Source: a virus
Strand: one strand, 5' to 3'
Virus record (IMG/VR): IMGVR_UViG_3300045988_083627
Coordinates: 1 to 52,269 of that record
DNA: 52,269 bases
Positions 1 through 52,269 of this stretch are shown here, in pieces. The position numbers and the translations under genes were made by a program. How positions within the stretch are numbered: the stretch's first letter is position 1; each line of letters opens with the position of its first letter. The notes beneath the pieces were generated by a model, which was not told the DNA's origin, did not search any database, and saw nothing but the letters and a program-made list of their open reading frames with translations.

Positions 1-55
1 AATTTCTTCTCGTTCTTTCTTGATATCCATCTTCAGAACTTCCTCGTTCGTATAG
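1..55. repeat. 55-bp exact terminal redundancy (1-55 = 52215-52269), indicating a circular or circularly permuted contig
   Basis: Direct comparison of the first and last 55 nt shows they are identical. The overlap falls inside an open reading frame. Confidence 0.9.
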
Positions 56-699
56 AACCTGGAGATTCCTCCAGTCAGAATCAAGTCCGCATTAGTGATG
101 TCGGTGATGGTCTTGATGAGAGTCATCATGCCAGCGCTCAAGCCATCAGGAATGCTCGCTGAGATGTCGAGGATAACCAAAGATCTTTTCCTCGGTTTCT
201 CTTCAAGATAACCGCAGCAGATACCGAGCTTTTTGTTATAGCCGTCAGTCCACTGATAACTGTTAGTCAGATTCACTTTGATAACATCTGCCAGCTCGCC
301 GAAGAACTTTGGTACAAGTCTCATCTTGAGAAGCAAGTCCATGTCTACTGAGCTACCAGTATCCATGGCTAGTTCTTCAAGAGTCTTGTCGCAAGTTCCC
401 TCGGTAGAATCATAGTAAGAGTTGTTACCATGATCTTCTTTCGGCGGATCGTAGTTGAGCTTAACAGGTTCATATCTCTCGCCTACTATTTCTGCATAGA
501 CGTCGCGCCATTTGAAGAAACCGAATTTCTTCTCAAGCATCGGCAGCATCAGCCTGAAGATTAAGATCTTGTCTGAGCCACCATCCCATCTTAGATATGG
601 GATTCCCTCAGGCGGTGTCTCTTGTGAGCTGACGAGAACGATCTTCGGCCAGGTCACACCTCTTCGAGATAGCTCGAACGGAGTTTCCAACATCTTCAT
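1..699 (-). CDS. N-terminal part of a vWA-domain protein whose gene wraps around the window edge; continues at 52214..51921
   Basis: Minus frame is open from 765 down to 1, with no tca/tta/cta triplets in that frame. It continues in frame into ORF 51921..52244. Candidate ATG at 699 (alternatives 693 and 735) lies after a GGAAAGGAAAG ribosome-binding site. The C-terminal half carries a vWA-like DISAS MIDAS motif and a VVISFGDSD strand. Confidence 0.5.
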   Translation of the reverse strand, partial: MKMLETPFELSRRGVTWPKIVLVSSQETPPEGIPYLRWDGGSDKILIFRLMLPMLEKKFGFFKWRDVYAEIVGERYEPVKLNYDPPKEDHGNNSYYDSTEGTCDKTLEELAMDTGSSVDMDLLLKMRLVPKFFGELADVIKVNLTNSYQWTDGYNKKLGICCGYLEEKPRKRSLVILDISASIPDGLSAGMMTLIKTITDITNADLILTGGISRFYTNEEVLKMDIKKEREEI

Positions 700-765
700 A
701 TTCTTTCCTTTCCGTAGAAGAAGGAAGCCCAGCATTATTCGCCAGGCTTCCTTCAATTGAACTGG

Positions 766-1305
766 TTAGTGCCAGAGCTCAGGGAACATATTGGCAACAC
801 GTGGAGCAACAGCTGCGATGTAGTCTTTCGCATCCAGAACTGAATTGACGAAGTCAATGATGTCTTCATCACTCAGATTCAGAGGATTCTTATTCATCCT
901 ACGAGTCGGATTGAATTCATCCGTCAGCAAGACGTCATCTTCATGAGCGAACTCAAGAATATTAGCGAAGAAGTTCTCAACGATCTTATCCGTCTTAGCG
1001 AAGATTGTTGATGCCTCGATCTCATCCATGATGTTCGAGATCTTATCAACGTACTCATTAAGCGTCGGCGTATTAGGCGTCTGCTTGATCGAGACTTTAG
1101 CCTCAGGTACAAACTTCGGCATCTCTTTCTTCTCCGATGCCGCCTTAATCTCATCAAGATTATCCTTGATGAAACCCATGACATCATTCAGTTCGGAAAG
1201 CATGTTTACTTCTGAAATGATATCCGACGATGGCATCATGATCTTGTTGTCCACGACAAAGTATCCGCGCTTGAACTCGATGTCATTCTTGTTTACGAAC
1301 TGCAT
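766..1305 (-). CDS. hypothetical early protein (179 aa, acidic)
   Basis: ORF with GAAAGGAA ribosome-binding site upstream of ATG at 1305; TAA stop. Confidence 0.55.
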   Translation of the reverse strand: MQFVNKNDIEFKRGYFVVDNKIMMPSSDIISEVNMLSELNDVMGFIKDNLDEIKAASEKKEMPKFVPEAKVSIKQTPNTPTLNEYVDKISNIMDEIEASTIFAKTDKIVENFFANILEFAHEDDVLLTDEFNPTRRMNKNPLNLSDEDIIDFVNSVLDAKDYIAAVAPRVANMFPELWH

Positions 1306-1324
1306 GGTTGTTCCTTTCTTTTGT

Positions 1325-2170
1325 CTACTTCTCTTCCTTATTAACAGCATCAAGCCATTGCTTAATGCGGTTAACCATCACAGTATGCTTGAGCTTGGTT
1401 GCTTCCCAGGAGGAGTTCTGCCCATAGCTCATCTTATAGATAAGCTCGGCTACCTCCTGCTCCATACCATGCTCAATCAGCGGTGCTATAGCATCCATCA
1501 TAGCCCGGTTCTTATACTCCCGTGTCTTAGATGCAGCTCCTTTATCACCAATCTTCAGAGATGTCTCGATCCAATCGATATACTGTTCTGCGACTGGCCG
1601 AGTATCAATACCTCGACTCCAACCTTTCGGACAGCGGTCGAACTGACGATACCAATAGGATGGCTCGGCATCATATGGGTTGAAGTGTGGATTCAACCTA
1701 TTGACGTGAGCAACTCGTTTGTTCTTCGGTCTTAGATCCGCGAAGATTCTCTTGTCCACGTCCATCGATACCATCAGGTAATCCATATCGAATACCTTGA
1801 TGACATCGAGACAATCCTCACAGCCCTTTCGCCAACTGATGTTGAGTTCAGGGTAACCATCCTTGATAAGTTTAACCGTTTGCAGATTGTACTTACCAGG
1901 ATCCCAGAACCTCACTCGATCAGCCTTGAACTTTTCGATTGAGTTCTCGGGTTCCCATCCGTCAGACAAGAACGCTTGGATGAGAGCGGACTGGGATTGC
2001 GGAGAGTATGCGAACAGATCTAAGTCTGTCTCATTCTCCCAGGTGTTCACCTCATCCCAGCTGAATGTCGGATCATCAACATAAGCTAGGATGGACTGCC
2101 CGGTATAGCAGCACCTAGCTCCTTTTGGCACGGTGTCAAGAATGTCATTCACGAGTTGCTCGTTAATCAT
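1325..2170 (-). CDS. hypothetical protein with a possible nucleotidyltransferase-fold motif (GQS...DLDLF...FDMDY)
   Basis: Perfect AAGGAGGT ribosome-binding site 6 nt upstream of ATG at 2170. The Gly-Ser followed by DxD pattern is only weakly suggestive. Confidence 0.5.
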   Translation of the reverse strand: MINEQLVNDILDTVPKGARCCYTGQSILAYVDDPTFSWDEVNTWENETDLDLFAYSPQSQSALIQAFLSDGWEPENSIEKFKADRVRFWDPGKYNLQTVKLIKDGYPELNISWRKGCEDCLDVIKVFDMDYLMVSMDVDKRIFADLRPKNKRVAHVNRLNPHFNPYDAEPSYWYRQFDRCPKGWSRGIDTRPVAEQYIDWIETSLKIGDKGAASKTREYKNRAMMDAIAPLIEHGMEQEVAELIYKMSYGQNSSWEATKLKHTVMVNRIKQWLDAVNKEEK

Positions 2171-2354
2171 TGTTGACCTCCTTAGCCAGGATAGCAAGCG
2201 CTGACAGAGCATCCTCGATGTCTGCCAATGACTCCAAAGCTTGGTCTTTCTTCCCGATTCTCACTAGGCATTGAAACTCCGAGAGCCTAGTTCGAACGAT
2301 CCGGCACCAGTTGTTGAGCAAACTTGGTGCAATAGTTACCCTGATCTCTTCCAT
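2163..2354 (-). CDS. hypothetical small protein (63 aa)
   Basis: AGAAAGGAAAAGA ribosome-binding site before ATG at 2354. Confidence 0.45.
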   Translation of the reverse strand: MEEIRVTIAPSLLNNWCRIVRTRLSEFQCLVRIGKKDQALESLADIEDALSALAILAKEVNND

Positions 2355-2370
2355 GTCTTTTCCTTTCTAA

Positions 2371-2547
2371 CTATTCTTTGGTGTACATCGTCGGCTCGTC
2401 CGGTATCAATCGGTACATGAACTTATCGACGTTATACTTACGGAGAACCAGGAGCTCGCCTGTTAATGGAAGCTCCTGTACTACTTCCCAGTAAATACCT
2501 GGGCGTTTCTTTAGGCGAATCCTATCGCCAACCTTGAAGTTACTCAT
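2371..2547 (-). CDS. small KOW/SH3-like protein (58 aa, MSNFKVGDRIRLKK...), below the ORF-track threshold
   Basis: ATG overlaps the upstream stop (GATGAGTAA); TAG stop at 2371-2373; protein-like composition. Confidence 0.4.
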   Translation of the reverse strand: MSNFKVGDRIRLKKRPGIYWEVVQELPLTGELLVLRKYNVDKFMYRLIPDEPTMYTKE

Positions 2548-2809
2548 CGAGGTTCTCGATGAATTTACGAAGGTGAGCTTTCAAAGCTTCCTTCTCGATG
2601 TCGGATTCGAGAGGCTTGAACAGGATGACTCCCATTGGATATGTCTCGTCTTGCTTTACTGCAAGCATGACATAACCCTTGCACTCATCGACATCTTCTG
2701 GATAGAGGATTTCAATAGCATCATCCATCATTTTGTCGAACTTCTCGAAGTCAAAGTTATAGAGCTTCGAGTCCTTGACCTTAACGGATTTCGGTTCTCT
2801 CAGTTTCAT
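2540..2809 (-). CDS. hypothetical acidic protein (89 aa from ATG 2809; the track's GTG at 2845 is the alternative start)
   Basis: ATGA overlap with the upstream gene stop; AAGGAAG ribosome-binding site. Confidence 0.5.
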   Translation of the reverse strand: MKLREPKSVKVKDSKLYNFDFEKFDKMMDDAIEILYPEDVDECKGYVMLAVKQDETYPMGVILFKPLESDIEKEALKAHLRKFIENLDE

Positions 2810-3261
2810 TTCTTCTTCCTTCTTTCCGAGTTCGTAAGCCGACACTTAAAGCATCGGCAACCTGCCGTGTAGCCAGTCAATGTTCCATGTCTTGGATCAT
2901 CCTTGTTGGCTTTCATTTCTTCTAGTACTTTCGCCCTCCACTTCGCTCGTTGTTTCTTTGCAGCTTCAATGCACTTATCGCATCTGCATCCAGCATTATA
3001 GGATGTGATGGTTCCGTGCCGCGGGTCTTGAGGATCTGCTTGAAGCTCCTTGAATCTCTTAGCTTGGTTCGCCTTCGTAGCTTTGATATAAGCTGGAGCA
3101 TGTTGCTTATAATAAGCCTTCTCAGCTAGCCTAATAGATTCAATATGACCTTGCTGATGTTCTTTGCGATAAGCTTTAGCAGCGGCTTTGCACAAAGAGC
3201 ATCGGCACTTGCCCGAGGTATAGCCGGTCATAGTTCCATGCCTTGGGTCATTAGGCTTCAT
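2806..3261 (-). CDS. Cys-rich protein with three tandem repeats of DPRHGTxTGYxxGCRCxxC (probable zinc-binding or DNA-binding)
   Basis: Three about 30-aa repeats visible in the translation; AAGGAG ribosome-binding site before ATG at 3261. Confidence 0.6.
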   Translation of the reverse strand: MKPNDPRHGTMTGYTSGKCRCSLCKAAAKAYRKEHQQGHIESIRLAEKAYYKQHAPAYIKATKANQAKRFKELQADPQDPRHGTITSYNAGCRCDKCIEAAKKQRAKWRAKVLEEMKANKDDPRHGTLTGYTAGCRCFKCRLTNSERRKKK

Positions 3262-3406
3262 GTTCTAACTCCTTTGTTCGAAGTTCATAACCTGCATTTA
3301 AGCAGTTACATGTCAGACATTCCTCGCTATCTCCATCGCATGGAGTACAGTAAGGTTCAAGCTGAGAACATGAATCTTGATACTCACAGATGAGACATTG
3401 TTCCAT
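3251..3406 (-). CDS. small Cys-rich protein (51 aa, CLICEY...C..C), below track threshold
   Basis: ATG at 3406 with weak Shine-Dalgarno; TAA overlaps the next start; 8 Cys. Confidence 0.3.
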   Translation of the reverse strand: MEQCLICEYQDSCSQLEPYCTPCDGDSEECLTCNCLNAGYELRTKELEHEA

Positions 3407-3416
3407 GTGTCTCGCC

Positions 3417-4043
3417 TCACTCAAGAACTTGGATTTTGATCCTATAGTTATTTAGTCCTGCGAAATAGGATATGTCGCGAACATCCTCGATCATCTCTTC
3501 AACAGTCGCATACTGTTTGATGTTCGGGCGGTTCAATTCTCCGATCCATATCTTTAGCTTATATGGATAAAGCTCATTTATTCGCTGAGTCATTTCACTC
3601 CAATCAGCATTCTCGTCCCATTCAGGAAGTTGAGACGAGAGTTTGCAGATCCTGCAATTTTCACAGAAGAAGTAGCGGTCATTCAACCGTAATGTCTGTG
3701 CATACTTACCATCGCATTTTGTCTTCATTGTCTTCATTTTTTTTCCTTTCTTATCAATGAAGATGTTCCTCCACGCCTGACATCTTTCAATCCCTGAGCA
3801 ACTTTCTGCGATTGGACAATAAGAATCAAAACGATGGAATCCGATTCCATCTGGAGCTGCCTTTATTTCTTTTTCAGTTGCATGGCGGAGATGTTCTTTA
3901 AGTGTGCTGGCGGCTGTACATCCCATGTCATAGCAGACGTAAGCTCTTTTACCTAAGTCTAATGTGACTCTGCCTATCTCTTGCTTGTAGCCTGGGTCAT
4001 AGACAACCCAGTCACCAAAGTTGAAAGTTTTTTCTTTACTCAT
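3417..4043 (-). CDS. hypothetical Cys-rich protein (208 aa)
   Basis: AAAAAGGAGAACC ribosome-binding site before ATG at 4043. Confidence 0.55.
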   Translation of the reverse strand: MSKEKTFNFGDWVVYDPGYKQEIGRVTLDLGKRAYVCYDMGCTAASTLKEHLRHATEKEIKAAPDGIGFHRFDSYCPIAESCSGIERCQAWRNIFIDKKGKKMKTMKTKCDGKYAQTLRLNDRYFFCENCRICKLSSQLPEWDENADWSEMTQRINELYPYKLKIWIGELNRPNIKQYATVEEMIEDVRDISYFAGLNNYRIKIQVLE

Positions 4044-4062
4044 GGTTCTCCTTTTTTAACCA

Positions 4063-4095
4063 AAGAGAGAGCCACTTAAATAGCAGTTCTCTCTT
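4063..4095. repeat. conserved stem-loop element, copy 1 (AAGAGAG...CTCTCTT), within the repeated motif aac(c/t)aaagagagagccac
   Basis: 7-9 bp stem between genes 4107..4430 and 3417..4043; a near-identical copy is at 4807..4834. Confidence 0.5.
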
Positions 4096-4106
4096 CTTAG
4101 CTTTTG

Positions 4107-4430
4107 TTAGCAGAACGTGGCAAATCCACCTGCTGCAATGACTTGTCCATCATTGCCTCTGATGAGTTTTGTAGGTGCCAGAACATCATGTCGTCTAGCT
4201 GTTTGAGCAGCTAAAGATGAGACAATGAAGATGGTACCGTCTTCAGGTTCCGGAAGTCCGGTGACTTCCGGTTCATAGATGGTTTTAAAGATGGGAATTC
4301 CATCTATCTCATCAACCTGCTGAGTGGAGAAGGTGACTCGCGCCACCTCTCCAGATGCAGGTAAGACTAGACCGTCTCCATTTTTGAGGACGATGGTTAG
4401 GTCGTGTTGCGTCAGATTAACGAACTTCAT
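4107..4430 (-). CDS. hypothetical protein (107 aa)
   Basis: ORF in an operon context. Confidence 0.5.
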   Translation of the reverse strand: MKFVNLTQHDLTIVLKNGDGLVLPASGEVARVTFSTQQVDEIDGIPIFKTIYEPEVTGLPEPEDGTIFIVSSLAAQTARRHDVLAPTKLIRGNDGQVIAAGGFATFC

Positions 4431-4443
4431 TTTGCTTTCCTTT

Positions 4444-4785
4444 CTATTTGCCAGTATTTACTTTTGCTTCCATCGAGCAATGAATTATTCCAGACATAGG
4501 ATCACTAATCGAGATATAGAATTTAATATTGAGCTCTGGACTAATTAATAAATCCTCGGCCGCTGTTGCCCATCCTATACACCGATAGGCTTGATCCCAG
4601 CAGGAGATCAGTTTCTCTTGGATGGGTAGTTCAAGGTCTTCGATCCAGACGTCCAAGAAATCATAAGCTTCTTGGGTTGTCTTAACGTCCTATTTCCAAG
4701 CGAAGAAGTATTGTCCTTCTTCGGACTTCTCAAATCCAACCAGATTCTTGAAGCTATTCATGTTCATATAGAATCGATCGTTCAT
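4444..4785 (-). CDS. ORF interrupted by an in-frame TAG at 4690-4692: a 31-aa ATG-initiated N-terminal piece, then an about 80-aa piece with no start codon of its own
   Basis: ATG at 4785 with GAAAGGAAAGAAA ribosome-binding site. The downstream piece is in the same frame and has only a TTG with no Shine-Dalgarno. Confidence 0.3.
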
Positions 4786-4806
4786 TTTCTTTCCTTTCTA
4801 ACTAAA

Positions 4807-4834
4807 GAGAGAGCCACATAATTGCAGCTCTCTC
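4807..4834. repeat. conserved stem-loop element, copy 2 (GAGAGAGC...GCTCTCTC)
   Basis: 8-bp perfect stem; shares flanking sequence aaagagagagccac with copy 1. Confidence 0.5.
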
Positions 4835-4848
4835 AAAGTGAAACATTT

Positions 4849-5085
4849 TTATCGACGATGACCGCCGACGAAGCAGTCATTACAGATAACCTGGCCATCT
4901 TCCGACCAGTTGTTATCTGCCTGCAACGTGCCCAGTTCAACTGGGATTCCACAATACTTGCAATCTGCCCAGCGATGTACTGGAATCAAGCACATCAAGA
5001 TGCAGACAATGATGAGGCTGATGGTTGCGATAGCATTTTTCATTATGGTTATCTTTTCTACTAATGAGAGGCCATGATTTCTCAT
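4849..5085 (-). CDS. small membrane-anchored zinc-ribbon protein (TM helix followed by CxxC...CxxC)
   Basis: Hydrophobic stretch AIATISLIIVCILMCLI followed by CKYCG...CNDC; start at 5085 or 5043. Confidence 0.45.
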   Translation of the reverse strand: MRNHGLSLVEKITIMKNAIATISLIIVCILMCLIPVHRWADCKYCGIPVELGTLQADNNWSEDGQVICNDCFVGGHRR

Positions 5086-5103
5086 AGCCTCTCGGTTACC
5101 ATA

Positions 5104-5265
5104 TTAGTAAGTTGTCCCATGATACTGGGATGGCTTGCCTTCTTTGACTCGTTTGATGGCATCTTCGCACTGTTCTTTACAGTTCTTACGATGTGGACAA
5201 TTGTCACAGCTGACAAAGTCCGTCAGATAATCTTCGTCATAAACATCATAGATAACGTCATACAT
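5104..5265 (-). CDS. small zinc-finger-like protein (53 aa, CDNCPHRKNCKEQC), below track threshold
   Basis: GAAAGGAAAAACT ribosome-binding site before ATG at 5265; TAA stop; the plus ORF 5074..5283 is its shadow. Confidence 0.45.
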   Translation of the reverse strand: MYDVIYDVYDEDYLTDFVSCDNCPHRKNCKEQCEDAIKRVKEGKPSQYHGTTY

Positions 5266-5279
5266 AGTTTTTCCTTTCG

Positions 5280-5483
5280 TTAACCACAGATGAAACCGCA
5301 GATACGGGCATCAACTGGACATCCGTCGCAGCAATATCTACGCGACCCAACTACATCATGCTCGATTCGATCGGCTTGAGCTTCTGGCTAAAATCCTTTC
5401 AGGATCTTAGCCGTTTCTTTGACCTCTTCTTTTAGGTTGTTAAGCTCATCCTGATTTTCAATCCAGATTCCACAGTACAGCAT
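5280..5483 (-). CDS. second ORF interrupted by an in-frame TAG (5388-5390): a 31-aa piece, then a 35-aa Cys-rich piece without a start codon
   Basis: ATG at 5483 with GAAAGGAAGAATC ribosome-binding site; same architecture as 4444..4785. Confidence 0.25.
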
Positions 5484-5560
5484 GATTCTTCCTTTCGTTC
5501 GCAGGCGGTACTTATACGTCGTTTCTTCTATTCAAAACAACGTGTCTTAAAAATTTAATT

Positions 5561-5588
5561 GAGAGAGCTAGATTTCTCCAGCTCTCTC
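5561..5588 (-). terminator. stem-loop GAGAGAGCT / AGCTCTCTC, 10 nt downstream of the gene 5600..5902 stop; a third member of the GAGAGAG hairpin family
   Basis: 9-bp perfect stem, followed on the minus strand by AAUUAAAUUUUU. Confidence 0.3.
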
Positions 5589-5599
5589 GTTATGTGGAG

Positions 5600-5902
5600 T
5601 TATGCACTCCACGTTCCTTCTGGAATAACTTCGAGGGCTCTACCGCCTTCGACGCTTTTCCAGCCTCCAGTAATAATATCTCCAACATTTACTGGATCTG
5701 AGAGCATCCAACTAAGTGGATGCCGAATCTCTCCGAGTTCTCCAGACTCGGAGTCGACAACATAGATTACCTCTAAGTTGTCAGTTACTTTGTCTACGTC
5801 ATAGACAACGACGTGCTCGAACCACTGTTTCGCAACAGTGATCGATTTGCCTTCATTCTCTGCAATCTTTGCAGAAATGAAATCATTAACATTCTTCGAC
5901 AT
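5600..5902 (-). CDS. hypothetical protein (100 aa), first gene of the minus-strand block
   Basis: GAAAGGAAAT ribosome-binding site before ATG at 5902. Confidence 0.55.
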   Translation of the reverse strand: MSKNVNDFISAKIAENEGKSITVAKQWFEHVVVYDVDKVTDNLEVIYVVDSESGELGEIRHPLSWMLSDPVNVGDIITGGWKSVEGGRALEVIPEGTWSA

Positions 5903-7175
5903 GATATTTTCCTTTCTGTCGAAAGTTAATAATACTTACTTACACTCCTTTTGGAGCGAAGCGACTTACCACCACGGGGCACGTGCGCGAGAGAGAGGAG
6001 ACACAAGCTACACACACGACGCATGACGGCGGAGCCCACATTTCTTTTCTATAGTCCAACGCGAGTTGGCTCACAGCTGACAAGCCGGTCCTCCCTGGAG
6101 GTCGGACGTTCGCCACTACACGTCATTCATTCCGCCTTATGCTATGTGAACAGGTGTTTAGCTTGCTAAATTCTCGTTCGCACTCTTTAGCATAAGGGGG
6201 GTATGGTATATATAGATAAATGTAGAATATGTGGAGTATGGAAGTTCCCCCGAAAAAAATTTCCCCATTCTCCAGGTTTTCCCAGGAAAACAAGGTAATC
6301 TCTCGCACGATATGGCTATCAAAAGAAACAAAGTAAGAAAATTCCCTATGGTTCCACGGGATATAAGGCAAACTCCTCCACGTTCCCCTATTGACGATCC
6401 AGTGTTACAAAGTTCAAAAACGGTGTTACTTAAAAAAATTTCACGCCATATATAACTATAGTGCGCTTTGCGCCATGTCCGCGTAGCGGACGCGCGCTCT
6501 GCGCCTTGCTGTTCCCACGGTTTCTACGATGGTGTTCACCCATGGTCCCTATGATGTGGTGTGGCTTGTGTTGCTGTTGGAGCTTTGTCGAACCTTTGTC
6601 ACAGCTGTTTTCCAAGTCTCCCCCAAGCGGTGCCGACGGAAGCTGCGTCTGAGCGGAGGGGCGAAGCCCCGACCGAAGCGCAGCTCCACTCGGCCCGCCT
6701 AACCGGGGAAGCCGATCTAACAAAAGCAATCAATATATATATCTTCTACCCCAACATCAAAAGAACCAATGCAACCTCATCATCCAGGTTATCATCGGTT
6801 CTACTAAGATATATATGTTATCTCTGTTGTCTAAGTGCCCACGATTTTTGGCATGGAACTATTATGGGCGGTCAGGTCAAGATTTTTAATGAATCCACCT
6901 GCCTCCCTGACAAGGTGTGATCAGTACCCTGCGTGACCATCATCATCATTCGCGGTCTATGTGCCGTTACGATTTATCACCCGTTTTGCTTGACACGGTA
7001 AGGTAAACAGTTCCCGTGCCGATCATCACATCTAGGTCAGGTTCCATTATCGACGTTATGACCGGGTTAAAAGGCTCGAACGTCAAGAGCCGATCAATCC
7101 TGAGTTTCTAACCAGCTTCTAACCAAAGGTGCTAGAATCATTGTAACATAGTTAGAAGGAAGGAGGAAGCTGGAA
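5903..7175. other. 1.27-kb divergent non-coding region: candidate replication origin plus early promoters; AT-rich segments, TTCCC iterons, inverted repeats and a GC-rich structured core at about 6455-6720
   Basis: No convincing ORF. Palindrome TTTTCCcaGGAAAA at about 6281-6296. 10-bp inverted repeat CCTTATGCTA / TAGCATAAGG at about 6137 and 6186. Duplicated AAAAAAATTTC. Hairpin GGGGCGAAGCCCC. Confidence 0.4.
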
Positions 7176-7805
7176 ATGGCATTGGAGTTCGAAGGTTTCA
7201 AGGCACCGATCTCAGCCATCGAGGATGTGAAGGCGAACGGTGTGAGAGAAGAGGTCCATGGGTTCACCCAGGATGATCTCGAGAAGATGAGCCGTGAAGA
7301 CAAGGAGTTCCTGCCCATCGGTCTCACTGATGCCGATGCTTGGGAGAACTACACCGATGATCGGCTCTATGAGATGGACAAGATGGTGAGATCGTGGTTG
7401 AAGAAGACGTGGTACCACAGGACTACCAAGGGGAAGATGAAGACGGCTGTACCGCCTCTGTTCACGTTCCTCTACGGACGTCCACCGGGTCCCGCAGACT
7501 CAAGGACATGCGCTATGATGCACCGTCTGCTCAAATACTACTGCACAAGGTACACGGGCAAATCGACCATCAACAACCAGGTGTTCTCGCGCGTTTACCA
7601 TTTCTCGCAATACTCTTGCAAGACGAAGAGACCGTACTCGCTGAGGCTTCGGATAGAGGAGATGGAAGATGGAAAAGATCCATTCAGACTTGGTCCCGAC
7701 GATCGCCGCGACAAGCGCAAGAAGCCTAGACGAGCAAATTCTCGAAATGGCAAGAAGCAAAATGGGTCAGGTAGTAAGGATGGCGGACACGGTTCCAAGG
7801 GCTGA
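7176..7805 (+). CDS. hypothetical protein (209 aa); the C-terminal 137 nt overlap the next gene in another frame
   Basis: Strong GGAAGGAGGAAG ribosome-binding site before ATG at 7176; the extended -10 TGcTAGAAT at 7130-7138 is a possible promoter. Confidence 0.5.
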   Translation: MALEFEGFKAPISAIEDVKANGVREEVHGFTQDDLEKMSREDKEFLPIGLTDADAWENYTDDRLYEMDKMVRSWLKKTWYHRTTKGKMKTAVPPLFTFLYGRPPGPADSRTCAMMHRLLKYYCTRYTGKSTINNQVFSRVYHFSQYSCKTKRPYSLRLRIEEMEDGKDPFRLGPDDRRDKRKKPRRANSRNGKKQNGSGSKDGGHGSKG

Positions 7806-8286
7806 GTTTCCTACAGGAGCCCGCTGCGCCGCCCAACATCTGGTGTCCCGCATGTTCACCGACGCCATCTTCTCACAGGACATCAGGACCATCGAGGTCA
7901 TCATCAACCGCATCGATGGAGGCAATCCTAGAGATGATCAGATGTCGAGCTTGCAGACGCTGTTCGGCGACGCCATCAACCGCATCCTTGAGATCGAAGA
8001 CCCGCGCGAGCTGAAGGTGACTCCCGATGACTCTGTGATGGATGCCCTCTGCAAGAGCCTCTATGATCTGGCAGCGCAGGACATCTACCACGAGGAAGAC
8101 GAGGAGGGCAACATCAAGACGAAGCGCCCGTCAGCTGAGACGAAGAAGTCTCACGAGGCAGCCCTGCGCATCATCATCGAGAGATCACAGGGTAGAAAGA
8201 CCACTCCGACATTGGTCGAAGAATTGCCGGAAATAAAAAAAGCAGATTGGCTTTTGTCGTTGGATTCTTCTTCCGAAGTGGTATAA
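7669..8286 (+). CDS. hypothetical protein (205 aa)
   Basis: GAGGAGA ribosome-binding site 7 nt before ATG at 7669; +1 frame relative to 7176..7805. Confidence 0.5.
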   Translation: MEKIHSDLVPTIAATSARSLDEQILEMARSKMGQVVRMADTVPRAEFPTGARCAAQHLVSRMFTDAIFSQDIRTIEVIINRIDGGNPRDDQMSSLQTLFGDAINRILEIEDPRELKVTPDDSVMDALCKSLYDLAAQDIYHEEDEEGNIKTKRPSAETKKSHEAALRIIIERSQGRKTTPTLVEELPEIKKADWLLSLDSSSEVV

Positions 8287-8301
8287 TAAAGCCATGGCTT
8301 T
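8260..8301 (+). promoter_or_regulatory. sigma70-like promoter (TTGGAT, 16-nt spacer, TGgTATAAT) overlapping the stop of the upstream gene, followed by the perfect 14-bp palindrome AAAGCCATGGCTTT at the predicted +1
   Basis: -35 at 8260-8265 and -10 at 8282-8287 with a TG extension; palindrome at 8288-8301; a 135-nt leader runs to the helicase gene. Confidence 0.4.
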
Positions 8302-8431
8302 TGCAGAAGCCAGTTCCTTTCTTTCCGTGTCTTGGGAACAGGGGCAGACGATTAGCCAAGGCCGAGTCCGACGGGGTTCGGCCTACTGCCTCCAAGAGAT
8401 ACGGAAGACTTAGTGACACGGAGACAATATC

Positions 8432-9595
8432 ATGAGAACAAGAGAATTCAGAGAGTGGCTTTACGAACCGTCGTTCGAGGAGTCGGTGTGTGCCAACCCG
8501 TTCCACGACATTGCTAAGAAGGTGTTCGACGGGTATTCTTCCATGGATCCGTTCCAGCCTGATCCTGATGATGTGAGGACGAAGGTATCCCAACTGATCA
8601 AGGCCGGGCTCATCATCCTCGAAGGCGATGTGGTCTACGTCAAAGAGCACGACGACCTTCATCCTTTGAACGAGGCCATCGATCTTCTAGCATACTATCT
8701 CCACTCAGACTCAAGAGAAGCCCACAAAGCGGCAGACATCCTTGAGACGAACTTCCAGGGGTATTTCCCTGTGACCCAGCATAAGGTACTGAGAGACGCT
8801 GTGTGCGTATCCGACAACGGCATCGACCGCGTTTACGATCTGAAGACGTTGACTCAGGTCGATCCGCAGGGTTTGCTCCCGGAGTTCGGCAAGTCGGAGG
8901 TCGTTGAGGACAGGTTCTTTCCTATCGCCAATTACTTCGCTCTCATCAACCAGGCGGTAGGCGAACCGTGGTTCTTCGAGAAGATGCTCCTCTACCCGTT
9001 CACCCAGCGCATCCGCGAGAAATCCCACGTTCTCGTCGGAGGCGGCGGTAACGGCAAGTCCCTTTTCATGAAGATGGTGCAGCGCCTTTACGGACAGAAG
9101 GCGTTCACCGATGCGCCTCAGCCGAACTTCTCGGGGCACAGCGCAGGTGTCATCTCCTACAACTTCGTAGGAAAGCGCGTCGTCACCTTCAACGACGTAG
9201 GTAATCCGTCTGCCCAGTTCCTCGAATGGATGAAGCGCATGATCACCGGTAACTTGGAAGTCAAGACGCCGACGGGCCAATGGCTCTCGATTCCTTGCCG
9301 GGCGAACTTCTTCATGGAGACCAACCACACTCCCGAGATCCTGGACCTGGAGGCCCACAGGCGTCGCTTCATCATCAGGGAGTTCGACTCCGACTTCAGG
9401 CTCGCCGATTGGATGTCGCCCGAGGAGCTCGACACCATCGGCGACCGAGGCGAGGTAACGGCAGCAGACCTCGTCGTGTATCTTCTTCAAGTGAAGGATC
9501 AGATCGATGACTGGACCGAGTTCGGTCCTGAGCCTCCGTCAGAAGGCGATAAGATGGTGGAACTGGTCAAGAAGCAGATGGGAGAAGACGAATGA
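8432..9595 (+). CDS. SF3 / D5-like helicase NTPase (P4-alpha or poxvirus-D5 type P-loop, GGGGNGKS)
   Basis: Walker A motif VLVGGGGNGKSLF is typical of D5_N/primase-C helicases. Confidence 0.7.
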   Translation: MRTREFREWLYEPSFEESVCANPFHDIAKKVFDGYSSMDPFQPDPDDVRTKVSQLIKAGLIILEGDVVYVKEHDDLHPLNEAIDLLAYYLHSDSREAHKAADILETNFQGYFPVTQHKVLRDAVCVSDNGIDRVYDLKTLTQVDPQGLLPEFGKSEVVEDRFFPIANYFALINQAVGEPWFFEKMLLYPFTQRIREKSHVLVGGGGNGKSLFMKMVQRLYGQKAFTDAPQPNFSGHSAGVISYNFVGKRVVTFNDVGNPSAQFLEWMKRMITGNLEVKTPTGQWLSIPCRANFFMETNHTPEILDLEAHRRRFIIREFDSDFRLADWMSPEELDTIGDRGEVTAADLVVYLLQVKDQIDDWTEFGPEPPSEGDKMVELVKKQMGEDE

Positions 9596-9756
9596 CAATC
9601 ATTGATGTTGTGGGCATCGCAACCGTGTTCATCGTTGCCGTGGTGGTCATCGTATCTAATGTCGTTATAGCCCGCTCAGGGTGCCGCATAAACCGCGAGC
9701 TATGCGAATATATAGAGAAGATGAAGGGTGAACAGACGGGAGAAGACGATGAGTAA
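9592..9756 (+). CDS. small membrane protein (54 aa, one TM helix), below track threshold
   Basis: ATGA overlap with the helicase stop; hydrophobic core IATVFIVAVVVIV. Confidence 0.35.
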   Translation: MTIIDVVGIATVFIVAVVVIVSNVVIARSGCRINRELCEYIEKMKGEQTGEDDE

Positions 9757-9925
9757 AATCGACTCGATTGTATGCACGACGCTCTATACTGAGCTTGTGA
9801 CCGTCATCGATGTCTTCAGGTGCGAAAACTGCGGGCACAAGTATGTGGAAGTCTTCGACCTCGCAGAAGGATACAAGTATTGCCCTTATTGCAAAGCCAA
9901 GGTCGGTGAAGACGATGCCTCTTAA
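9749..9925 (+). CDS. zinc-ribbon protein (58 aa, CxxC...CxxC)
   Basis: GGGAGAAG ribosome-binding site before ATG at 9749; CENCG...CPYC. Confidence 0.5.
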   Translation: MSKIDSIVCTTLYTELVTVIDVFRCENCGHKYVEVFDLAEGYKYCPYCKAKVGEDDAS

Positions 9926-10226
9926 TCCATACGACACTGGAAAGCCTAAGAGGGAATATGCGAAGCTTAAGCCGAAATGGGTTCCCAAGCATGAGGAACC
10001 GAAGATACAGAAGAAGCCGCTACGTCCCATGGTCGATGCTGACTCGGTCAAGCGGGACGTCTGGAAGTGGGAAGCCAAGCTCGCGGACCAGACATCGATA
10101 GACGGCTATGTAAAGGGCATCACCATCGCATCAGCCGCATTCGCAGCAGGACGAGAGCTTATGAGGGTCTACGGCACCAATGACGTAGACGTGTTGACTG
10201 TGAGGCACCCCAATGCCGAGACCTAA
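9915..10226 (+). CDS. hypothetical basic protein (103 aa)
   Basis: ATG overlaps the upstream TAA; in frame with track ORF 9810..10226. Confidence 0.45.
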   Translation: MPLNPYDTGKPKREYAKLKPKWVPKHEEPKIQKKPLRPMVDADSVKRDVWKWEAKLADQTSIDGYVKGITIASAAFAAGRELMRVYGTNDVDVLTVRHPNAET

Positions 10227-10461
10227 ATACCTACCGCCTCCTCCGCTCGAAGTAACCTTATGCCGCGACTGCGAGCACTGTCCTCCTCCGAAAGCTGTCG
10301 TCAGAGTCAGGGACAAGAAGCGCTACACTACGATATGTTCGCTCCATGGAAACTGGATCGGGCTTGAGAGCGCGACTTGCGAGGACGGGACGAACAAGAA
10401 GCGGTTCGGCAAGCAGCCGACTAAGCCGCTAAGGTCCGAGACTGGATGGGAGGATTACTGA
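10213..10461 (+). CDS. hypothetical small protein (82 aa, Cys-containing)
   Basis: ORF with a short overlap to its neighbours. Confidence 0.4.
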   Translation: MPRPKYLPPPPLEVTLCRDCEHCPPPKAVVRVRDKKRYTTICSLHGNWIGLESATCEDGTNKKRFGKQPTKPLRSETGWEDY

Positions 10462-10667
10462 TGGATTCTACCTACCTTAGGCGTTGTTGCGATGTGGTAA
10501 GATGCTCTCGATGCGTGTACTACGAAACTGACTTAGGTTGCACGCATCCTGTGGTAAGAGCGCCCAAGAAAACGATTGGGTGCGATCACGGAGAGACATT
10601 TGAAATGGTAAGAGAAAGGGAGCAGCGTGAAGCAGAAAGAGCAGACGATTCAGATCAGGTACGGTAA
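10461..10667 (+). CDS. small Cys-rich protein (68 aa from ATG 10461)
   Basis: GGAGGA ribosome-binding site 6 nt upstream; TGATG overlap. Confidence 0.4.
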   Translation: MDSTYLRRCCDVVRCSRCVYYETDLGCTHPVVRAPKKTIGCDHGETFEMVREREQREAERADDSDQVR

Positions 10668-11058
10668 GAACGCATTTCCGCCTGAGCGGCACGGAGAATG
10701 GATCGACCTAGCGATTCCTGAAGCGGTCCATATGGAGCGAGGCGAGTTCCGCATCCTGCCGTTCAACATCTCGATGAAGCTGCCTGACGGATATGAAGGC
10801 CATATCGTACCGAGGTCCTCAACGTGCAAGAACTGGGGATTGCTTATGGCTGACAGTATGGGGATCATCGAGAACGATTATTGCGGCGACGATGATGTCT
10901 GGGGCTTTCCTGCTTATGCTACGCGAACCGTCACTATTCCCGAGGGGACGAGGATCGCACAGTTCCGCATCGAGCGGATCATGGGTCCGATCAAGTTCGA
11001 GGCTGTGCCCACGCTTGGCTATGAGAATCGAGGCGGCTATGGCAGCACCGGAAAGTAA
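10627..11058 (+). CDS. dut: dUTP diphosphatase (dUTPase), GTG start
   Basis: Motif III GIIENDYCGDDD and motif V RGGYGSTGK; AAAGGGAG ribosome-binding site before the GTG. Confidence 0.85.
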   Translation: MKQKEQTIQIRYGKNAFPPERHGEWIDLAIPEAVHMERGEFRILPFNISMKLPDGYEGHIVPRSSTCKNWGLLMADSMGIIENDYCGDDDVWGFPAYATRTVTIPEGTRIAQFRIERIMGPIKFEAVPTLGYENRGGYGSTGK

Positions 11059-11230
11059 CTGCTCGTACTGTCGGGGCAACGACCTGCTGTTCAAGCGAAA
11101 CAATGTGAAGATCTGGGTCGATGGAAACCTCCGGTTGTTCGATCCGAAGAGCAAGATCAACACTGACATCGACATCAACTACTGTCCTATGTGCGGAAGA
11201 AAGGTTGAGAAATGTACGTCTGCGGAGTAG
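11039..11230 (+). CDS. small zinc-ribbon protein (63 aa, CSYC...CPMC)
   Basis: ATG overlaps the dut stop; lies in the frame of track ORF 10793..11230. Confidence 0.4.
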   Translation: MAAPESNCSYCRGNDLLFKRNNVKIWVDGNLRLFDPKSKINTDIDINYCPMCGRKVEKCTSAE

Positions 11231-11763
11231 ATACCAAGGTGCTTATTGAGAACATCGATGATAGGATCGAATATGGTCTTGAAGTTGATCGACAGACTCT
11301 TGGTGTTCTTTTGGGATTGGGAATTGACGAGTGTTACGATAGCGCTACTTGGTCGGCTCTTCGGGACCTAATCTATGAGATGAACGAAATGTGTCGAACC
11401 AAGCTAGATGACCTAGCTTGCGATATTAAGGAAGCCCCTATCGACACCAACGATCACAAACATCGAACAGAAGATGTTAATAGCAGTCCGACTTGCGACG
11501 TCAAGGATAAGAAAGATACCGAGGATCACTTCACCTACGATGATATCACGTACCCCCTTCACTACGCAGGGAACAACAAGATCACGTGCAAGGATGCCTT
11601 AAACTCCATGATGTGCCCGCTAGAAGCAGCCATCACTCCGAAGATCGGGTATTGGCTTGGCTGTGCGTTCAAGTATCTGTGGCGTGCCTTTCTCAAAGGT
11701 GATCCTAAGAAAGACCTTCTGAAGTGCAAGCAGTGCATCAACGAAATGCTTAATCTGATGTAG
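11212..11763 (+). CDS. DUF3310-family phage protein (C-terminal YPLHYAG...GCAFKYLWRA...DLLKC signature)
   Basis: The C-terminal region matches the DUF3310 consensus from memory. Confidence 0.55.
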   Translation: MYVCGVDTKVLIENIDDRIEYGLEVDRQTLGVLLGLGIDECYDSATWSALRDLIYEMNEMCRTKLDDLACDIKEAPIDTNDHKHRTEDVNSSPTCDVKDKKDTEDHFTYDDITYPLHYAGNNKITCKDALNSMMCPLEAAITPKIGYWLGCAFKYLWRAFLKGDPKKDLLKCKQCINEMLNLM

Positions 11764-11765
11764 CT

Positions 11766-11774
11766 TGCTATAAT
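11766..11774 (+). promoter_or_regulatory. extended -10 promoter element TGcTATAAT at the boundary where the low-GC cargo cassette begins
   Basis: TG at 11766-11767 and TATAAT at 11769-11774; GGAGGAG ribosome-binding site and ATG at 11806 downstream. Confidence 0.3.
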
Positions 11775-11805
11775 TGTCTTCAAAGCGAGAAGCGGAGGAG
11801 ACATC

Positions 11806-12120
11806 ATGCCTATTACAAAGATCAATTCATACGACTCTGACGAGGTGTTTAAGCAGAAGTGCAACGAGAACTTCTCGGACATCAACGCCAGAGTCGTTTC
11901 GCGTACTAGTTCTTTACCGGGCTCTACAGTTGGTTCCACAGGGTTCGGCAGCTTTAACGACGTATATCCTATAGGTTCGGTAATTTGCACTACGAAATGG
12001 GCGGAAGACAAAGACAGTCGACTTCAAATTGGCACATGGCGTTATTTAGGATCAAGCATATTTGATGCTAATAACTCGAAAGTTTCTTATCCTGTGCAAT
12101 TCTATGAAAGGATCGCCTAA
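11806..12120 (+). CDS. hypothetical protein (104 aa), first gene of the low-GC cassette
   Basis: GGAGGAG ribosome-binding site before the ATG. Confidence 0.5.
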   Translation: MPITKINSYDSDEVFKQKCNENFSDINARVVSRTSSLPGSTVGSTGFGSFNDVYPIGSVICTTKWAEDKDSRLQIGTWRYLGSSIFDANNSKVSYPVQFYERIA

Positions 12121-14051
12121 TGGGAGTTTGGGACACCATCTTAGATCCATCAACGCTTCTCGCATCGATAAATGAAAAGCTTCTAGATAAAGCTGATAAC
12201 TTTAATCCGGAAAACTTTTCTAAAGATACCAAACAAAGAACTGAAGTTCAAAATCAATTAGTCAGTTCATACGGTAAACCTGATATGCCTGAAGATGTCG
12301 CTATGACCAGGCCGACAGTCATCAAGCCGTTAATCCCAGATAGCATCAAGAGCACAAAAGAACTTGATGAGCTAACTAAATATATGCCTTATGATGTTAA
12401 GTATTCAACTAGAGATAACATCATGCGAAACGGTGGAAATTTAAGCCCTGATGTTCAAAGTCTAGTTGCTCAGTATAGAGAGCCTCAAAAGAACTGGCTT
12501 GAGCAAACTGCTCCTAAAGCTGATGTTATTGCTGATCCTGAACACGAAGGCAGAGTCAGTTTCAATTATTCTGACTTAGATGAGTATGCGAACAATGCAG
12601 TAATGGATCCAGATACCGGGTTGTATCAAATGGCTCCTACACCAGGTAAAGGCGCCGAGCAATTGAACGATAAGATTGCCGAAGGTGTTCATTCTTTCTA
12701 CAGGACTGTTGGTCGGATGCCAACGATTGCCGCTAATCAAATTTGGGGAGAGCCTGAGTATGCCTATAACATGCCATCGGGAAATAGGGCAACTATTGAA
12801 GACTTGAATAATTTCGAAGGACTTATGAACAATAGTTCTTATCTTTTGGCAAAAAATGAGAATGATGAGACTCAGCTATATGACGATCCAGAAAATGCGT
12901 ATCTACAGTTGCCTAGTGGAAACTGGGTTAAGACATATGATGCTGATGAAAATTTCCTTCCTAATGTAAATTATGGAAACTCAATTGATGACACCACACT
13001 TACCTTCAATGATTCCGATGATGTTCTTCCACTTAGAGACTTTTTGGATATCGAGGAAAATCAGCAATATGGAAAGCCAGTTAAAGATTGGGAGGAGCAG
13101 CAGATTCCAGAAGAGCTTCTCCCTAACTCTAATATAACTTGGTCAGAGCTTCTTGATCTCTACGGAAACAAGGACTATACGCCGACTCAGCAAAATCTTG
13201 GCTTCATGAATCTGAACAAAGAGCGCGTAGCAAAATCAGGAGAAGACAACGGAAGTTCTCTCGATAAGATTAAGGACGCACTTCCTGAAGATTTACTTGA
13301 AGGAGACATAAGCGGAGTCCCCAAATGGTTTGCCGACGTCGGGGCCTCATCGCTTCCTTATATGCTAGGACCAATTGGTATAGTCAATGCTCTTATATCA
13401 GGTTCAGCTGATTCCTATCTAGCCAGTCGTGGAATTGATCCAAACTCGTACGATCCCGATACGAGAACTTTTGAAGAGCCGAACGAGGAAACTAATTTAC
13501 AACGAGGACTTAGATCAGCCGGAGCCTTCATAGATCCGACTATTGATGCTTTCGTTGGTGTCGGTAGTGCTAAGCTAGCAAAACATAAAACTCTCCGAAA
13601 TTTCGAAAAAGCAATTCAGGGAGACGAAAAAGCCTTGAAGAACATTGTCAAGGAGCAAAAGAAGATGGACTATCCGATAGTTCCATTGCTGAAAGATAGC
13701 TTAGCTGAAGGCTGGGAAGAAGTACCGGGGCAGTATTTGCAGCATTTAGGAGAGGTTAGTCCAGAGAATGCTGGTCTCAATAAGAACGAAGATGGATCAT
13801 TCGACGAATCGACACCGCTCCAAGAAAGAATTGCAAACGAAGTTTTTGGACATATGGCACCAGATTTTCTTGGAGGAGCACTTTTTGGTGGAGCCTTGGG
13901 CGCAAGAAAACTTCCAGCTGCTATTATGAAAACAAAAGATTCTATGAAGACCAAAAAAGAAAAGTTCAAGGATTATCAAGAAGGAACTGAGGATCGGAAT
14001 CTATCTCCTGCTATTTATCAAACCTTGAAAGATTTAGAGAAAGAGGAATAA
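12120..14051 (+). CDS. large virion/internal (ejected cargo) protein candidate, 643 aa
   Basis: TAATG coupling; low GC; Gly-rich hydrophobic C-terminal segments; sits immediately upstream of the RNAP-like giant gene. Confidence 0.55.
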   Translation: MGVWDTILDPSTLLASINEKLLDKADNFNPENFSKDTKQRTEVQNQLVSSYGKPDMPEDVAMTRPTVIKPLIPDSIKSTKELDELTKYMPYDVKYSTRDNIMRNGGNLSPDVQSLVAQYREPQKNWLEQTAPKADVIADPEHEGRVSFNYSDLDEYANNAVMDPDTGLYQMAPTPGKGAEQLNDKIAEGVHSFYRTVGRMPTIAANQIWGEPEYAYNMPSGNRATIEDLNNFEGLMNNSSYLLAKNENDETQLYDDPENAYLQLPSGNWVKTYDADENFLPNVNYGNSIDDTTLTFNDSDDVLPLRDFLDIEENQQYGKPVKDWEEQQIPEELLPNSNITWSELLDLYGNKDYTPTQQNLGFMNLNKERVAKSGEDNGSSLDKIKDALPEDLLEGDISGVPKWFADVGASSLPYMLGPIGIVNALISGSADSYLASRGIDPNSYDPDTRTFEEPNEETNLQRGLRSAGAFIDPTIDAFVGVGSAKLAKHKTLRNFEKAIQGDEKALKNIVKEQKKMDYPIVPLLKDSLAEGWEEVPGQYLQHLGEVSPENAGLNKNEDGSFDESTPLQERIANEVFGHMAPDFLGGALFGGALGARKLPAAIMKTKDSMKTKKEKFKDYQEGTEDRNLSPAIYQTLKDLEKEE

Positions 14052-14054
14052 ATT

Positions 14055-17000
14055 ATGGGAGGCTTTAGTCAAGACACTCATGTCAATGAAAATTTGGTAG
14101 GAGCAAACCGAGAGCAAAATCAGGGAAATGCTCTTGAAAATATAGTTGAGTCAGAGGCTAACAAAAAAGTACCGACTCTTGATGTTCAGGTTCCTGAAGC
14201 TCAACCTCAGGCTCAATCGCAACCTCAAGCTCAACCTCAAGCTCAGCCCCAGGCACAACCACAGCCTCCAGCTCAGCCTCCCATGTTCTTTTCTGAGGCC
14301 GATTTTCAGTCGTTTATGGATAAAGCGAATAGTATCCAATCGGCAAGAAGAGAAGAGCCCGTCGATCAAACCGAAGATCAAACACAAGGATTCCTTCGTC
14401 CGTCTGTCGTAGCAGAAGGAATGCAATCAAGCAATCAAGTCCTTTCTGAGGATGAGTTCAATAAGCTCACTCAGGATACCAATAAGAGTCTTGCTGGAGA
14501 TAACAGTCTTGAGCAATACGAATGGAAAGGTCTTCCAGAAGAGACTCGCCAAGCGATTATGAGTGGAGGTTTTCTTACCGGTGACAAGCAGATGGATCAG
14601 ATGCTTATCAACGGATATGCCTCCAAGTGGGCAAATGATCAAGCAAACAAAGCATATGCGCAGATTACAAATGCTCAGCTTGAAAGAGATGCTGCTGCTG
14701 GACACGCCGAGTTCTTGGCGGCTCAAGAACAAAGCGATGCAGAAAAGGCTGCTGAAACAAAGAAGAACAACGAGGACCTGATCATCGCTGGTACATCAAA
14801 TCAAAGAGTCTCTGGTCCTAAGACTTCTATTAGTAATCGCGCTCTTGCAAATTCCGTTGAAGTTCGTAAATCCCAGCTCGAACGATCCCTTGATGATTAT
14901 TCTGAAATGGGTAACGAAGTTCATGCTCAATTGTCTGATAATCATTCAGTGCCGATGGATTCGGTTGGTGTAGGTATTGATTTGCTGATGGCGGCTTATC
15001 TTAATGGTGGAAAAGATATTCGTAATCTTGTTGAAAAATACACAGGATTAACTCCCGAGGATTTATCAGCCAACATCCATGAACTACGATCGGCTCTGTA
15101 CAAAACGTTTTCTTACAAGAACCAAATCAGAGTTCCGACAGCTAAGTATCCTGTATCCGAAGACCCATCTGCACAATCCCGTATTATTATTTGTCATTCA
15201 GGGCAAGGTATTTATGTCCATCCTATTGTCCATAAACAGTATAATGCTGACTTCGACGGCGATGAGATGAACGTTGGATTCGATGAGGAGCGAGGCGCTT
15301 CGATTAAAAAGGCTTCAGACTTCTTCCTTTCCTCAGCTAATAAAGCTTTGTTTGATCCGAGCTTTTTTGGGATGAAAAGAATCTTTGATCCAAAGAGTTT
15401 AGGCAATGATTTCACAATGGTGCTAAAAGAGAAGGATATTGTTAATTTGGTATCCAGTTTCTCTGTAACTTATTTTGACCAAAATTTTAACAATGAACTA
15501 ACTTTCAAGATTTCTAATGATGAAGCGAAGAAGATTGCTCGTTTGGTCAATGAGAATTATCGTTATCAGATCGAAGCGGCTCAAGGAAAAAACGTTGAAG
15601 AACGTTCGATATGGGAAGATCTCATGAGAGAGATTACGAACTATGCTTACAACAGTGTAGCTCTTCCTTATGCTGACCAGGTAGCTTGTCGAATTTTGGA
15701 AAAGCTATACAACCTTTCTTACGATGTGAGAATCTTTGATGCTACTGTACTTGATTACAACAATCAGTATATGGGACCAATGGTTCCCGATCAGTATTCT
15801 ACTGACGATTTGAAACCGATCGAGGTATCAGTACCTGATCCTCCTACAAATTTCCTTGATTTGATGGAGGCTTTCGGGATGCCGATTGGGCGCCGCGAAG
15901 GTAAAAACGTCATCTTCCGTATTACTTCTAATTTTGGTAAAGAGATCAAATCAATCATCGAGACGGCTGCCGATCCTTCTGGATGGATCTCGCCGAACCA
16001 ATGGAAGTCTGTTACTGACGAAGTGTTCACCAAGATGATGTCCAGCAGGATTAGCCATGGTGATAGAAAAGTTGCCGTAAATGCCTATATAAGAAGCAGG
16101 GTCATTAGAGAAGTTGGTGTTCCTAACTTTGGTCTTATCCGCCAAGTTTCGGCGGATGGTGTTGTTACTCAGCAAGGATTTGAGGAGTGGATCAATAACT
16201 TCGCAGCTGCCTACAATAGGATGGCTAACGTCGTAAATGCTGCAAACAGTCAGTTTACTACAGACTTGAAGATCATCAACAAAACTGGTATTGACTATAT
16301 TAAGACAATCAATGTTGATGAGTATGGCACTCCTCTAACTCTTAATGAACTCGCTTCTCCGTTCCTTAAAGTTTACGGTGAATACAAGATGGATCGCCTA
16401 TTTGGTGCCATTTCTATCAAAGCATCCAAACGAGCAGAAATGGCCGAGGATTGGCGTGATTGTTATAACCCGGCAATACACGGTCAGTTCACTTTAGCAC
16501 GATGGATTCAAGTAACTCGCTATGCTTCTGGATCTGTTACTGATAAAAAGGGGATGAACAATGTAAGTCCCAAAGCTGGCCCTGAGACTTTTATTCGAGT
16601 GCTGGCTAATCTTCGTTCAAGTTATGCTTCTCGATTCAACAAGCAATTGGAGGATGCTTTAGATAAAACCGCAAAGCAGCTTCGATTCTTTACCAAGTCG
16701 AACCTTATCAACAATCCAGATTATGTAGCAATATCTGAGGCTATGGCTAACAACCTTATGCTATTGGGTCCAGAAGTCTTTGAATATTTCGGTCTCAATA
16801 CGCTCGATGGGTTCAGGTTCAGTACCTTTGGTCAAGAGCTATTGAATTGCGTAAAAGCTCAACCAGGTTACTCTATGGATCCGAACAAGGCCGCCGATAG
16901 GCTTGGCGGTGTCTGGATGAAGATAATGGCTGCATATAGGCTTGATCCGATTATGAGAGATAAGGCTGCCTGGATTAAAGCGAAGAACACTCCTGGAAAA

Positions 17001-20000
17001 TCAGTCAAAGAAATTGCTAAGTTGAAAGAACGTTGGGAGTACAAACTGCAAGAGCTGGCATCGTCTTCCGATCTTTGGAAAGCTTTAGTCCTTGACTTTC
17101 AAAATAACGGCAATGCCATCAATGAGATTCTCCTTGGCAATATGGGAATGAAAGAGAAATGTGATAGACTCGTTTCCCTTATCGGTAAATCGGCCCCTGG
17201 ACGTGTTGGATCCGATATCGACAGGAATCGCCAAAGCTGGGAAGTCCCCTCTATGTTGGTAGCAAATCCAAGAACCTTGACTATGAACAATATGTATATG
17301 ACCGATTTGGGTCATGGAGCTTGGTTAGATAACTTGAGTGATCTTAGTGATCGAATGGATGGATTCGTAAGCAAGAATCTTCTTGATATAAAACGAGACG
17401 TTAAGAAAACAATGACGTACTGCCAAAACAACGGTGTAAGCATCAGTGAGTATTTCTATGACGTGGCATCTGGAAAAGTTCAGATTTCCGTTTGCGATGT
17501 AAACACGTTAGCTAACGGTTTTGTTGCCGGTATTACTCCTACTTACAAATCGACTGAAAAGGGACAAAAAGAAGCAGCAGTTAATCATGGCTACAATACC
17601 GTTTCACTAATTGAGAATGGTGATGTCTTCTCCGATCTGGCTCAATGCGATGATGCTTATTTCAATAAGATTCCTGTAGACCGGCTGATTCGTAATCAAG
17701 TTATGTTGGTTAAAATTCTTACTGACCCAACGTTTTCCGTTGACATTTATGCTGGCGACTCTGATCCGACTACTATCAACCAAGAAGTCCTTTTTGGTCA
17801 TGTTTATCCTTCTGATGAAGAGATCTGGAAATTTTTGTTCAAACATGAACGTCTAGCGATGATGCTTAGGAAGACTTCGTTTAGCTCCAGTTATGATGGT
17901 GAAAGCACTTACAAAGCAGCATCGACGTTGCTAAGCACGATGCAGTCTTATAGTTCTCCAGATTTTCAGTCTGAGGAGTTGTTCAATCGAGCTCTTAATG
18001 CAGTTATCGATAGACCTTCTTTCCAGGCTGTTATGGCTATGTTCATCCCGGTAAAGGGTCAAAAAGGTTACAATGTTGCCCAGATGTACAAAGATAGAAT
18101 CGAATCTGTCATCAAGGGTATTGCTATGCTCGATGGTTTTTCGTATCAAGATATCAGGGCCAAGCTTGATGAAATCGCTCCAGAAATAGAAAACTTCAAA
18201 GAAGTAATCAATGAAGGAGATCTTAATAGGGATTATGGACTCATTGGTCCAGGCCAGCTACTCGATGAGTTTGCTGAGGCTCTTGTCGAGCTTTCTTCCG
18301 ATCTGCATAAGGCTGGAGTTGTTGACGAACTAGGAGAGTCATCTCTGTCCTGGGACGACATCATCTTTGAACCACAGAACCTGATCAACTTCCATAATCA
18401 GAAGCAGCTTTGGAGTGGAGCTAAAACAGCTACTTCAGTTGGTATCAACGGAGCAGAATCGCAGAGAAACGCAGCAATGGGCTGGCTTTCTACGGATGCC
18501 GGGAAAATCGAAGATTGCGGTGGTGGTACAACAACAAGAGTCTCGCTTGAGGAGGTTCAAGAAAACATCAGTGATTACAGAGGAGCTCATACTGTTTCTG
18601 GTATGGAAATCAATTCTGCAACCATTTATGATATTCAACCCGATCAAGATGGAATGATTGAGATTGTGGACAACTTCTCCTGCGAGAGCAAAGGTTGTTG
18701 CTGCCTTAAACACCAGACGGCTGATGCAACTTCGAATGAAGGTACACAAAACCAAACTACAGCTCATGGAGCCTATCTCGGAATCCTTCGTTCTGAAGGC
18801 GCTGAAGGTGGAAACCTTAAAGCAGTGTCGAACCCAGACGGAGTCGACTCCATTATCAAGATTCACATAATGGATGACTACATGAATGGGCAGTTTGAGC
18901 AGATTAAAGACAATGTCACCATACTTGCCGAGACTGGTGCAATTGGAGAAGCTCGAAAGATGCTGGCTAAATCTATGCAGGAGTGGAACTATAGCTGTGG
19001 ATATGATCAATTAGGTCTTCAGGATTACTACAATCTAGCGCACCTGCTCATCAGGGAAACAGAAGATGGTGTTCGTATTGTTTCGGTTGAGCAGTTGAAT
19101 CAGATTATTTCTGAGATTTCAATTCGGCTTCAGAAAGATCCTAAGTTCAAACCAAAAGATGATGACTGGTCGGTGGTATTAAACGAAGCTCTTGAGAACT
19201 GGAAGCCAAGAGGTAAAGTTGATATCGAGAAGGTACTCAACATGATCGAGGTTCCAAGTGTTTCGAACGTTTACAATAAAGGAATCTATCCTTATCTGTC
19301 TTCGTTTGACCGAAACGTTATGCTGATGGATGAGCTGACTGATAAGTATTTCCAACGAAATCCTAATGCTCGTGCATATTCGAAATATGAGCTTGATAAG
19401 ATCGCTCTGGCAATGGAGCAGAAACACTATAAGACTCCATTTGCTGCTTATGTTAAGTCTCATAAATACATACCAGCCAAAAAGAACAACAAGAAGAATA
19501 CCGCTGAAGATCAGAACGATAAAAACAAAAACGAAAAAGAGATGGCGAAGAAAAAGGAAAAAGGAAAAGTTATCGAGAATTATTATAAGAATACCTATCG
19601 ATTCTTTGGGTATTGTTCGTTGAATAATCTTGATTACACCGAGTATCCTGGTCCCAATATTGCTTGGGTTGTCGACAATTCGGCATCTCCTTCCGATGTT
19701 GAGAAAATGATTGAGATAGCAAAACTTAACGGAAACACTGTCTTTTTTGAAGAAAAGCTTCGCCTGGATTCTCAGGAAGTTATTTTCGATGAAGTTCAGA
19801 ATGGGTATGCTCGAATCAACTTAGGAGATAAAAAGGGTAGAGGTTACGTAGTTTCCTTCTTCGATCTCCAGTTGAACGGTCCGGCAAATCCTGAAGGATC
19901 TTTCAATGTCGGCGAATCGCGTTTTAGGCCAGAAGAGCTTGCTAGGTTTGTTTCTGATGAGCTTAATGAAAACAGAAACGGTGATGCTGGCCTTACTGTT

Positions 20001-21407
20001 ACAGAACACTATGCCAATCGTCAGAGAGTTCGAGCAACGAAACGCGAGGAGTTCTTCTGTCAGAATCTGTTTAGAGAACTGATAGATGATGGTATGTTCA
20101 ATTTCTCCGTAAGAATAGCCTCTGTCGCAGATATTAGGCAAATGCTTGAATGGGGACAGAATGGTGGTCCGGGATTCTGTATTGGAGTTGACCCTGATAA
20201 GTACCCTAAGGAGAGGGATCGCTTTTACGAAGCTGTTGCTAGATATTTAGCAAGACTTGATGAAGTATATGATGACGGGTTCCTACCTAGTGCTAGACCC
20301 GATGATATTATCGGATGGGCTATTGCTACAAAGGTAAATAAAGCTGGAGAGGCAGAAGATTACTGGGCCCCCATCCGCGCCTTCGACATCTATAGAGGCG
20401 AGGGCTCGTTCTCGGAATTTGACGTTGATTCGGTAGAATCACATATCAACGAGCGAGGATCTATTGTGGTCAACTACTCTATCGACACGTCGGTGCTCCA
20501 TCATCAATTCAAAATTTTCCAGGATGGTATGGCATCTAACAAGCTAACAAGCGATGGCGAGCCCATGGAAGATCGTCAGTTGAAAAATGGAACTTACCTC
20601 GATGGATACTTTAGCAAGGAATCTACTGAATCAAGAGAGTTGCTTTTGGCTAAAACAAATCCTATATCGACTCTTATGTGGGAATCCCGCCTTGAACCTT
20701 ATCTGTATAATCTTGCTGAGCTTACGGATACCTTCCCTAATAATCCAGACTTGAAGCAAAAGCTATTGAACGGCGATCAAATCACTTTTGATGAATGGAA
20801 TAAGTTCCTAGATAACGATGGAGCATTCTTCTCTGAGGCTTATATTTGGAACAATCCCCAGTGGGGTGATCAAGGTTCGGCAATTATGAACGCCTTCCTT
20901 AAACAAACTTGCCAGAAACTTATGAAGTGCGGAGTTGATCCAGCTACCTTCCTAAGTTCGAGAAACCAAACAGAAGGTCCAACTTACAAGTTCTTCAATT
21001 GGAACATCATGTATAAATCTTCCAACGCTTTCAAAGATTGTATGCTGGCGTTTCATCATTCGATGAATCCGTATCTCTGTCCTGAATATAGCTTAGCTGA
21101 ATACAATGGAGAACTGTTCAACGGTGAGCTTATGGTAGAAACCCCATTCAGAGGAACAGATGGAAAGATTCACTATCGTTGGCAGTATATGGTTACTGGT
21201 CTGCATTTCCTTGATTCTCATTTTGACTCAATGACTGGATTGGCTACTACCGGTAAAGTTTTCAGCGTACCCTCTTTGAACGCTATGACCCTTGGAGGCA
21301 GACCGTTGCGAAAAGATGAAGTTCCATATTATCTTGATTGGCAGAATAGAAACAGAAATGAAAATCAATCTGACGTATTTATTACTACAGATACTGATAT
21401 TCTGTAA
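14055..21407 (+). CDS. giant (2450 aa) virion RNA polymerase-like protein with a double-psi beta-barrel catalytic motif NADFDGD (crAss-like vRNAP / YonO-type)
   Basis: HKQYNADFDGDEMNVGFD matches the universal beta-prime Mg-binding motif; also VKGQKG; 7.35-kb uninterrupted ORF. Confidence 0.75.
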   Translation: MGGFSQDTHVNENLVGANREQNQGNALENIVESEANKKVPTLDVQVPEAQPQAQSQPQAQPQAQPQAQPQPPAQPPMFFSEADFQSFMDKANSIQSARREEPVDQTEDQTQGFLRPSVVAEGMQSSNQVLSEDEFNKLTQDTNKSLAGDNSLEQYEWKGLPEETRQAIMSGGFLTGDKQMDQMLINGYASKWANDQANKAYAQITNAQLERDAAAGHAEFLAAQEQSDAEKAAETKKNNEDLIIAGTSNQRVSGPKTSISNRALANSVEVRKSQLERSLDDYSEMGNEVHAQLSDNHSVPMDSVGVGIDLLMAAYLNGGKDIRNLVEKYTGLTPEDLSANIHELRSALYKTFSYKNQIRVPTAKYPVSEDPSAQSRIIICHSGQGIYVHPIVHKQYNADFDGDEMNVGFDEERGASIKKASDFFLSSANKALFDPSFFGMKRIFDPKSLGNDFTMVLKEKDIVNLVSSFSVTYFDQNFNNELTFKISNDEAKKIARLVNENYRYQIEAAQGKNVEERSIWEDLMREITNYAYNSVALPYADQVACRILEKLYNLSYDVRIFDATVLDYNNQYMGPMVPDQYSTDDLKPIEVSVPDPPTNFLDLMEAFGMPIGRREGKNVIFRITSNFGKEIKSIIETAADPSGWISPNQWKSVTDEVFTKMMSSRISHGDRKVAVNAYIRSRVIREVGVPNFGLIRQVSADGVVTQQGFEEWINNFAAAYNRMANVVNAANSQFTTDLKIINKTGIDYIKTINVDEYGTPLTLNELASPFLKVYGEYKMDRLFGAISIKASKRAEMAEDWRDCYNPAIHGQFTLARWIQVTRYASGSVTDKKGMNNVSPKAGPETFIRVLANLRSSYASRFNKQLEDALDKTAKQLRFFTKSNLINNPDYVAISEAMANNLMLLGPEVFEYFGLNTLDGFRFSTFGQELLNCVKAQPGYSMDPNKAADRLGGVWMKIMAAYRLDPIMRDKAAWIKAKNTPGKSVKEIAKLKERWEYKLQELASSSDLWKALVLDFQNNGNAINEILLGNMGMKEKCDRLVSLIGKSAPGRVGSDIDRNRQSWEVPSMLVANPRTLTMNNMYMTDLGHGAWLDNLSDLSDRMDGFVSKNLLDIKRDVKKTMTYCQNNGVSISEYFYDVASGKVQISVCDVNTLANGFVAGITPTYKSTEKGQKEAAVNHGYNTVSLIENGDVFSDLAQCDDAYFNKIPVDRLIRNQVMLVKILTDPTFSVDIYAGDSDPTTINQEVLFGHVYPSDEEIWKFLFKHERLAMMLRKTSFSSSYDGESTYKAASTLLSTMQSYSSPDFQSEELFNRALNAVIDRPSFQAVMAMFIPVKGQKGYNVAQMYKDRIESVIKGIAMLDGFSYQDIRAKLDEIAPEIENFKEVINEGDLNRDYGLIGPGQLLDEFAEALVELSSDLHKAGVVDELGESSLSWDDIIFEPQNLINFHNQKQLWSGAKTATSVGINGAESQRNAAMGWLSTDAGKIEDCGGGTTTRVSLEEVQENISDYRGAHTVSGMEINSATIYDIQPDQDGMIEIVDNFSCESKGCCCLKHQTADATSNEGTQNQTTAHGAYLGILRSEGAEGGNLKAVSNPDGVDSIIKIHIMDDYMNGQFEQIKDNVTILAETGAIGEARKMLAKSMQEWNYSCGYDQLGLQDYYNLAHLLIRETEDGVRIVSVEQLNQIISEISIRLQKDPKFKPKDDDWSVVLNEALENWKPRGKVDIEKVLNMIEVPSVSNVYNKGIYPYLSSFDRNVMLMDELTDKYFQRNPNARAYSKYELDKIALAMEQKHYKTPFAAYVKSHKYIPAKKNNKKNTAEDQNDKNKNEKEMAKKKEKGKVIENYYKNTYRFFGYCSLNNLDYTEYPGPNIAWVVDNSASPSDVEKMIEIAKLNGNTVFFEEKLRLDSQEVIFDEVQNGYARINLGDKKGRGYVVSFFDLQLNGPANPEGSFNVGESRFRPEELARFVSDELNENRNGDAGLTVTEHYANRQRVRATKREEFFCQNLFRELIDDGMFNFSVRIASVADIRQMLEWGQNGGPGFCIGVDPDKYPKERDRFYEAVARYLARLDEVYDDGFLPSARPDDIIGWAIATKVNKAGEAEDYWAPIRAFDIYRGEGSFSEFDVDSVESHINERGSIVVNYSIDTSVLHHQFKIFQDGMASNKLTSDGEPMEDRQLKNGTYLDGYFSKESTESRELLLAKTNPISTLMWESRLEPYLYNLAELTDTFPNNPDLKQKLLNGDQITFDEWNKFLDNDGAFFSEAYIWNNPQWGDQGSAIMNAFLKQTCQKLMKCGVDPATFLSSRNQTEGPTYKFFNWNIMYKSSNAFKDCMLAFHHSMNPYLCPEYSLAEYNGELFNGELMVETPFRGTDGKIHYRWQYMVTGLHFLDSHFDSMTGLATTGKVFSVPSLNAMTLGGRPLRKDEVPYYLDWQNRNRNENQSDVFITTDTDIL
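14195..14285 (+). repeat. tandem 12-nt repeat encoding (QPQA)n near the N-terminus of the giant RNAP-like protein
   Basis: The unit caacctcaagct is repeated about 6 times. Confidence 0.7.
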
Positions 21408-21430
21408 CAAGCAAGAGAAGGAGAAAAACT

Positions 21431-24400
21431 ATGCCCGGTAAGATGAGCGATGCGGTAAATGCAGCTATATCTAAATTAAATAATCAAAAAGGTAGTATTG
21501 GAGATATTACTACTGATAAAGGTTTTAATCCAAATGACCATGCATTCGACGGCTCAGATATACTTGCCGAGGTTTTGCGTAGGCATCAAGAAGGAGCTGG
21601 AGGGAGCAATGCCGGCGTAGCTCCTGATGCAAGCGCTCCTAAAATTGAGGCAGAAGCTGCAAAAAAACCAGTGGTTCATTCTACTGAGGAAAAGAAGCAA
21701 GCAACAGATTCAAAAGAAACTGACAAAGAATCAGATCGTCAAAATGAAGCTATCAGGCAAGACGATCATCAAGCTAACAATGATGAATCTGGGTTGGCTC
21801 CTAAAGTACAAACCTCCGAAGGGAGAGCTAGAGGAACCAGCTATCAAGATGCTGGTAGCAGTACGGCTCCTCCATCTGTTCCAATTCTTAAACCAAGAAC
21901 AACACCCGAAGAAGGATCTGATGACTTTGTTGGGCCGGTTAAGAATGTTGCTGCTTTAAGAGCATATGCACAGAGGCAGGCAGAAAAAGCCAAAAAGACG
22001 GCTCCAGCTACAGCTCCAATGACTGAAGACTTGCGCAAGAAGATTGCTGAAGCTGTTGCGAAAAAGTCGGGATATAAGAAAATGGGTCAAAAAACCCAAG
22101 ATTATATGAACCGTCAAGCTTTGACCGATGCCAAAAGAAAGCAACTTGTCGCTCAAAGGAAACTTGATAAGGTAATGGGCGATAAAGAAAATTCAGCAGC
22201 AAAACCGAAGCAAAGGTTTAATTTCAACAAGCTATCGGACTTGATGAAAGAGAAAACGAATAAAGACAAATCTAATGAGGTCGGACTCTCTAAGGACGAT
22301 TTAGAGCTTTTTAGTGTCTTTCAAAACGGCAAAATCATCGCTACGAAGATTCGCCTGAAACAAAACGAGAATGATCCAGAAATAGTTAAGGATGCTAAGA
22401 AAGCTACAGAGGTAACTGTTCCTTACAAAATTTCCTCTAATGCTCTTATTAATGAAGAAATCCTTAACAAGGTTGAGTCAAAATACCAGAAGAATATCGA
22501 CGAACTTTGGCAGACGATGGAAGACGACATGGAAATCAGAACTCGATCTAACGCCGAGAGGAGAGCTGAAGAGGCATCTCAAGCAGTTGCTGAAAAAGAA
22601 GAGAAGCTTACTGGTAAGAAGTCAGAAGCAGAATTCAATAAGTATGAACCCAATCTTTCTTATTTGAAAAATGTAGGAAAGGTTCAAGAAGAGGCACCTC
22701 AAGCTAGGGATGTTCCGACTAGCAAAATTGCGGACAACTTGAAAAACGAAGATACGCAAACTGATACAGCCATTGATTGGCTTCAAAACAACGTAGACAT
22801 CGGAAGTGTTGAGGTTAAACATAACCGAGATGATGAGGTATCAAAACGTACAAAAGCCATCAAAGATTCCTTCAGAAAAGGTTTTGGTGTTAAGTCTGAT
22901 GTAAAAGTAGAAGTAAACGTAGATCAAGCAAAAGAATATCTGCAAGCAAATACTGGAGCAGCAAAAGGCACAATTCGAATTCCTGGGTTGATGTCCCGCA
23001 AAACCTATGAAGGGATCAAAGAGCAAGGCAAAGACGAAGCCAAGAAAAAGAAAGAGAAGATAAAGGCTGCTCAAGACAAAAGAGTCAGTATCGAGAATCA
23101 GATCCAGGACATCAAGGCAAAGATCAAAGAAGCGAAAGAGAACACAGAAAAAGACGAGTTTGATAACGCCCAGATTTTCACATATGGAGCTCGACTTAGC
23201 GATCTAACAAAACAGAAGAAAAAAGCTGATTCCGAATACTTCAGCTTGGTCAACAACGGTAAGTTCAAGGGAGTGAAATTTACTGGTGTAGCAAACAAAA
23301 AATTCAATGAACAATTGAAGAACAAAAAAGCAGACAACAAGAAAGACGACAAAGATACAAAATCTTCTTCCAGAATTTATTGGAGCCAAAAGAAGAAAAA
23401 AGAAGAACAAGCCAAAAAGAATCAAATGAAAACAGTTACTTTGCATGATGAAACTTTTGAGCAAGAGTTAGTTTCTGCTTGTAGATTCTTCGGCTGGGAT
23501 CCGGAAGATGAATCTAAAAGAACTCTCGCAATGAAGTGCGCTGTTCTTTACTGCGGTATTTGCATTGATCGAAAAGGTAAGTTGTTTGATAAGAAGTTCA
23601 ACAATTATTACCTTGACGATAAAGTCTACATCGACGCATGGAATCAAATGAAAGCAAACCAACAAGCGCATGGGTTTCCTTTTCTCTATGCAAATACTAA
23701 TTATAAAATTGGTGGAAACTATCGCTTCCCCATGACCATGATGTCACCTGATATCTTAATGGCACTTACTCAAAAGGGAGCATTACTTGAAGGCTGGACT
23801 CCTTATGCTGTGGCAAAGCGAGGTTATAACGAGTTCTTGAACAAAGTAGCGCCTGCCATGTCAGTCAATGCAAAAGAAAATCAGAGACAGGTTATGCAGG
23901 ATCTCTTCCAGTTTGTTGCAGGTGAACTCGGCGATGCTCATCTTGATTCAGGTATAGCTCCTCGCGATTACTTCTCGATTAACGAGGCTTTCGATCCTTT
24001 GAACGATTATGCGATGCTGTTCCCGAATACCGAGGAACTTGTGCGCAACAATGAAAAGTGCAGACAGCGAGCATTAAGAGCTCAAGATAGAATTCAGTCG
24101 AAGAACACCAGAACAGTCAAAGGCGCCGATGGTTCATATCGAACCCTCAGAGACATTGCCATCAACTGCCCAGACGTCTTTGCAGAGGTAGTCAAAGTTC
24201 AGCGCGCTCAATCCCTTATCTTCGATATCACACTTGGAGCATCTTCTGCTCTTGAGCATTTGAAAGGAAATTTCTCTAACTCAATGGCGGCAAAACTCAT
24301 GCTTGCTGATATCGGAAAATCAGGTCCAACTGCTGCGACTTACGAGATTGCTAAAAGTAAAGAGTTCCAAGATATTCTTTTCGACGCCGTCCATCTACTC

Positions 24401-26986
24401 CAAATCGGAGGAAAGGATGGATTAAACTTTGCCATTTCCCAAGGATATACACTTGGCAGAGGAGACGCTCGGGAATACGCTCGAAAATTCCTTGTGTCAA
24501 AGGGTTTGTCGGAGAAGGAATCTGAGGATTACTTGAACATGTCCCCGGCAGAGCAAGCTGCTTTCCTGAAGCAGAACCAAGGAAAAATCCAATTGTGGAT
24601 TAACCGATATTCGGATTTTGCTGCTAATTTCGCTACCGGCGAATGGGTTTGCAAGGGAGGAGACTCTAAACGCTTTGTCGAGTTCCTTGCATACAATACC
24701 CAGAAATATGCAGACCATGGTGGAATGAACATAACTCCAGAACAAATGGAGCGAATGCTCATGCAAAACCCGCAGCAAACCATCACGCAGTTGATGCTTA
24801 GGCCCGAGGGGATGAACTCTCTCGTTATGACGATGGACTCCACTATTGGTGGAGTGAATCCTTTTACTGATTTTTGGGATGAGTTCATGGCTCGAAAAGG
24901 AATAGCAGATATTGCTTTTGCAAACTTTGTAACTTTGTTCCCTAAGTATGGGTTCATGGCAATAGGCAAGATCATGCCAATGTCTCATACCGGTATGTAT
25001 CTCGCATCAAAGGGATACTATGCAACGAAGTCAATGCTAATGGGCGGTGTTAAAGCTGGAGATATTCACGAAGCAGATACGAAGGATCGTCTTGACACCC
25101 TTATCGGAGGCAATGATTCTTTCATTAAGGGCTTGATGCAGAACGTTATTATGGACTTTGCCCAGCTTGGAACAAACGTAATGATGTTCCTTATCGAGGT
25201 TGGTTTCCTTTTGCTTACCGGAATCAAAGAACCTCCTGAGGACGACAAGAAATATGTTTACGAAGAGTGGAGACTGTTCACGAACATCATAGACGGCGGT
25301 GTTGCTATCAAACAAAACTGGTACCTCAATGAGTTCTTTGGAATCATCGGCGGTCCTGCTGCCGTGGCTGCTGCTGGAGCACTTGCTGGAGCAAGCTCTG
25401 ACGTTGCTTTCAAAACGTTCAAGTCTGGAACCTATGAGGTAATGATGAACACTGGTGTTTCCCAGGTTACGAAATTCTGCGAATGGATTACCGACTTTGA
25501 TCAATCTATGGTCATGGCACAGATCGACGGAAACAACAGCAACAGGGCTATTGGTGGAGACTATCTAGCCAATCAGATCCTGCTGACTTTTGCAAAGGGA
25601 GCTGTAAGCACTATCGAGCCTCGATTCATCAAGACTCTTTATAGTTCTCATTTCTTTGGTTCTCAAGATAACCTCGCGCATTCGACATCTCAAGTTTACG
25701 ATCCCGAATCGGAAGATGGAAGAACTATTCCAACGACGATGATTGACAGCATGATTCGTAGGTGGACCTACAATGACCCTGGTGCTGCCTTGGTTATGAA
25801 CACCATCACAGGAAACTGGTGGAACGAGGATGCAACTGGGTATCTTCGTGAGCAAATGCCTCTGATTACCGAGACTGATCCGACAAGTTCTATCTGGCAA
25901 AAACGATTCAGCGAAGTAGATGGAAGGGAGATTACCTGGGACTCTTCTGATGAGGATAAACAGATTGTAGTTGATCGCGTCCTTGATGCTTACAACACTT
26001 ACGGAGGTATTCAAGGCATGGTAAATGCGGGTATCGTTGTTCCGTACGTTACTCGATACTACGTAACTTCTTACCTTCAGGCTCAGAAGAACGCCAACTG
26101 GAATGCTCATTATGAGAGACAATACTCCCGAGGAGGATTCTCTTCTAATGAGGAAAAGGAAGCTTCGGTTGAAAACGTACAGAAGAGCAATGCAGCTCTC
26201 GACCAAAAGATTCAAGAATTCAAAGATAGTAAGCTTCCTTATTCAGCCTACAAACTTCATCGCTATGAAACTGATTACTGGAAAAACTATTATGCAGAAA
26301 ACGAAAATGGAGAGCGAGAGTATCTAACTCCCGATGAGTACCTTCTCAGAAAGCTCTCCGGCGACGACTCTGTTGTTAGAAACAACTACGCATCAGGCGA
26401 TCATAAGTCGGGACTGCCTCCTTACCTTATGGTTGACAATGATGCTGCTAGTAACTCTTTGGCGCCTTGGTATAACAAGGAAGCTGGGTTTGATCGAGAC
26501 CAGCTCCTCTCTGACATCGGAAACGAGAAGATAGAATTTGGTCAGAATAAGGGAAAGACTCTTGCTGAAACAATCGGAGCAGGCGACGGTGAGTGGGCTC
26601 CGACAACAGGTTCTCGTTCCAATGTTTCTGTAAAGAACCCGTTTAGCAACGATTATGAATGGCCTAAGCAATCAGACCCGAATCTTTTCACTGGAAACCT
26701 TGGCGAGAACGGCAAGAATAAAACCAGTGACGAATGGAAGCAGTCGAACAAATCCGGCACTAATGGATCGTCGGCTGGTTGGGGATATACTTCATCTCGT
26801 AGATACAGCAGATCTGGCGGATCTAGCCGAGCAGCTTCTCTCTACTCTCACCCGGCTTCTAGCCTCAGCACTGATCGACCTGTTACTATGTATAGCAAGA
26901 ACAGAAACTACACGAGGTACGATTACCTGCGTCCCGACTTCGAGACCAAGGGTAGCCGCGATGCTTACAAGAGATCGGATATCTAA
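21431..26986 (+). CDS. giant (1851 aa) virion protein; Lys/Glu-rich coiled-coil N-terminus, predicted TM segments, Ser/Arg/Tyr-rich C-terminal tail; candidate ejection or channel-forming cargo protein
   Basis: AAGGAGA ribosome-binding site; hydrophobic segments NVMMFLIEVGFLLLTGI and GIIGGPAAVAAAGALAGA; stop overlaps the portal start (TAATG). Confidence 0.6.
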   Translation: MPGKMSDAVNAAISKLNNQKGSIGDITTDKGFNPNDHAFDGSDILAEVLRRHQEGAGGSNAGVAPDASAPKIEAEAAKKPVVHSTEEKKQATDSKETDKESDRQNEAIRQDDHQANNDESGLAPKVQTSEGRARGTSYQDAGSSTAPPSVPILKPRTTPEEGSDDFVGPVKNVAALRAYAQRQAEKAKKTAPATAPMTEDLRKKIAEAVAKKSGYKKMGQKTQDYMNRQALTDAKRKQLVAQRKLDKVMGDKENSAAKPKQRFNFNKLSDLMKEKTNKDKSNEVGLSKDDLELFSVFQNGKIIATKIRLKQNENDPEIVKDAKKATEVTVPYKISSNALINEEILNKVESKYQKNIDELWQTMEDDMEIRTRSNAERRAEEASQAVAEKEEKLTGKKSEAEFNKYEPNLSYLKNVGKVQEEAPQARDVPTSKIADNLKNEDTQTDTAIDWLQNNVDIGSVEVKHNRDDEVSKRTKAIKDSFRKGFGVKSDVKVEVNVDQAKEYLQANTGAAKGTIRIPGLMSRKTYEGIKEQGKDEAKKKKEKIKAAQDKRVSIENQIQDIKAKIKEAKENTEKDEFDNAQIFTYGARLSDLTKQKKKADSEYFSLVNNGKFKGVKFTGVANKKFNEQLKNKKADNKKDDKDTKSSSRIYWSQKKKKEEQAKKNQMKTVTLHDETFEQELVSACRFFGWDPEDESKRTLAMKCAVLYCGICIDRKGKLFDKKFNNYYLDDKVYIDAWNQMKANQQAHGFPFLYANTNYKIGGNYRFPMTMMSPDILMALTQKGALLEGWTPYAVAKRGYNEFLNKVAPAMSVNAKENQRQVMQDLFQFVAGELGDAHLDSGIAPRDYFSINEAFDPLNDYAMLFPNTEELVRNNEKCRQRALRAQDRIQSKNTRTVKGADGSYRTLRDIAINCPDVFAEVVKVQRAQSLIFDITLGASSALEHLKGNFSNSMAAKLMLADIGKSGPTAATYEIAKSKEFQDILFDAVHLLQIGGKDGLNFAISQGYTLGRGDAREYARKFLVSKGLSEKESEDYLNMSPAEQAAFLKQNQGKIQLWINRYSDFAANFATGEWVCKGGDSKRFVEFLAYNTQKYADHGGMNITPEQMERMLMQNPQQTITQLMLRPEGMNSLVMTMDSTIGGVNPFTDFWDEFMARKGIADIAFANFVTLFPKYGFMAIGKIMPMSHTGMYLASKGYYATKSMLMGGVKAGDIHEADTKDRLDTLIGGNDSFIKGLMQNVIMDFAQLGTNVMMFLIEVGFLLLTGIKEPPEDDKKYVYEEWRLFTNIIDGGVAIKQNWYLNEFFGIIGGPAAVAAAGALAGASSDVAFKTFKSGTYEVMMNTGVSQVTKFCEWITDFDQSMVMAQIDGNNSNRAIGGDYLANQILLTFAKGAVSTIEPRFIKTLYSSHFFGSQDNLAHSTSQVYDPESEDGRTIPTTMIDSMIRRWTYNDPGAALVMNTITGNWWNEDATGYLREQMPLITETDPTSSIWQKRFSEVDGREITWDSSDEDKQIVVDRVLDAYNTYGGIQGMVNAGIVVPYVTRYYVTSYLQAQKNANWNAHYERQYSRGGFSSNEEKEASVENVQKSNAALDQKIQEFKDSKLPYSAYKLHRYETDYWKNYYAENENGEREYLTPDEYLLRKLSGDDSVVRNNYASGDHKSGLPPYLMVDNDAASNSLAPWYNKEAGFDRDQLLSDIGNEKIEFGQNKGKTLAETIGAGDGEWAPTTGSRSNVSVKNPFSNDYEWPKQSDPNLFTGNLGENGKNKTSDEWKQSNKSGTNGSSAGWGYTSSRRYSRSGGSSRAASLYSHPASSLSTDRPVTMYSKNRNYTRYDYLRPDFETKGSRDAYKRSDI

Positions 26987-28947
26987 TGGACAAAGAGCTT
27001 AAGTGGAACATCGACGTTGAGAAGATTAAAGACAAGAGGCTTTCAAAAGTAAAGGCTCGATATGATCAAGCTCGCTCGCAGATGATGCAGCGCACGTATC
27101 ATCACGAGCTTTACGGTCTGCTTGCGAAGAACAAGTCCATCCATCAGTGGTCTACGAAGAAAGGCCAGAGCAAATACTTTAGCGAAGGGTCTACCCAGTA
27201 CATCCTCCGCAAGGTGCTCGCTGATACCATTCAGCGTATGCCCGACGGAGAGCTAACCACGCAGTACGACAAGTCTACGTGGCAACACGTGATCACCCAG
27301 TATCTGTTTGAAAACAAGGTGATGTGGTCGGAGTACGAGGGAATCGACATGCTCTCGAACTTCACCAATACCTTCAAGATGTCGTTCATCTATGCCTTCG
27401 CTCCTGTACGGACTGGCTTCGAGAGGGATGTCGATGGAGATATCCGAATCTCCTACAACCTGGAGAACTGGGCGGACGTCTTTGTTGATCGAGACTGTCG
27501 AGACATCCGCCGACCAGCTGTCGTCTACCATCGCAGCTACCTCTCGAAAGACCAGGTGGAGGAACTTCTCAATGAGGACGGCTCGGTTAAAGACTCGTCC
27601 TATTGCGAGGATACTATCAAGTACATCCTCGATCATGATATGTTCGGTGCTAAGCAATGGGAGTCTGAGAAGCTTTCCGATAAGATGAAGAACTCCACGG
27701 CGCTTCAATCGATCGAGCTTGTTACAGAGTACAAGCGCGGAGCTTCTGAGTTCGTCACGTTTGTTCCTGGACTCAATGCTCCGCTTCGCAAGGTGAAGAA
27801 CTATGACCCTCGCAAGGGTCTGCCGTGGAACTTCTTCGTCCTGGAGCCTGACCCCGACTTCCCGCTTGGAGTCAGCCAGGTTGAGTTTCTCCTATCCGAT
27901 CAGCAGTTCAACGATCTGTTCCAGACCAGTGCCTATAAGAATCTGCTCCTCGCAATGGAGCCGCCTATCATGGTGTCTGGTTGGGAAACCAATCCGTCGT
28001 CCTATGTATTCGAGCCTCGTCGAATCTGGAACCTTGGCAACAATCCGAACCAGGTGAAGGTAGATCCGGTCAAGATCGACAACACGGTTCTCAACAATTG
28101 GACGACCACACGCGAGGCTGTAGCCTCCTCGATGCTCCGCAACCTGAATGTCATGGACGGCACCATCGCGAAGGACTCCGGCACATCGTTCTCCAAGACG
28201 GCTCCTGGCGTGAAGGCTCAGCAGGAGGCCAAGACCATCAATATCAACCAATATCAGAAGAGGCTTGAGAATTTCATCTCGCAATGGGCTACCCAAGCTC
28301 TTCAGATGTACATCTCTGCAATGGGTGGCGAGCATGACATCACCGTCGATGAGGCGACAAGACGCCGTCTTTTCGATATCGGATGCGACGATATGATCAC
28401 CATCGATGGCAAGGTCACTGTTGATTTCGATGAGCTGTCTGCAAACCAGCTTCGCTATCAGGTTCGCGTGGGCTCTCTGGTTCAGCTCAAGGAAGACCAG
28501 GAGCGTGCAGCGCTTTCCGAAGTTGCGCAGCCGTTTGTGCAGAACCTCAACGGATGGTCTGAAGAGAACCGCAAGGTTATCGAGAACGAGGTACTGCTAC
28601 CGATTGCTAAGCGACTGCTCGAACTGTCCAACGTCGATATCGCTCAGACGATGGCTGACAGTCTGTCCACGCAGATTGCGAAGACTATGATGGCCGACAT
28701 GCAGAATCAGATCGACCAGCAGGGTGCCGTGCAGCAGCAGCAAGGACAGCAGATCGCAGACATCCAGAACCAAATGCAGGAGCAACCCGGGGCCATGCCC
28801 CAGGAGCCCATACCCGAGGGATCTCCTTCGGGATTACCACCGGTCGAGGGCGAGGCTCTATCGCCAGGTGCCGAACCCTCACCGACCAGTTCAAGTGAAA
28901 CCCCAGGTCAACAAGTAGTTTCTCCTGAGGATTTGCTTGAATTGTAG
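26986..28947 (+). CDS. putative portal protein (653 aa, Gln-rich acidic disordered C-terminus)
   Basis: Position immediately upstream of the capsid gene; size and C-terminal tail are portal-like. Confidence 0.5.
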   Translation: MDKELKWNIDVEKIKDKRLSKVKARYDQARSQMMQRTYHHELYGLLAKNKSIHQWSTKKGQSKYFSEGSTQYILRKVLADTIQRMPDGELTTQYDKSTWQHVITQYLFENKVMWSEYEGIDMLSNFTNTFKMSFIYAFAPVRTGFERDVDGDIRISYNLENWADVFVDRDCRDIRRPAVVYHRSYLSKDQVEELLNEDGSVKDSSYCEDTIKYILDHDMFGAKQWESEKLSDKMKNSTALQSIELVTEYKRGASEFVTFVPGLNAPLRKVKNYDPRKGLPWNFFVLEPDPDFPLGVSQVEFLLSDQQFNDLFQTSAYKNLLLAMEPPIMVSGWETNPSSYVFEPRRIWNLGNNPNQVKVDPVKIDNTVLNNWTTTREAVASSMLRNLNVMDGTIAKDSGTSFSKTAPGVKAQQEAKTININQYQKRLENFISQWATQALQMYISAMGGEHDITVDEATRRRLFDIGCDDMITIDGKVTVDFDELSANQLRYQVRVGSLVQLKEDQERAALSEVAQPFVQNLNGWSEENRKVIENEVLLPIAKRLLELSNVDIAQTMADSLSTQIAKTMMADMQNQIDQQGAVQQQQGQQIADIQNQMQEQPGAMPQEPIPEGSPSGLPPVEGEALSPGAEPSPTSSSETPGQQVVSPEDLLEL

Positions 28948-28962
28948 CGTGAGTGAGATAAT
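28933..28962 (+). promoter_or_regulatory. sigma70-like promoter upstream of the capsid gene (TTGCTT, 18-nt spacer, TGaGATAAT)
   Basis: -35 at 28933-28938 and extended -10 at 28954-28962. Confidence 0.35.
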
Positions 28963-29013
28963 ATCCTAAAACCTGGCGACAGAGCACAATAGGCTAATAG
29001 AAAGGAAACCAAC

Positions 29014-30801
29014 ATGGGAGCACAGCCTATCTCGCCGCAGATCTGGAACAAAGCGGCACTTACCGACAACCGCCTCCTTCCGGCGCGGTATTCCATCGGT
29101 ATCTTTACTGGCAAGGGCGTTAATATCGCCAACAACGAAGATGCGTATGCCTACGATGACATCCTCGTATCCGACCGAATCTTCGACTATGATGACCGTC
29201 GTCTTAACGGTCTGACCGGCCCCGGTTCTTCCGAGGTTACTGGTCGCGACGGCTGGGGGGCATCTGCTTACGGCCCGTTCCAGACGGTCCGCTTCACCCG
29301 TCGAGTCTTCACCAGCGGTCAGCATAAGTCGATCGCATGGCGAATCTTCGATGAGAAGCAGTATTCTGGCGGCATCGGTGAGTGGGGTAACGCAACTACC
29401 TCCAACGCTTACACTGGCGGCGAGGCGTACCTCTCCACTGCTGAGACGATCAACAAGGCGAAGGCCATCTGGGACAAGGAAATCCTTGGTCCGCATATCG
29501 ACAAGTACAACTTCTTCGCGATCGCCAACGGCCATATCTCCGGCCGCTTCGTGCAGACCCATGCAAACGAAGGCCGTATGTTCGATGGCGAAGGCCAGTG
29601 GATCGCGTCCCCTGGTCCTTACGAGGGTCTGTCCTATCCGCCTGAGTTCGCGCCTATCAAGGCGATCGAGTGGGATAGCGCCAACGTCCGCCCGATGCTG
29701 AACGCCATCGACGTGGCATGGACCAACCTGTTCATCCCTGAGGACAACCGTGTCATCCTCCTCGATAAGGCATACAAGGATGACCTGCTCTCCAACCTCA
29801 TCGGTATGCCTGGTTCCGTGCCTGCTACCGAGAAGGCTTACGATGCACTCGTCGAAGGCCGCTTCGAGCGTTTCTACGGTTGGGACTTCGACTTCTCCAT
29901 CCCGTCTCAGTATTACCCGAAGGTCTACCTCGATGCGAACAACAACGTCGTCCACAGCGAAGACGGCAACGCTGCGTTCGATATGGTTATGAACTCCATC
30001 AAGGCTGAGGACGGTGTGCTCAAGCTTCAGAACGAGCTTGGTGCTGCTTCCCGAGTCCGTGCCACGAACTACTTCGGTACCTACTTCGATCCTGAGACCA
30101 AGCAGTTCAAGAACGAGGTAACCAACTATACGCTGTCCATGCCGTCCGGTGAGCCGTACTACGGCGATGCTGAGCGCTACGACAACGCGACCCTGACGAA
30201 CGACTGGAAAGTTCAGAATATCACCGACTTCCCGTGGCAGGGCTTCCCCGGCCAGGGTATTAAGAACCCGACCGGCCCGGTCAAGCCTATTACCCGTCGT
30301 CAGGTTATCGGTATGGCGGTCTATCGTCCTGCTGCTCAGCTCGGCGAGGAGTACGGCAACATGGAGACGGAGCGCGGCGGTACTCGCGGTAAGTTCACCG
30401 AGCTCGTGTTCGATATGAAGCATGACGCCTGGGTCATCCCGCAGTACTCCCATGGCATCCTCCTCATCGTCGATGCTGAGGAGAACTCCAACAAGCCCGC
30501 TATCAACGTCCGAGTTGTTCCGCCCGTTGATGAGGTTGAGGCTAAGGTTACTGCGATCAAGGTCACTCCGACGACTCTGACGCTCACCGTCAATCAGGAA
30601 GCCAACCCGCAGGTTACCGTAACTGGTACCGGCAAGTTCGATAAGACCTGGACCGCGTACTCCAGCGCAGCCAACATCGCAGAGGTCAAGCCTGACGGCA
30701 AGATCACTGCGAAGGCAGCCGGCAACGCGACCATCACCTATCGCTCCACTGGCGATCCGACCAAGACGGCAACCATCGCTGTAACGGTCAATGCAGGCTA
30801 G
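29014..30801 (+). CDS. putative major capsid protein with a C-terminal bacterial Ig-like (Big_2) decoration domain
   Basis: The C-terminus VTAIKVTPTTLTLTV...ATITYRSTGD...ATIAVTVNAG is Big_2-like. Flanked by its own promoter and a strong terminator. AGAAAGGAAACC ribosome-binding site. Confidence 0.6.
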   Translation: MGAQPISPQIWNKAALTDNRLLPARYSIGIFTGKGVNIANNEDAYAYDDILVSDRIFDYDDRRLNGLTGPGSSEVTGRDGWGASAYGPFQTVRFTRRVFTSGQHKSIAWRIFDEKQYSGGIGEWGNATTSNAYTGGEAYLSTAETINKAKAIWDKEILGPHIDKYNFFAIANGHISGRFVQTHANEGRMFDGEGQWIASPGPYEGLSYPPEFAPIKAIEWDSANVRPMLNAIDVAWTNLFIPEDNRVILLDKAYKDDLLSNLIGMPGSVPATEKAYDALVEGRFERFYGWDFDFSIPSQYYPKVYLDANNNVVHSEDGNAAFDMVMNSIKAEDGVLKLQNELGAASRVRATNYFGTYFDPETKQFKNEVTNYTLSMPSGEPYYGDAERYDNATLTNDWKVQNITDFPWQGFPGQGIKNPTGPVKPITRRQVIGMAVYRPAAQLGEEYGNMETERGGTRGKFTELVFDMKHDAWVIPQYSHGILLIVDAEENSNKPAINVRVVPPVDEVEAKVTAIKVTPTTLTLTVNQEANPQVTVTGTGKFDKTWTAYSSAANIAEVKPDGKITAKAAGNATITYRSTGDPTKTATIAVTVNAG

Positions 30802-30832
30802 TTGGTAGTTGAATACGGGCAACTGCTAACAG

Positions 30833-30863
30833 GAGGGGGTTGGGAAACCGGCCCCCTCTTTTG
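30833..30863 (+). terminator. rho-independent terminator after the capsid gene (GAGGGGG...CCCCCTC followed by TTTTG)
   Basis: 7-bp GC stem followed by a T-run. Confidence 0.75.
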
Positions 30864-30882
30864 AGTGAAGAAGGGAGATGCG

Positions 30883-31566
30883 ATGGCTGACGTTACCGAC
30901 GAGCAAAGACAAGCTGCGAACAACCTGACGACTATTGCGAACTACAATGCGCAGTCAATTAAGAACCAGCTTGCCCAGCAGCTTGAGAACTACGACTTGG
31001 CCGATAAGCAGAACCGCGCCCTTGCCGATACAGAGAAGAACCAGTCCAGCAAGTCGGCAGCAGCCGATCGATTCGCTCAGAACAAGAAGCTGCAAAATGC
31101 AACCAGAGGTCTGCTTGGCACTGTGGGTAGTGGCCTTTACGGTTCGACGCTGTACAATATCATGGACATGCTCCGAAACCGTCAGGATCTCGACAGCCAG
31201 GCGACGCTCAACACGCTTCAGCAGAACTGGGATACGGCTGAGAACGCATATAATGAATCCGCTAATGCGAACGTCTTGTCCCGAAACGATGCTGCAACCA
31301 ATGCGGAATATGCGTTGCGTGGCATCCAGTCAGATACAGCAGCTCAGCTGAACAACATCAATCCCGACCTGTTCGTTGCTCCTGGCGAGGGAGACACCAA
31401 CGTCGGTGCCGATGGTACGGCTGCGGACAATAAGCATGAAGCGAACCTGGCGAGGATGAGCGGGTATATAATGCCAAGTAAGAATCAGATCGAACAGCAG
31501 ACTAAGCCTCGATCTGTTACTAAGAACTCTTATTTCAACAAGCTTATGAACGGATATAGGGGGTAG
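30883..31566 (+). CDS. hypothetical Gln/Asn/Ala-rich protein (227 aa); possible scaffold or head protein
   Basis: AAGGGAG ribosome-binding site 5 nt before ATG at 30883; the track's GTG at 30865 is the alternative start. Confidence 0.5.
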   Translation: MADVTDEQRQAANNLTTIANYNAQSIKNQLAQQLENYDLADKQNRALADTEKNQSSKSAAADRFAQNKKLQNATRGLLGTVGSGLYGSTLYNIMDMLRNRQDLDSQATLNTLQQNWDTAENAYNESANANVLSRNDAATNAEYALRGIQSDTAAQLNNINPDLFVAPGEGDTNVGADGTAADNKHEANLARMSGYIMPSKNQIEQQTKPRSVTKNSYFNKLMNGYRG

Positions 31567-31570
31567 AACA

Positions 31571-31966
31571 ATGGAGAATATGGATGATTTCCTGGATATG
31601 TTCCTGTCAATGACTCCTTCTCCGGAGCCTGAGATCATGCACGGTGGCAAGCCAGAGCACGCAGGTCACGACCTCGATGACGAAGACGAGATCAAGATGA
31701 TGCTCAAGAAGATCATGTGCATGCTCGCTAAGCTCCATCTCGACGATATGCCCGAGCCTAAGGAAGGTGACGGCATCGACGTGCTCTACAAGGAAGATGG
31801 TGAGCCCGACATCAAAGGCGCTTTCAAATCCATCAAGGGCGTCATCAATGGCGATCCGTCTGAAGATAAGGAACCTGAGAAAGATTCCAAAGAAGAGAAA
31901 CCCGAGGACGAGGACAATAACGAGAAGAAGTCCCCGTTCCGCAAGGCTCGAAAAGGAGGTTTCTAA
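31571..31966 (+). CDS. highly acidic protein (131 aa) containing a PEHAGHD motif
   Basis: AGGGGGT ribosome-binding site; Asp/Glu-rich. Confidence 0.55.
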   Translation: MENMDDFLDMFLSMTPSPEPEIMHGGKPEHAGHDLDDEDEIKMMLKKIMCMLAKLHLDDMPEPKEGDGIDVLYKEDGEPDIKGAFKSIKGVINGDPSEDKEPEKDSKEEKPEDEDNNEKKSPFRKARKGGF

Positions 31967-32037
31967 TGGGATTCAAACAGACTGTGAAAAACGCTAAGAA
32001 GGCAGCAAAGAAGAAGTCTAAGAAGTGCTGCAAGTAA
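31966..32037 (+). CDS. 23-aa Lys-rich basic peptide MGFKQTVKNAKKAAKKKSKKCCK
   Basis: Perfect AAGGAGGT ribosome-binding site 6 nt upstream of ATG at 31966 (TAATG overlap); TAA at 32035-32037. Confidence 0.45.
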   Translation: MGFKQTVKNAKKAAKKKSKKCCK

Positions 32038-32051
32038 CCTGAGGAGGAACC

Positions 32052-32834
32052 ATGTCGAGAGGGCTTACTATAGCCGAACTTGTTCAGCAAGTTTACTACG
32101 CCATCTACAAGGTCCGCATCGACGTGGACGAGGGAGTGGACGGCGCCTTTTCTTCTAAGACTGACAAGTTCAAAGAAGTTGTAATGGAAGCTAACCTTGT
32201 TCTTCAGGAGTTTCAGAAGGAGCAGGATTGGAATTTCCTTCGTGACCGATGGGAGATTGGCTGGGCTTTTAATCCGCACCATGGGATTCAGGAGTTTCAG
32301 ATTCCTCCTGATGTCTACAAGATCTGCTCTGGGTTCAATGACGCCGTCCGCCTGCACAACCACGGCGGCTTCCTCGAAATTCCAATCACGTCTCCGCGTT
32401 CTGGCAACCACAGTGATGTAGCTATGTTCGATCAATACGGGCAGCTCGATGTCCACGATAACCGAGTCAAGGCGTTCGTTGTGGGCGATACGCTCACTTT
32501 CTCGCGTCCTTGGCAACCTATTGAGCTTGGCTCGCTTATAGAAACTGACGTAATTTCTACTGTGCAGCCGCTGCACATTTGCGATGACCGATGCTCCGAT
32601 AACTGTCCGAAGGCGTATAAGGAGCGAGTTCTGACCTGGTGCCCCGACCCTCTGTACTTCGTGTACAAGATCGCATCCTACCGTGCTGAAGGCGATCCGT
32701 CCGTCTCCGAGATGGTGGAGAGCCTGACTAACAAGGCCAAGATGATGCTGTCTGCTATGCGCGAGAACGACTCAGCGCACACCGTTCCCGATACCTACCA
32801 GACTGCACACCTCGGGTACATCGAGGTGATCTGA
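32052..32834 (+). CDS. hypothetical structural protein (260 aa)
   Basis: GAGGAGG ribosome-binding site. Confidence 0.6.
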   Translation: MSRGLTIAELVQQVYYAIYKVRIDVDEGVDGAFSSKTDKFKEVVMEANLVLQEFQKEQDWNFLRDRWEIGWAFNPHHGIQEFQIPPDVYKICSGFNDAVRLHNHGGFLEIPITSPRSGNHSDVAMFDQYGQLDVHDNRVKAFVVGDTLTFSRPWQPIELGSLIETDVISTVQPLHICDDRCSDNCPKAYKERVLTWCPDPLYFVYKIASYRAEGDPSVSEMVESLTNKAKMMLSAMRENDSAHTVPDTYQTAHLGYIEVI

Positions 32835-32835
32835 T

Positions 32836-35076
32836 ATGGCAGGCAAGGCATCTTCTAAGAAGAAAGCATCTGGAGGCGGACGGCCCAGAAACTCCGAGCC
32901 TCAGGTTCAGGTTTTCAAACAGTTCACTGGAATGAACATTCAGGAGAACCAAGCGGACTTCGATTCATCTGGAATCTTCCATGACCAGGCCGATCTCCAG
33001 ATGACATATATGGAGATTCAGAACAACGTAGCTGTAACCTCGATGAAGACGCTGGAGACGGTGAACAAGACTGTGGAGAGGTTTCTCATCCCTCCAACAG
33101 GCACTGAGTTCACTGGCCCCATCGTCAACATCGGGGCTTATATCTATGCAGCCACAAGCAATAAGCATACTTCCGAGTTCGCGATCTATAGGACTGAGGT
33201 TCTTAATCCAACGAACTGGACTAAGATCGAAGTCAAGAGCGCCGTTTCAAAACCAGAAACGATTCCCGGCACAACCGAATGGACTTGGATCGGCCTTGTC
33301 GGCGGGTACATCGTAGCGCTTACCGCTTTGAACAACATCTTCATCAGCGAGTACAAGGAAAACGAGCCGATCAATGACTTGAGCTTCTATCCTAAGATTG
33401 AATCTCCTGACAAGAACAAGCTCACCATCTATGCAGACCCCTGGGTATATGGAAGACAATATGCTCTGTACCCACGAGGTTCTCTTAAAATCAAAGAGGT
33501 AACCGCTATCGATGAGGCTCCTCCTGCTGATATGCAGTACCGTATCGGAATCACCTATACGCTCTGCAACGTGTTCGGACCTACTGAAGCGGCTCCTATC
33601 AAATACTATTGGGTAAATAAGCCGACAACCGAATGGTCCTCATCCTGCTACCTGGCTATCGACCATAAGGCTGATAAGGCAGATGGTTTTAATGCAATGG
33701 AATTCTACTACGTTGAGGGAGAAGCTCAGGACCCTGCATTTTTCTACCGTCTTGAGTTCGATCTCGATGGGCCAGATCCTCGCATGTCCTTCCATTGGGA
33801 TGGCTATAACACAAATACCGATATGTGGGCTATCGCGAACCTTTCCGTCCCGACGAAGAATTACACAGCTGGAGTAGCGGCTAAATACGCCACGTCTATC
33901 GATGGCCGCGTTTACTTCTGGGGCAATGTCGATAACCCAGCCAGGCTCTACATCGGAGGCAACCCAGGTAACGAGCTGTCTATCTCCACTGGCACAGGCG
34001 GCGGTTTCGTAGACTGCGACCCCGGCCAGGGAAACAGGATCAAGGTTGTCGTCAAATACAAGACGCAATCTGGTAACAACATCGTCACGCTGCTTTGCGA
34101 CAATCCGAACTCTCAAAAAGAGTTCCGCTATAATCTTGTTGAAAACAATGTCAGCCTCTCCTCTGAGCAGTCTGTCAAAGGATGGCAGGCTGAACATGTC
34201 TCAGGCGCTGTTGGATGCAAGTCTCCTTATGGTGCTGTGGTGGCCGCAGATGGCCTATACGCCGTGTCTAGGTTCGGTCTGGCTCTCACTACGCTTACGA
34301 TGGAATACAACTCTCAGATCCGTGCTCAGTACGTCTCAGACGCTATCGAGCCTGTGTTCACCGACCAGATTGGACACGAGTTCTCCTACACTGTGCTCAT
34401 CGAGATGAACGACAAGCTCTACCTCGTGTTCGGCAGCCATGCCCCTGAATCCCTCGGTGAGAACTATCTTGAGGGAATCATCTTCTGCTACGATATCGAC
34501 GGCAAAGCCTGGTGGACGATGACGATGCAGAACGAGGATCCCATCATGTCCATCGTGCCGCTCGATTACGAGTCGGCCCGCGAAGGCTTGATGTGCCTCA
34601 CAAAGAACTACGCGAGCTTCATCCCGCTCACGAAACCTGACAAGCCTGAGGATGATCCTGTCGATTTCTATATGCAGTCTGGTCGTATCGGCGTTACACA
34701 GCCTCTCAACGGGTTGCAGAACCTTGTTCAGCTTGAGTTCAGGTTCGACTACTTCTGCGGTTCAATGGAGATAAAGCTGGTTGGAATCGACCAACTTGGT
34801 AGGAAAGTTACCACAACCAAGCGAATAAACCACGAAACACCGGTTTATAACCTCGCTGAATACATGCGAGTCGATCTGAAGCTTGAGAGCTATACCTTGT
34901 CTTTCAGGGGCAAAGCTCGATTCAGGATGACTCATTTCATGGCTAAGACCTTCAACCTCACGAACAAGCGAGGTATTGTCTGGGGCTTCGATTCCTCCCA
35001 AGGACTGCACTCGGACAACGACATCCGAGTTTATATAAAAGACTACAACGATCTGAAGCAAGCAATCATCCCGTAA
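32836..35076 (+). CDS. large structural protein (746 aa), function unknown (tail or ring candidate)
   Basis: GAGGTGAT ribosome-binding site; TGAnATG coupling. Confidence 0.6.
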   Translation: MAGKASSKKKASGGGRPRNSEPQVQVFKQFTGMNIQENQADFDSSGIFHDQADLQMTYMEIQNNVAVTSMKTLETVNKTVERFLIPPTGTEFTGPIVNIGAYIYAATSNKHTSEFAIYRTEVLNPTNWTKIEVKSAVSKPETIPGTTEWTWIGLVGGYIVALTALNNIFISEYKENEPINDLSFYPKIESPDKNKLTIYADPWVYGRQYALYPRGSLKIKEVTAIDEAPPADMQYRIGITYTLCNVFGPTEAAPIKYYWVNKPTTEWSSSCYLAIDHKADKADGFNAMEFYYVEGEAQDPAFFYRLEFDLDGPDPRMSFHWDGYNTNTDMWAIANLSVPTKNYTAGVAAKYATSIDGRVYFWGNVDNPARLYIGGNPGNELSISTGTGGGFVDCDPGQGNRIKVVVKYKTQSGNNIVTLLCDNPNSQKEFRYNLVENNVSLSSEQSVKGWQAEHVSGAVGCKSPYGAVVAADGLYAVSRFGLALTTLTMEYNSQIRAQYVSDAIEPVFTDQIGHEFSYTVLIEMNDKLYLVFGSHAPESLGENYLEGIIFCYDIDGKAWWTMTMQNEDPIMSIVPLDYESAREGLMCLTKNYASFIPLTKPDKPEDDPVDFYMQSGRIGVTQPLNGLQNLVQLEFRFDYFCGSMEIKLVGIDQLGRKVTTTKRINHETPVYNLAEYMRVDLKLESYTLSFRGKARFRMTHFMAKTFNLTNKRGIVWGFDSSQGLHSDNDIRVYIKDYNDLKQAIIP

Positions 35077-35088
35077 GGAGGAAACGAA

Positions 35089-35838
35089 ATGGGTTATCGA
35101 AGAATCAAGCCGCCTGAACATCATCACCGTCGGGATATGGATAACAAGACGACTGGCGGCGTTATCTTCCTGGAACCTGGAACGACTGCCAAGTTCTCTA
35201 TTCCCTGCTGGTACCGTATGGTAGGCTGGCCTATCCAGGTCCACGGGCACAACCGAGACTTTCACGATTGGCTCGGCTGGCCTACGCCAGACCATCCTGA
35301 CCACAGCTGCCAGGAGTGGGATTACGACCACTCCTGCTGTCGTCACGGCCACGCTCACTGCGAGCTGAAGAGATGCCATGATTACATCGACATGTGCAAG
35401 CTTTACCCTATTCATCTCAAGAAGGAAGGGTATGTCATCAGCTGTGAAGTTTCCGATATTCCAGTTCCTCAGAACATTTACCTGAGATATATGGACCTCA
35501 TCAATTGGGAACAGCCTAGTGAAACCGATTTGAAAAATGCATTCGATAAGATGAGCGAGGATGAGTTCCACGCTTATCGCAAGTGGTACATTTCTCAGAA
35601 GATGCACGTCTCGGCCGAACCAACGATCAGAAAAGGTTCCGATTGGATCATCGATGTCAGAGTTAATGCAATCATGGCAGAAACTGAGATGTTCCCATTC
35701 GATGAGGCAGAGAAGATCGTTACTGTTGTCGTTTCGAGATCTTTCGATGATGATAGCTCTGCTACTAAAAAAGAAGTCGTAGGGAAGTTCATCGTCAAGG
35801 TCAACGATCCTGGTCGAGTCAGCGGTGGTGCTCAATGA
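35089..35838 (+). CDS. His/Cys-rich structural protein (249 aa; PPEHHH..., HDW, CCRHGHAHC)
   Basis: TAAGGAGGAAAC ribosome-binding site. Confidence 0.55.
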   Translation: MGYRRIKPPEHHHRRDMDNKTTGGVIFLEPGTTAKFSIPCWYRMVGWPIQVHGHNRDFHDWLGWPTPDHPDHSCQEWDYDHSCCRHGHAHCELKRCHDYIDMCKLYPIHLKKEGYVISCEVSDIPVPQNIYLRYMDLINWEQPSETDLKNAFDKMSEDEFHAYRKWYISQKMHVSAEPTIRKGSDWIIDVRVNAIMAETEMFPFDEAEKIVTVVVSRSFDDDSSATKKEVVGKFIVKVNDPGRVSGGAQ

Positions 35839-36347
35839 GAGTGACCGATGCCAGACAGCCTATAGTGGTTCTTGGCGGGATCTACCCTCAAGAGCGCGTT
35901 GTCGTGAGAAACAACGAGTCAACGACAATCATGTCGATGCTGTACACCGAGAAGCCTTCCTCGCTCATGGCAGTCTCGTGGCAGGAATACGGTCCTATCA
36001 TCGCAGGAGAGATGGGCTACGAGAGAACTGCTTGGGACGCAGGCTACATCTACAAGATTCCTCTCAACCAAGAGCAGTGGGACTACCTCGAAATCCTGTT
36101 CGATTACAGTGATTGGCCTCCTGAGCTATCTGATCAACATGATAACGTCGATGTTCTTGTCAGTAAGAAAGCGGAGGGTGATTGGGAGATGTTCATTAAG
36201 GTCAAACCTAAGCTTACGAAGAAGCTGAAACGTGCTATGGACCTTCCGTTTTCAGTGCGATATTCCTCGGCAGATGGTATGCTATCTTCAATAGTTGCTG
36301 CTGGAACGATTATCATCTACAACAAAAACGATCCATGGAAACCGTAG
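35835..36347 (+). CDS. hypothetical structural protein (170 aa)
   Basis: ATGA overlap with the upstream stop. Confidence 0.55.
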   Translation: MRVTDARQPIVVLGGIYPQERVVVRNNESTTIMSMLYTEKPSSLMAVSWQEYGPIIAGEMGYERTAWDAGYIYKIPLNQEQWDYLEILFDYSDWPPELSDQHDNVDVLVSKKAEGDWEMFIKVKPKLTKKLKRAMDLPFSVRYSSADGMLSSIVAAGTIIIYNKNDPWKP

Positions 36348-36356
36348 GAGGACAAT

Positions 36357-37916
36357 ATGAGCTGTCAATATCCACCTGAGCACGCAGGACATGATCCTCA
36401 CGAGCTCAGCTGCGAGGAATACCACCACCGTCATCCGATCGATCGAGCTGCTCCCGACTGCGACGATCAGCTTCCGATGATCTCTACTGTTGGTCGCGGC
36501 CCTCAGGGTTATGGTTACAAGGTTGAGATCTCCGATCCAGATACCTGCACCGAAACATATCTGGAGGGATTTCTCTATGATCCGGTTACGGGAGAGTATA
36601 AGAGTGAGTGGAAATCTGAGAATATCAACGGCGGTGAACTGTCGTATCAATACAATCTCAGGCCACATACGATCCCTCGTACGTTTACTATCACGTTCAT
36701 CTACCGTAGACCCGGTCGATGCGAGTGGTCATGGACTACTCCTGCCATCCCTTACGTGTGGACTCTTGATCCTGCTGGCGCTCCTGACGAGGATCCTGAT
36801 CACGTGGTTGGGTCTGGCATCGCAACCCTGATGGTGAAGACTGTTCACGAAGGCGAATGGAACTACGAGCCTACTCCTGATGGATTCGACAAGGCCACTG
36901 GTCACAGCCACCATGAACGCCTCTGGTATCCTATGGGACCTGACGGTGAGCGTACTACGCGCGATCAGTTCAACGCTCCTAAGGCTGGCGAAGGATGGTC
37001 GGCTACGCTCGTGTTCGGTCGAGGCAATGGTGACATGGGTGGTACGATTGACGTTCCCGACTTCCAGGACATTGCTGATTTCATGGGCGTGTCGAAGACG
37101 GACATCATCTACAACATCCTTGATAAGGGAGAGATGACCAGGTTCCCTGATGGAATCGATGCTACCGATTACACCGACTGGGTACTGAAACATATGCACA
37201 AGGACATGGGCTTCTTTGAAGGAGCCGACCATGATTGGACCGATGACTTCGGTGGCCAGCCCAACATCAAGGCGTATATCGATTGGGCTATCAAGAACGC
37301 TATCACGAACCTTACCACGCCTGATCCTGATAACCCACTTGCCAACTTGCTTCCGAAGCCTGCTCGTTATGTATCCGGTAACGATACTGATAAAAATAAT
37401 GATACGTCGTACGTTACCTACGATAAGATGATTACCGACCAAGATGTTCTCGATGGTGGCAAGACGATGGGCGTAAATGGTTCCGGAAAGGTCAATGCTA
37501 AATGGGTAGTCATTCGATCCGAAGTTGGAATGTGTCTAGGTAAGGTCGATATCAAAAACCCGATGTCCACTGGCGTTTCGTTCTCCGTTACCTTCGATAT
37601 GAGTGGTCTTGTTTGTTATGAGGAAGGGGATTACAAAAATAAGAACCTTCCGAAAAACTCCTTCCCATCTTGGCAGTGTGGACTTTCCCGAGGCGATGGC
37701 ACTAATTGGATCAAGAACTTCGTTGGCTCGGTTACTTCTTCGGGTGCAGAGGTTGTCATTCCCTACAATAAAAACTGTACTGGAAACGACTATGCAGACC
37801 TTATCGTCGGAGGATATCGATCTGGCGACCAGGATGCTACGATGACCTGCACTGGACATCTCAATGCGAGAAGTCAGATCAACCTTACCGTCCCGTATTT
37901 CTTCGGTAACTACTAA
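36357..37916 (+). CDS. tail fibre / receptor-binding protein candidate A (519 aa); N-terminal PPEHAGHD and CDDQLPMISTVGRGPQGYG module
   Basis: AGGAGGA ribosome-binding site; N-terminal module shared with the next gene. Confidence 0.55.
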   Translation: MSCQYPPEHAGHDPHELSCEEYHHRHPIDRAAPDCDDQLPMISTVGRGPQGYGYKVEISDPDTCTETYLEGFLYDPVTGEYKSEWKSENINGGELSYQYNLRPHTIPRTFTITFIYRRPGRCEWSWTTPAIPYVWTLDPAGAPDEDPDHVVGSGIATLMVKTVHEGEWNYEPTPDGFDKATGHSHHERLWYPMGPDGERTTRDQFNAPKAGEGWSATLVFGRGNGDMGGTIDVPDFQDIADFMGVSKTDIIYNILDKGEMTRFPDGIDATDYTDWVLKHMHKDMGFFEGADHDWTDDFGGQPNIKAYIDWAIKNAITNLTTPDPDNPLANLLPKPARYVSGNDTDKNNDTSYVTYDKMITDQDVLDGGKTMGVNGSGKVNAKWVVIRSEVGMCLGKVDIKNPMSTGVSFSVTFDMSGLVCYEEGDYKNKNLPKNSFPSWQCGLSRGDGTNWIKNFVGSVTSSGAEVVIPYNKNCTGNDYADLIVGGYRSGDQDATMTCTGHLNARSQINLTVPYFFGNY

Positions 37917-37930
37917 GAAAGGAGGAAACT

Positions 37931-39343
37931 ATGTACCCTTACGAACCCTACAGCGGAACTCATCCGGCTCCGTATTGGCTTCGCGATGATTGTCATGCGA
38001 AGCATTACCGTGAACCTGATATGAACAGCTTCTCCTGCGACGACCAGCTTCCGCTTATCTCTTCTATCGGTCGAGGTCCTAGAGGCGCTGGTATCACGGC
38101 GAAGCTGCTGAAGGATACCGATACCGAATTTATCTTCTCTCTTGTAGACGATGAGACAGGAGAGCAGGTATTTCAGTCTCCGAACCTGGCGCCTACTATC
38201 GTAAGCGTCAATGCACCGAAGCATACCCCCATCGCAGGTGAGAACTACCCCATCACGTTCTCCATGCGACGTGGAACCGATGTCAGCGAGTACACGGTCG
38301 ATATTCCGTCTGGTGCCCAAGGCTCGCTTATCTACTGTCTTGAGGACCCAATCCATCTGAACAGCACCATGGAAAACGAAAACAGCGGAATGTGGTTCAA
38401 ACTCGCCAACCTGGGCGATACGACGTTTCGAACCACAATCGATCATCTGCTTATCTACGGTGAGCATGACTGGAACGGCAAGCCTATCCCGCGAGTAAAC
38501 GACATCATCTTCTGCCCTTACTGGGCGAAGACCAATGGAGGAGGCAATTCTATCGGGGTGTCGTTCGGTACCATCGAAGCTGTTGAGAACGGTTACGTCG
38601 TATGGACTGCGCGTACTTTCATTCCAAGTCTCGATATCTCTATCTCTACTGACGGAACTTGGGTTGTCGGCGGTGTCGATACTCTCGTCAAAGTAGCTGG
38701 TAAGGATGGCTCTCCTGCCTCTATGGAGATTGGTAGCGTACAGGAGACCATGCAGCCTACTGCAACGATCGAGAAAGTGCCAGCGAAGGAGAACACCTGG
38801 AAGCTCAACCTTGGCCTTCCTCGCGGTGCAGATGGTAAGCCTCTGAACATCCGCAGTGGAAAGTACACCGAGGCAACCCTGCCTCCGTTTGTCGATACTC
38901 CTGTGAACGACGCCTTCATTGTGGACGATGAGGACAACCGCTTCGACCTCTACATCAGGGGAGCATCTCCGATCAACACGGAGAATGGAGGCCCTTGGAC
39001 TATCGTAGAGAACTGGCAGGGTGTCCAGGGCTGCTCCCTCAGGTGGCTTCAAGATCCATACCTGCTTTCTGAAACGCCTATCCACATCGCCTCCAACCGT
39101 ATCGACTTTATCCTCACTCCATCGAATGACGTGATGACTGGCGATATCGTCATGGATAGCGAATTTTCTATCGGTATGATATCATCTATCCAGGATGGGT
39201 CTGGTGATTATTTAGCTACCAGAGTAACGTCGAAGGCTAAAGATCGCATTGACGCTCTGACAGCTAGGGTCACCGCTCTTGAGGAAGCCCTTAGGAACAG
39301 GGCGACCAATCAGGATATCGACGATACTGTTAATCGGAAATAA
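37931..39343 (+). CDS. tail fibre / receptor-binding protein candidate B (470 aa); paralogous N-terminus CDDQLPLISSIGRGPRGAG with a divergent C-terminus
   Basis: AAAGGAGGAAAC ribosome-binding site; shares the N-terminal motif with 36357..37916. Confidence 0.55.
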   Translation: MYPYEPYSGTHPAPYWLRDDCHAKHYREPDMNSFSCDDQLPLISSIGRGPRGAGITAKLLKDTDTEFIFSLVDDETGEQVFQSPNLAPTIVSVNAPKHTPIAGENYPITFSMRRGTDVSEYTVDIPSGAQGSLIYCLEDPIHLNSTMENENSGMWFKLANLGDTTFRTTIDHLLIYGEHDWNGKPIPRVNDIIFCPYWAKTNGGGNSIGVSFGTIEAVENGYVVWTARTFIPSLDISISTDGTWVVGGVDTLVKVAGKDGSPASMEIGSVQETMQPTATIEKVPAKENTWKLNLGLPRGADGKPLNIRSGKYTEATLPPFVDTPVNDAFIVDDEDNRFDLYIRGASPINTENGGPWTIVENWQGVQGCSLRWLQDPYLLSETPIHIASNRIDFILTPSNDVMTGDIVMDSEFSIGMISSIQDGSGDYLATRVTSKAKDRIDALTARVTALEEALRNRATNQDIDDTVNRK

Positions 39344-39358
39344 AGTTAGGAGACTACC

Positions 39359-40240
39359 ATGGATAAGACAGACAAGCTTGTATATTTACCGCAATTACAG
39401 CGATACGATGAGAAGATCAAAGGCTGGGCTGACGGGAAGTTCCTTCTGAAAACCCAAGCCTACTCTCTTCCGAAGGCAACTACTACCGCACTTGGTGGTG
39501 TGAAGATAGGCACGGGTCTCAACGTGGCGACCGATGGAACCGCCTCTGTGAATGAAACCTATGTCGATGGTCGTGTTACCGCAGTAGGCGATAAGAAGTA
39601 TGCGCTCAAAGCAGATGTCCCCGGTGTGACGCCTATGGCAAGTGCGGCTGAGGCTGGTAAAGTCTATGCTGTTGAGAAGGCTACGGCTGATTCAGTTGTG
39701 GGCACTGTTAAATACAGCAAAAGTGTTGGACTTGTTCTAACGGATATAGCAGCAAATTCTATTCAGGAAAACGATCTTAGCACTCCGCTATCCAATAAGA
39801 TTGACAATGCCTCTACCAACGCAGCGTCTGCAAAACAAATTGCTACTCAAAATGCAAATGCTATCGCGAATAACATCTACAGCAAGTCTCAGACTTATTC
39901 CAAGACTGAAGTAGACAACAAGGTCTCTGCTGCTCTAACTTCCGCCATTGTTCCGAAGGGTACCGTTACATACGCAAACCTGCCTACGCCTGCAAAAGCA
40001 AACCTTGGCTATATGTACAACGTATCCGATGCGTTCACCACTGACGCACGTTTTGTTGATGGAGCTAGCAAGAAGTATAACGCAGGCGCTAATGTGTATG
40101 TTGTGGCAGTTACGACTGGTGACTCCACTGAATATAAATTCGATGTGTTCATGGGCTTCGTTGATCTGTCTGGTTATCAGACCAAAGCAGATATGCCCGG
40201 TGCTGCTACCGATGGCGACATTGATGCAATGTTCGCATAA
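39359..40240 (+). CDS. tail fibre-like protein C (293 aa); N-terminal LPQLQRYDEKIK motif
   Basis: TTAGGAGACTACC ribosome-binding site; followed by a terminator. Confidence 0.55.
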   Translation: MDKTDKLVYLPQLQRYDEKIKGWADGKFLLKTQAYSLPKATTTALGGVKIGTGLNVATDGTASVNETYVDGRVTAVGDKKYALKADVPGVTPMASAAEAGKVYAVEKATADSVVGTVKYSKSVGLVLTDIAANSIQENDLSTPLSNKIDNASTNAASAKQIATQNANAIANNIYSKSQTYSKTEVDNKVSAALTSAIVPKGTVTYANLPTPAKANLGYMYNVSDAFTTDARFVDGASKKYNAGANVYVVAVTTGDSTEYKFDVFMGFVDLSGYQTKADMPGAATDGDIDAMFA

Positions 40241-40260
40241 GGCTATCTCATTAGCCAAGA

Positions 40261-40304
40261 ATACAGGCAGCTCTGCTAAAGTAGAGCTGCCTGTATTTAT
40301 ATTG
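40261..40304 (+). terminator. strong rho-independent terminator (14-bp perfect stem ATACAGGCAGCTCT / AGAGCTGCCTGTAT followed by TTATATTG)
   Basis: Perfect inverted repeat with an 8-nt loop and a T-rich tail. Confidence 0.75.
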
Positions 40305-40316
40305 AAAGGAATAAAG

Positions 40317-40937
40317 ATGACAAAAGATTCCACTACTGACCCCGAACCGCTGCAAGATAAAATGATTCTCCTTGCTCAACTGAAACGATATGACGAGAAG
40401 ATAAAGCAGAAGATTAAGGATTCAGCGAGCAGTAGAACTATCCAAGCAAAGGGAATTGCGCCGCTTAATCTTTCCGTAGAGTCTCTTCCTGATGGTGGCA
40501 GTAAAATAAAAGGTAGCTTGAATATTGGTCCTGGTCTCAGAGTTGAGGCTCAGAATGGTTTCCTTCTGCCTTCAGTTGATGAAAAAACTATCGAGATATC
40601 AGCTGGCCAAATTTGCGTCAAAAAGCAAGATAAGAAAAATATAAAAGTCTCCAACCAACCAACTAGCGGCTCCGTAACTGCTCAATACAATCCTGGTATC
40701 GTGTGCATCCATTTCAACGACGTATTGGTAACTGGTAATTCAAAAACATTGGTGGGAAAGATACCTTCAGTTTATGCCCCATCGACAGCCGTTGTCGGAT
40801 CAGTATTAAATTCCGGATCGAGCTGGATTATGTCTGCATATTCTAAAGTAGAGCCGAATGGATCCATCTACGTGAACCCGATTTATTCAAATGCAGCAGA
40901 TCTAGGATGGACGGGTACACTTACCTACCTGATATAG
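40317..40937 (+). CDS. tail fibre-like protein D (206 aa); N-terminal LAQLKRYDEKIK motif paralogous to 39359..40240
   Basis: GAAAGGA ribosome-binding site before ATG at 40317; lies within track ORF 39948..40937. Confidence 0.5.
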   Translation: MTKDSTTDPEPLQDKMILLAQLKRYDEKIKQKIKDSASSRTIQAKGIAPLNLSVESLPDGGSKIKGSLNIGPGLRVEAQNGFLLPSVDEKTIEISAGQICVKKQDKKNIKVSNQPTSGSVTAQYNPGIVCIHFNDVLVTGNSKTLVGKIPSVYAPSTAVVGSVLNSGSSWIMSAYSKVEPNGSIYVNPIYSNAADLGWTGTLTYLI

Positions 40938-40951
40938 CGAACACTGACAAT

Positions 40952-40980
40952 TAGACTTCTGTTTTTCAGCGTGCTATACT
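40952..40980 (+). promoter_or_regulatory. promoter with an extended -10 (TGcTATACT) upstream of the lysis-region small genes
   Basis: -10 at 40975-40980, TG at 40972-40973, weak -35 TAGACT. Confidence 0.3.
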
Positions 40981-41020
40981 CAAGTCAAAAAAAAGGATCT
41001 CATGGGAAGAGGAGGTTCAT

Positions 41021-41197
41021 ATGTTCGGACAAATGCAGCCTATAGGCTCCAGATCCGTACAGTTCGTCAATGGCCGTATGTCGGCCGAAGCCTATGCTAT
41101 GGCACCCAATTCTCAAGAGATTCTTATGGACATGAATCGTCCCGTTTTCTATTGGAAGACGACGGACGCTTCTGGCATGTCCTCTGTTCAAGAGTAA
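41021..41197 (+). CDS. small protein (58 aa, MFGQMQPIGSRS...), below track threshold
   Basis: GAGGAGGT ribosome-binding site 5 nt upstream of the ATG; TAA stop. Confidence 0.45.
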   Translation: MFGQMQPIGSRSVQFVNGRMSAEAYAMAPNSQEILMDMNRPVFYWKTTDASGMSSVQE

Positions 41198-41281
41198 TAG
41201 CAAGAGAGTTCTTGTATAATTTAATCATAACGTCGGGCGGGCTTCGGTCCGCTCGACCGCGTTTAGAAGACAGGAGTCGTT

Positions 41282-41425
41282 ATGAGTTTCAAAGAAGCAG
41301 TTAAGAACGTGCAGAAGAGCGGAAAGTATTCCAAGAAGGCGGCAGCTGCTATCGTCGCAAATGCTTCTAGAAACGCAAGCCCAGAAGCTAAGCGAAAGAA
41401 TCCTAAGCTCAAGAAGGTCAAGTAA
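41282..41425 (+). CDS. small basic protein (47 aa, Lys-rich)
   Basis: ACAGGAG ribosome-binding site before ATG at 41282. Confidence 0.35.
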   Translation: MSFKEAVKNVQKSGKYSKKAAAAIVANASRNASPEAKRKNPKLKKVK

Positions 41426-41491
41426 ACTTTCGTTTCTCGGCGTCAGCTGTCATAATCTTCATGTAAGGAAAACCAAGAGTTTAAGGATGAA

Positions 41492-41714
41492 CATGATGGA
41501 TTTGGTAGCTGTTTTCGGACCGGCTGTGTTGTCGGCTGTCGTCGGAGCCGGCTCTGCGGTACTGACCTTCTACGCTCAGATTACCAACCGCCTCACGAAG
41601 TTGGAGACGAAGATGGATGATCTGGACTCGAAGGTTGACAAGCATAACAACGTGATCGAACGAACTTTTATTCTCGAAGGAAAGGTCGATCAGCTGGTAA
41701 ACCACCAGATTTAA
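41492..41714 (+). CDS. membrane protein with an N-terminal TM helix and coiled coil (holin-like or spanin-like, about 74 aa)
   Basis: VAVFGPAVLSAVVGAGSAVLTF TM segment; start at 41486 or 41492; part of track ORF 41361..41714. Confidence 0.45.
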
Positions 41715-41728
41715 AGGAGGTGTTGAAC

Positions 41729-41965
41729 ATGCTTGACAAGTTTCTGAACGATAACTCCATGGCTATGCGCCTTGTCCGCACCATCGTGCAGGGCATCATC
41801 GCTACGCTCATCGTCGCAGTTCCTCTTGCGATTGCTGGAGTGATCAAGGACCCGCAGTGGGCGGCAGTCGTCACCGCTGCGATCATGGCCGTTCTGAGCC
41901 CCATTATGGCGATGCTCAAGAGCGGCAAGCCCGAAGATGGGCTCGAGGACACTAAGGAGGAATAA
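41729..41965 (+). CDS. putative holin (78 aa, two TM helices, charged C-terminus)
   Basis: GGAGGTG ribosome-binding site; TM helices IIATLIVAVPLAIAGVI and AAVVTAAIMAVLSPIMAML. Confidence 0.55.
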   Translation: MLDKFLNDNSMAMRLVRTIVQGIIATLIVAVPLAIAGVIKDPQWAAVVTAAIMAVLSPIMAMLKSGKPEDGLEDTKEE

Positions 41966-42064
41966 TGAACAAAAGCGAAAGCGATCTCATGAAGGAGTTC
42001 ATTGCAGCAGGACGTGGCTCTGGCGACGGTCCCGATGATGAACATGAGGTGAAGGAGGCCGAGT

Positions 42065-42778
42065 ATGTCAGCAGCAAAGAACGTCCTGTACTGCGCCCGG
42101 CAGTGGATCGGGTACAGTAGGTGGGATGATCCCGAACCTGGTACTGTGTTCGGGCGATGGTATGCAGAGCTTGTAGGCGATTCCTACTTTGGTGAGTCCG
42201 GCGTTCCCTACTGCGCAATGTTCGTAAGCTACTGCTTGAACTGGGCAGGCATCGAGGCTGCTGGATTGCCTGGTGCATATGTGCCTTGGATCCTCTCTGC
42301 TAACTCGGATGCTGGCCGACTCGTCGCCAATGAGGATGCACAGCCAGGTGACCTTGTGATGTTCGACTGGCAGGGTGACGGTGTAGCTGATCACATCGGA
42401 ATCGTCGAGAAGAATCACGCAGATGAAGGCTGGATGCAGACCATCGAGGGGAACACCTCTCCTGGCAGCGGTGGATCCCAGAGCAACGGCGGCGGAGTCT
42501 ATCGCCGAGCTCGTAACTATAGCTCCATCATCGGAGTTGCACGACCCTATTATGAAACTCAGGAAGAGGAGGACGACATGCTCACCGAACATCAGGATAT
42601 GCTGCTCGCGACCATCTATGAACAGGTCACGGGCACTTACGACCCAACTAACCGTGGAGTTGAGCTCAACGATCACGACCACATCAAGTGGATCGGGAAG
42701 CAGGTAGCGGACAACGCCGACTATATCAAGGCAGTTGACGCTAAGCTTGACAAGCTCATCAAAGCGCTTGGTAAGTAA
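42065..42778 (+). CDS. CHAP-domain peptidoglycan hydrolase (endolysin)
   Basis: Catalytic Cys in PYCAMFVSYC and His in DHIGIVE; AAGGAGG ribosome-binding site. Confidence 0.7.
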   Translation: MSAAKNVLYCARQWIGYSRWDDPEPGTVFGRWYAELVGDSYFGESGVPYCAMFVSYCLNWAGIEAAGLPGAYVPWILSANSDAGRLVANEDAQPGDLVMFDWQGDGVADHIGIVEKNHADEGWMQTIEGNTSPGSGGSQSNGGGVYRRARNYSSIIGVARPYYETQEEEDDMLTEHQDMLLATIYEQVTGTYDPTNRGVELNDHDHIKWIGKQVADNADYIKAVDAKLDKLIKALGK

Positions 42779-42782
42779 AAGA

Positions 42783-42817
42783 AAAGCCCTCGGAAAACCG
42801 GGGGCTTTCTTGTTTTA
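42783..42817. terminator. bidirectional rho-independent terminator between the convergent endolysin (+) and terminase (-) genes
   Basis: AAAGCCCUCGG-aaaa-CCGGGGGCUUU forms an 11-bp stem with a G-U wobble, with U-tracts on both strands. Confidence 0.75.
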
Positions 42818-44344
42818 CCAATCGGGAGAATAAGACGGAGCGCCGGACCCTGGGTTCGGCTTTTTCTTTTGCGCCAGCTTCGACGGCCTCATCCAGGCAG
42901 GAACTCCGCTGTACTTGTCGTCTTGCTCCTCTCCCCATGCTGGGTACCTCAGCGGCATCTCCTTTGGTCCACCGTCAGAAGTACGTATATATGGTAGTTG
43001 CTCAATCATCTCGGCACAATATCTTGTGGCATCCATGATGTGACTGTATCTATCATGCTTCGGTGTGGCTGCCCAGTCATCGACGGAGCTAAGCTCTTTG
43101 TATTCCCATGACTCGAAGCACTCCATCACCCAGTCGCATTTGTCGGAGTTGATGACCATGTTTGGCAGCAGCTTACGGACACGGTTGATCCCATCCGCAA
43201 CGTAGGTTCTCTCAAGCTTTCGCCATTGGATATTGGGGAACATCTGCCGACATTCCTCCAAAGGCGAGTGCTGCGAACCAGAGCGATCGGAGTCCCACGG
43301 AAGGCAGGCAGCTCTGATCAAGTGGAAGTAAGGTCGCTTAGCAAGCTCTTGCACACATTCCACCACAGCCTTTCGGTTGTCCTCATAGTAGTCGTAAATG
43401 AACATCTTGCCATCGAGGTATTGGAACACGATGCCGGCCGTCCAGTCAGACTGCTTATCCTTCGAGGAGATGTCCCATGCCATATACACAGGCTTGTCAG
43501 TGCGCAGGTTGTGCGGTGTGAAGCGTCCCTCAGCTCTCAGTATTTCGATGCCAGGGTAGACGAGGCCAGCATTCACTGCGAGGAACTCACACATGAACTC
43601 CTGACGGAACATGTTGTCGTTGCCATGAGCACGGATGTAACGCTGTCTAACGTTCTCCAATGCCTCGGGAGACCAGAGCTTCGAGCCATCTGCAAGCGTA
43701 GCCTGGTCTGCACGCACAACATCAACGTAGACACGGCCATGAGCGCCGGGCCACTTAGCAGGATCGTCCTCCCCGGTATAGGTTCTGAGCATATCTGCTG
43801 CCACGTTATTCATGCCTCGTGGCGTGAAGTTGAAGTTGACGGACAACGGCTGACCCATTGCAGCCTTGTTCTCCCAGATAGGCATGATGAAGTCAAAGGC
43901 GCCTCTTCGGTAGAGCGACAGCTCCGATACGTAAAACGACTCGTAGGATGAGCCGATGAGCGATTCTGATTCCTTAAAGCCGATGAACTGGATGAGCGCT
44001 TCTGCTTTATCTTCTGGGTTGTTCAGGAACTTGATCTGCTGTTGAGTCTCTTTGATGTCCAACATGTCAGCTGGATAGTTGTCCCAATGTTTACGACCAT
44101 CAAGGTACTTGTCCCAGATGTTACGCCTGATCCACTTGTTATCCAGGCCGACATAGGCAGTCTGGGTACCAGGATGATCCCATGAGAAGTGCATCGCCTT
44201 CTGGATATCATCAGTATCCTTGCCTTCCTGTCGTCCCCAGATTTTGAAATAGTAATCGAACTGCCCCGATAAGCGGCGAGCCCAGGCATCCCGCTGATAG
44301 GGCCTGGGCTCGTAGTACATCGGGACCTTGAGTCCCGCAGCCAT
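42815..44344 (-). CDS. terminase large subunit
   Basis: Walker A-like WGRQEGKD; nuclease-domain motif HDRYSHIMDATRY; 509 aa. Confidence 0.75.
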   Translation of the reverse strand: MAAGLKVPMYYEPRPYQRDAWARRLSGQFDYYFKIWGRQEGKDTDDIQKAMHFSWDHPGTQTAYVGLDNKWIRRNIWDKYLDGRKHWDNYPADMLDIKETQQQIKFLNNPEDKAEALIQFIGFKESESLIGSSYESFYVSELSLYRRGAFDFIMPIWENKAAMGQPLSVNFNFTPRGMNNVAADMLRTYTGEDDPAKWPGAHGRVYVDVVRADQATLADGSKLWSPEALENVRQRYIRAHGNDNMFRQEFMCEFLAVNAGLVYPGIEILRAEGRFTPHNLRTDKPVYMAWDISSKDKQSDWTAGIVFQYLDGKMFIYDYYEDNRKAVVECVQELAKRPYFHLIRAACLPWDSDRSGSQHSPLEECRQMFPNIQWRKLERTYVADGINRVRKLLPNMVINSDKCDWVMECFESWEYKELSSVDDWAATPKHDRYSHIMDATRYCAEMIEQLPYIRTSDGGPKEMPLRYPAWGEEQDDKYSGVPAWMRPSKLAQKKKPNPGSGAPSYSPDW

Positions 44345-44346
44345 AG

Positions 44347-44934
44347 TTACTCTGCTTTGCTAATCTGCTCGTCAAGCTTGGCGATAGCTTCCTTGGCGTC
44401 CTCATTGAAATGGTACGCCTCCTGAAGCTGACCATCCAAAGTGCGTGCAATGTTGAGCATAACAGCTTCCATTGTAATGTCCACGATCGTGGTCTCGTCC
44501 CGCTCGTTGAACTTGTGATCGATCATAGAATCGAAGAAGTCCTTGTACTCTTCAACGCTTTCGATCGCCTCGAAGCGTTCTGCGATACCATGGAGTAGAT
44601 CGACCGTGCGGCGAGAGATGACTGCTGCATCAGCGAACGCGATCTCTTGGCCGTACTTGGTATGCTCCAGTACCTCTGAGAGCAGGCGCTTGCTTTCCAG
44701 CCAACCGTTGACAGTCTCGAAGGAGGACGCCATGTTGTTCACACGGGCCAGGAACTGCTTCTCGGTAGCCTCCTGCTTCTTTTTGAGGTTCTCAATAGCA
44801 GCTTTCTTCTGCGCCTCCAGATCCTTTTTAAGGGCGGCTTTCTTGATGGTAGCCTCAGTGTTCTTCTTGACTGCAACCTTGGTCTCAGATTTAGTCTGAG
44901 GTGCCTTAGACTGCTTCTTCGCCTCGTTCGTCAT
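44347..44934 (-). CDS. hypothetical Lys-rich coiled-coil protein (195 aa); position is compatible with a small terminase subunit but is unsupported
   Basis: Immediately upstream of and coupled to the terminase large subunit. Confidence 0.5.
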   Translation of the reverse strand: MTNEAKKQSKAPQTKSETKVAVKKNTEATIKKAALKKDLEAQKKAAIENLKKKQEATEKQFLARVNNMASSFETVNGWLESKRLLSEVLEHTKYGQEIAFADAAVISRRTVDLLHGIAERFEAIESVEEYKDFFDSMIDHKFNERDETTIVDITMEAVMLNIARTLDGQLQEAYHFNEDAKEAIAKLDEQISKAE

Positions 44935-44937
44935 AGC

Positions 44938-45138
44938 TTAATCTCCTTCTCTGATTTCATTTATATAGTCGATGGCTTCCTGCCGTGTAGCGCAATCGAT
45001 GATGTGCTTCCATTCCTCGTTGCCGATAACAAGTCCGTCTTCAATAAGCGTTTCACCGATGTAGATTCGAAACTTGCGCTTGCGATTAGGGCCTATGGTC
45101 TCCTGAATCTTATAGCGAAGATTCTTCTCAGTTGTCAT
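44938..45138 (-). CDS. small protein (about 66 aa) with an EAIDYIN motif; paralogue of the upstream gene
   Basis: ATG at 45138 overlaps the upstream TGA. Confidence 0.45.
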   Translation of the reverse strand: MTTEKNLRYKIQETIGPNRKRKFRIYIGETLIEDGLVIGNEEWKHIIDCATRQEAIDYINEIREGD

Positions 45139-45370
45139 AGCATGGCTCCTCTGGCTCGTAGTCAGGATCGTACATAGAGTTGATGTAATCAAGCGCTTCA
45201 TTGTAAGTGCGAAATAATTGCTGTTTCGGAATCACCGTCGTCTCGATCCAATAAATCTCACGAGTACCATGTCGCTCGGTATTCACATACCCTTTCTTGA
45301 TAATGTGAATCTGGGCTGTTTTCTCTTCCATCACTTCCGACCTTTCTTGAGCATTTGATCCTGCGACCAC
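45128..45370 (-). CDS. small protein (80 aa) with an EALDYIN motif
   Basis: Shares IYWIET / EA(L/I)DYIN with the downstream gene. Confidence 0.45.
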   Translation of the reverse strand: MVAGSNAQERSEVMEEKTAQIHIIKKGYVNTERHGTREIYWIETTVIPKQQLFRTYNEALDYINSMYDPDYEPEEPCYDN

Positions 45371-46317
45371 GACATCGCTTCGGCAAGGCTCTTGAACTGC
45401 GGAGGCTTGTTTTCACTTGAGCCTGTGGACTGTGGCATGTCGAGAGCAGGCTCAGTCGGTGCAGGCTTCTCCTGCTTAGGATGGAGAGCCTTGCCTCGTT
45501 CGGTCAGCTTGGCGATCTGACGGTTGACCTGTGCCAAAGCCTTGTCAAGGTCGCAGCTATAGCCAATGGCATTGCCTTCCTCGTCCTTTACCTCGTAGTC
45601 CTCAATGAGGGAATCAAGCATATCGCGCTGCACATCGTTGAGTTTCTTGTAGGTCTCAGCGAACTTGAGCGTGCGAACGATAGGCTCCTTCCCTTTCTTG
45701 AGCTCATCGATACGCTGCTTCGCGATCTTGTTGAAAGCCTGCTCAAGCTCAGCATTGTAATCATCGACCCACTGCTTCGCCTGTGCACGGGGGTTGTCAC
45801 CTGTGAACGGACGCCCAGTCTCAGGATTGATGTAGGTAGGAACACCGTCCTCGTCCTTGGTGTAGATGTCAGGGTCGTTGATAGATGCGCCGAGCTTGCC
45901 ATCACGGGTGACTCGGATCTTACCAGAAGCCTTCATTGCATTGGCGACATCGCTCACAGCTTGGTCTTCGATGGACGACTCGATGGACGAGATAGTTTCA
46001 TTTACTTCCTCAGCTGAGTAATCAAACTCTGAAACTGTTTCTCCAGCTGCTCCGTCAACAGCGCCGCTTCCTCCAGCGTCTGTGCCATCCAGCTGTGCAT
46101 CATCGGACTGGCCTTCAGCCACAGGTTCGGCATCACTTCCACTGGTACCTTCTGCTTGTCCGGGCTCCCCTGCATCAGGCTGTCCGTCTCGATTGGCTGG
46201 AGTCTCTTCAGGTTCTTTCTTATTTCTTTGTTCCAGCGCAGCAAATGCCGCCTCCCACGAATCAATCGTAGGAGCTTCATCTTTCTTTGCATCCAGCTTT
46301 TCATCGATTCCATCCAT
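45331..46317 (-). CDS. acidic hypothetical protein (328 aa)
   Basis: ORF in the operon. Confidence 0.55.
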   Translation of the reverse strand: MDGIDEKLDAKKDEAPTIDSWEAAFAALEQRNKKEPEETPANRDGQPDAGEPGQAEGTSGSDAEPVAEGQSDDAQLDGTDAGGSGAVDGAAGETVSEFDYSAEEVNETISSIESSIEDQAVSDVANAMKASGKIRVTRDGKLGASINDPDIYTKDEDGVPTYINPETGRPFTGDNPRAQAKQWVDDYNAELEQAFNKIAKQRIDELKKGKEPIVRTLKFAETYKKLNDVQRDMLDSLIEDYEVKDEEGNAIGYSCDLDKALAQVNRQIAKLTERGKALHPKQEKPAPTEPALDMPQSTGSSENKPPQFKSLAEAMSWSQDQMLKKGRK

Positions 46318-46705
46318 CTTGTTCCTCTCTCTGATCGTTCATGTCCTGCAACTGCTGGATGTGTGTTCTGATCCAGCTTTGCTTCAGCATGTTGTATAGC
46401 AGCTGCCAGCGCTCGACGATGTTCTCGGTGTCCTTGGAATCGAACTGCTTGATAAGCACCTCGATTGCCGAATCAATATCGGCCACCTTGCCGAGCGCGT
46501 TCCTCATGCGGGTCAGGAACTTGTTGGTTTCCTTGATGACCTGCTTGAACTCCATCAGCCTTTGCTGGTCTGTGATTCCATCGGTGAACCTACAGGAATC
46601 ATATTGTTCAACCAGGGTGTTCCAGCTAGCCACAAGATCCAAGTGCCTGCATTCCTCATCGACCCACGCTGCGAACTGCTTATTAGTAGATGCCAGCGCG
46701 TTCAT
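46301..46705 (-). CDS. hypothetical protein (134 aa)
   Basis: ORF in the operon. Confidence 0.5.
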   Translation of the reverse strand: MNALASTNKQFAAWVDEECRHLDLVASWNTLVEQYDSCRFTDGITDQQRLMEFKQVIKETNKFLTRMRNALGKVADIDSAIEVLIKQFDSKDTENIVERWQLLYNMLKQSWIRTHIQQLQDMNDQREEQDGWNR

Positions 46706-47402
46706 CGATAAGCTTCTGTCGACGCCACTTCTCCCATTCGGCGTCAGTCAAAGGAATCGAGGCAGCCAAGGTCACGCCATCGATATAGCTCATAATCGGT
46801 TTGCCGCTGAACTTAGGGAGCAGCTCAGGAGCAAGCTGGGTGATAAGAGTCTTTAGCCCGAATAGCTGGATCATCGTATCTTCCACCTGCACAAGCTGGG
46901 TTGGGAACGACCATAGATAACCAGCCTGTCCATCGTTGCCCAGGACAACAGGTACAGGCATTTTGTGCAGACCAGGCGTGAAGCTGATCTCGGTACCGAT
47001 CTTAGGAAACGTAGTCTTTGCATAGACGGGCTTTGAGGTGTCCTCTCGTAGAATCTCATAGTCTCCGACCATGCGGTCTACTTCCTCGGGTGCACCGTAG
47101 ATGCGGTCGCCTGCGTTGGTCTCGCGGACGATGATGTCATGGCCGACCTGCTCGTCGTAAGCAATGTTACGTTTCGCATCGGGCACCATCATCGGTGTGA
47201 TGAGGATCTTCTTTCCGTACAGCGGATGGTGTCGAGGGTCTTTGTCCAATGCTTTCTTTGGCTTCTTTGTTTGAGGTTCCCAGTCCTCGCCTTTGAGGTA
47301 CGCTGTGATTCGACTGCACCTCTGCTGATAGGTGAGCCCATCAGGCTCCAAGCCTGCACGCTCCTCCATCCGCTCCAGCTCTTCCTTCTTCAAAGCTGTC
47401 AT
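46683..47402 (-). CDS. hypothetical protein (239 aa)
   Basis: ORF; a possible TATAAT -10 on the minus strand at 47446-47451. Confidence 0.55.
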   Translation of the reverse strand: MTALKKEELERMEERAGLEPDGLTYQQRCSRITAYLKGEDWEPQTKKPKKALDKDPRHHPLYGKKILITPMMVPDAKRNIAYDEQVGHDIIVRETNAGDRIYGAPEEVDRMVGDYEILREDTSKPVYAKTTFPKIGTEISFTPGLHKMPVPVVLGNDGQAGYLWSFPTQLVQVEDTMIQLFGLKTLITQLAPELLPKFSGKPIMSYIDGVTLAASIPLTDAEWEKWRRQKLIDERAGIY

Positions 47403-47455
47403 CCTTTACCACCTTTCGACTAACCATGTAGTAAACATGTAGTTTATTATAGCAT

Positions 47456-47489
47456 GAAAAAAAATAGGGCCGTCCATAAGGACGACCCT
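47456..47489 (-). terminator. rho-independent terminator after the exonuclease gene (AGGGCCGUCC stem followed by UUUUUUUU)
   Basis: 9 of 10 bp stem with a 4-nt loop and an 8-U tract on the minus strand. Confidence 0.6.
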
Positions 47490-47494
47490 AAAAG

Positions 47495-48265
47495 TTAAAT
47501 ATTCATTCTTTCTTGCTTCATGAGCTCGTTCCTATAATAGTCTGAGTTCTTTGCGTTTTTAGTATTAAACTCATAGAAGTCATTCGTTTTTCCAACTTCT
47601 AAACGACTTTCGTCATATAGGAATTCTTTGAATGAATTCTCTGCTTCTTTAACCATCTTGATCTCTTCTTCAAGATCTTGCCTACTATAAGTCTTAATGG
47701 CAAGCCTGATACTAGAATCAGGATTGAAGAATATCAAATTAGCAAATTGGCAATTTTTGAGTAAAGCCATACCTACAGCAAGTTGCCATCGCTCAGGACA
47801 ATCTTTCTTATCAGTATGGACTGAGACTATATGTCGTTCCATACCGTAACTCTTGACTTCACCAATGTTTGTTGGGCATGGCTCTCCGTCTTTCTTGATA
47901 TCATACAAAGCTGTCTTCTTTGTTTGCGGAATCGACATAGCATCAGGAGACCAACCAAGAAAATCCTTAACTAGGATGATATCGTCCCAATGATACAAGT
48001 TAAGGTTTGCTACCTTGTTCGCTTCCTCTATAGCAATAGGTTCAAGTAGATGGCCTCTAGCTGCCATGCCCGTAGCAACACAATCTTCATCCGAGATATA
48101 TTCTGTTGCAAAGCTAGAAGCAATCTTCAGCATATTCGCTTCTATCTGAGCTTGCGATCTCTTACGTCCTGTCTCAGTTACAGGCAGAATGCTCTTGATG
48201 CTAGAAGCTGTTAAGTAATTTGTTCTAGCCATCATCCATTCCTTATCGACCACATGTCTCCACAT
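47495..48265 (-). CDS. YqaJ / lambda-exonuclease-like recombination exonuclease (PD-(D/E)xK)
   Basis: GMAARGHLLEPIAIE ... SPDAMS ... IGEVKS motif series; AAGGAA ribosome-binding site. Confidence 0.65.
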   Translation of the reverse strand: MWRHVVDKEWMMARTNYLTASSIKSILPVTETGRKRSQAQIEANMLKIASSFATEYISDEDCVATGMAARGHLLEPIAIEEANKVANLNLYHWDDIILVKDFLGWSPDAMSIPQTKKTALYDIKKDGEPCPTNIGEVKSYGMERHIVSVHTDKKDCPERWQLAVGMALLKNCQFANLIFFNPDSSIRLAIKTYSRQDLEEEIKMVKEAENSFKEFLYDESRLEVGKTNDFYEFNTKNAKNSDYYRNELMKQERMNI

Positions 48266-48280
48266 AATCTTATTTCCTTA

Positions 48281-48320
48281 ATCTAAAAAAGGGCCCAGTC
48301 GTATTATCGACCGAGCCCTT
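48281..48320 (-). terminator. rho-independent terminator after the SSB-like gene (nested AAGGGC / GUCG stems followed by UUUUUU)
   Basis: Compound hairpin followed by a T6 tract on the minus strand. Confidence 0.55.
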
Positions 48321-48341
48321 CGTGTTACTTGCAGTTACCAA

Positions 48342-49112
48342 TTAGAACGGGATGTCATTGTCATAGACAGACATAGGAACCGGAGTACCAGGATCGACCT
48401 GCGGTGCATATCCCGTAGGCTGAGGCTGAGTGAACCCTGTATCTACAGGAATGTCAGCAGCATTGACGCTTACCTGCTGCGGCGTCTGCTGATACTGAAC
48501 CTGCGTAGGAGCAGGAGAATATCCTACCTGCGGCTGCATGACTGGATTAGGCATGGAGACCGCGGGGGCAGTGGAGGCAGTGGGAGCAGCGACGACACCG
48601 CCGTGCGCACCATCATCGGCGAGCAGTTGGGGCACGGTAAGATAGGAAGGCAATTCCTCTCTCAACTGATACGGTCCCGCTTGCACTTCCTCTACCGTCC
48701 AAGGTCGAGGATTGCCAGAGCCATAGCTGAATCCCTGCGGTGGTTGCACCGTAGAGATCCGAATGGTCTTACCAATAAGGTTCATCATATCCTCGCCGCC
48801 TGCGATCTTGAACAGATCGATATGCACTGAAGGCTTCTTACCTTCACGTTGCGCCTTTCCTGCTTCTGCAAAGGTGAAGGTTCGATAGCCGCCGCTCGGT
48901 CCGCAAAGCGTGATACGAATATTCCAGACCGGGTTCCCATTCGGCCAGAACTTCGGAGTCGTCGGACCATGCTGTCCGAAGTTCATTGCCTGCACTTCCT
49001 GAATGGCAACTACCGTGCCAGTCAGTTCGGTAGAGAACCCAGGCTGATTGGGTCGAGAATAGTTCCAGTTATGCTCATTACGGTTAGAACTTTGTCCAGG
49101 ATTGAGTGCCAT
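48342..49112 (-). CDS. ssDNA-binding-like protein with a canonical SSB C-terminal tail (...YDNDIPF) but a non-canonical N-terminal domain; Pro/Gln-rich linker
   Basis: The C-terminal DNDIPF resembles the SSB DDDIPF partner-binding tip; adjacent to the exonuclease gene. Confidence 0.45.
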   Translation of the reverse strand: MALNPGQSSNRNEHNWNYSRPNQPGFSTELTGTVVAIQEVQAMNFGQHGPTTPKFWPNGNPVWNIRITLCGPSGGYRTFTFAEAGKAQREGKKPSVHIDLFKIAGGEDMMNLIGKTIRISTVQPPQGFSYGSGNPRPWTVEEVQAGPYQLREELPSYLTVPQLLADDGAHGGVVAAPTASTAPAVSMPNPVMQPQVGYSPAPTQVQYQQTPQQVSVNAADIPVDTGFTQPQPTGYAPQVDPGTPVPMSVYDNDIPF

Positions 49113-49138
49113 GTTTCTTTTCCTTTCTATAGGGTTCG

Positions 49139-49444
49139 TTAATTGTACTCTACATCGATGAGCAGAGATTCGAGAGTTTCAAGATCCTCTTCGAGATAAT
49201 AACTTGCAACTTTTTTGATCCTTTTTTCCCAATCATAATGGTTCAGATCATCTATCTGTTTATCTCGAAATCCAAGCATAAGTTGCTCAAAGTCATCAAC
49301 TGGTCTTTGTGCGTTTATGGTACAGTTATAGTCATATGTTGCAATGTAAGCTAAGGTCCAGTTGACTAGATCGTCGTTACGTCGTCCTTCAGTGAACGAG
49401 TCAGGATAGTTTTCTATCCCTTCCTTGTATTTGTTCCAATCCAT
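49139..49444 (-). CDS. hypothetical protein (101 aa)
   Basis: TAATG coupling. Confidence 0.5.
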   Translation of the reverse strand: MDWNKYKEGIENYPDSFTEGRRNDDLVNWTLAYIATYDYNCTINAQRPVDDFEQLMLGFRDKQIDDLNHYDWEKRIKKVASYYLEEDLETLESLLIDVEYN

Positions 49445-49629
49445 TATTCCGAGATCCCTTCGTATCCCTCTGCCAGCATAGCTTCGATGATGTCCTTGTC
49501 AGTAATGTTGCCTTTGCCAAGCTCAGACCAATCTTCTTTGGTGAACCCTTGGCTCATGATGAAATCGTACAGGCTCATTTGTTCCTCTCTTTCTTTCGCA
49601 TGTTCACGTATGTCTTGAGGTCGTTCCAT
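49444..49629 (-). CDS. small acidic protein (61 aa)
   Basis: ORF; overlaps the PrimPol 3' end. Confidence 0.4.
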   Translation of the reverse strand: MERPQDIREHAKEREEQMSLYDFIMSQGFTKEDWSELGKGNITDKDIIEAMLAEGYEGISE

Positions 49630-50342
49630 ATCTCATCGGTCAGCATCAACCGATTGATACCGTTGGACTGCTTAACTTTCGTATAGACAGCCGCATTCGT
49701 TTGGTTTCCCATAAGGTCGATGTGCGCATATGGGAAATGCGATATCGGTACGATGTGCGGTGTCGAGAAGTACAGATGGAAGCTTCCAGGTTTCGATGGA
49801 TGACTCCAACATTCAGTGATGTTCCTGTACTTCTCTCCCCATGCAATCGTCCTCTCGTCGAACGTACCATGTCCCTCACCGTCAATGTCGATGACAATGA
49901 ACGGCTGGGCATACATGTTCTGTCCGACGTAACCGCAGTCTGACAAGGCGATGGCTGCATCTCTGGTATACAGATTAGGAATATAATCCTTACTGTACCC
50001 CCATTTCATCATGGGCTTGTTATCCCATGAGCATGGGAACCATCGCTTATCGGTACCCTTCCAACCATCAGGAAGCTTCTTCAGATCAGATAACTTCGAT
50101 TGCATCACTTGCTGTGCTGCTGTCGGTTTCCTGATTGTTGGGTTGAAGTTCGACTGAGGTCTTACGAAACTACGCTTGAATGAACCATCGTTATAGTTTC
50201 GTATATCCTTTTCTCGAACAGGGATATTGAGCTGTCGAAGATGATCGAGAACATCATCCAGTGGAATCCCGTTCAATCCGCATCGATACATAGCGAAGTA
50301 GGGAGACTCACCGAACGCGAACAGGTTTCTCCAATCAAGCAT
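49575..50342 (-). CDS. primase-polymerase (PrimPol, archaeo-eukaryotic primase superfamily) domain protein
   Basis: Motif I FIVIDIDGEGHG, motif II PGSFHLYF and motif III HIDLMG. Confidence 0.6.
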   Translation of the reverse strand: MLDWRNLFAFGESPYFAMYRCGLNGIPLDDVLDHLRQLNIPVREKDIRNYNDGSFKRSFVRPQSNFNPTIRKPTAAQQVMQSKLSDLKKLPDGWKGTDKRWFPCSWDNKPMMKWGYSKDYIPNLYTRDAAIALSDCGYVGQNMYAQPFIVIDIDGEGHGTFDERTIAWGEKYRNITECWSHPSKPGSFHLYFSTPHIVPISHFPYAHIDLMGNQTNAAVYTKVKQSNGINRLMLTDEIWNDLKTYVNMRKKERNK

Positions 50343-51546
50343 CTTCGCTCACCCCTTGCTTCTCTGGTTTATTCAAGATATCTTTGGTAGTTACATAGCC
50401 ATAAAACCTGAGGCCAACATCATTGTACTTGCCATTGAGACAATCTTTGAGCAGCTCCTGGGTTCCTTCGTTCGGTATTCTGTTCTTGATTGCAGAGCGA
50501 AGCTCAATTATGGAGGACAAGCTATATCCTCCCGACTTCGAGATATGAGTCAAAGCTTTTACAAGCTTGTTCATATCCGCTATGTTCTCAGTTGCATCAC
50601 TCTTAATGCGCTCCAGAAACAATGTATTCGTATCAGGCGGATTCGATGATTCCTCAATATTCTTCAATGTACTCTTAATGTCAGACATTGTCTGGCACTC
50701 TTGTATCCATACTTTCATCCTATTAAGAGAATTGATGTTTACATTCTGTTCATGAGTAAGCGATTGGAGAATCGTGCAAAGACCATACTTCAGAAGTTCC
50801 AAATCTTCAAGGCCGTTCTGATTGTTATTGATCGAAGCATACAATTCATCAATAAGACCTTGGTCTACTCCATACATGTTGCGCCAAATAGCATTGGAAC
50901 TATCAACTGTTTTCGCTAGTTTCAACAGATTGGTTACTGTTCTGGCTGTCATATAGTTGTAGTCTTGAACCCCGAATCCACTTCTATATGTGCTCTTGAT
51001 TATATTGATGAGTTTTTTCGTTGGGACTACATTGAGTTCCTTATTTACCCATTCGCACCAAGTTTCCTCATCGAACTTGACGTTAAGCCATAGGAACCTC
51101 TGCTTAGTTTGCGGAAGCATATCGCATTTACCTTGAGGGTTACCCATGGCTACGATGAGGATGCTTGGAAGTTTTCTACCTGACATCATGTTGCGTTCCT
51201 GAATCAGAGTCAGGCACGCATTGAGAGTCATGATGTTTCCATTTGTAAACTCGTCGAATGCAAGGACATCCCCGTCCTTCATATCGAGCAAGTAATCGAA
51301 GTCGTATATCTTCATACGCTTCGTGTCTGCATCAGGCATAGCCATGCCCGAGATCTCGGACGGCATCCTTTGACTGGTAATGAACTCGAAGTATTGCCGT
51401 CCGTGTTCCTCGCACCATTGTTTACACTGAGAGGTCTTTGATAATCCTGGATCGCTCATCAATGCGAGCGCCATCTCATCTCGATGTTGATCCAGGATGT
51501 CCAGATAAGTCTTGATGTTCTTCACTTCTTCTAACCTTCTTTCCAT
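50335..51546 (-). CDS. AAA_5 (MoxR/CbbQ-like) AAA+ ATPase
   Basis: P-loop SDPGLSKTS; Walker B VLAFDEFTNGN; sensor-1 ILIVAMGNPQG, which fits the AAA_5 pattern. Confidence 0.65.
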   Translation of the reverse strand: MERRLEEVKNIKTYLDILDQHRDEMALALMSDPGLSKTSQCKQWCEEHGRQYFEFITSQRMPSEISGMAMPDADTKRMKIYDFDYLLDMKDGDVLAFDEFTNGNIMTLNACLTLIQERNMMSGRKLPSILIVAMGNPQGKCDMLPQTKQRFLWLNVKFDEETWCEWVNKELNVVPTKKLINIIKSTYRSGFGVQDYNYMTARTVTNLLKLAKTVDSSNAIWRNMYGVDQGLIDELYASINNNQNGLEDLELLKYGLCTILQSLTHEQNVNINSLNRMKVWIQECQTMSDIKSTLKNIEESSNPPDTNTLFLERIKSDATENIADMNKLVKALTHISKSGGYSLSSIIELRSAIKNRIPNEGTQELLKDCLNGKYNDVGLRFYGYVTTKDILNKPEKQGVSEDA

Positions 51547-51928
51547 GTGTCTTGATATAGTTCACGAAGTGGTTGAGGTACCAGAAGGAATGCCCGTCGG
51601 CACTCCATACTTCCCAATCGTTGATACTTGTTTGCCACTTCGCAATAACCAGGTAAGCCTTGCGAACCTTGGCATTGTGCATCTCGGTTCGCGTTTGCTT
51701 CAGCCATTCCTCTTTAACCTTGCGGCTGACTGAAGCTGTTTGCTTTCCTGTCTTCACTTCGAAGATGATCTCCTCGGTACAGATGTTGCCATCGTACATC
51801 CTGAGGAGAACGTCTCCCTGGTCTAAGCTGCCGTGCAGAGCTTGGCGAAAAGCTTCCAGTCCTGCACTTTCAAGATACTTTACCAGATTAGTTTCGGCTC
51901 TGGTGCCTTTTGCCTTACTTTTATTCAT
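51476..51928 (-). CDS. T7 endonuclease I-like / PD-(D/E)xK Holliday-junction resolvase (about 150 aa from ATG 51928)
   Basis: KAKGTRAETNLVKYLESAG ... GDVLL ... EIIFEVKTGK resembles T7 gp3 (GAKGIRKVGAFRSGLE ... PDFLL ... FVETKG); ATGAATAA overlap with the upstream stop. Confidence 0.5.
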   Translation of the reverse strand: MNKSKAKGTRAETNLVKYLESAGLEAFRQALHGSLDQGDVLLRMYDGNICTEEIIFEVKTGKQTASVSRKVKEEWLKQTRTEMHNAKVRKAYLVIAKWQTSINDWEVWSADGHSFWYLNHFVNYIKTHGKKVRRSEEHQDLSGHPGSTSR

Positions 51929-52269
51929 AACAGTAATGCTTCTTGAACAGCTTTGCCCAGTCGTAGCAACGATGGACTTCAACACTCGGGCAGTTCTGAG
52001 TAACCCATCTTGCATAGCCGGTACCCTTGGCGTACTTACAACCATAGACATCGTACTCACCGATGAAGAAATCGTAGAGGTGCTTGGTCCTGATCTTCTG
52101 GTCAAGCTTGATTACTCCCGGATTATCGGAATCTCCGAACGAGATAACAACATCGTAGTCCATGTTGTTCTTTTTCAGAATCTTCCTGAAGTACATAGAC
52201 TCATTGCTGCGAGGAATTTCTTCTCGTTCTTTCTTGATATCCATCTTCAGAACTTCCTCGTTCGTATAG
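51921..52269 (-). CDS. C-terminal part of the wrap-around vWA-domain protein (continues from window positions 699..1)
   Basis: Same reading frame across the 55-bp terminal redundancy; TAA at 51921-51923. Confidence 0.5.
   Translation of the reverse strand, partial: YTNEEVLKMDIKKEREEIPRSNESMYFRKILKKNNMDYDVVISFGDSDNPGVIKLDQKIRTKHLYDFFIGEYDVYGCKYAKGTGYARWVTQNCPSVEVHRCYDWAKLFKKHYCYE

Follow-up and report, generated by a model that had tools for sequence, protein, structure and literature searches.

The window, by which we mean the whole stretch of viral DNA that was analyzed (52,269 nucleotides), ends in an exact 55-bp terminal repeat, so that the contig closes on itself. Three large genes, which we call the cassette, lie directly upstream of the portal gene and are preceded by a small ORF and a promoter-like element (Table 1). 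The element, TGCTATAAT, which the sequence-only reading had placed after the DUF3310 gene and which is indeed found there, has a GGAGGAG ribosome-binding site downstream of it. It is identical in cassette types W (that of the window), A, and B but not in the relative L021; it was not listed in a promoter consensus scan because it has no matching -35 element. Judged from its sequence, it is a possible host-RNAP promoter of the cassette operon.

Table 1. Positions of the genes and elements discussed in the text.
Feature	Position	Strand	Remarks
Extended -10-like element TGCTATAAT	11767..11775	+	Directly after the DUF3310 stop codon (11761-11763)
104-aa ORF, mosaic 5' adapter	11806..12120	+	First ~33 codons common to all sister phages
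Cassette gene 1, 643 aa, acidic, Asn-rich	12120..14051	+	GC3 0.35
Cassette gene 2, 2450 aa, giant RNA polymerase-like	14055..21407	+	GC3 0.39; beta-prime-type double-psi beta-barrel
NADFDGD codons (aa 397-403), metal-binding aspartate triad	15243..15263	+	Invariant triad (30 members of the family)
Cassette gene 3, 1851 aa	21431..26986	+	Two hydrophobic segments, aa 1244-1265 and 1302-1321
Conserved C-terminal adapter, last ~50 aa of gene 3 (...IYSHPASSLSTDRPVTMYSKNRNYTRYDYLRPDFETKGSRDAYKRSDI)	26836..26986	+	3' recombination junction
Portal gene, first backbone gene after the cassette	26986..28947	+	PHROG 332 match; GC3 0.66
YqaJ-like exonuclease gene	47495-48265	minus	Low GC3, 0.38

Gene 1 had no Pfam or PHROG match and no known domain; it is 36% identical to its type B homologue, while only its N-terminus aligns with type A, and its product is presumed to be an internal or ejected virion protein. 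The product of gene 3, presumed to be a membrane-inserting ejection protein, is enriched in Lys, Glu, and Ala over its N-terminal ~730 residues. With the type B protein it shares 53% identity over aa 430 to 1851, and with that of type A 23 to 31%, in patches. The gene 3 stop codon overlaps the portal ATG (26984-26988). The ratio of substitutions at codon positions 1 and 2 to those at position 3 is ~0.15 in the cassette and ~0.05 in the backbone, showing purifying selection and hence that the genes are functional. The YqaJ-like exonuclease gene is possibly part of a phage recombination system.

The 2450-aa protein scored 24.1 bits against Pfam RNA_pol_Rpb1_2 (PF00623), just below the cut-off of 25.3, and profile searches matched the beta-prime Mg-site region in PDB, with E=3.5e-7 for a profile of 5 sequences and 5.4e-9 for one of 30, the latter covering many RNAPs of solved structure. 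D399, D401, and D403 do not vary among 30 members of the family whose identity is 19 to 77%. The protein carries a beta-prime-type barrel with the DxDxD triad, and its family falls into 133 clusters at 50% identity. For the second, beta-like barrel, profile searches gave no match to beta subunits, so that only one of the two expected barrels was detected. K1169, R1579, and E1584 are invariant and K1589 and K1602 near-invariant, as candidates only for second-barrel residues. The AlphaFold model of aa 250 to 1449 had a pLDDT of 37, and tblastn of 50,697 phage records gave no match to the protein. It is probably an RNA polymerase carried in the virion, and packaging of all three cassette proteins in the capsid, followed by their ejection into the host, is the most likely reading.

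Exact computation revealed that GC is not uniform across the window: it is 42.3% at 11766-26400 versus 52.3% (6500-11765) and 51.7% (26986-39500) in the flanks, with a genome mean of 47.4%. The low-GC block therefore lies where the sequence-only reading had described it, but the drop is ~10 points relative to the flanks and ~15 relative to the capsid gene, not 20. The contrast is almost entirely synonymous, as GC1 and GC2 are similar in cassette and flanks, and the GC3 is 0.35 to 0.42 in the three big cassette genes versus 0.61 to 0.73 in the primase-like, portal, capsid, and tail genes. The codon shift is even across all amino-acid families and occurs inside every synonymous codon family. In-frame segmentation of third positions divided the region into 7178-11889 (GC3 0.654), 11892-26893 (0.394), and 26896-35400 (0.651), with change points at 11892 and 26896 (log-likelihood gains 154 and 104; two-unit support intervals 11883-11964 and 26881-26914). 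The drop had been thought to begin exactly at the promoter-like element; GC3 instead falls ~120 nt downstream, inside the 104-aa ORF, whose first half has a GC3 of 0.61 and whose second half has 0.34. Within gene 3, GC3 climbs from 0.35 in the N-terminal part to 0.43 to 0.49. The recovery does occur inside this gene, but it is confined to the last ~30 to 50 codons (GC3 0.60 at 26836-26983 versus 0.44-0.47 just upstream) rather than spread over ~600 nt. Low-GC genes are also interleaved with high-GC ones on the minus strand, as had been noticed: in addition to the exonuclease gene, 49139-49444 has a GC3 of 0.37, versus 0.70 at 46301-46705.

Both GC3 steps fall at homology breakpoints relative to sister phages recovered in independent assemblies. 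The backbones of these phages are 88 to 95% identical at the nucleotide level and their portals 99 to 99.7% identical, whereas DNA similarity is absent between ~11.9-12.15 kb and 26.69-26.84 kb. The alternative cassettes keep the three-gene layout, but their proteins are only 22 to 53% identical. There are at least four cassette types (W, A, B, and C), three of which were each seen in at least two independent assemblies. Polymerase identity is 22% between W and A, 42% between W and B, and 22% between A and B, beside portals that are 99.1 to 99.7% identical. Backbones that carry the same cassette type (92-94% identity) are no closer than those that carry different types (93-95%). These comparisons show that, in this phage population, the cassette is exchanged as one entire block, and the replacement of a cargo module by recombination inside the last cargo gene, proposed from the sequence alone, is borne out by nearly identical portals beside unrelated-looking blocks.

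The 5' homology edge does not lie at the promoter-like element, as had been supposed, but at ~11905 relative to type B and at 12123-12163 otherwise, type A being 95% identical up to 12125; the remainder of the 104-aa ORF, past its first ~33 codons, travels with the cassette. At the 3' end, DNA identity resumes at 26836-26843 with types A and C and with the relatives L006 and L033, and the breakpoint relative to a fifth relative, of type B, is at 26687. A portal-proximal C-terminus is therefore retained, although it spans ~150 nt and not ~600. The last ~50 residues of gene 3 are conserved at the amino-acid level in every relative, including those whose portals are 63 to 68% identical, and the motif is faintly kept in the phage Araxxi. 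The four types thus sit between a conserved 5' adapter (11740-11900, or to 12125) and a conserved 3' adapter (26836-26986 plus the portal), which is the pattern of linker mosaicism, with non-alignable alternative modules flanked by sequence common to all variants. In types A and B, the first 88 codons of gene 1 are 90% identical and are themselves a recombination mosaic. Separately, the first leftward gene (5600-5902) is hypervariable, and its type co-segregates with the cassette type.

The sequence-only reading implied that the cassette was imported once and recently from a phage of a lower-GC host and that the contrast is an un-ameliorated scar. We judge such an origin unlikely, although several observations fit it. 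The cassette was demonstrably replaced horizontally, with edges at the GC3 steps, and low-GC members of the family exist (cassette GC3 of 0.31 in L030 and 0.42 in L032), so that low-GC donors were available in principle. The GC3 gap is also unusually large in this lineage, at 0.22 to 0.31 compared with 0 to 0.13 in 10 of 14 others. However, all four cassette types, mutually as divergent as any in the family, have a GC3 of 0.39 to 0.48 versus 0.69 to 0.70 in the backbone. In 17 of 19 lineages, cassette GC3 is lower than portal and capsid GC3 (sign test p=7e-4, with lineages that are not fully independent). The lineages span a backbone (portal/capsid) GC3 of 0.39 to 0.96, and cassette and backbone GC3 correlate (r=0.86). 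In dinucleotide signature, the W cassette lies 37 to 52 from the A and B cassettes and 75 to 125 from its own backbone. In L021, a roughly co-diverged relative at ~25% nucleotide divergence, the gap is still 0.31. Exhaustive protein searches for W-type cassettes found the closest ones (96-97% and 76-78%) on the same high-GC3 backbone family and no closer one on any other backbone; the remaining polymerase clusters are at most 44% identical, and no donor lineage with matching composition was found in these searches.

The direction of substitution also argues against a scar. Third-position changes were polarized by three-taxon parsimony, with cassette counts taken from one cassette type. We observed 314 AT-to-GC changes at 2474 AT sites and 385 GC-to-AT changes at 1714 GC sites in the cassette, for an equilibrium GC3 of 0.36 (bootstrap 0.33-0.39) and a present value of 0.41, while the equilibrium of the backbone was 0.52 to 0.55 in four different trios. 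The per-site AT-to-GC rate differed between cassette and backbone (p=4e-8). With these equilibria there is no upward amelioration; the cassette stands at or slightly above its own equilibrium and shows no approach to the resident composition. The net GC-to-AT flux of the backbone (545 versus 336), on the other hand, would fit a high-GC backbone that had entered a lower-GC setting and acquired local cassettes. Since cassette and backbone are both above their estimated equilibria, it is possible that both drift AT-ward and began at different values, which would leave room for a historical, donor-related part of the gap.

With every cassette type GC3-poor and no AT-to-GC excess, the contrast is not a good sign of recent foreign origin, and low GC seems to be a lasting feature of cassettes of this kind rather than the mark of a recent transfer. 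Expression level was rejected as its cause because the primase-like gene has a GC3 of 0.73. The bias in AT-to-GC fixation could come from weaker codon selection or from missing GC-biased repair in cassettes, the latter being possible because divergent cassettes cannot recombine internally. One possibility for the two-tier GC3 is GC-biased repair only where sister phages recombine homologously. Recombination imports could inflate the apparent AT-to-GC rate of the backbone, and a universal mechanism does not by itself explain the larger gap in this lineage.

We consider it very improbable that the cassette diverged in place without transfer, through relaxed or diversifying selection or targeted mutagenesis. 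Cassette proteins do evolve ~3 times faster than portal and capsid at nonsynonymous positions, and the giant proteins of related Microbacterium EK/Burro phages are <30% identical (Jacobs-Sera et al. 2020, PMC7302621). Within a cassette type, however, synonymous divergence is equal (94-96% nucleotide identity in the cassette and 94-95% in the backbone), and such a clock is too slow to account for 22% protein identity next to portals that are 99% identical. The boundaries are very sharp and recur in several relatives, the same type occurs on backbones as different from each other as from those with other types, and the mosaic start of gene 1 in types A and B points to exchange. A constraint on Asn/Lys/Asp/Glu-rich or disordered cargo proteins, in favor of which the Lys/Glu/Ala-rich part of gene 3 gives a strong A-skew at 21.5-23.5 kb, has hardly any chance of explaining the low GC alone, as cassette GC1 (0.50-0.54) and GC2 (0.36-0.38) match those of backbone genes and the difference, 0.39 versus 0.65, lies at third positions in every synonymous codon family. 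An assembly chimera of two phages of different GC, suggested by the abrupt compositional steps and nothing else, can be dismissed for practical purposes, as L022 (Logan ERR10115377) spans window 11491-31410 with both junctions contiguous, IMG/VR 3300045988_092066 spans the 3' junction and ENA UMLL01017484 the 5' junction, ORFs are intact across both joins with the stop/start overlap preserved, and the contig circularizes.

In the reading that we regard as likely, the three genes form an exchangeable cassette that is swapped at conserved adapters, and its low GC is intrinsic to the cassette gene pool. The discrete unit measures ~14.7 to 14.9 kb, from ~11.9-12.15 kb to 26.69-26.84 kb, and is exchanged by homologous recombination in two short adapters. 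One consists of the initial ~33 codons of the small ORF (or else of the beginning of gene 1), the other of the portal and the final ~50 codons of gene 3. Such recombination leaves ~99% identical portals and terminases beside polymerases that are only 22 to 42% identical. The low GC would be maintained because AT-to-GC changes are fixed about half as often per site as in the backbone. Synteny with the 13-kb gene of EK/Burro phages, which is virion-associated, and the analogy of crAss-like gp66 suggest packaging; once ejected, the proteins would open the host envelope and start early transcription. The conserved C-terminal tail, a candidate virion-docking signal, probably ensures that any cassette fits the portal or capsid already in place. 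More speculatively, and with considerable doubt, the last ~50 residues of gene 3 might be a universal plug that docks the cargo of any cassette, making it a plug-and-play ejection and early-transcription unit; the conserved N-terminal residues encoded by the small ORF upstream possibly take part in this function. If so, phages would trade such units to escape blocks by host or prophage at the entry step. Polymerases only 22% identical serve near-identical early regions, which implies that initiation is not sequence-specific or that the specificity element travels separately; the hypervariable leftward gene is a candidate for this role.

Among cultured phages, those of the Microbacterium EK/Burro group, which have a 13-kb gene, are most closely related, and Burro gp27 is reported to be virion-associated (PMC7302621). 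The portal is 27% identical to annotated EK/Burro portals (E 4e-41), and portal tblastn against 58 Microbacterium and Arthrobacter phages gave E values down to 1e-42. As in EK/Burro phages, the homologous portal has a giant coding sequence (~13.5-15 kb) immediately upstream that abuts its start; in Araxxi this sequence is gp27 (4494 aa), whose end overlaps the portal gene by 10 nt. Genome size (~52-54 kb), leftward and rightward gene arms, extreme divergence of the giant proteins between related phages, a DFDGD motif (aa 872 of Araxxi gp27), and a Gly-rich linker followed by a basic, faintly alignable C-terminal tail are also shared. In contrast, there are three genes here (643, 2450, and 1851 aa) and one ORF of ~4,500 aa there, the 2450-aa protein has no detectable pairwise similarity to any deposited phage, the Araxxi giant gene has no GC3 deficit (0.945 versus 0.933), and cassette swapping on a near-identical backbone is not described in the literature consulted on EK phages. 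Megablast gave no match, and the window falls short of the 35% or more of shared genes that defines the cluster; as only the portal matched, the phage is a distant relative and not a cluster member. Its host is probably a gut Gram-positive bacterium rather than Microbacterium, and bins point weakly to Coriobacteriia.

The crAss-like phage phi14:2 packages gp66, an early-gene polymerase whose gene is transcribed by the host RNAP (bioRxiv 10.1101/2020.03.07.982082). Like gp66 (PDB 6VR4, Drobysheva et al.), the 2450-aa protein is a giant single chain of >2,000 aa with a beta-prime-like DxDxD motif, encoded in the virion region; a host-type promoter-like element lies upstream here, and gp66 is a middle gene in phi14:2. 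There was no direct match to crAss-like polymerases or 6VR4 among the matches listed, the motif has the canonical form NADFDGD and lies near the N-terminus whereas DFDID lies at ~aa 1361 in gp66, and the backbone is unrelated to Crassvirales.

The block shares with genomic islands an atypical composition, sharp edges at the homology breakpoints of relatives, and allelic replacements in close relatives. DNA that is accessory or was gained horizontally is generally richer in AT than core genes are. The cassette differs from an island in that it bears no sign of amelioration toward the resident composition and sits at an essential locus that is always occupied, by one allele or another, instead of being inserted in some genomes and missing from others.

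In P22-like phages, the ejection-protein genes (gp7, gp20, and gp16) are mosaic and hypervariable, gp16 homologues of related phages are only 22 to 26% identical, entire sets can be swapped without loss of assembly or function, and superinfection exclusion acts on these proteins (Leavitt et al. 2024, PMC10883804, and work cited there), which is a plausible driver of diversification. In both cases, internal or ejected proteins are encoded by some of the most variable genes in a virion module that is conserved elsewhere. The unit swapped here, however, amounts to ~15 kb, over a quarter of the genome, includes a polymerase, and has conserved adapters at both ends and a distinct synonymous composition. 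The swappable cassette is a variant of the modular mosaicism already known in phages, and the variant itself is new.

We compared the window with sister genomes drawn from IMG/VR, Logan, ENA and GTDB contigs, and found that the low-GC block of three genes upstream of the portal gene (the cassette) has been replaced by recombination. In several sisters the remainder of the genome (the backbone) has 88-95% nucleotide identity, with portal proteins at 99.1-99.7% and terminase proteins at 98-99%. The same three-gene layout lies between the junctions in every genome, while the proteins are only distantly related: polymerase identity is 22% for W versus A, 42% for W versus B and 22% for A versus B, W being the window's own cassette type, and gene 3 identity between types is 23-53%. 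One backbone carries at least four such types. Type W is found in the window, in 3300045988_092066 (identical to UMLL01017484) and in a Logan contig from ERR10115377; type A in 3300045988_108463 and in a contig binned with a Collinsella MAG; type B in 3300045988_139779 and 3300014963_000047; and type C in 3300045988_096821. Scans of IMG/VR and metagenomes for further W-type cassettes gave just the 092066 strain, as the contig itself and the identical ENA contig.

Coordinates of the main features of the window, with the third-position GC (GC3) segments and the points where similarity to sister genomes stops
Feature	Position	Detail
DUF5906 primase-like gene	8432-9595	
dUTPase gene and DUF3310 gene		recognisable genes of the window
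Cassette gene 1, 643 aa	12120-14051	no known domain
Cassette gene 2, 2450 aa	14055-21407	NADFDGD at aa 397-403
Cassette gene 3, 1851 aa	21431-26986	long charged N-terminal part, two hydrophobic segments
Portal gene	26986-28947	
Capsid-like gene with Ig domain	29014-30801	
CHAP endolysin gene	42065-42778	
Terminase gene	42815-44344	minus strand
YqaJ-like exonuclease gene	47495-48265	minus strand
GC3 segment	7178-11889	0.654
GC3 segment	11892-26893	0.394
GC3 segment	26896-35400	0.651
5' similarity stop	12123-12163	versus types A and B, BLAST
5' similarity stop	about 11905	versus type B, identity drops inside small ORF
3' similarity stop	26836-26843	versus type A (two contigs), type C and the higher-GC relative L006
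3' similarity stop	26687	versus type B

Backbones carrying the same cassette type were no closer together than backbones of differing type, and within a type the identity was equal in cassette and backbone (94-96% versus 94-95%). These two observations demonstrate replacement by recombination and rule out hyper-evolution in place, and the same sister-genome comparison rules out an assembly artefact or chimera. The sequence-only reading had proposed a junction within the last cargo gene with the C-terminus kept, and the sister genomes show that model to be correct. In the related contigs L018 (13808 onward) and L016 (13257 onward), gene 1 of types A and B is 90% identical over its first 88 codons, after which the two types diverge altogether, indicating that the cassettes are themselves mosaic and that recombination occurs inside them too.

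By exact GC, 11766-26400 is at 42.3% and both flanks are at 52-53%; the compositional block noticed at first sight thus exists, with a contrast of about 10 points instead of the estimated 20 or so. When the signal was split by codon position, GC1 and GC2 were equal inside and outside the block, and the effect proved synonymous: the three big genes have a GC3 of 0.35-0.42 versus 0.61-0.73 in primase-like, portal, capsid and tail genes, and the codon shift is present in every synonymous family (e.g. AAA 0.55 versus 0.19, ATC 0.40 versus 0.82). Likelihood segmentation of in-frame third positions gave a step function with support intervals of 11883-11964 and 26881-26914 for its change points, and the change points at 11892 and 26896 lie at most about 60 nt from homology breakpoints, the 5' one being the type B break. 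The promoter-like TGCTATAAT element at which the GC drop had been placed exists at 11767-11775, but the drop begins about 120 nt later, within a 104-aa ORF. GC does recover within the 1851-aa gene, over just the last 30-50 codons or so and not over about 600 nt, with a GC3 of 0.60 in 26836-26983 versus 0.44-0.47 directly upstream. In a promoter/terminator scan of 11-29 kb, matches were no commoner than those in a shuffled control, and the scan did not list the extended -10 element.

Does the low GC mark a recent transfer? It is unlikely that it derives purely from a recent low-GC donor, an explanation that has to contend with all four cassette types being GC3-poor (0.39-0.48 versus 0.69-0.70 in the backbone) while mutually as divergent as any family members. 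Cassette GC3 is also below that of portal and capsid in 17 of 19 lineages whose portal/capsid GC3 ranges from 0.39 to 0.96, with a cassette-backbone gap of -0.02 to +0.31 (sign test p=7e-4, four of the lineages sharing one backbone and so having limited independence). Cassette GC3 correlates with that of the backbone (r=0.86), and a C-like cassette in L006 reaches 0.80. Also against a recent donor, the same gap is kept (0.48 versus 0.79) in L021, a relative whose W-type cassette has 67-76% protein identity and whose portal and dUTPase stand at 85% and 77%. When singleton third-position differences were polarised with three W-type genomes, the cassette showed no excess of AT-to-GC changes (314, against 385 GC-to-AT), and its equilibrium GC3 is 0.36 (bootstrap 0.33-0.39) versus 0.41 now; for the backbone, four different trios gave an equilibrium of 0.52-0.55 versus 0.65-0.70 now. 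The per-site AT-to-GC rate in the cassette is half that of the backbone (p=4e-8), while the GC-to-AT rate is similar in both. The polarised substitutions show that the cassette is not ameliorating upward, and the dinucleotide signature of the W cassette agrees, being like that of the A and B cassettes and unlike that of its own backbone. Expression level fits poorly as the cause of the high backbone GC3, because the primase-like (0.73) and dUTPase (0.67) genes are as GC3-rich as the capsid gene, and amino-acid composition was rejected as the cause of the low GC.

We conclude that the exchangeable compartment has low GC3 as a standing property. It could stem from weaker selection for C- and G-ending codons, from GC-biased repair not acting where no homologous exchange can take place, or from historical input from AT-richer donors. 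For scans of genomes the lesson is that a sharp GC step, even one coinciding with a true recombination junction, does not prove that the donor was compositionally foreign; here low GC3 is a stable trait of that compartment.

An association of low GC3 with flexible modules is in part borne out elsewhere in the genome: low GC3 and variability among sisters coincide in the probable fibre-tip region at 39359-41304 and in the genes at 4107-5902. The former is a second low-GC3 island (0.41-0.44), probably comprising the tail-fibre tip and a small ORF, and is swapped among sisters independently of the cassette: type C contig 096821 has the window's 39948-40937 at 92%, and the others are unalignable. 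The YqaJ-like exonuclease gene and a 101-aa ORF (49139-49444, minus strand) have a GC3 of 0.37-0.38 yet are 91-93% conserved in sisters, so low GC3 is not limited to currently variable loci. The first gene of the leftward arm (5600-5902, minus strand, taken with 5265-6073) is hypervariable, encodes 100 aa and is of a type that co-segregates with that of the cassette. Identity is 76% between W and W2 and 75% between B and B2, but only about 40-46% over half the length between W and B, and type A has an unrelated gene there. In this small sample, and with the whole early region mosaic, its product could be a polymerase partner or the locus a start-region marker. Inside a 519-aa tail-region gene, 37283-37915 is a small mosaic replacement, unalignable to contig 092066, which is 94% identical elsewhere.

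The exact 55-bp repeat at both ends of the window (1-55 and 52215-52269), and the continuity of its end into its start when aligned with related contigs, indicate that the phage genome is complete and was assembled as a circle of about 52.2 kb. Leftward genes at about 0.8-6.1 kb and 42.8-52.2 kb form one arm on the circular map, and the rightward arm runs from 7.2 to 42.8 kb. Between the divergent arms, about 1.25 kb (5920-7176) without a convincing ORF or an Rfam match alternates between GC-rich and AT-rich stretches, is 88-92% conserved in sister phages from 6073 on, and is a candidate control or origin region. A tRNA scan and an Rfam search of the window found none. Judging by the CHAP endolysin and the actinobacterial relatives, the host may be Gram-positive; the MAG bins are contradictory, weak hints (two Coriobacteriia, Collinsella and Senegalimassilia, and two Bacteroidales).

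The Pfam RNA_pol_Rpb1_2 match of the 2450-aa protein was slightly under threshold. A profile of 30 homologues matched the beta-prime Mg-binding region of many RNA polymerases of solved structure (E=5.4e-9), and all three NADFDGD aspartates are invariant in the alignment of the 30. No second polymerase barrel was detected in this protein, and an AlphaFold model of aa 250-1449 from a 6-sequence alignment had a pLDDT of 37 and a pTM of 0.25. A word-indexed search, even when queried with a profile, returned five polymerase homologues only, while an exhaustive representative search revealed a large family of at least 133 clusters (50% identity), nearly all of 2,200-2,800 aa and one of 4,538 aa. PHROGs and Pfam searches of the cassette proteins and seven alternative alleles gave no domains beyond the weak Rpb1_2 and a sub-threshold NPCBM, and deposited phages gave no match to megablast queries with the cassette or the structural half, nor to tblastn with the 2450-aa protein. 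From synteny with the Microbacterium EK/Burro podophages, the closest cultured relatives via the portal, and taking the polymerase that crAss-like phage phi14:2 packages (gp66) as an analogue, we infer that all three cassette proteins sit inside the virion and are ejected at infection.

Near the polymerase N-terminus, upstream of the catalytic region, a Gln-Pro-Ala repeat (QPQAQPQAQPQAQPQ...; window 14200-14280, aa 50-75) forms a low-complexity linker. In L030, a 39%-GC relative, a NADAR-domain ORF (9146-9607) lies as an insertion between the genes for the polymerase and the last cargo protein, and may be additional cargo that acts on ADP-ribosylation. Contig 108463 (L003 5137-10001) has its last cargo gene split into 1269 aa and two short ORFs of 124 and 131 aa, which reflects a frameshift, a pseudogene or a sequencing error; the contig from the Collinsella-binned MAG (L033 5169-10001), which is 93% identical, has one intact 1611-codon ORF (1610 aa) instead.

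The 5' adapter, common to all types, consists of the promoter-like element, a ribosome-binding site and the first 33 or so codons of the small ORF. At the other junction, the retained C-terminus of gene 3 has a Gly/Ser/Tyr-rich linker followed by the tail ..IYS.P...DR..M..K..Y....YLRP.F.TKGSR(D/E)AY(K/R)RSD(I/L/M/F). Relatives with portals of 63-68% identity keep the tail in their proteins but use different codons for it, and it is faintly visible in Araxxi. This conservation argues for a function of the C-terminus itself, and we propose that it may dock the cargo to the portal or capsid. The result is a natural experiment in which virion and packaging genes are about 99% identical while the early-transcription and entry machinery is as divergent as any in the family and is swapped at two defined adapters. 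It makes testable the rules for cargo incorporation into capsids, start-site finding by a packaged polymerase, and the host or prophage defences behind entry-step diversification.

It is classic phage biology for modules to be exchanged at conserved linkers. At the site where the window has three genes, EK/Burro phages have one gene of about 4,500 aa, adjoining the portal and containing DFDGD. The published account of that giant gene calls it virion-associated and hyper-divergent, with no known role (PMC7302621), and it now gains a likely function, that of a beta-prime-type RNA polymerase in the ejected-protein set. The closest functional analogue of the cassette is the ejection-protein genes of P22-like phages, which are among the most variable virion genes (gp16 is just 22-26% identical between phages), are exchangeable as whole sets and are targets of superinfection exclusion (PMC10883804). 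The cassette is unlike these sets in its scale, more than a quarter of the genome, in including a polymerase, in the change from 99% to 22% identity across a 150-nt adapter, and in its stable two-tier synonymous composition.

Follow-up and report, generated by a model that had tools for sequence, protein, structure and literature searches.

The virion RNA polymerase gp50 of the podovirus N4 (Schitoviridae) is expelled together with gp51 and gp52, which build a channel spanning the cell envelope (PMC13434306). In phi14:2, gp66 (PDB 6VR4) is a giant single chain of 2180 aa with two double-psi β-barrels (DPBBs), which is packaged, ejected and transcribes the early genes (10.1101/2020.03.07.982082); it sits beside other giant virion proteins of 593, 1797 and 1421 aa. 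Thermus phage P23-45 carries gp96, a two-barrel virion RNA polymerase fused to the tape measure and delivered with the DNA, which shows that such enzymes can pass through a tail; in the P23-45 polymerases, as in gp66 and QDE-1, DPBB-B precedes DPBB-A (PMC10770324). The phiKZ virion RNA polymerase belongs to the same functional class of packaged, ejected enzymes. Finally, the Microbacterium and Arthrobacter podoviruses of cluster EK (Eekayvirinae) and Burrovirus encode a giant protein (for example Burro gp27, Arete gp27, Akoni gp31 and TicTac gp33) from a gene immediately preceding that of the portal. The function of this protein of more than 4,400 aa has been taken as unknown or 'elusive' (2026), with no polymerase motif noted (PMC7302621, PMC13069448). 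Burro virions hold a protein of ~250 kDa attributed to the giant gene, from a band that was not identified by sequence (PMC7302621).

The window analysed here, the whole 52,269-nt stretch of IMG/VR record IMGVR_UViG_3300045988_083627, ends in an identical 55-nt repeat and closes into a circle of 52,214 bp, with a GC content of 47%. As the first-pass annotation had described, the portal gene is immediately preceded by three co-directional open reading frames of 643, 2450 and 1851 aa. They head a rightward arm that also bears structural genes. The genes referred to below are:

12120..14051, + strand: gene A, 643 aa, first cassette gene, presumed ejection or internal virion partner (open reading frame and position in relatives)
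14055..21407, + strand: giant RNA-polymerase-like protein, 2450 aa, single chain with a β'-like barrel near the N-terminus and a probable β-like module in the C-terminal half (profile alignments and family conservation)
21431..26986, + strand: gene C, 1851 aa, presumed membrane-inserting ejection protein (translation, BLASTP to L004, fusions)
26986..28947, + strand: portal protein, 653 aa (phrog_332)
29014..30801, + strand: probable major capsid protein, Ig-like (Big_2) domain at its C-terminus (domain match, BLASTP to Arete gp29)
42815..44344, - strand: terminase large subunit (PHROG terminase families, tblastn to Microbacterium EK/Burro terminases)

The portal gene directly follows gene C, overlapping its stop codon, and the capsid candidate comes next, so that the cassette does lie upstream of portal and capsid as had been proposed. 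In tblastn searches, the portal matched the annotated portals of 58 Microbacterium and Arthrobacter phages at 25-27% identity (E=1e-36 to 1e-42). The identity reaches 64% with the portal of the related contig L004. The capsid candidate matched Arete gp29 (BLASTP, 2e-11 and 1e-9), a homologue of the Burro capsid candidate (PMC7302621), and the terminase showed ~30% identity to its Microbacterium EK/Burro counterparts (tblastn, E=2e-52). Genomes of these podoviruses measure 53-55 kb and share the two-arm layout of the window phage. They differ in their high-GC Actinobacteria hosts and a GC content of ~60-65%, and in encoding the giant protein as one fused gene where the window phage has three. 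Through portal, terminase, capsid candidate and cassette, the window phage is distantly linked to cluster EK and Burrovirus; because the identities are low, we place it far outside those genera and that subfamily.

The cassette is a real conserved module, as judged by its recurrence in related contigs. Six further contigs, whose identity falls as low as 21-24%, show the order A (643-869 aa), polymerase (2311-2527 aa), C (1562-1865 aa). The portal comes after it wherever the contig reaches that far, and the arrangement was present in all genomic contexts that were inspected. The position of gene A is occupied in all related contigs by a gene of 648-869 aa. Gene A itself matches the L004 counterpart weakly (BLASTP, 1e-4), and Pfam and PHROGs gave no known domain. 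Gene C has a Lys/Glu-rich N-terminal third and a conserved C-terminal body: residues 702-1851 matched the L004 counterpart at 1e-46 (BLASTP), including the extreme C-terminus YLRPxFxTKGSRxAYKRSDI. In P0114, P0124, P0148 and P0150, polymerase and gene C are naturally fused into single proteins of 3997-4850 aa. A Kyte-Doolittle scan (19-aa window, mean hydropathy of at least 1.6) found two hydrophobic segments in gene C, bearing out its earlier description as a membrane-segment-bearing protein, and none in the 2450-aa protein itself. The gene for the polymerase-like protein therefore sits with structural genes and is linked to a membrane-segment-bearing partner by gene order, fusions and hydropathy. 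Two regions of gene C are relevant here:

24074..26110, + strand: aa 882 to ~1560, homology to the giant proteins of Microbacterium/Arthrobacter podoviruses in their C-terminal part (hhalign)
25160..25390, + strand: two candidate membrane segments, hydrophobic and Gly/Ala-rich, aa 1244-1262 and 1302-1320 (Kyte-Doolittle)

The 2450-aa protein owes its designation to the peptide HKQYNADFDGDEMNVGFD, in which the first-pass annotation had recognized the NADFDGD motif. The N-terminal portion of the chain comprises:

14055..14894, + strand: N-terminal region of ~280 aa, probably disordered and of poor conservation, low complexity with PQAQ repeats (translation, 117-sequence alignment)
14907..15284, + strand: DPBB-A, β'-type catalytic double-psi β-barrel, aa 285-410 (hhalign to the RpoC profile, PDB profile search)
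15243..15263, + strand: NADFDGD, Mg-binding aspartate triad D399/D401/D403, aa 397-403 (single pattern match)

Both occupancy and conservation are low over the first ~280 residues in the 117-sequence alignment. A degenerate NADFDGD pattern matched once, at the listed site, and not at all in 100 shuffled sequences. Pfam RNA_pol_Rpb1_2 was matched at aa 383-408 (E=4.9e-5; 24.1 bits, slightly under the 25.3-bit cut-off) and in all six family members tested, while PDB searches with phmmer and with a profile returned only bacterial β' chains at the motif site, with E-values down to 4e-7. The match extends over the whole barrel: in hhalign, the family aligned to an RpoC profile of 58 sequences with 95% probability (E=3.6e-8), pairing aa 285-410 with E. 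coli β' 348-471. The protein hence carries a DPBB-A with the DxDxD metal-binding loop, as do members of the two-barrel RNA polymerase superfamily. These alignments support a relationship to the catalytic core of multisubunit-type RNA polymerases, and the RNA-polymerase-like nature proposed earlier stands.

The signal for a second barrel is weaker. A β/Rpb2-like match, weak but repeatable, lies ~1750 aa downstream of the first barrel, and the segments concerned are:

18981..19130, + strand: aa 1643-1692, weakly like the β conserved region 404-479, within which the DDIDHLGNRRxRSVGE block lies (hhalign, E=0.006-0.12)
20298..20318, + strand: PDDIIGW motif, aa 2082-2088, candidate counterpart of the β/Rpb2 GDILVGK strand preceding the flap (from weak matches)
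20511..20636, + strand: candidate DPBB-B core, β-type barrel, aa 2153-2194, FKIFQDGMASNK...LKNGTYLDGYFSKESTESR (weak concordant alignments)

Residues 2160-2196 were aligned to E. coli β 1070-1108 by three methods, namely hmmsearch and hhalign with either one RpoB (E=0.016) or an RpoB profile (E=0.018-0.035) as the target, placing K2163 on K1073 and R2194 on R1106; K2153 was paired with K1065 through motif spacing only. The match at aa 1643-1692 is colinear with that of DPBB-B, and the β-like matches scored 33 and 26-40, above the 16-21 of the reversed-profile and crossed controls. G2087 of the PDDIIGW motif is invariant in a six-sequence alignment (A1), and the 'GDIVPL' of the EK profile aligned both to this motif (E=0.013) and to the β 'GDILV' (E=0.0086). 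Two AlphaFold2 models, built from 6-sequence alignments, were of low confidence (mean pLDDT 36 and 40). When the low-confidence model of aa 1251-2450 was searched with Foldseek, the 15 best hits were all Rpb2, RPC2 or Rpo2 chains (best E=6e-3, probability 0.98). Neither the PDB profile search nor the Pfam scans gave a match in the second-barrel region. No bridge helix or trigger loop was found in aa 404-1300, where comparison with the β' profile did not rise above controls. This does not exclude polymerase function, since YonO likewise has no detectable homology to these elements and is active (PMC5467207). Taken together, these weak but concordant signals suggest a second barrel and a β'-like then β-like order, effectively a β'-then-β fusion. 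With the β'-like barrel N-terminal and the β-like signal ~1750 aa downstream, this order would be the reverse of that in known single-chain phage enzymes.

In an exhaustive search, full-length relatives filled at least 135 clusters, and 117 representatives were aligned for counts of residue conservation. Despite a median identity of 21%, all six candidate catalytic residues (D399, D401, D403, K2153, K2163 and R2194) are kept in 115 of 117, the aspartates in 115-116 and the two lysines and the arginine in every one; N397 is retained in 96. Compared with the cellular enzyme, the protein shares the whole β' catalytic barrel with its exact NADFDGD, the K..NK...NG..D......SR pattern of β 1065-1106 in the candidate second barrel, and a further colinear β-like block. 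The positions are also similar, NADFDGD lying ~400 aa into the chain (458 in E. coli β') and K..NK ~290 aa before its C-terminal end (~270-277 in E. coli β). Unlike RpoC and RpoB, it is a single chain in β'-then-β arrangement, lacks the β' N-terminal clamp and zinc region, and is unrelated to them at profile level over the rest of its sequence. The window phage encodes no α, ω or σ partner, and the ORFs that were scanned with Pfam and/or PHROGs yielded neither a further RNA polymerase nor a sigma factor.

Profile comparisons extended the cassette to the giant proteins of the cultured podoviruses. In the five Microbacterium/Arthrobacter phages examined, these measure 4434-4494 aa and carry an invariant DxDGD. 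Gene C aligned to Arete gp27 from 3551 to ~4250 (hhalign 96.9%, E=1.5e-10, 621 columns), and the polymerase barrel gave a colinear match (E=0.0032), although phmmer found none between the polymerase part and the EK/Burro giants. The C-terminal columns 662-753 of a five-sequence gene A alignment matched columns 521-579 of the EK giant-protein profile weakly (hhalign, E=0.0065). The first-pass annotation had assigned the cassette to a lineage new to such systems; in fact the phage is distantly tied to the known EK/Burro podoviruses, and what is new is the polymerase character of the unexplained 13-kb giant gene in cultured Microbacterium phages, which had gone unrecognized there.

On balance, we consider that the 2450-aa protein is probably a packaged and ejected single-chain two-barrel RNA polymerase of cellular type, accompanied by two ejection partners. 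The earlier proposal of an ejected virion RNA polymerase with partners is thus the best-supported reading, the colinear giant of the cultured relatives being virion associated (PMC7302621), though not of the crAss, YonO or QDE-1 kind that had been envisaged. RNA rather than DNA synthesis is the activity we infer; packaging, ejection and early-gene transcription are suggested by analogy to N4, crAss-like phages and P23-45 and by the virion association of the Burro giant. The N-terminal β'-like barrel would supply the catalytic NADFDGD, while two lysines and an arginine of the β-like module in the C-terminal half would keep the nucleotide and the 3' end of the RNA in place. The protein would be made late, alongside the structural genes, and packed into the capsid beside the portal, as would the 643-aa and 1851-aa proteins. 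At infection, all three would be ejected via the short tail; the 1851-aa protein would insert into the cell envelope by its hydrophobic segments and help to form a conduit, and the polymerase would transcribe the first phage genes independently of the host enzyme. N4 offers the same outline, a podovirus with a giant single-chain polymerase and two further ejection proteins. It differs in the T7-like (palm) fold of its polymerase, unrelated to two-barrel enzymes, in genes not beside the portal and in a genome of ~70 kb. P23-45 gp96 resembles the natural fusions with gene C in joining a two-barrel polymerase to a tail or ejection protein, but belongs to a siphovirus, has DPBB-B before DPBB-A and a flat clamp-less structure, and falls in the phage/plasmid/QDE-1 clade, not near β'.

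An active two-barrel polymerase need not be packaged: it might be made after infection for middle or late genes, as are YonO of SPbeta and gp64 of P23-45, with adjacency to the portal reflecting only gene order. Single-chain two-barrel polymerases outside virions are indeed known (PMC5467207, PMC10770324), and the 2450-aa protein has no hydrophobic segment. We nevertheless regard this as unlikely. The gene heads an arm carrying structural genes, with gene C and the portal immediately next in line. Fusions of its product to the membrane-segment-bearing C protein recur, and the fused counterpart in cultured relatives is virion associated (PMC7302621); moreover, a polymerase expressed from a late operon alone could not start the transcription programme. 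A mainly structural or ejection role, as an inner-core, tunnel or DNA-translocating protein, is quite unlikely in our estimation; here the barrel would serve PolD-like DNA synthesis or priming, QDE-1-like RNA-templated synthesis, or nucleotide hydrolysis driving genome entry. A DNA polymerase and RNA-dependent polymerases are indeed known among two-barrel enzymes (PMC7281927). For most of the 2450 aa no RNA polymerase counterpart is detectable, and Pfam/PHROGs scans of the genome revealed a primase-like gene but no recognizable DNA polymerase. Against this, the best profile and fold matches were to subunits of DNA-dependent RNA polymerases, not to PolD or QDE-1, and the loop bears the β'-specific Asn-Ala prefix, its Asn being the widely retained N397; its E. 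coli β' equivalent, N458, touches the incoming NTP at the ribose hydroxyls.

Horizontal transfer of a crAss-, YonO- or QDE-1-type enzyme into a small phage, the framing of the first-pass annotation, is very improbable. The similar size, the DxDxD motif and the giant virion neighbours of phi14:2 would fit it, but the 117-sequence family showed no similarity to gp66 in hhalign (best E=0.66, away from the motif, with the DFDID region not the top match), nor did the cassette to the gp66 neighbours in profile comparison. The catalytic motif lies at aa 397, or 16% of the chain, instead of aa 1361 (DFDID), or 62%, in gp66, which puts the barrels in the opposite order (10.1101/2020.03.07.982082; PMC10770324). 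Furthermore, gp66 has a QDE-1-type Connector, phi14:2 infects Bacteroidota and has a genome of 100 kb, and tblastn found no portal or terminase match in Crassvirales. That the motif is a chance or relic feature of an inert giant scaffold or tape-measure-like protein is strongly disfavoured, and we give it next to no weight. GenBank does call Arete gp27 and MissAmericana gp30 tape measure proteins, yet these phages are podoviruses with tails below 10 nm (PMC8281081, PMC13069448). Nearly all of the highly diverged relatives retain both the aspartate triad and the Lys/Lys/Arg set, and the entire barrel, beyond the heptapeptide, aligns with β'.

Within the favoured reading of an ejected virion polymerase, a more specific version seems to us plausible at somewhat short of even chances: an independently evolved β'-then-β fusion that would hold a nearly complete catalytic core of a cellular-type RNA polymerase in a single chain of ~2,200 structured residues. 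It would be packaged in a ~60-nm capsid and leave through the tail of a podovirus, and in the Microbacterium phages it would be cut from a polyprotein of ~4,450 aa. If this is true, the 'elusive' 13-kb EK/Burro gene would be the early transcription machinery of those phages, and they would offer a culturable, non-pathogenic system in which to study the translocation of a cellular-type polymerase and its start without sigma factors.

The terminase also matched those of Vibrio, Pseudomonas and Pelagibacter phages, the portal only Microbacterium and Arthrobacter phages. Of 38 genes checked, 25 have a Shine-Dalgarno-like motif in front of them, in agreement with the Shine-Dalgarno use ascribed earlier to this 52-kb genome.

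The proposed cassette was recovered as described by the first-pass annotation. Three open reading frames of 643, 2450 and 1851 aa lie on the plus strand, followed by a portal gene and a capsid candidate. The degenerate pattern for NADFDGD matches once, within the 2450-aa frame, and was absent from 100 shuffles.

Cassette and neighboring genes
12120-14051, plus strand, gene A, 643 aa (open reading frame and translation)
14055-21407, plus strand, polymerase-like protein, 2450 aa (open reading frame and translation)
15243-15263, NADFDGD pattern, aa 397-403 of the polymerase-like protein
21431-26986, plus strand, gene C, 1851 aa (open reading frame and translation)
26986-28947, portal, next gene after gene C (phrog_332; tblastn to annotated portals)
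29014-30801, capsid candidate, gene after the portal (Big_2 domain; matches the capsid candidate of phage Arete)

Searches with whole proteins against Pfam and PHROGs returned a single sub-threshold match. This was RNA_pol_Rpb1_2 at aa 383-408 of the 2450-aa protein, slightly below the cut-off; PHROGs contained nothing for this protein, and tblastn against 50,697 phage records gave no match. At the NADFDGD site, PDB searches using either phmmer or a six-sequence profile retrieved only bacterial beta' chains. Using hhalign, we compared a 117-sequence family alignment with a 58-sequence proteobacterial RpoC profile and obtained a match of 95% probability (E=3.6e-8 over 119 columns). It aligns aa 285-410 with E. 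coli beta' 348-471, a range covering the entire catalytic double-psi barrel rather than the heptapeptide alone. Judged by sequence, the NADFDGD site is clearly beta'-like. A probably disordered N-terminal stretch of ~280 aa precedes this DxDxD barrel. The bridge helix and trigger loop were undetected, with aa 404-1300 scoring at the level of the reversed control against the beta' profile in hhalign. An apparent phmmer match pairing aa 2036-2090 with beta' 651-707 was lost at profile level and dropped.

Only five relatives were recovered by word-indexed homologue searches starting from the protein and from the six-sequence profile. An exhaustive profile search of 1.84 billion representatives gave 354 matches at E<=1e-3, of which 135 reached E<=1e-30; almost all were full-length (2,200-3,000 aa). 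The family comprises at least 135 clusters at 50% identity and has no Pfam or PHROG model. In an alignment of 117 relatives, conservation spans the full length except for the first ~280 residues. D399, D401, D403, K2153, K2163 and R2194 are all kept in 115 of the 117, at a median identity of 21% to the window protein, which points to a conserved active site and disfavors a relic.

In phi14:2 gp66 (the virion RNAP of a crAss-like phage), QDE-1 and the enzymes of Thermus phage P23-45, a beta-like barrel lies ahead of the DxDxD barrel (PMC10770324). Since only the disordered stretch precedes the DxDxD barrel here, a second barrel must lie after it. The invariant stretch FK(2153)IFQDGMASNK(2163)...LKNGTYLDGYFSKESTESR(2194) resembles beta GDK(1065)MAGRHGNK(1073)...ENGTPVDIVLNPLGVPSR(1106), and the best beta alignment fell at this same place in three computations.

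Alignments to the beta subunit
hmmsearch, family HMM against E. coli RpoB: consensus corresponding to window aa 2162-2194 with beta 1072-1106, E=0.08
hhalign, 30-sequence sub-alignment against RpoB: same place, E=0.016
hhalign against the RpoB profile: same place, E=0.018-0.035

The alignments begin at N2162/K2163 with beta N1072/K1073, while K2153 is paired with K1065 by motif spacing only. A second match, of aa 1643-1692 with beta 404-479, is colinear with the first. Reversed-profile and crossed controls scored 16-21, compared to 33 and 26-40 for the beta matches. Foldseek comparison of a low-confidence model of aa 1251-2450 with the PDB returned the second-largest RNAP subunit for all top 15 matches, each of them Rpb2, RPC2 or Sulfolobus Rpo2 (best E=6e-3, probability 0.98), with PhiKZ nvRNAP and E. 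coli RpoB further down the list. The motif positions are also similar to those of the cellular subunits, with ~400 aa between the N-terminus and NADFDGD (458 in beta') and ~290 aa between K..NK and the C-terminus (~270-277 in beta). The individual beta matches are weak, both AlphaFold runs were of poor quality, and with the 30-sequence alignment neither a PDB profile search nor Pfam scans gave any match for the second-barrel region. Taken together, the beta alignments, the colinear match, the Foldseek result and the motif positions provide weak but concordant evidence for a protein that may have a beta'-like module first and a beta-like one after it. A 'GYNFAE' match to beta 'GYNFED' was out of order and was not used.

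The first-pass annotation had likened the protein to the enzymes of crAss-like phages and to YonO. A gp66-type enzyme does not agree with our data: comparisons of phi14:2 gp66 and its three giant neighbors with the family were negative throughout, the two barrels come in the opposite order and the phage is of another background. Nor can the protein be placed with the YonO/QDE-1 type, as its active site is far closer to cellular beta'. The original sequence observation therefore stands, while its interpretation is only partly supported.

In every recovered context, the polymerase-like gene is located between a 643-869 aa gene upstream and a 1,562-1,865 aa gene downstream, with the portal next wherever the contig reaches that far. 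The contexts came from six related viral contigs (L001, L005, L002, L003, L004 and L095), the identities falling as low as 21-24%. The downstream proteins are mutually homologous (BLASTP 1e-46), and natural fusions of the polymerase with the downstream protein occur in P0114, P0124, P0148 and P0150 (3,997-4,850 aa). The cassette is a conserved unit of three proteins beside the portal, fused in some relatives. On the distantly related contig L002, a 153-aa NADAR-domain gene (9146-9607) separates the polymerase gene from the giant gene that lies downstream. Between the window and L004, the portals are 64% identical and the polymerases ~22%, so the cassette evolves much faster than the portal; ejection proteins are typically fast-evolving.

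The portal and terminase link the window phage to cultured phages. By tblastn, the portal matched Microbacterium and Arthrobacter podoviruses only (25-27% identity, E down to 1e-42), and the same phages gave the best terminase matches (~30% identity, E=2e-52). These phages belong to cluster EK (Eekayvirinae) and to Burrovirus. Their genomes measure 53-55 kb, are laid out in a leftward and a rightward arm, and have one ~13.3-13.5 kb gene immediately before the portal. Its products are among the largest viral proteins known, and were described as highly divergent, without similarity to the N4 vRNAP and of unknown role (Jacobs-Sera et al. 2020, PMC7302621). In five of these giant proteins, 25-31% identical between groups, K...DxDGD is invariant (K867, D872, D874, G875 and D876 in Arete). 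Direct comparison with Arete gp27 by phmmer and hmmsearch gave no match, and the link was seen by profile-profile comparison only.

Correspondence between the cassette and the giant proteins
C-terminal end of the gene A alignment (profile columns 662-753): EK profile positions 521-579, E=0.0065
Polymerase barrel, aa 358-525: Arete gp27 824-987, E=0.0032
Gene C, aa 882 to ~1560: Arete gp27 3551 to ~4250, E=1.5e-10, 96.9% probability

The EK proteins also gave weak, colinear matches to beta 779-884 and ~1088-1108. The window phage appears to hold as three genes what EK and Burrovirus phages hold as one. Burro virions contain a ~250 kDa protein ascribed to all or a processed portion of gp27 (PMC7302621), and the profile matches show homology of the cassette to such a virion-associated giant protein; the calculated mass of the 2450-aa module is ~275 kDa. 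If the giant protein is cut, the predicted sites would be near aa 570 and 3420 of Arete gp27. In GenBank, the giant gene is annotated as tape measure protein in Arete (gp27, NC_048860) and MissAmericana (gp30, PQ184795), very probably a misannotation.

Window gene C contains two hydrophobic Gly/Ala-rich segments and ends in the motif YLRPxFxTKGSRxAYKRSDI (26927-26986; 18073-18132 in L004), these last ~20 residues being kept in two proteins that elsewhere share 22% identity. The EK and Burrovirus giant proteins end in a conserved basic tail, RRxxRRERFSSxxGRLNxxQ. Both tails may serve as a packaging, portal-docking or processing signal.

Ejected polymerases are already known, to our knowledge in only a few systems, namely N4, crAss-like phages, P23-45 and phiKZ-like jumbo phages. 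In N4, two ejection proteins leave the capsid together with the giant vRNAP and assemble the channel (PMC13434306); this is the closest working analogy to the cassette, although the N4 polymerase has a different fold. Crass-like gp66 and P23-45 gp96 are two-barrel enzymes deliverable by ejection (10.1101/2020.03.07.982082; PMC10770324). By analogy, we infer that the three cassette proteins would be packaged and ejected, that the C protein would insert into the membrane and help form a conduit, and that the polymerase would transcribe the first genes, probably from a non-coding region between the two arms.

Features outside the cassette
5920-7170, 1.25 kb without a convincing gene, between the divergent leftward and rightward arms
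8432-9595, 10627-11058, 47495-48265 and 50335-51546, replication-related genes (primase-like DUF5906, dUTPase, YqaJ-type exonuclease, AAA ATPase)
42065-42778, plus strand, CHAP-domain (NlpC/P60-like) endolysin, end of the rightward arm

The non-coding region contains GC-rich palindromes (~6460-6700) and is a candidate early-promoter or origin region. Rfam had no match anywhere in the window, this region included, and sigma-70-like promoters were not enriched there or in the early region. The window ORFs that were compared with Pfam and/or PHROGs yielded no sigma factor and no further RNA polymerase. EK and Burrovirus phages encode DNA polymerase I, whereas no DNA polymerase gene was recognized in the window phage. 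The claimed Shine-Dalgarno use was borne out for most genes, SD-like motifs preceding 25 of the 38 checked. Together with the CHAP endolysin and the actinobacterial hosts of the cultured relatives, this usage hints at a Gram-positive host. The G+C content of the cassette (~0.42; 0.40-0.45 over 12000-26000) is lower than that of the structural genes (0.50-0.55). The window ends are an identical 55-nt direct repeat (1-55 and 52215-52269), most likely an assembler overlap, indicating a closed assembly and a complete genome of 52,214 bp, circular or circularly permuted.

Repeated fusions of RNAP subunits, as well as two-barrel enzymes in a single chain, were already known (PMC7281927). What is new is the family itself, its occurrence in ~52 kb podoviruses, the predicted beta'-first barrel order and the explanation that it may offer for the EK and Burrovirus giant gene. 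If the polymerase reading holds, the known sequence families of two-barrel virion enzymes would grow to four. The new family would have the active site nearest to cellular beta' and its barrels in reverse order, and would occur in podoviruses of ordinary size. It would also provide a concrete, testable function for a >13-kb gene that occupies a quarter of the genome in dozens of cultured Microbacterium and Arthrobacter phages and was called unexplained from 2020 to 2026 (PMC7302621, PMC13069448), its function being still 'elusive' in March 2026 (PMC13069448). In the literature searched, we found no paper tying a polymerase identity to this gene. Both these phages and their host can be obtained freely, which makes the prediction directly testable.

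Among the related proteins, P0144 (1327 aa) carries the catalytic-loop segment (family HMM 326-382) three times in tandem, at aa 650-707, 739-796 and 828-885, and P0146 (384 aa) carries two copies, an odd arrangement for an RNAP active-site loop. In addition, other viral contigs from IMG/VR (L096-L107, 11-428 kb, several in the 31-71 kb range) code for proteins that share 26-39% identity with the window protein across 50-140 aa around the DFDGD barrel; these proteins may represent further unclassified phage two-barrel polymerase families.

Finally, intergenic hairpins with a common stem, GAGAGAGC...GCTCTCTC, were observed between the small leftward genes.

Hairpins with the common stem
4064-4094, minus strand
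4806-4834, minus strand
5561-5588, minus strand
~5066-5092, minus strand, also observed

The stem pattern was matched 5 times, at 3 distinct sites, where 0.25 matches would be expected. Two hairpins score as intrinsic-terminator-like; alternatively, the hairpins could serve for processing or as signals to the phage polymerase.
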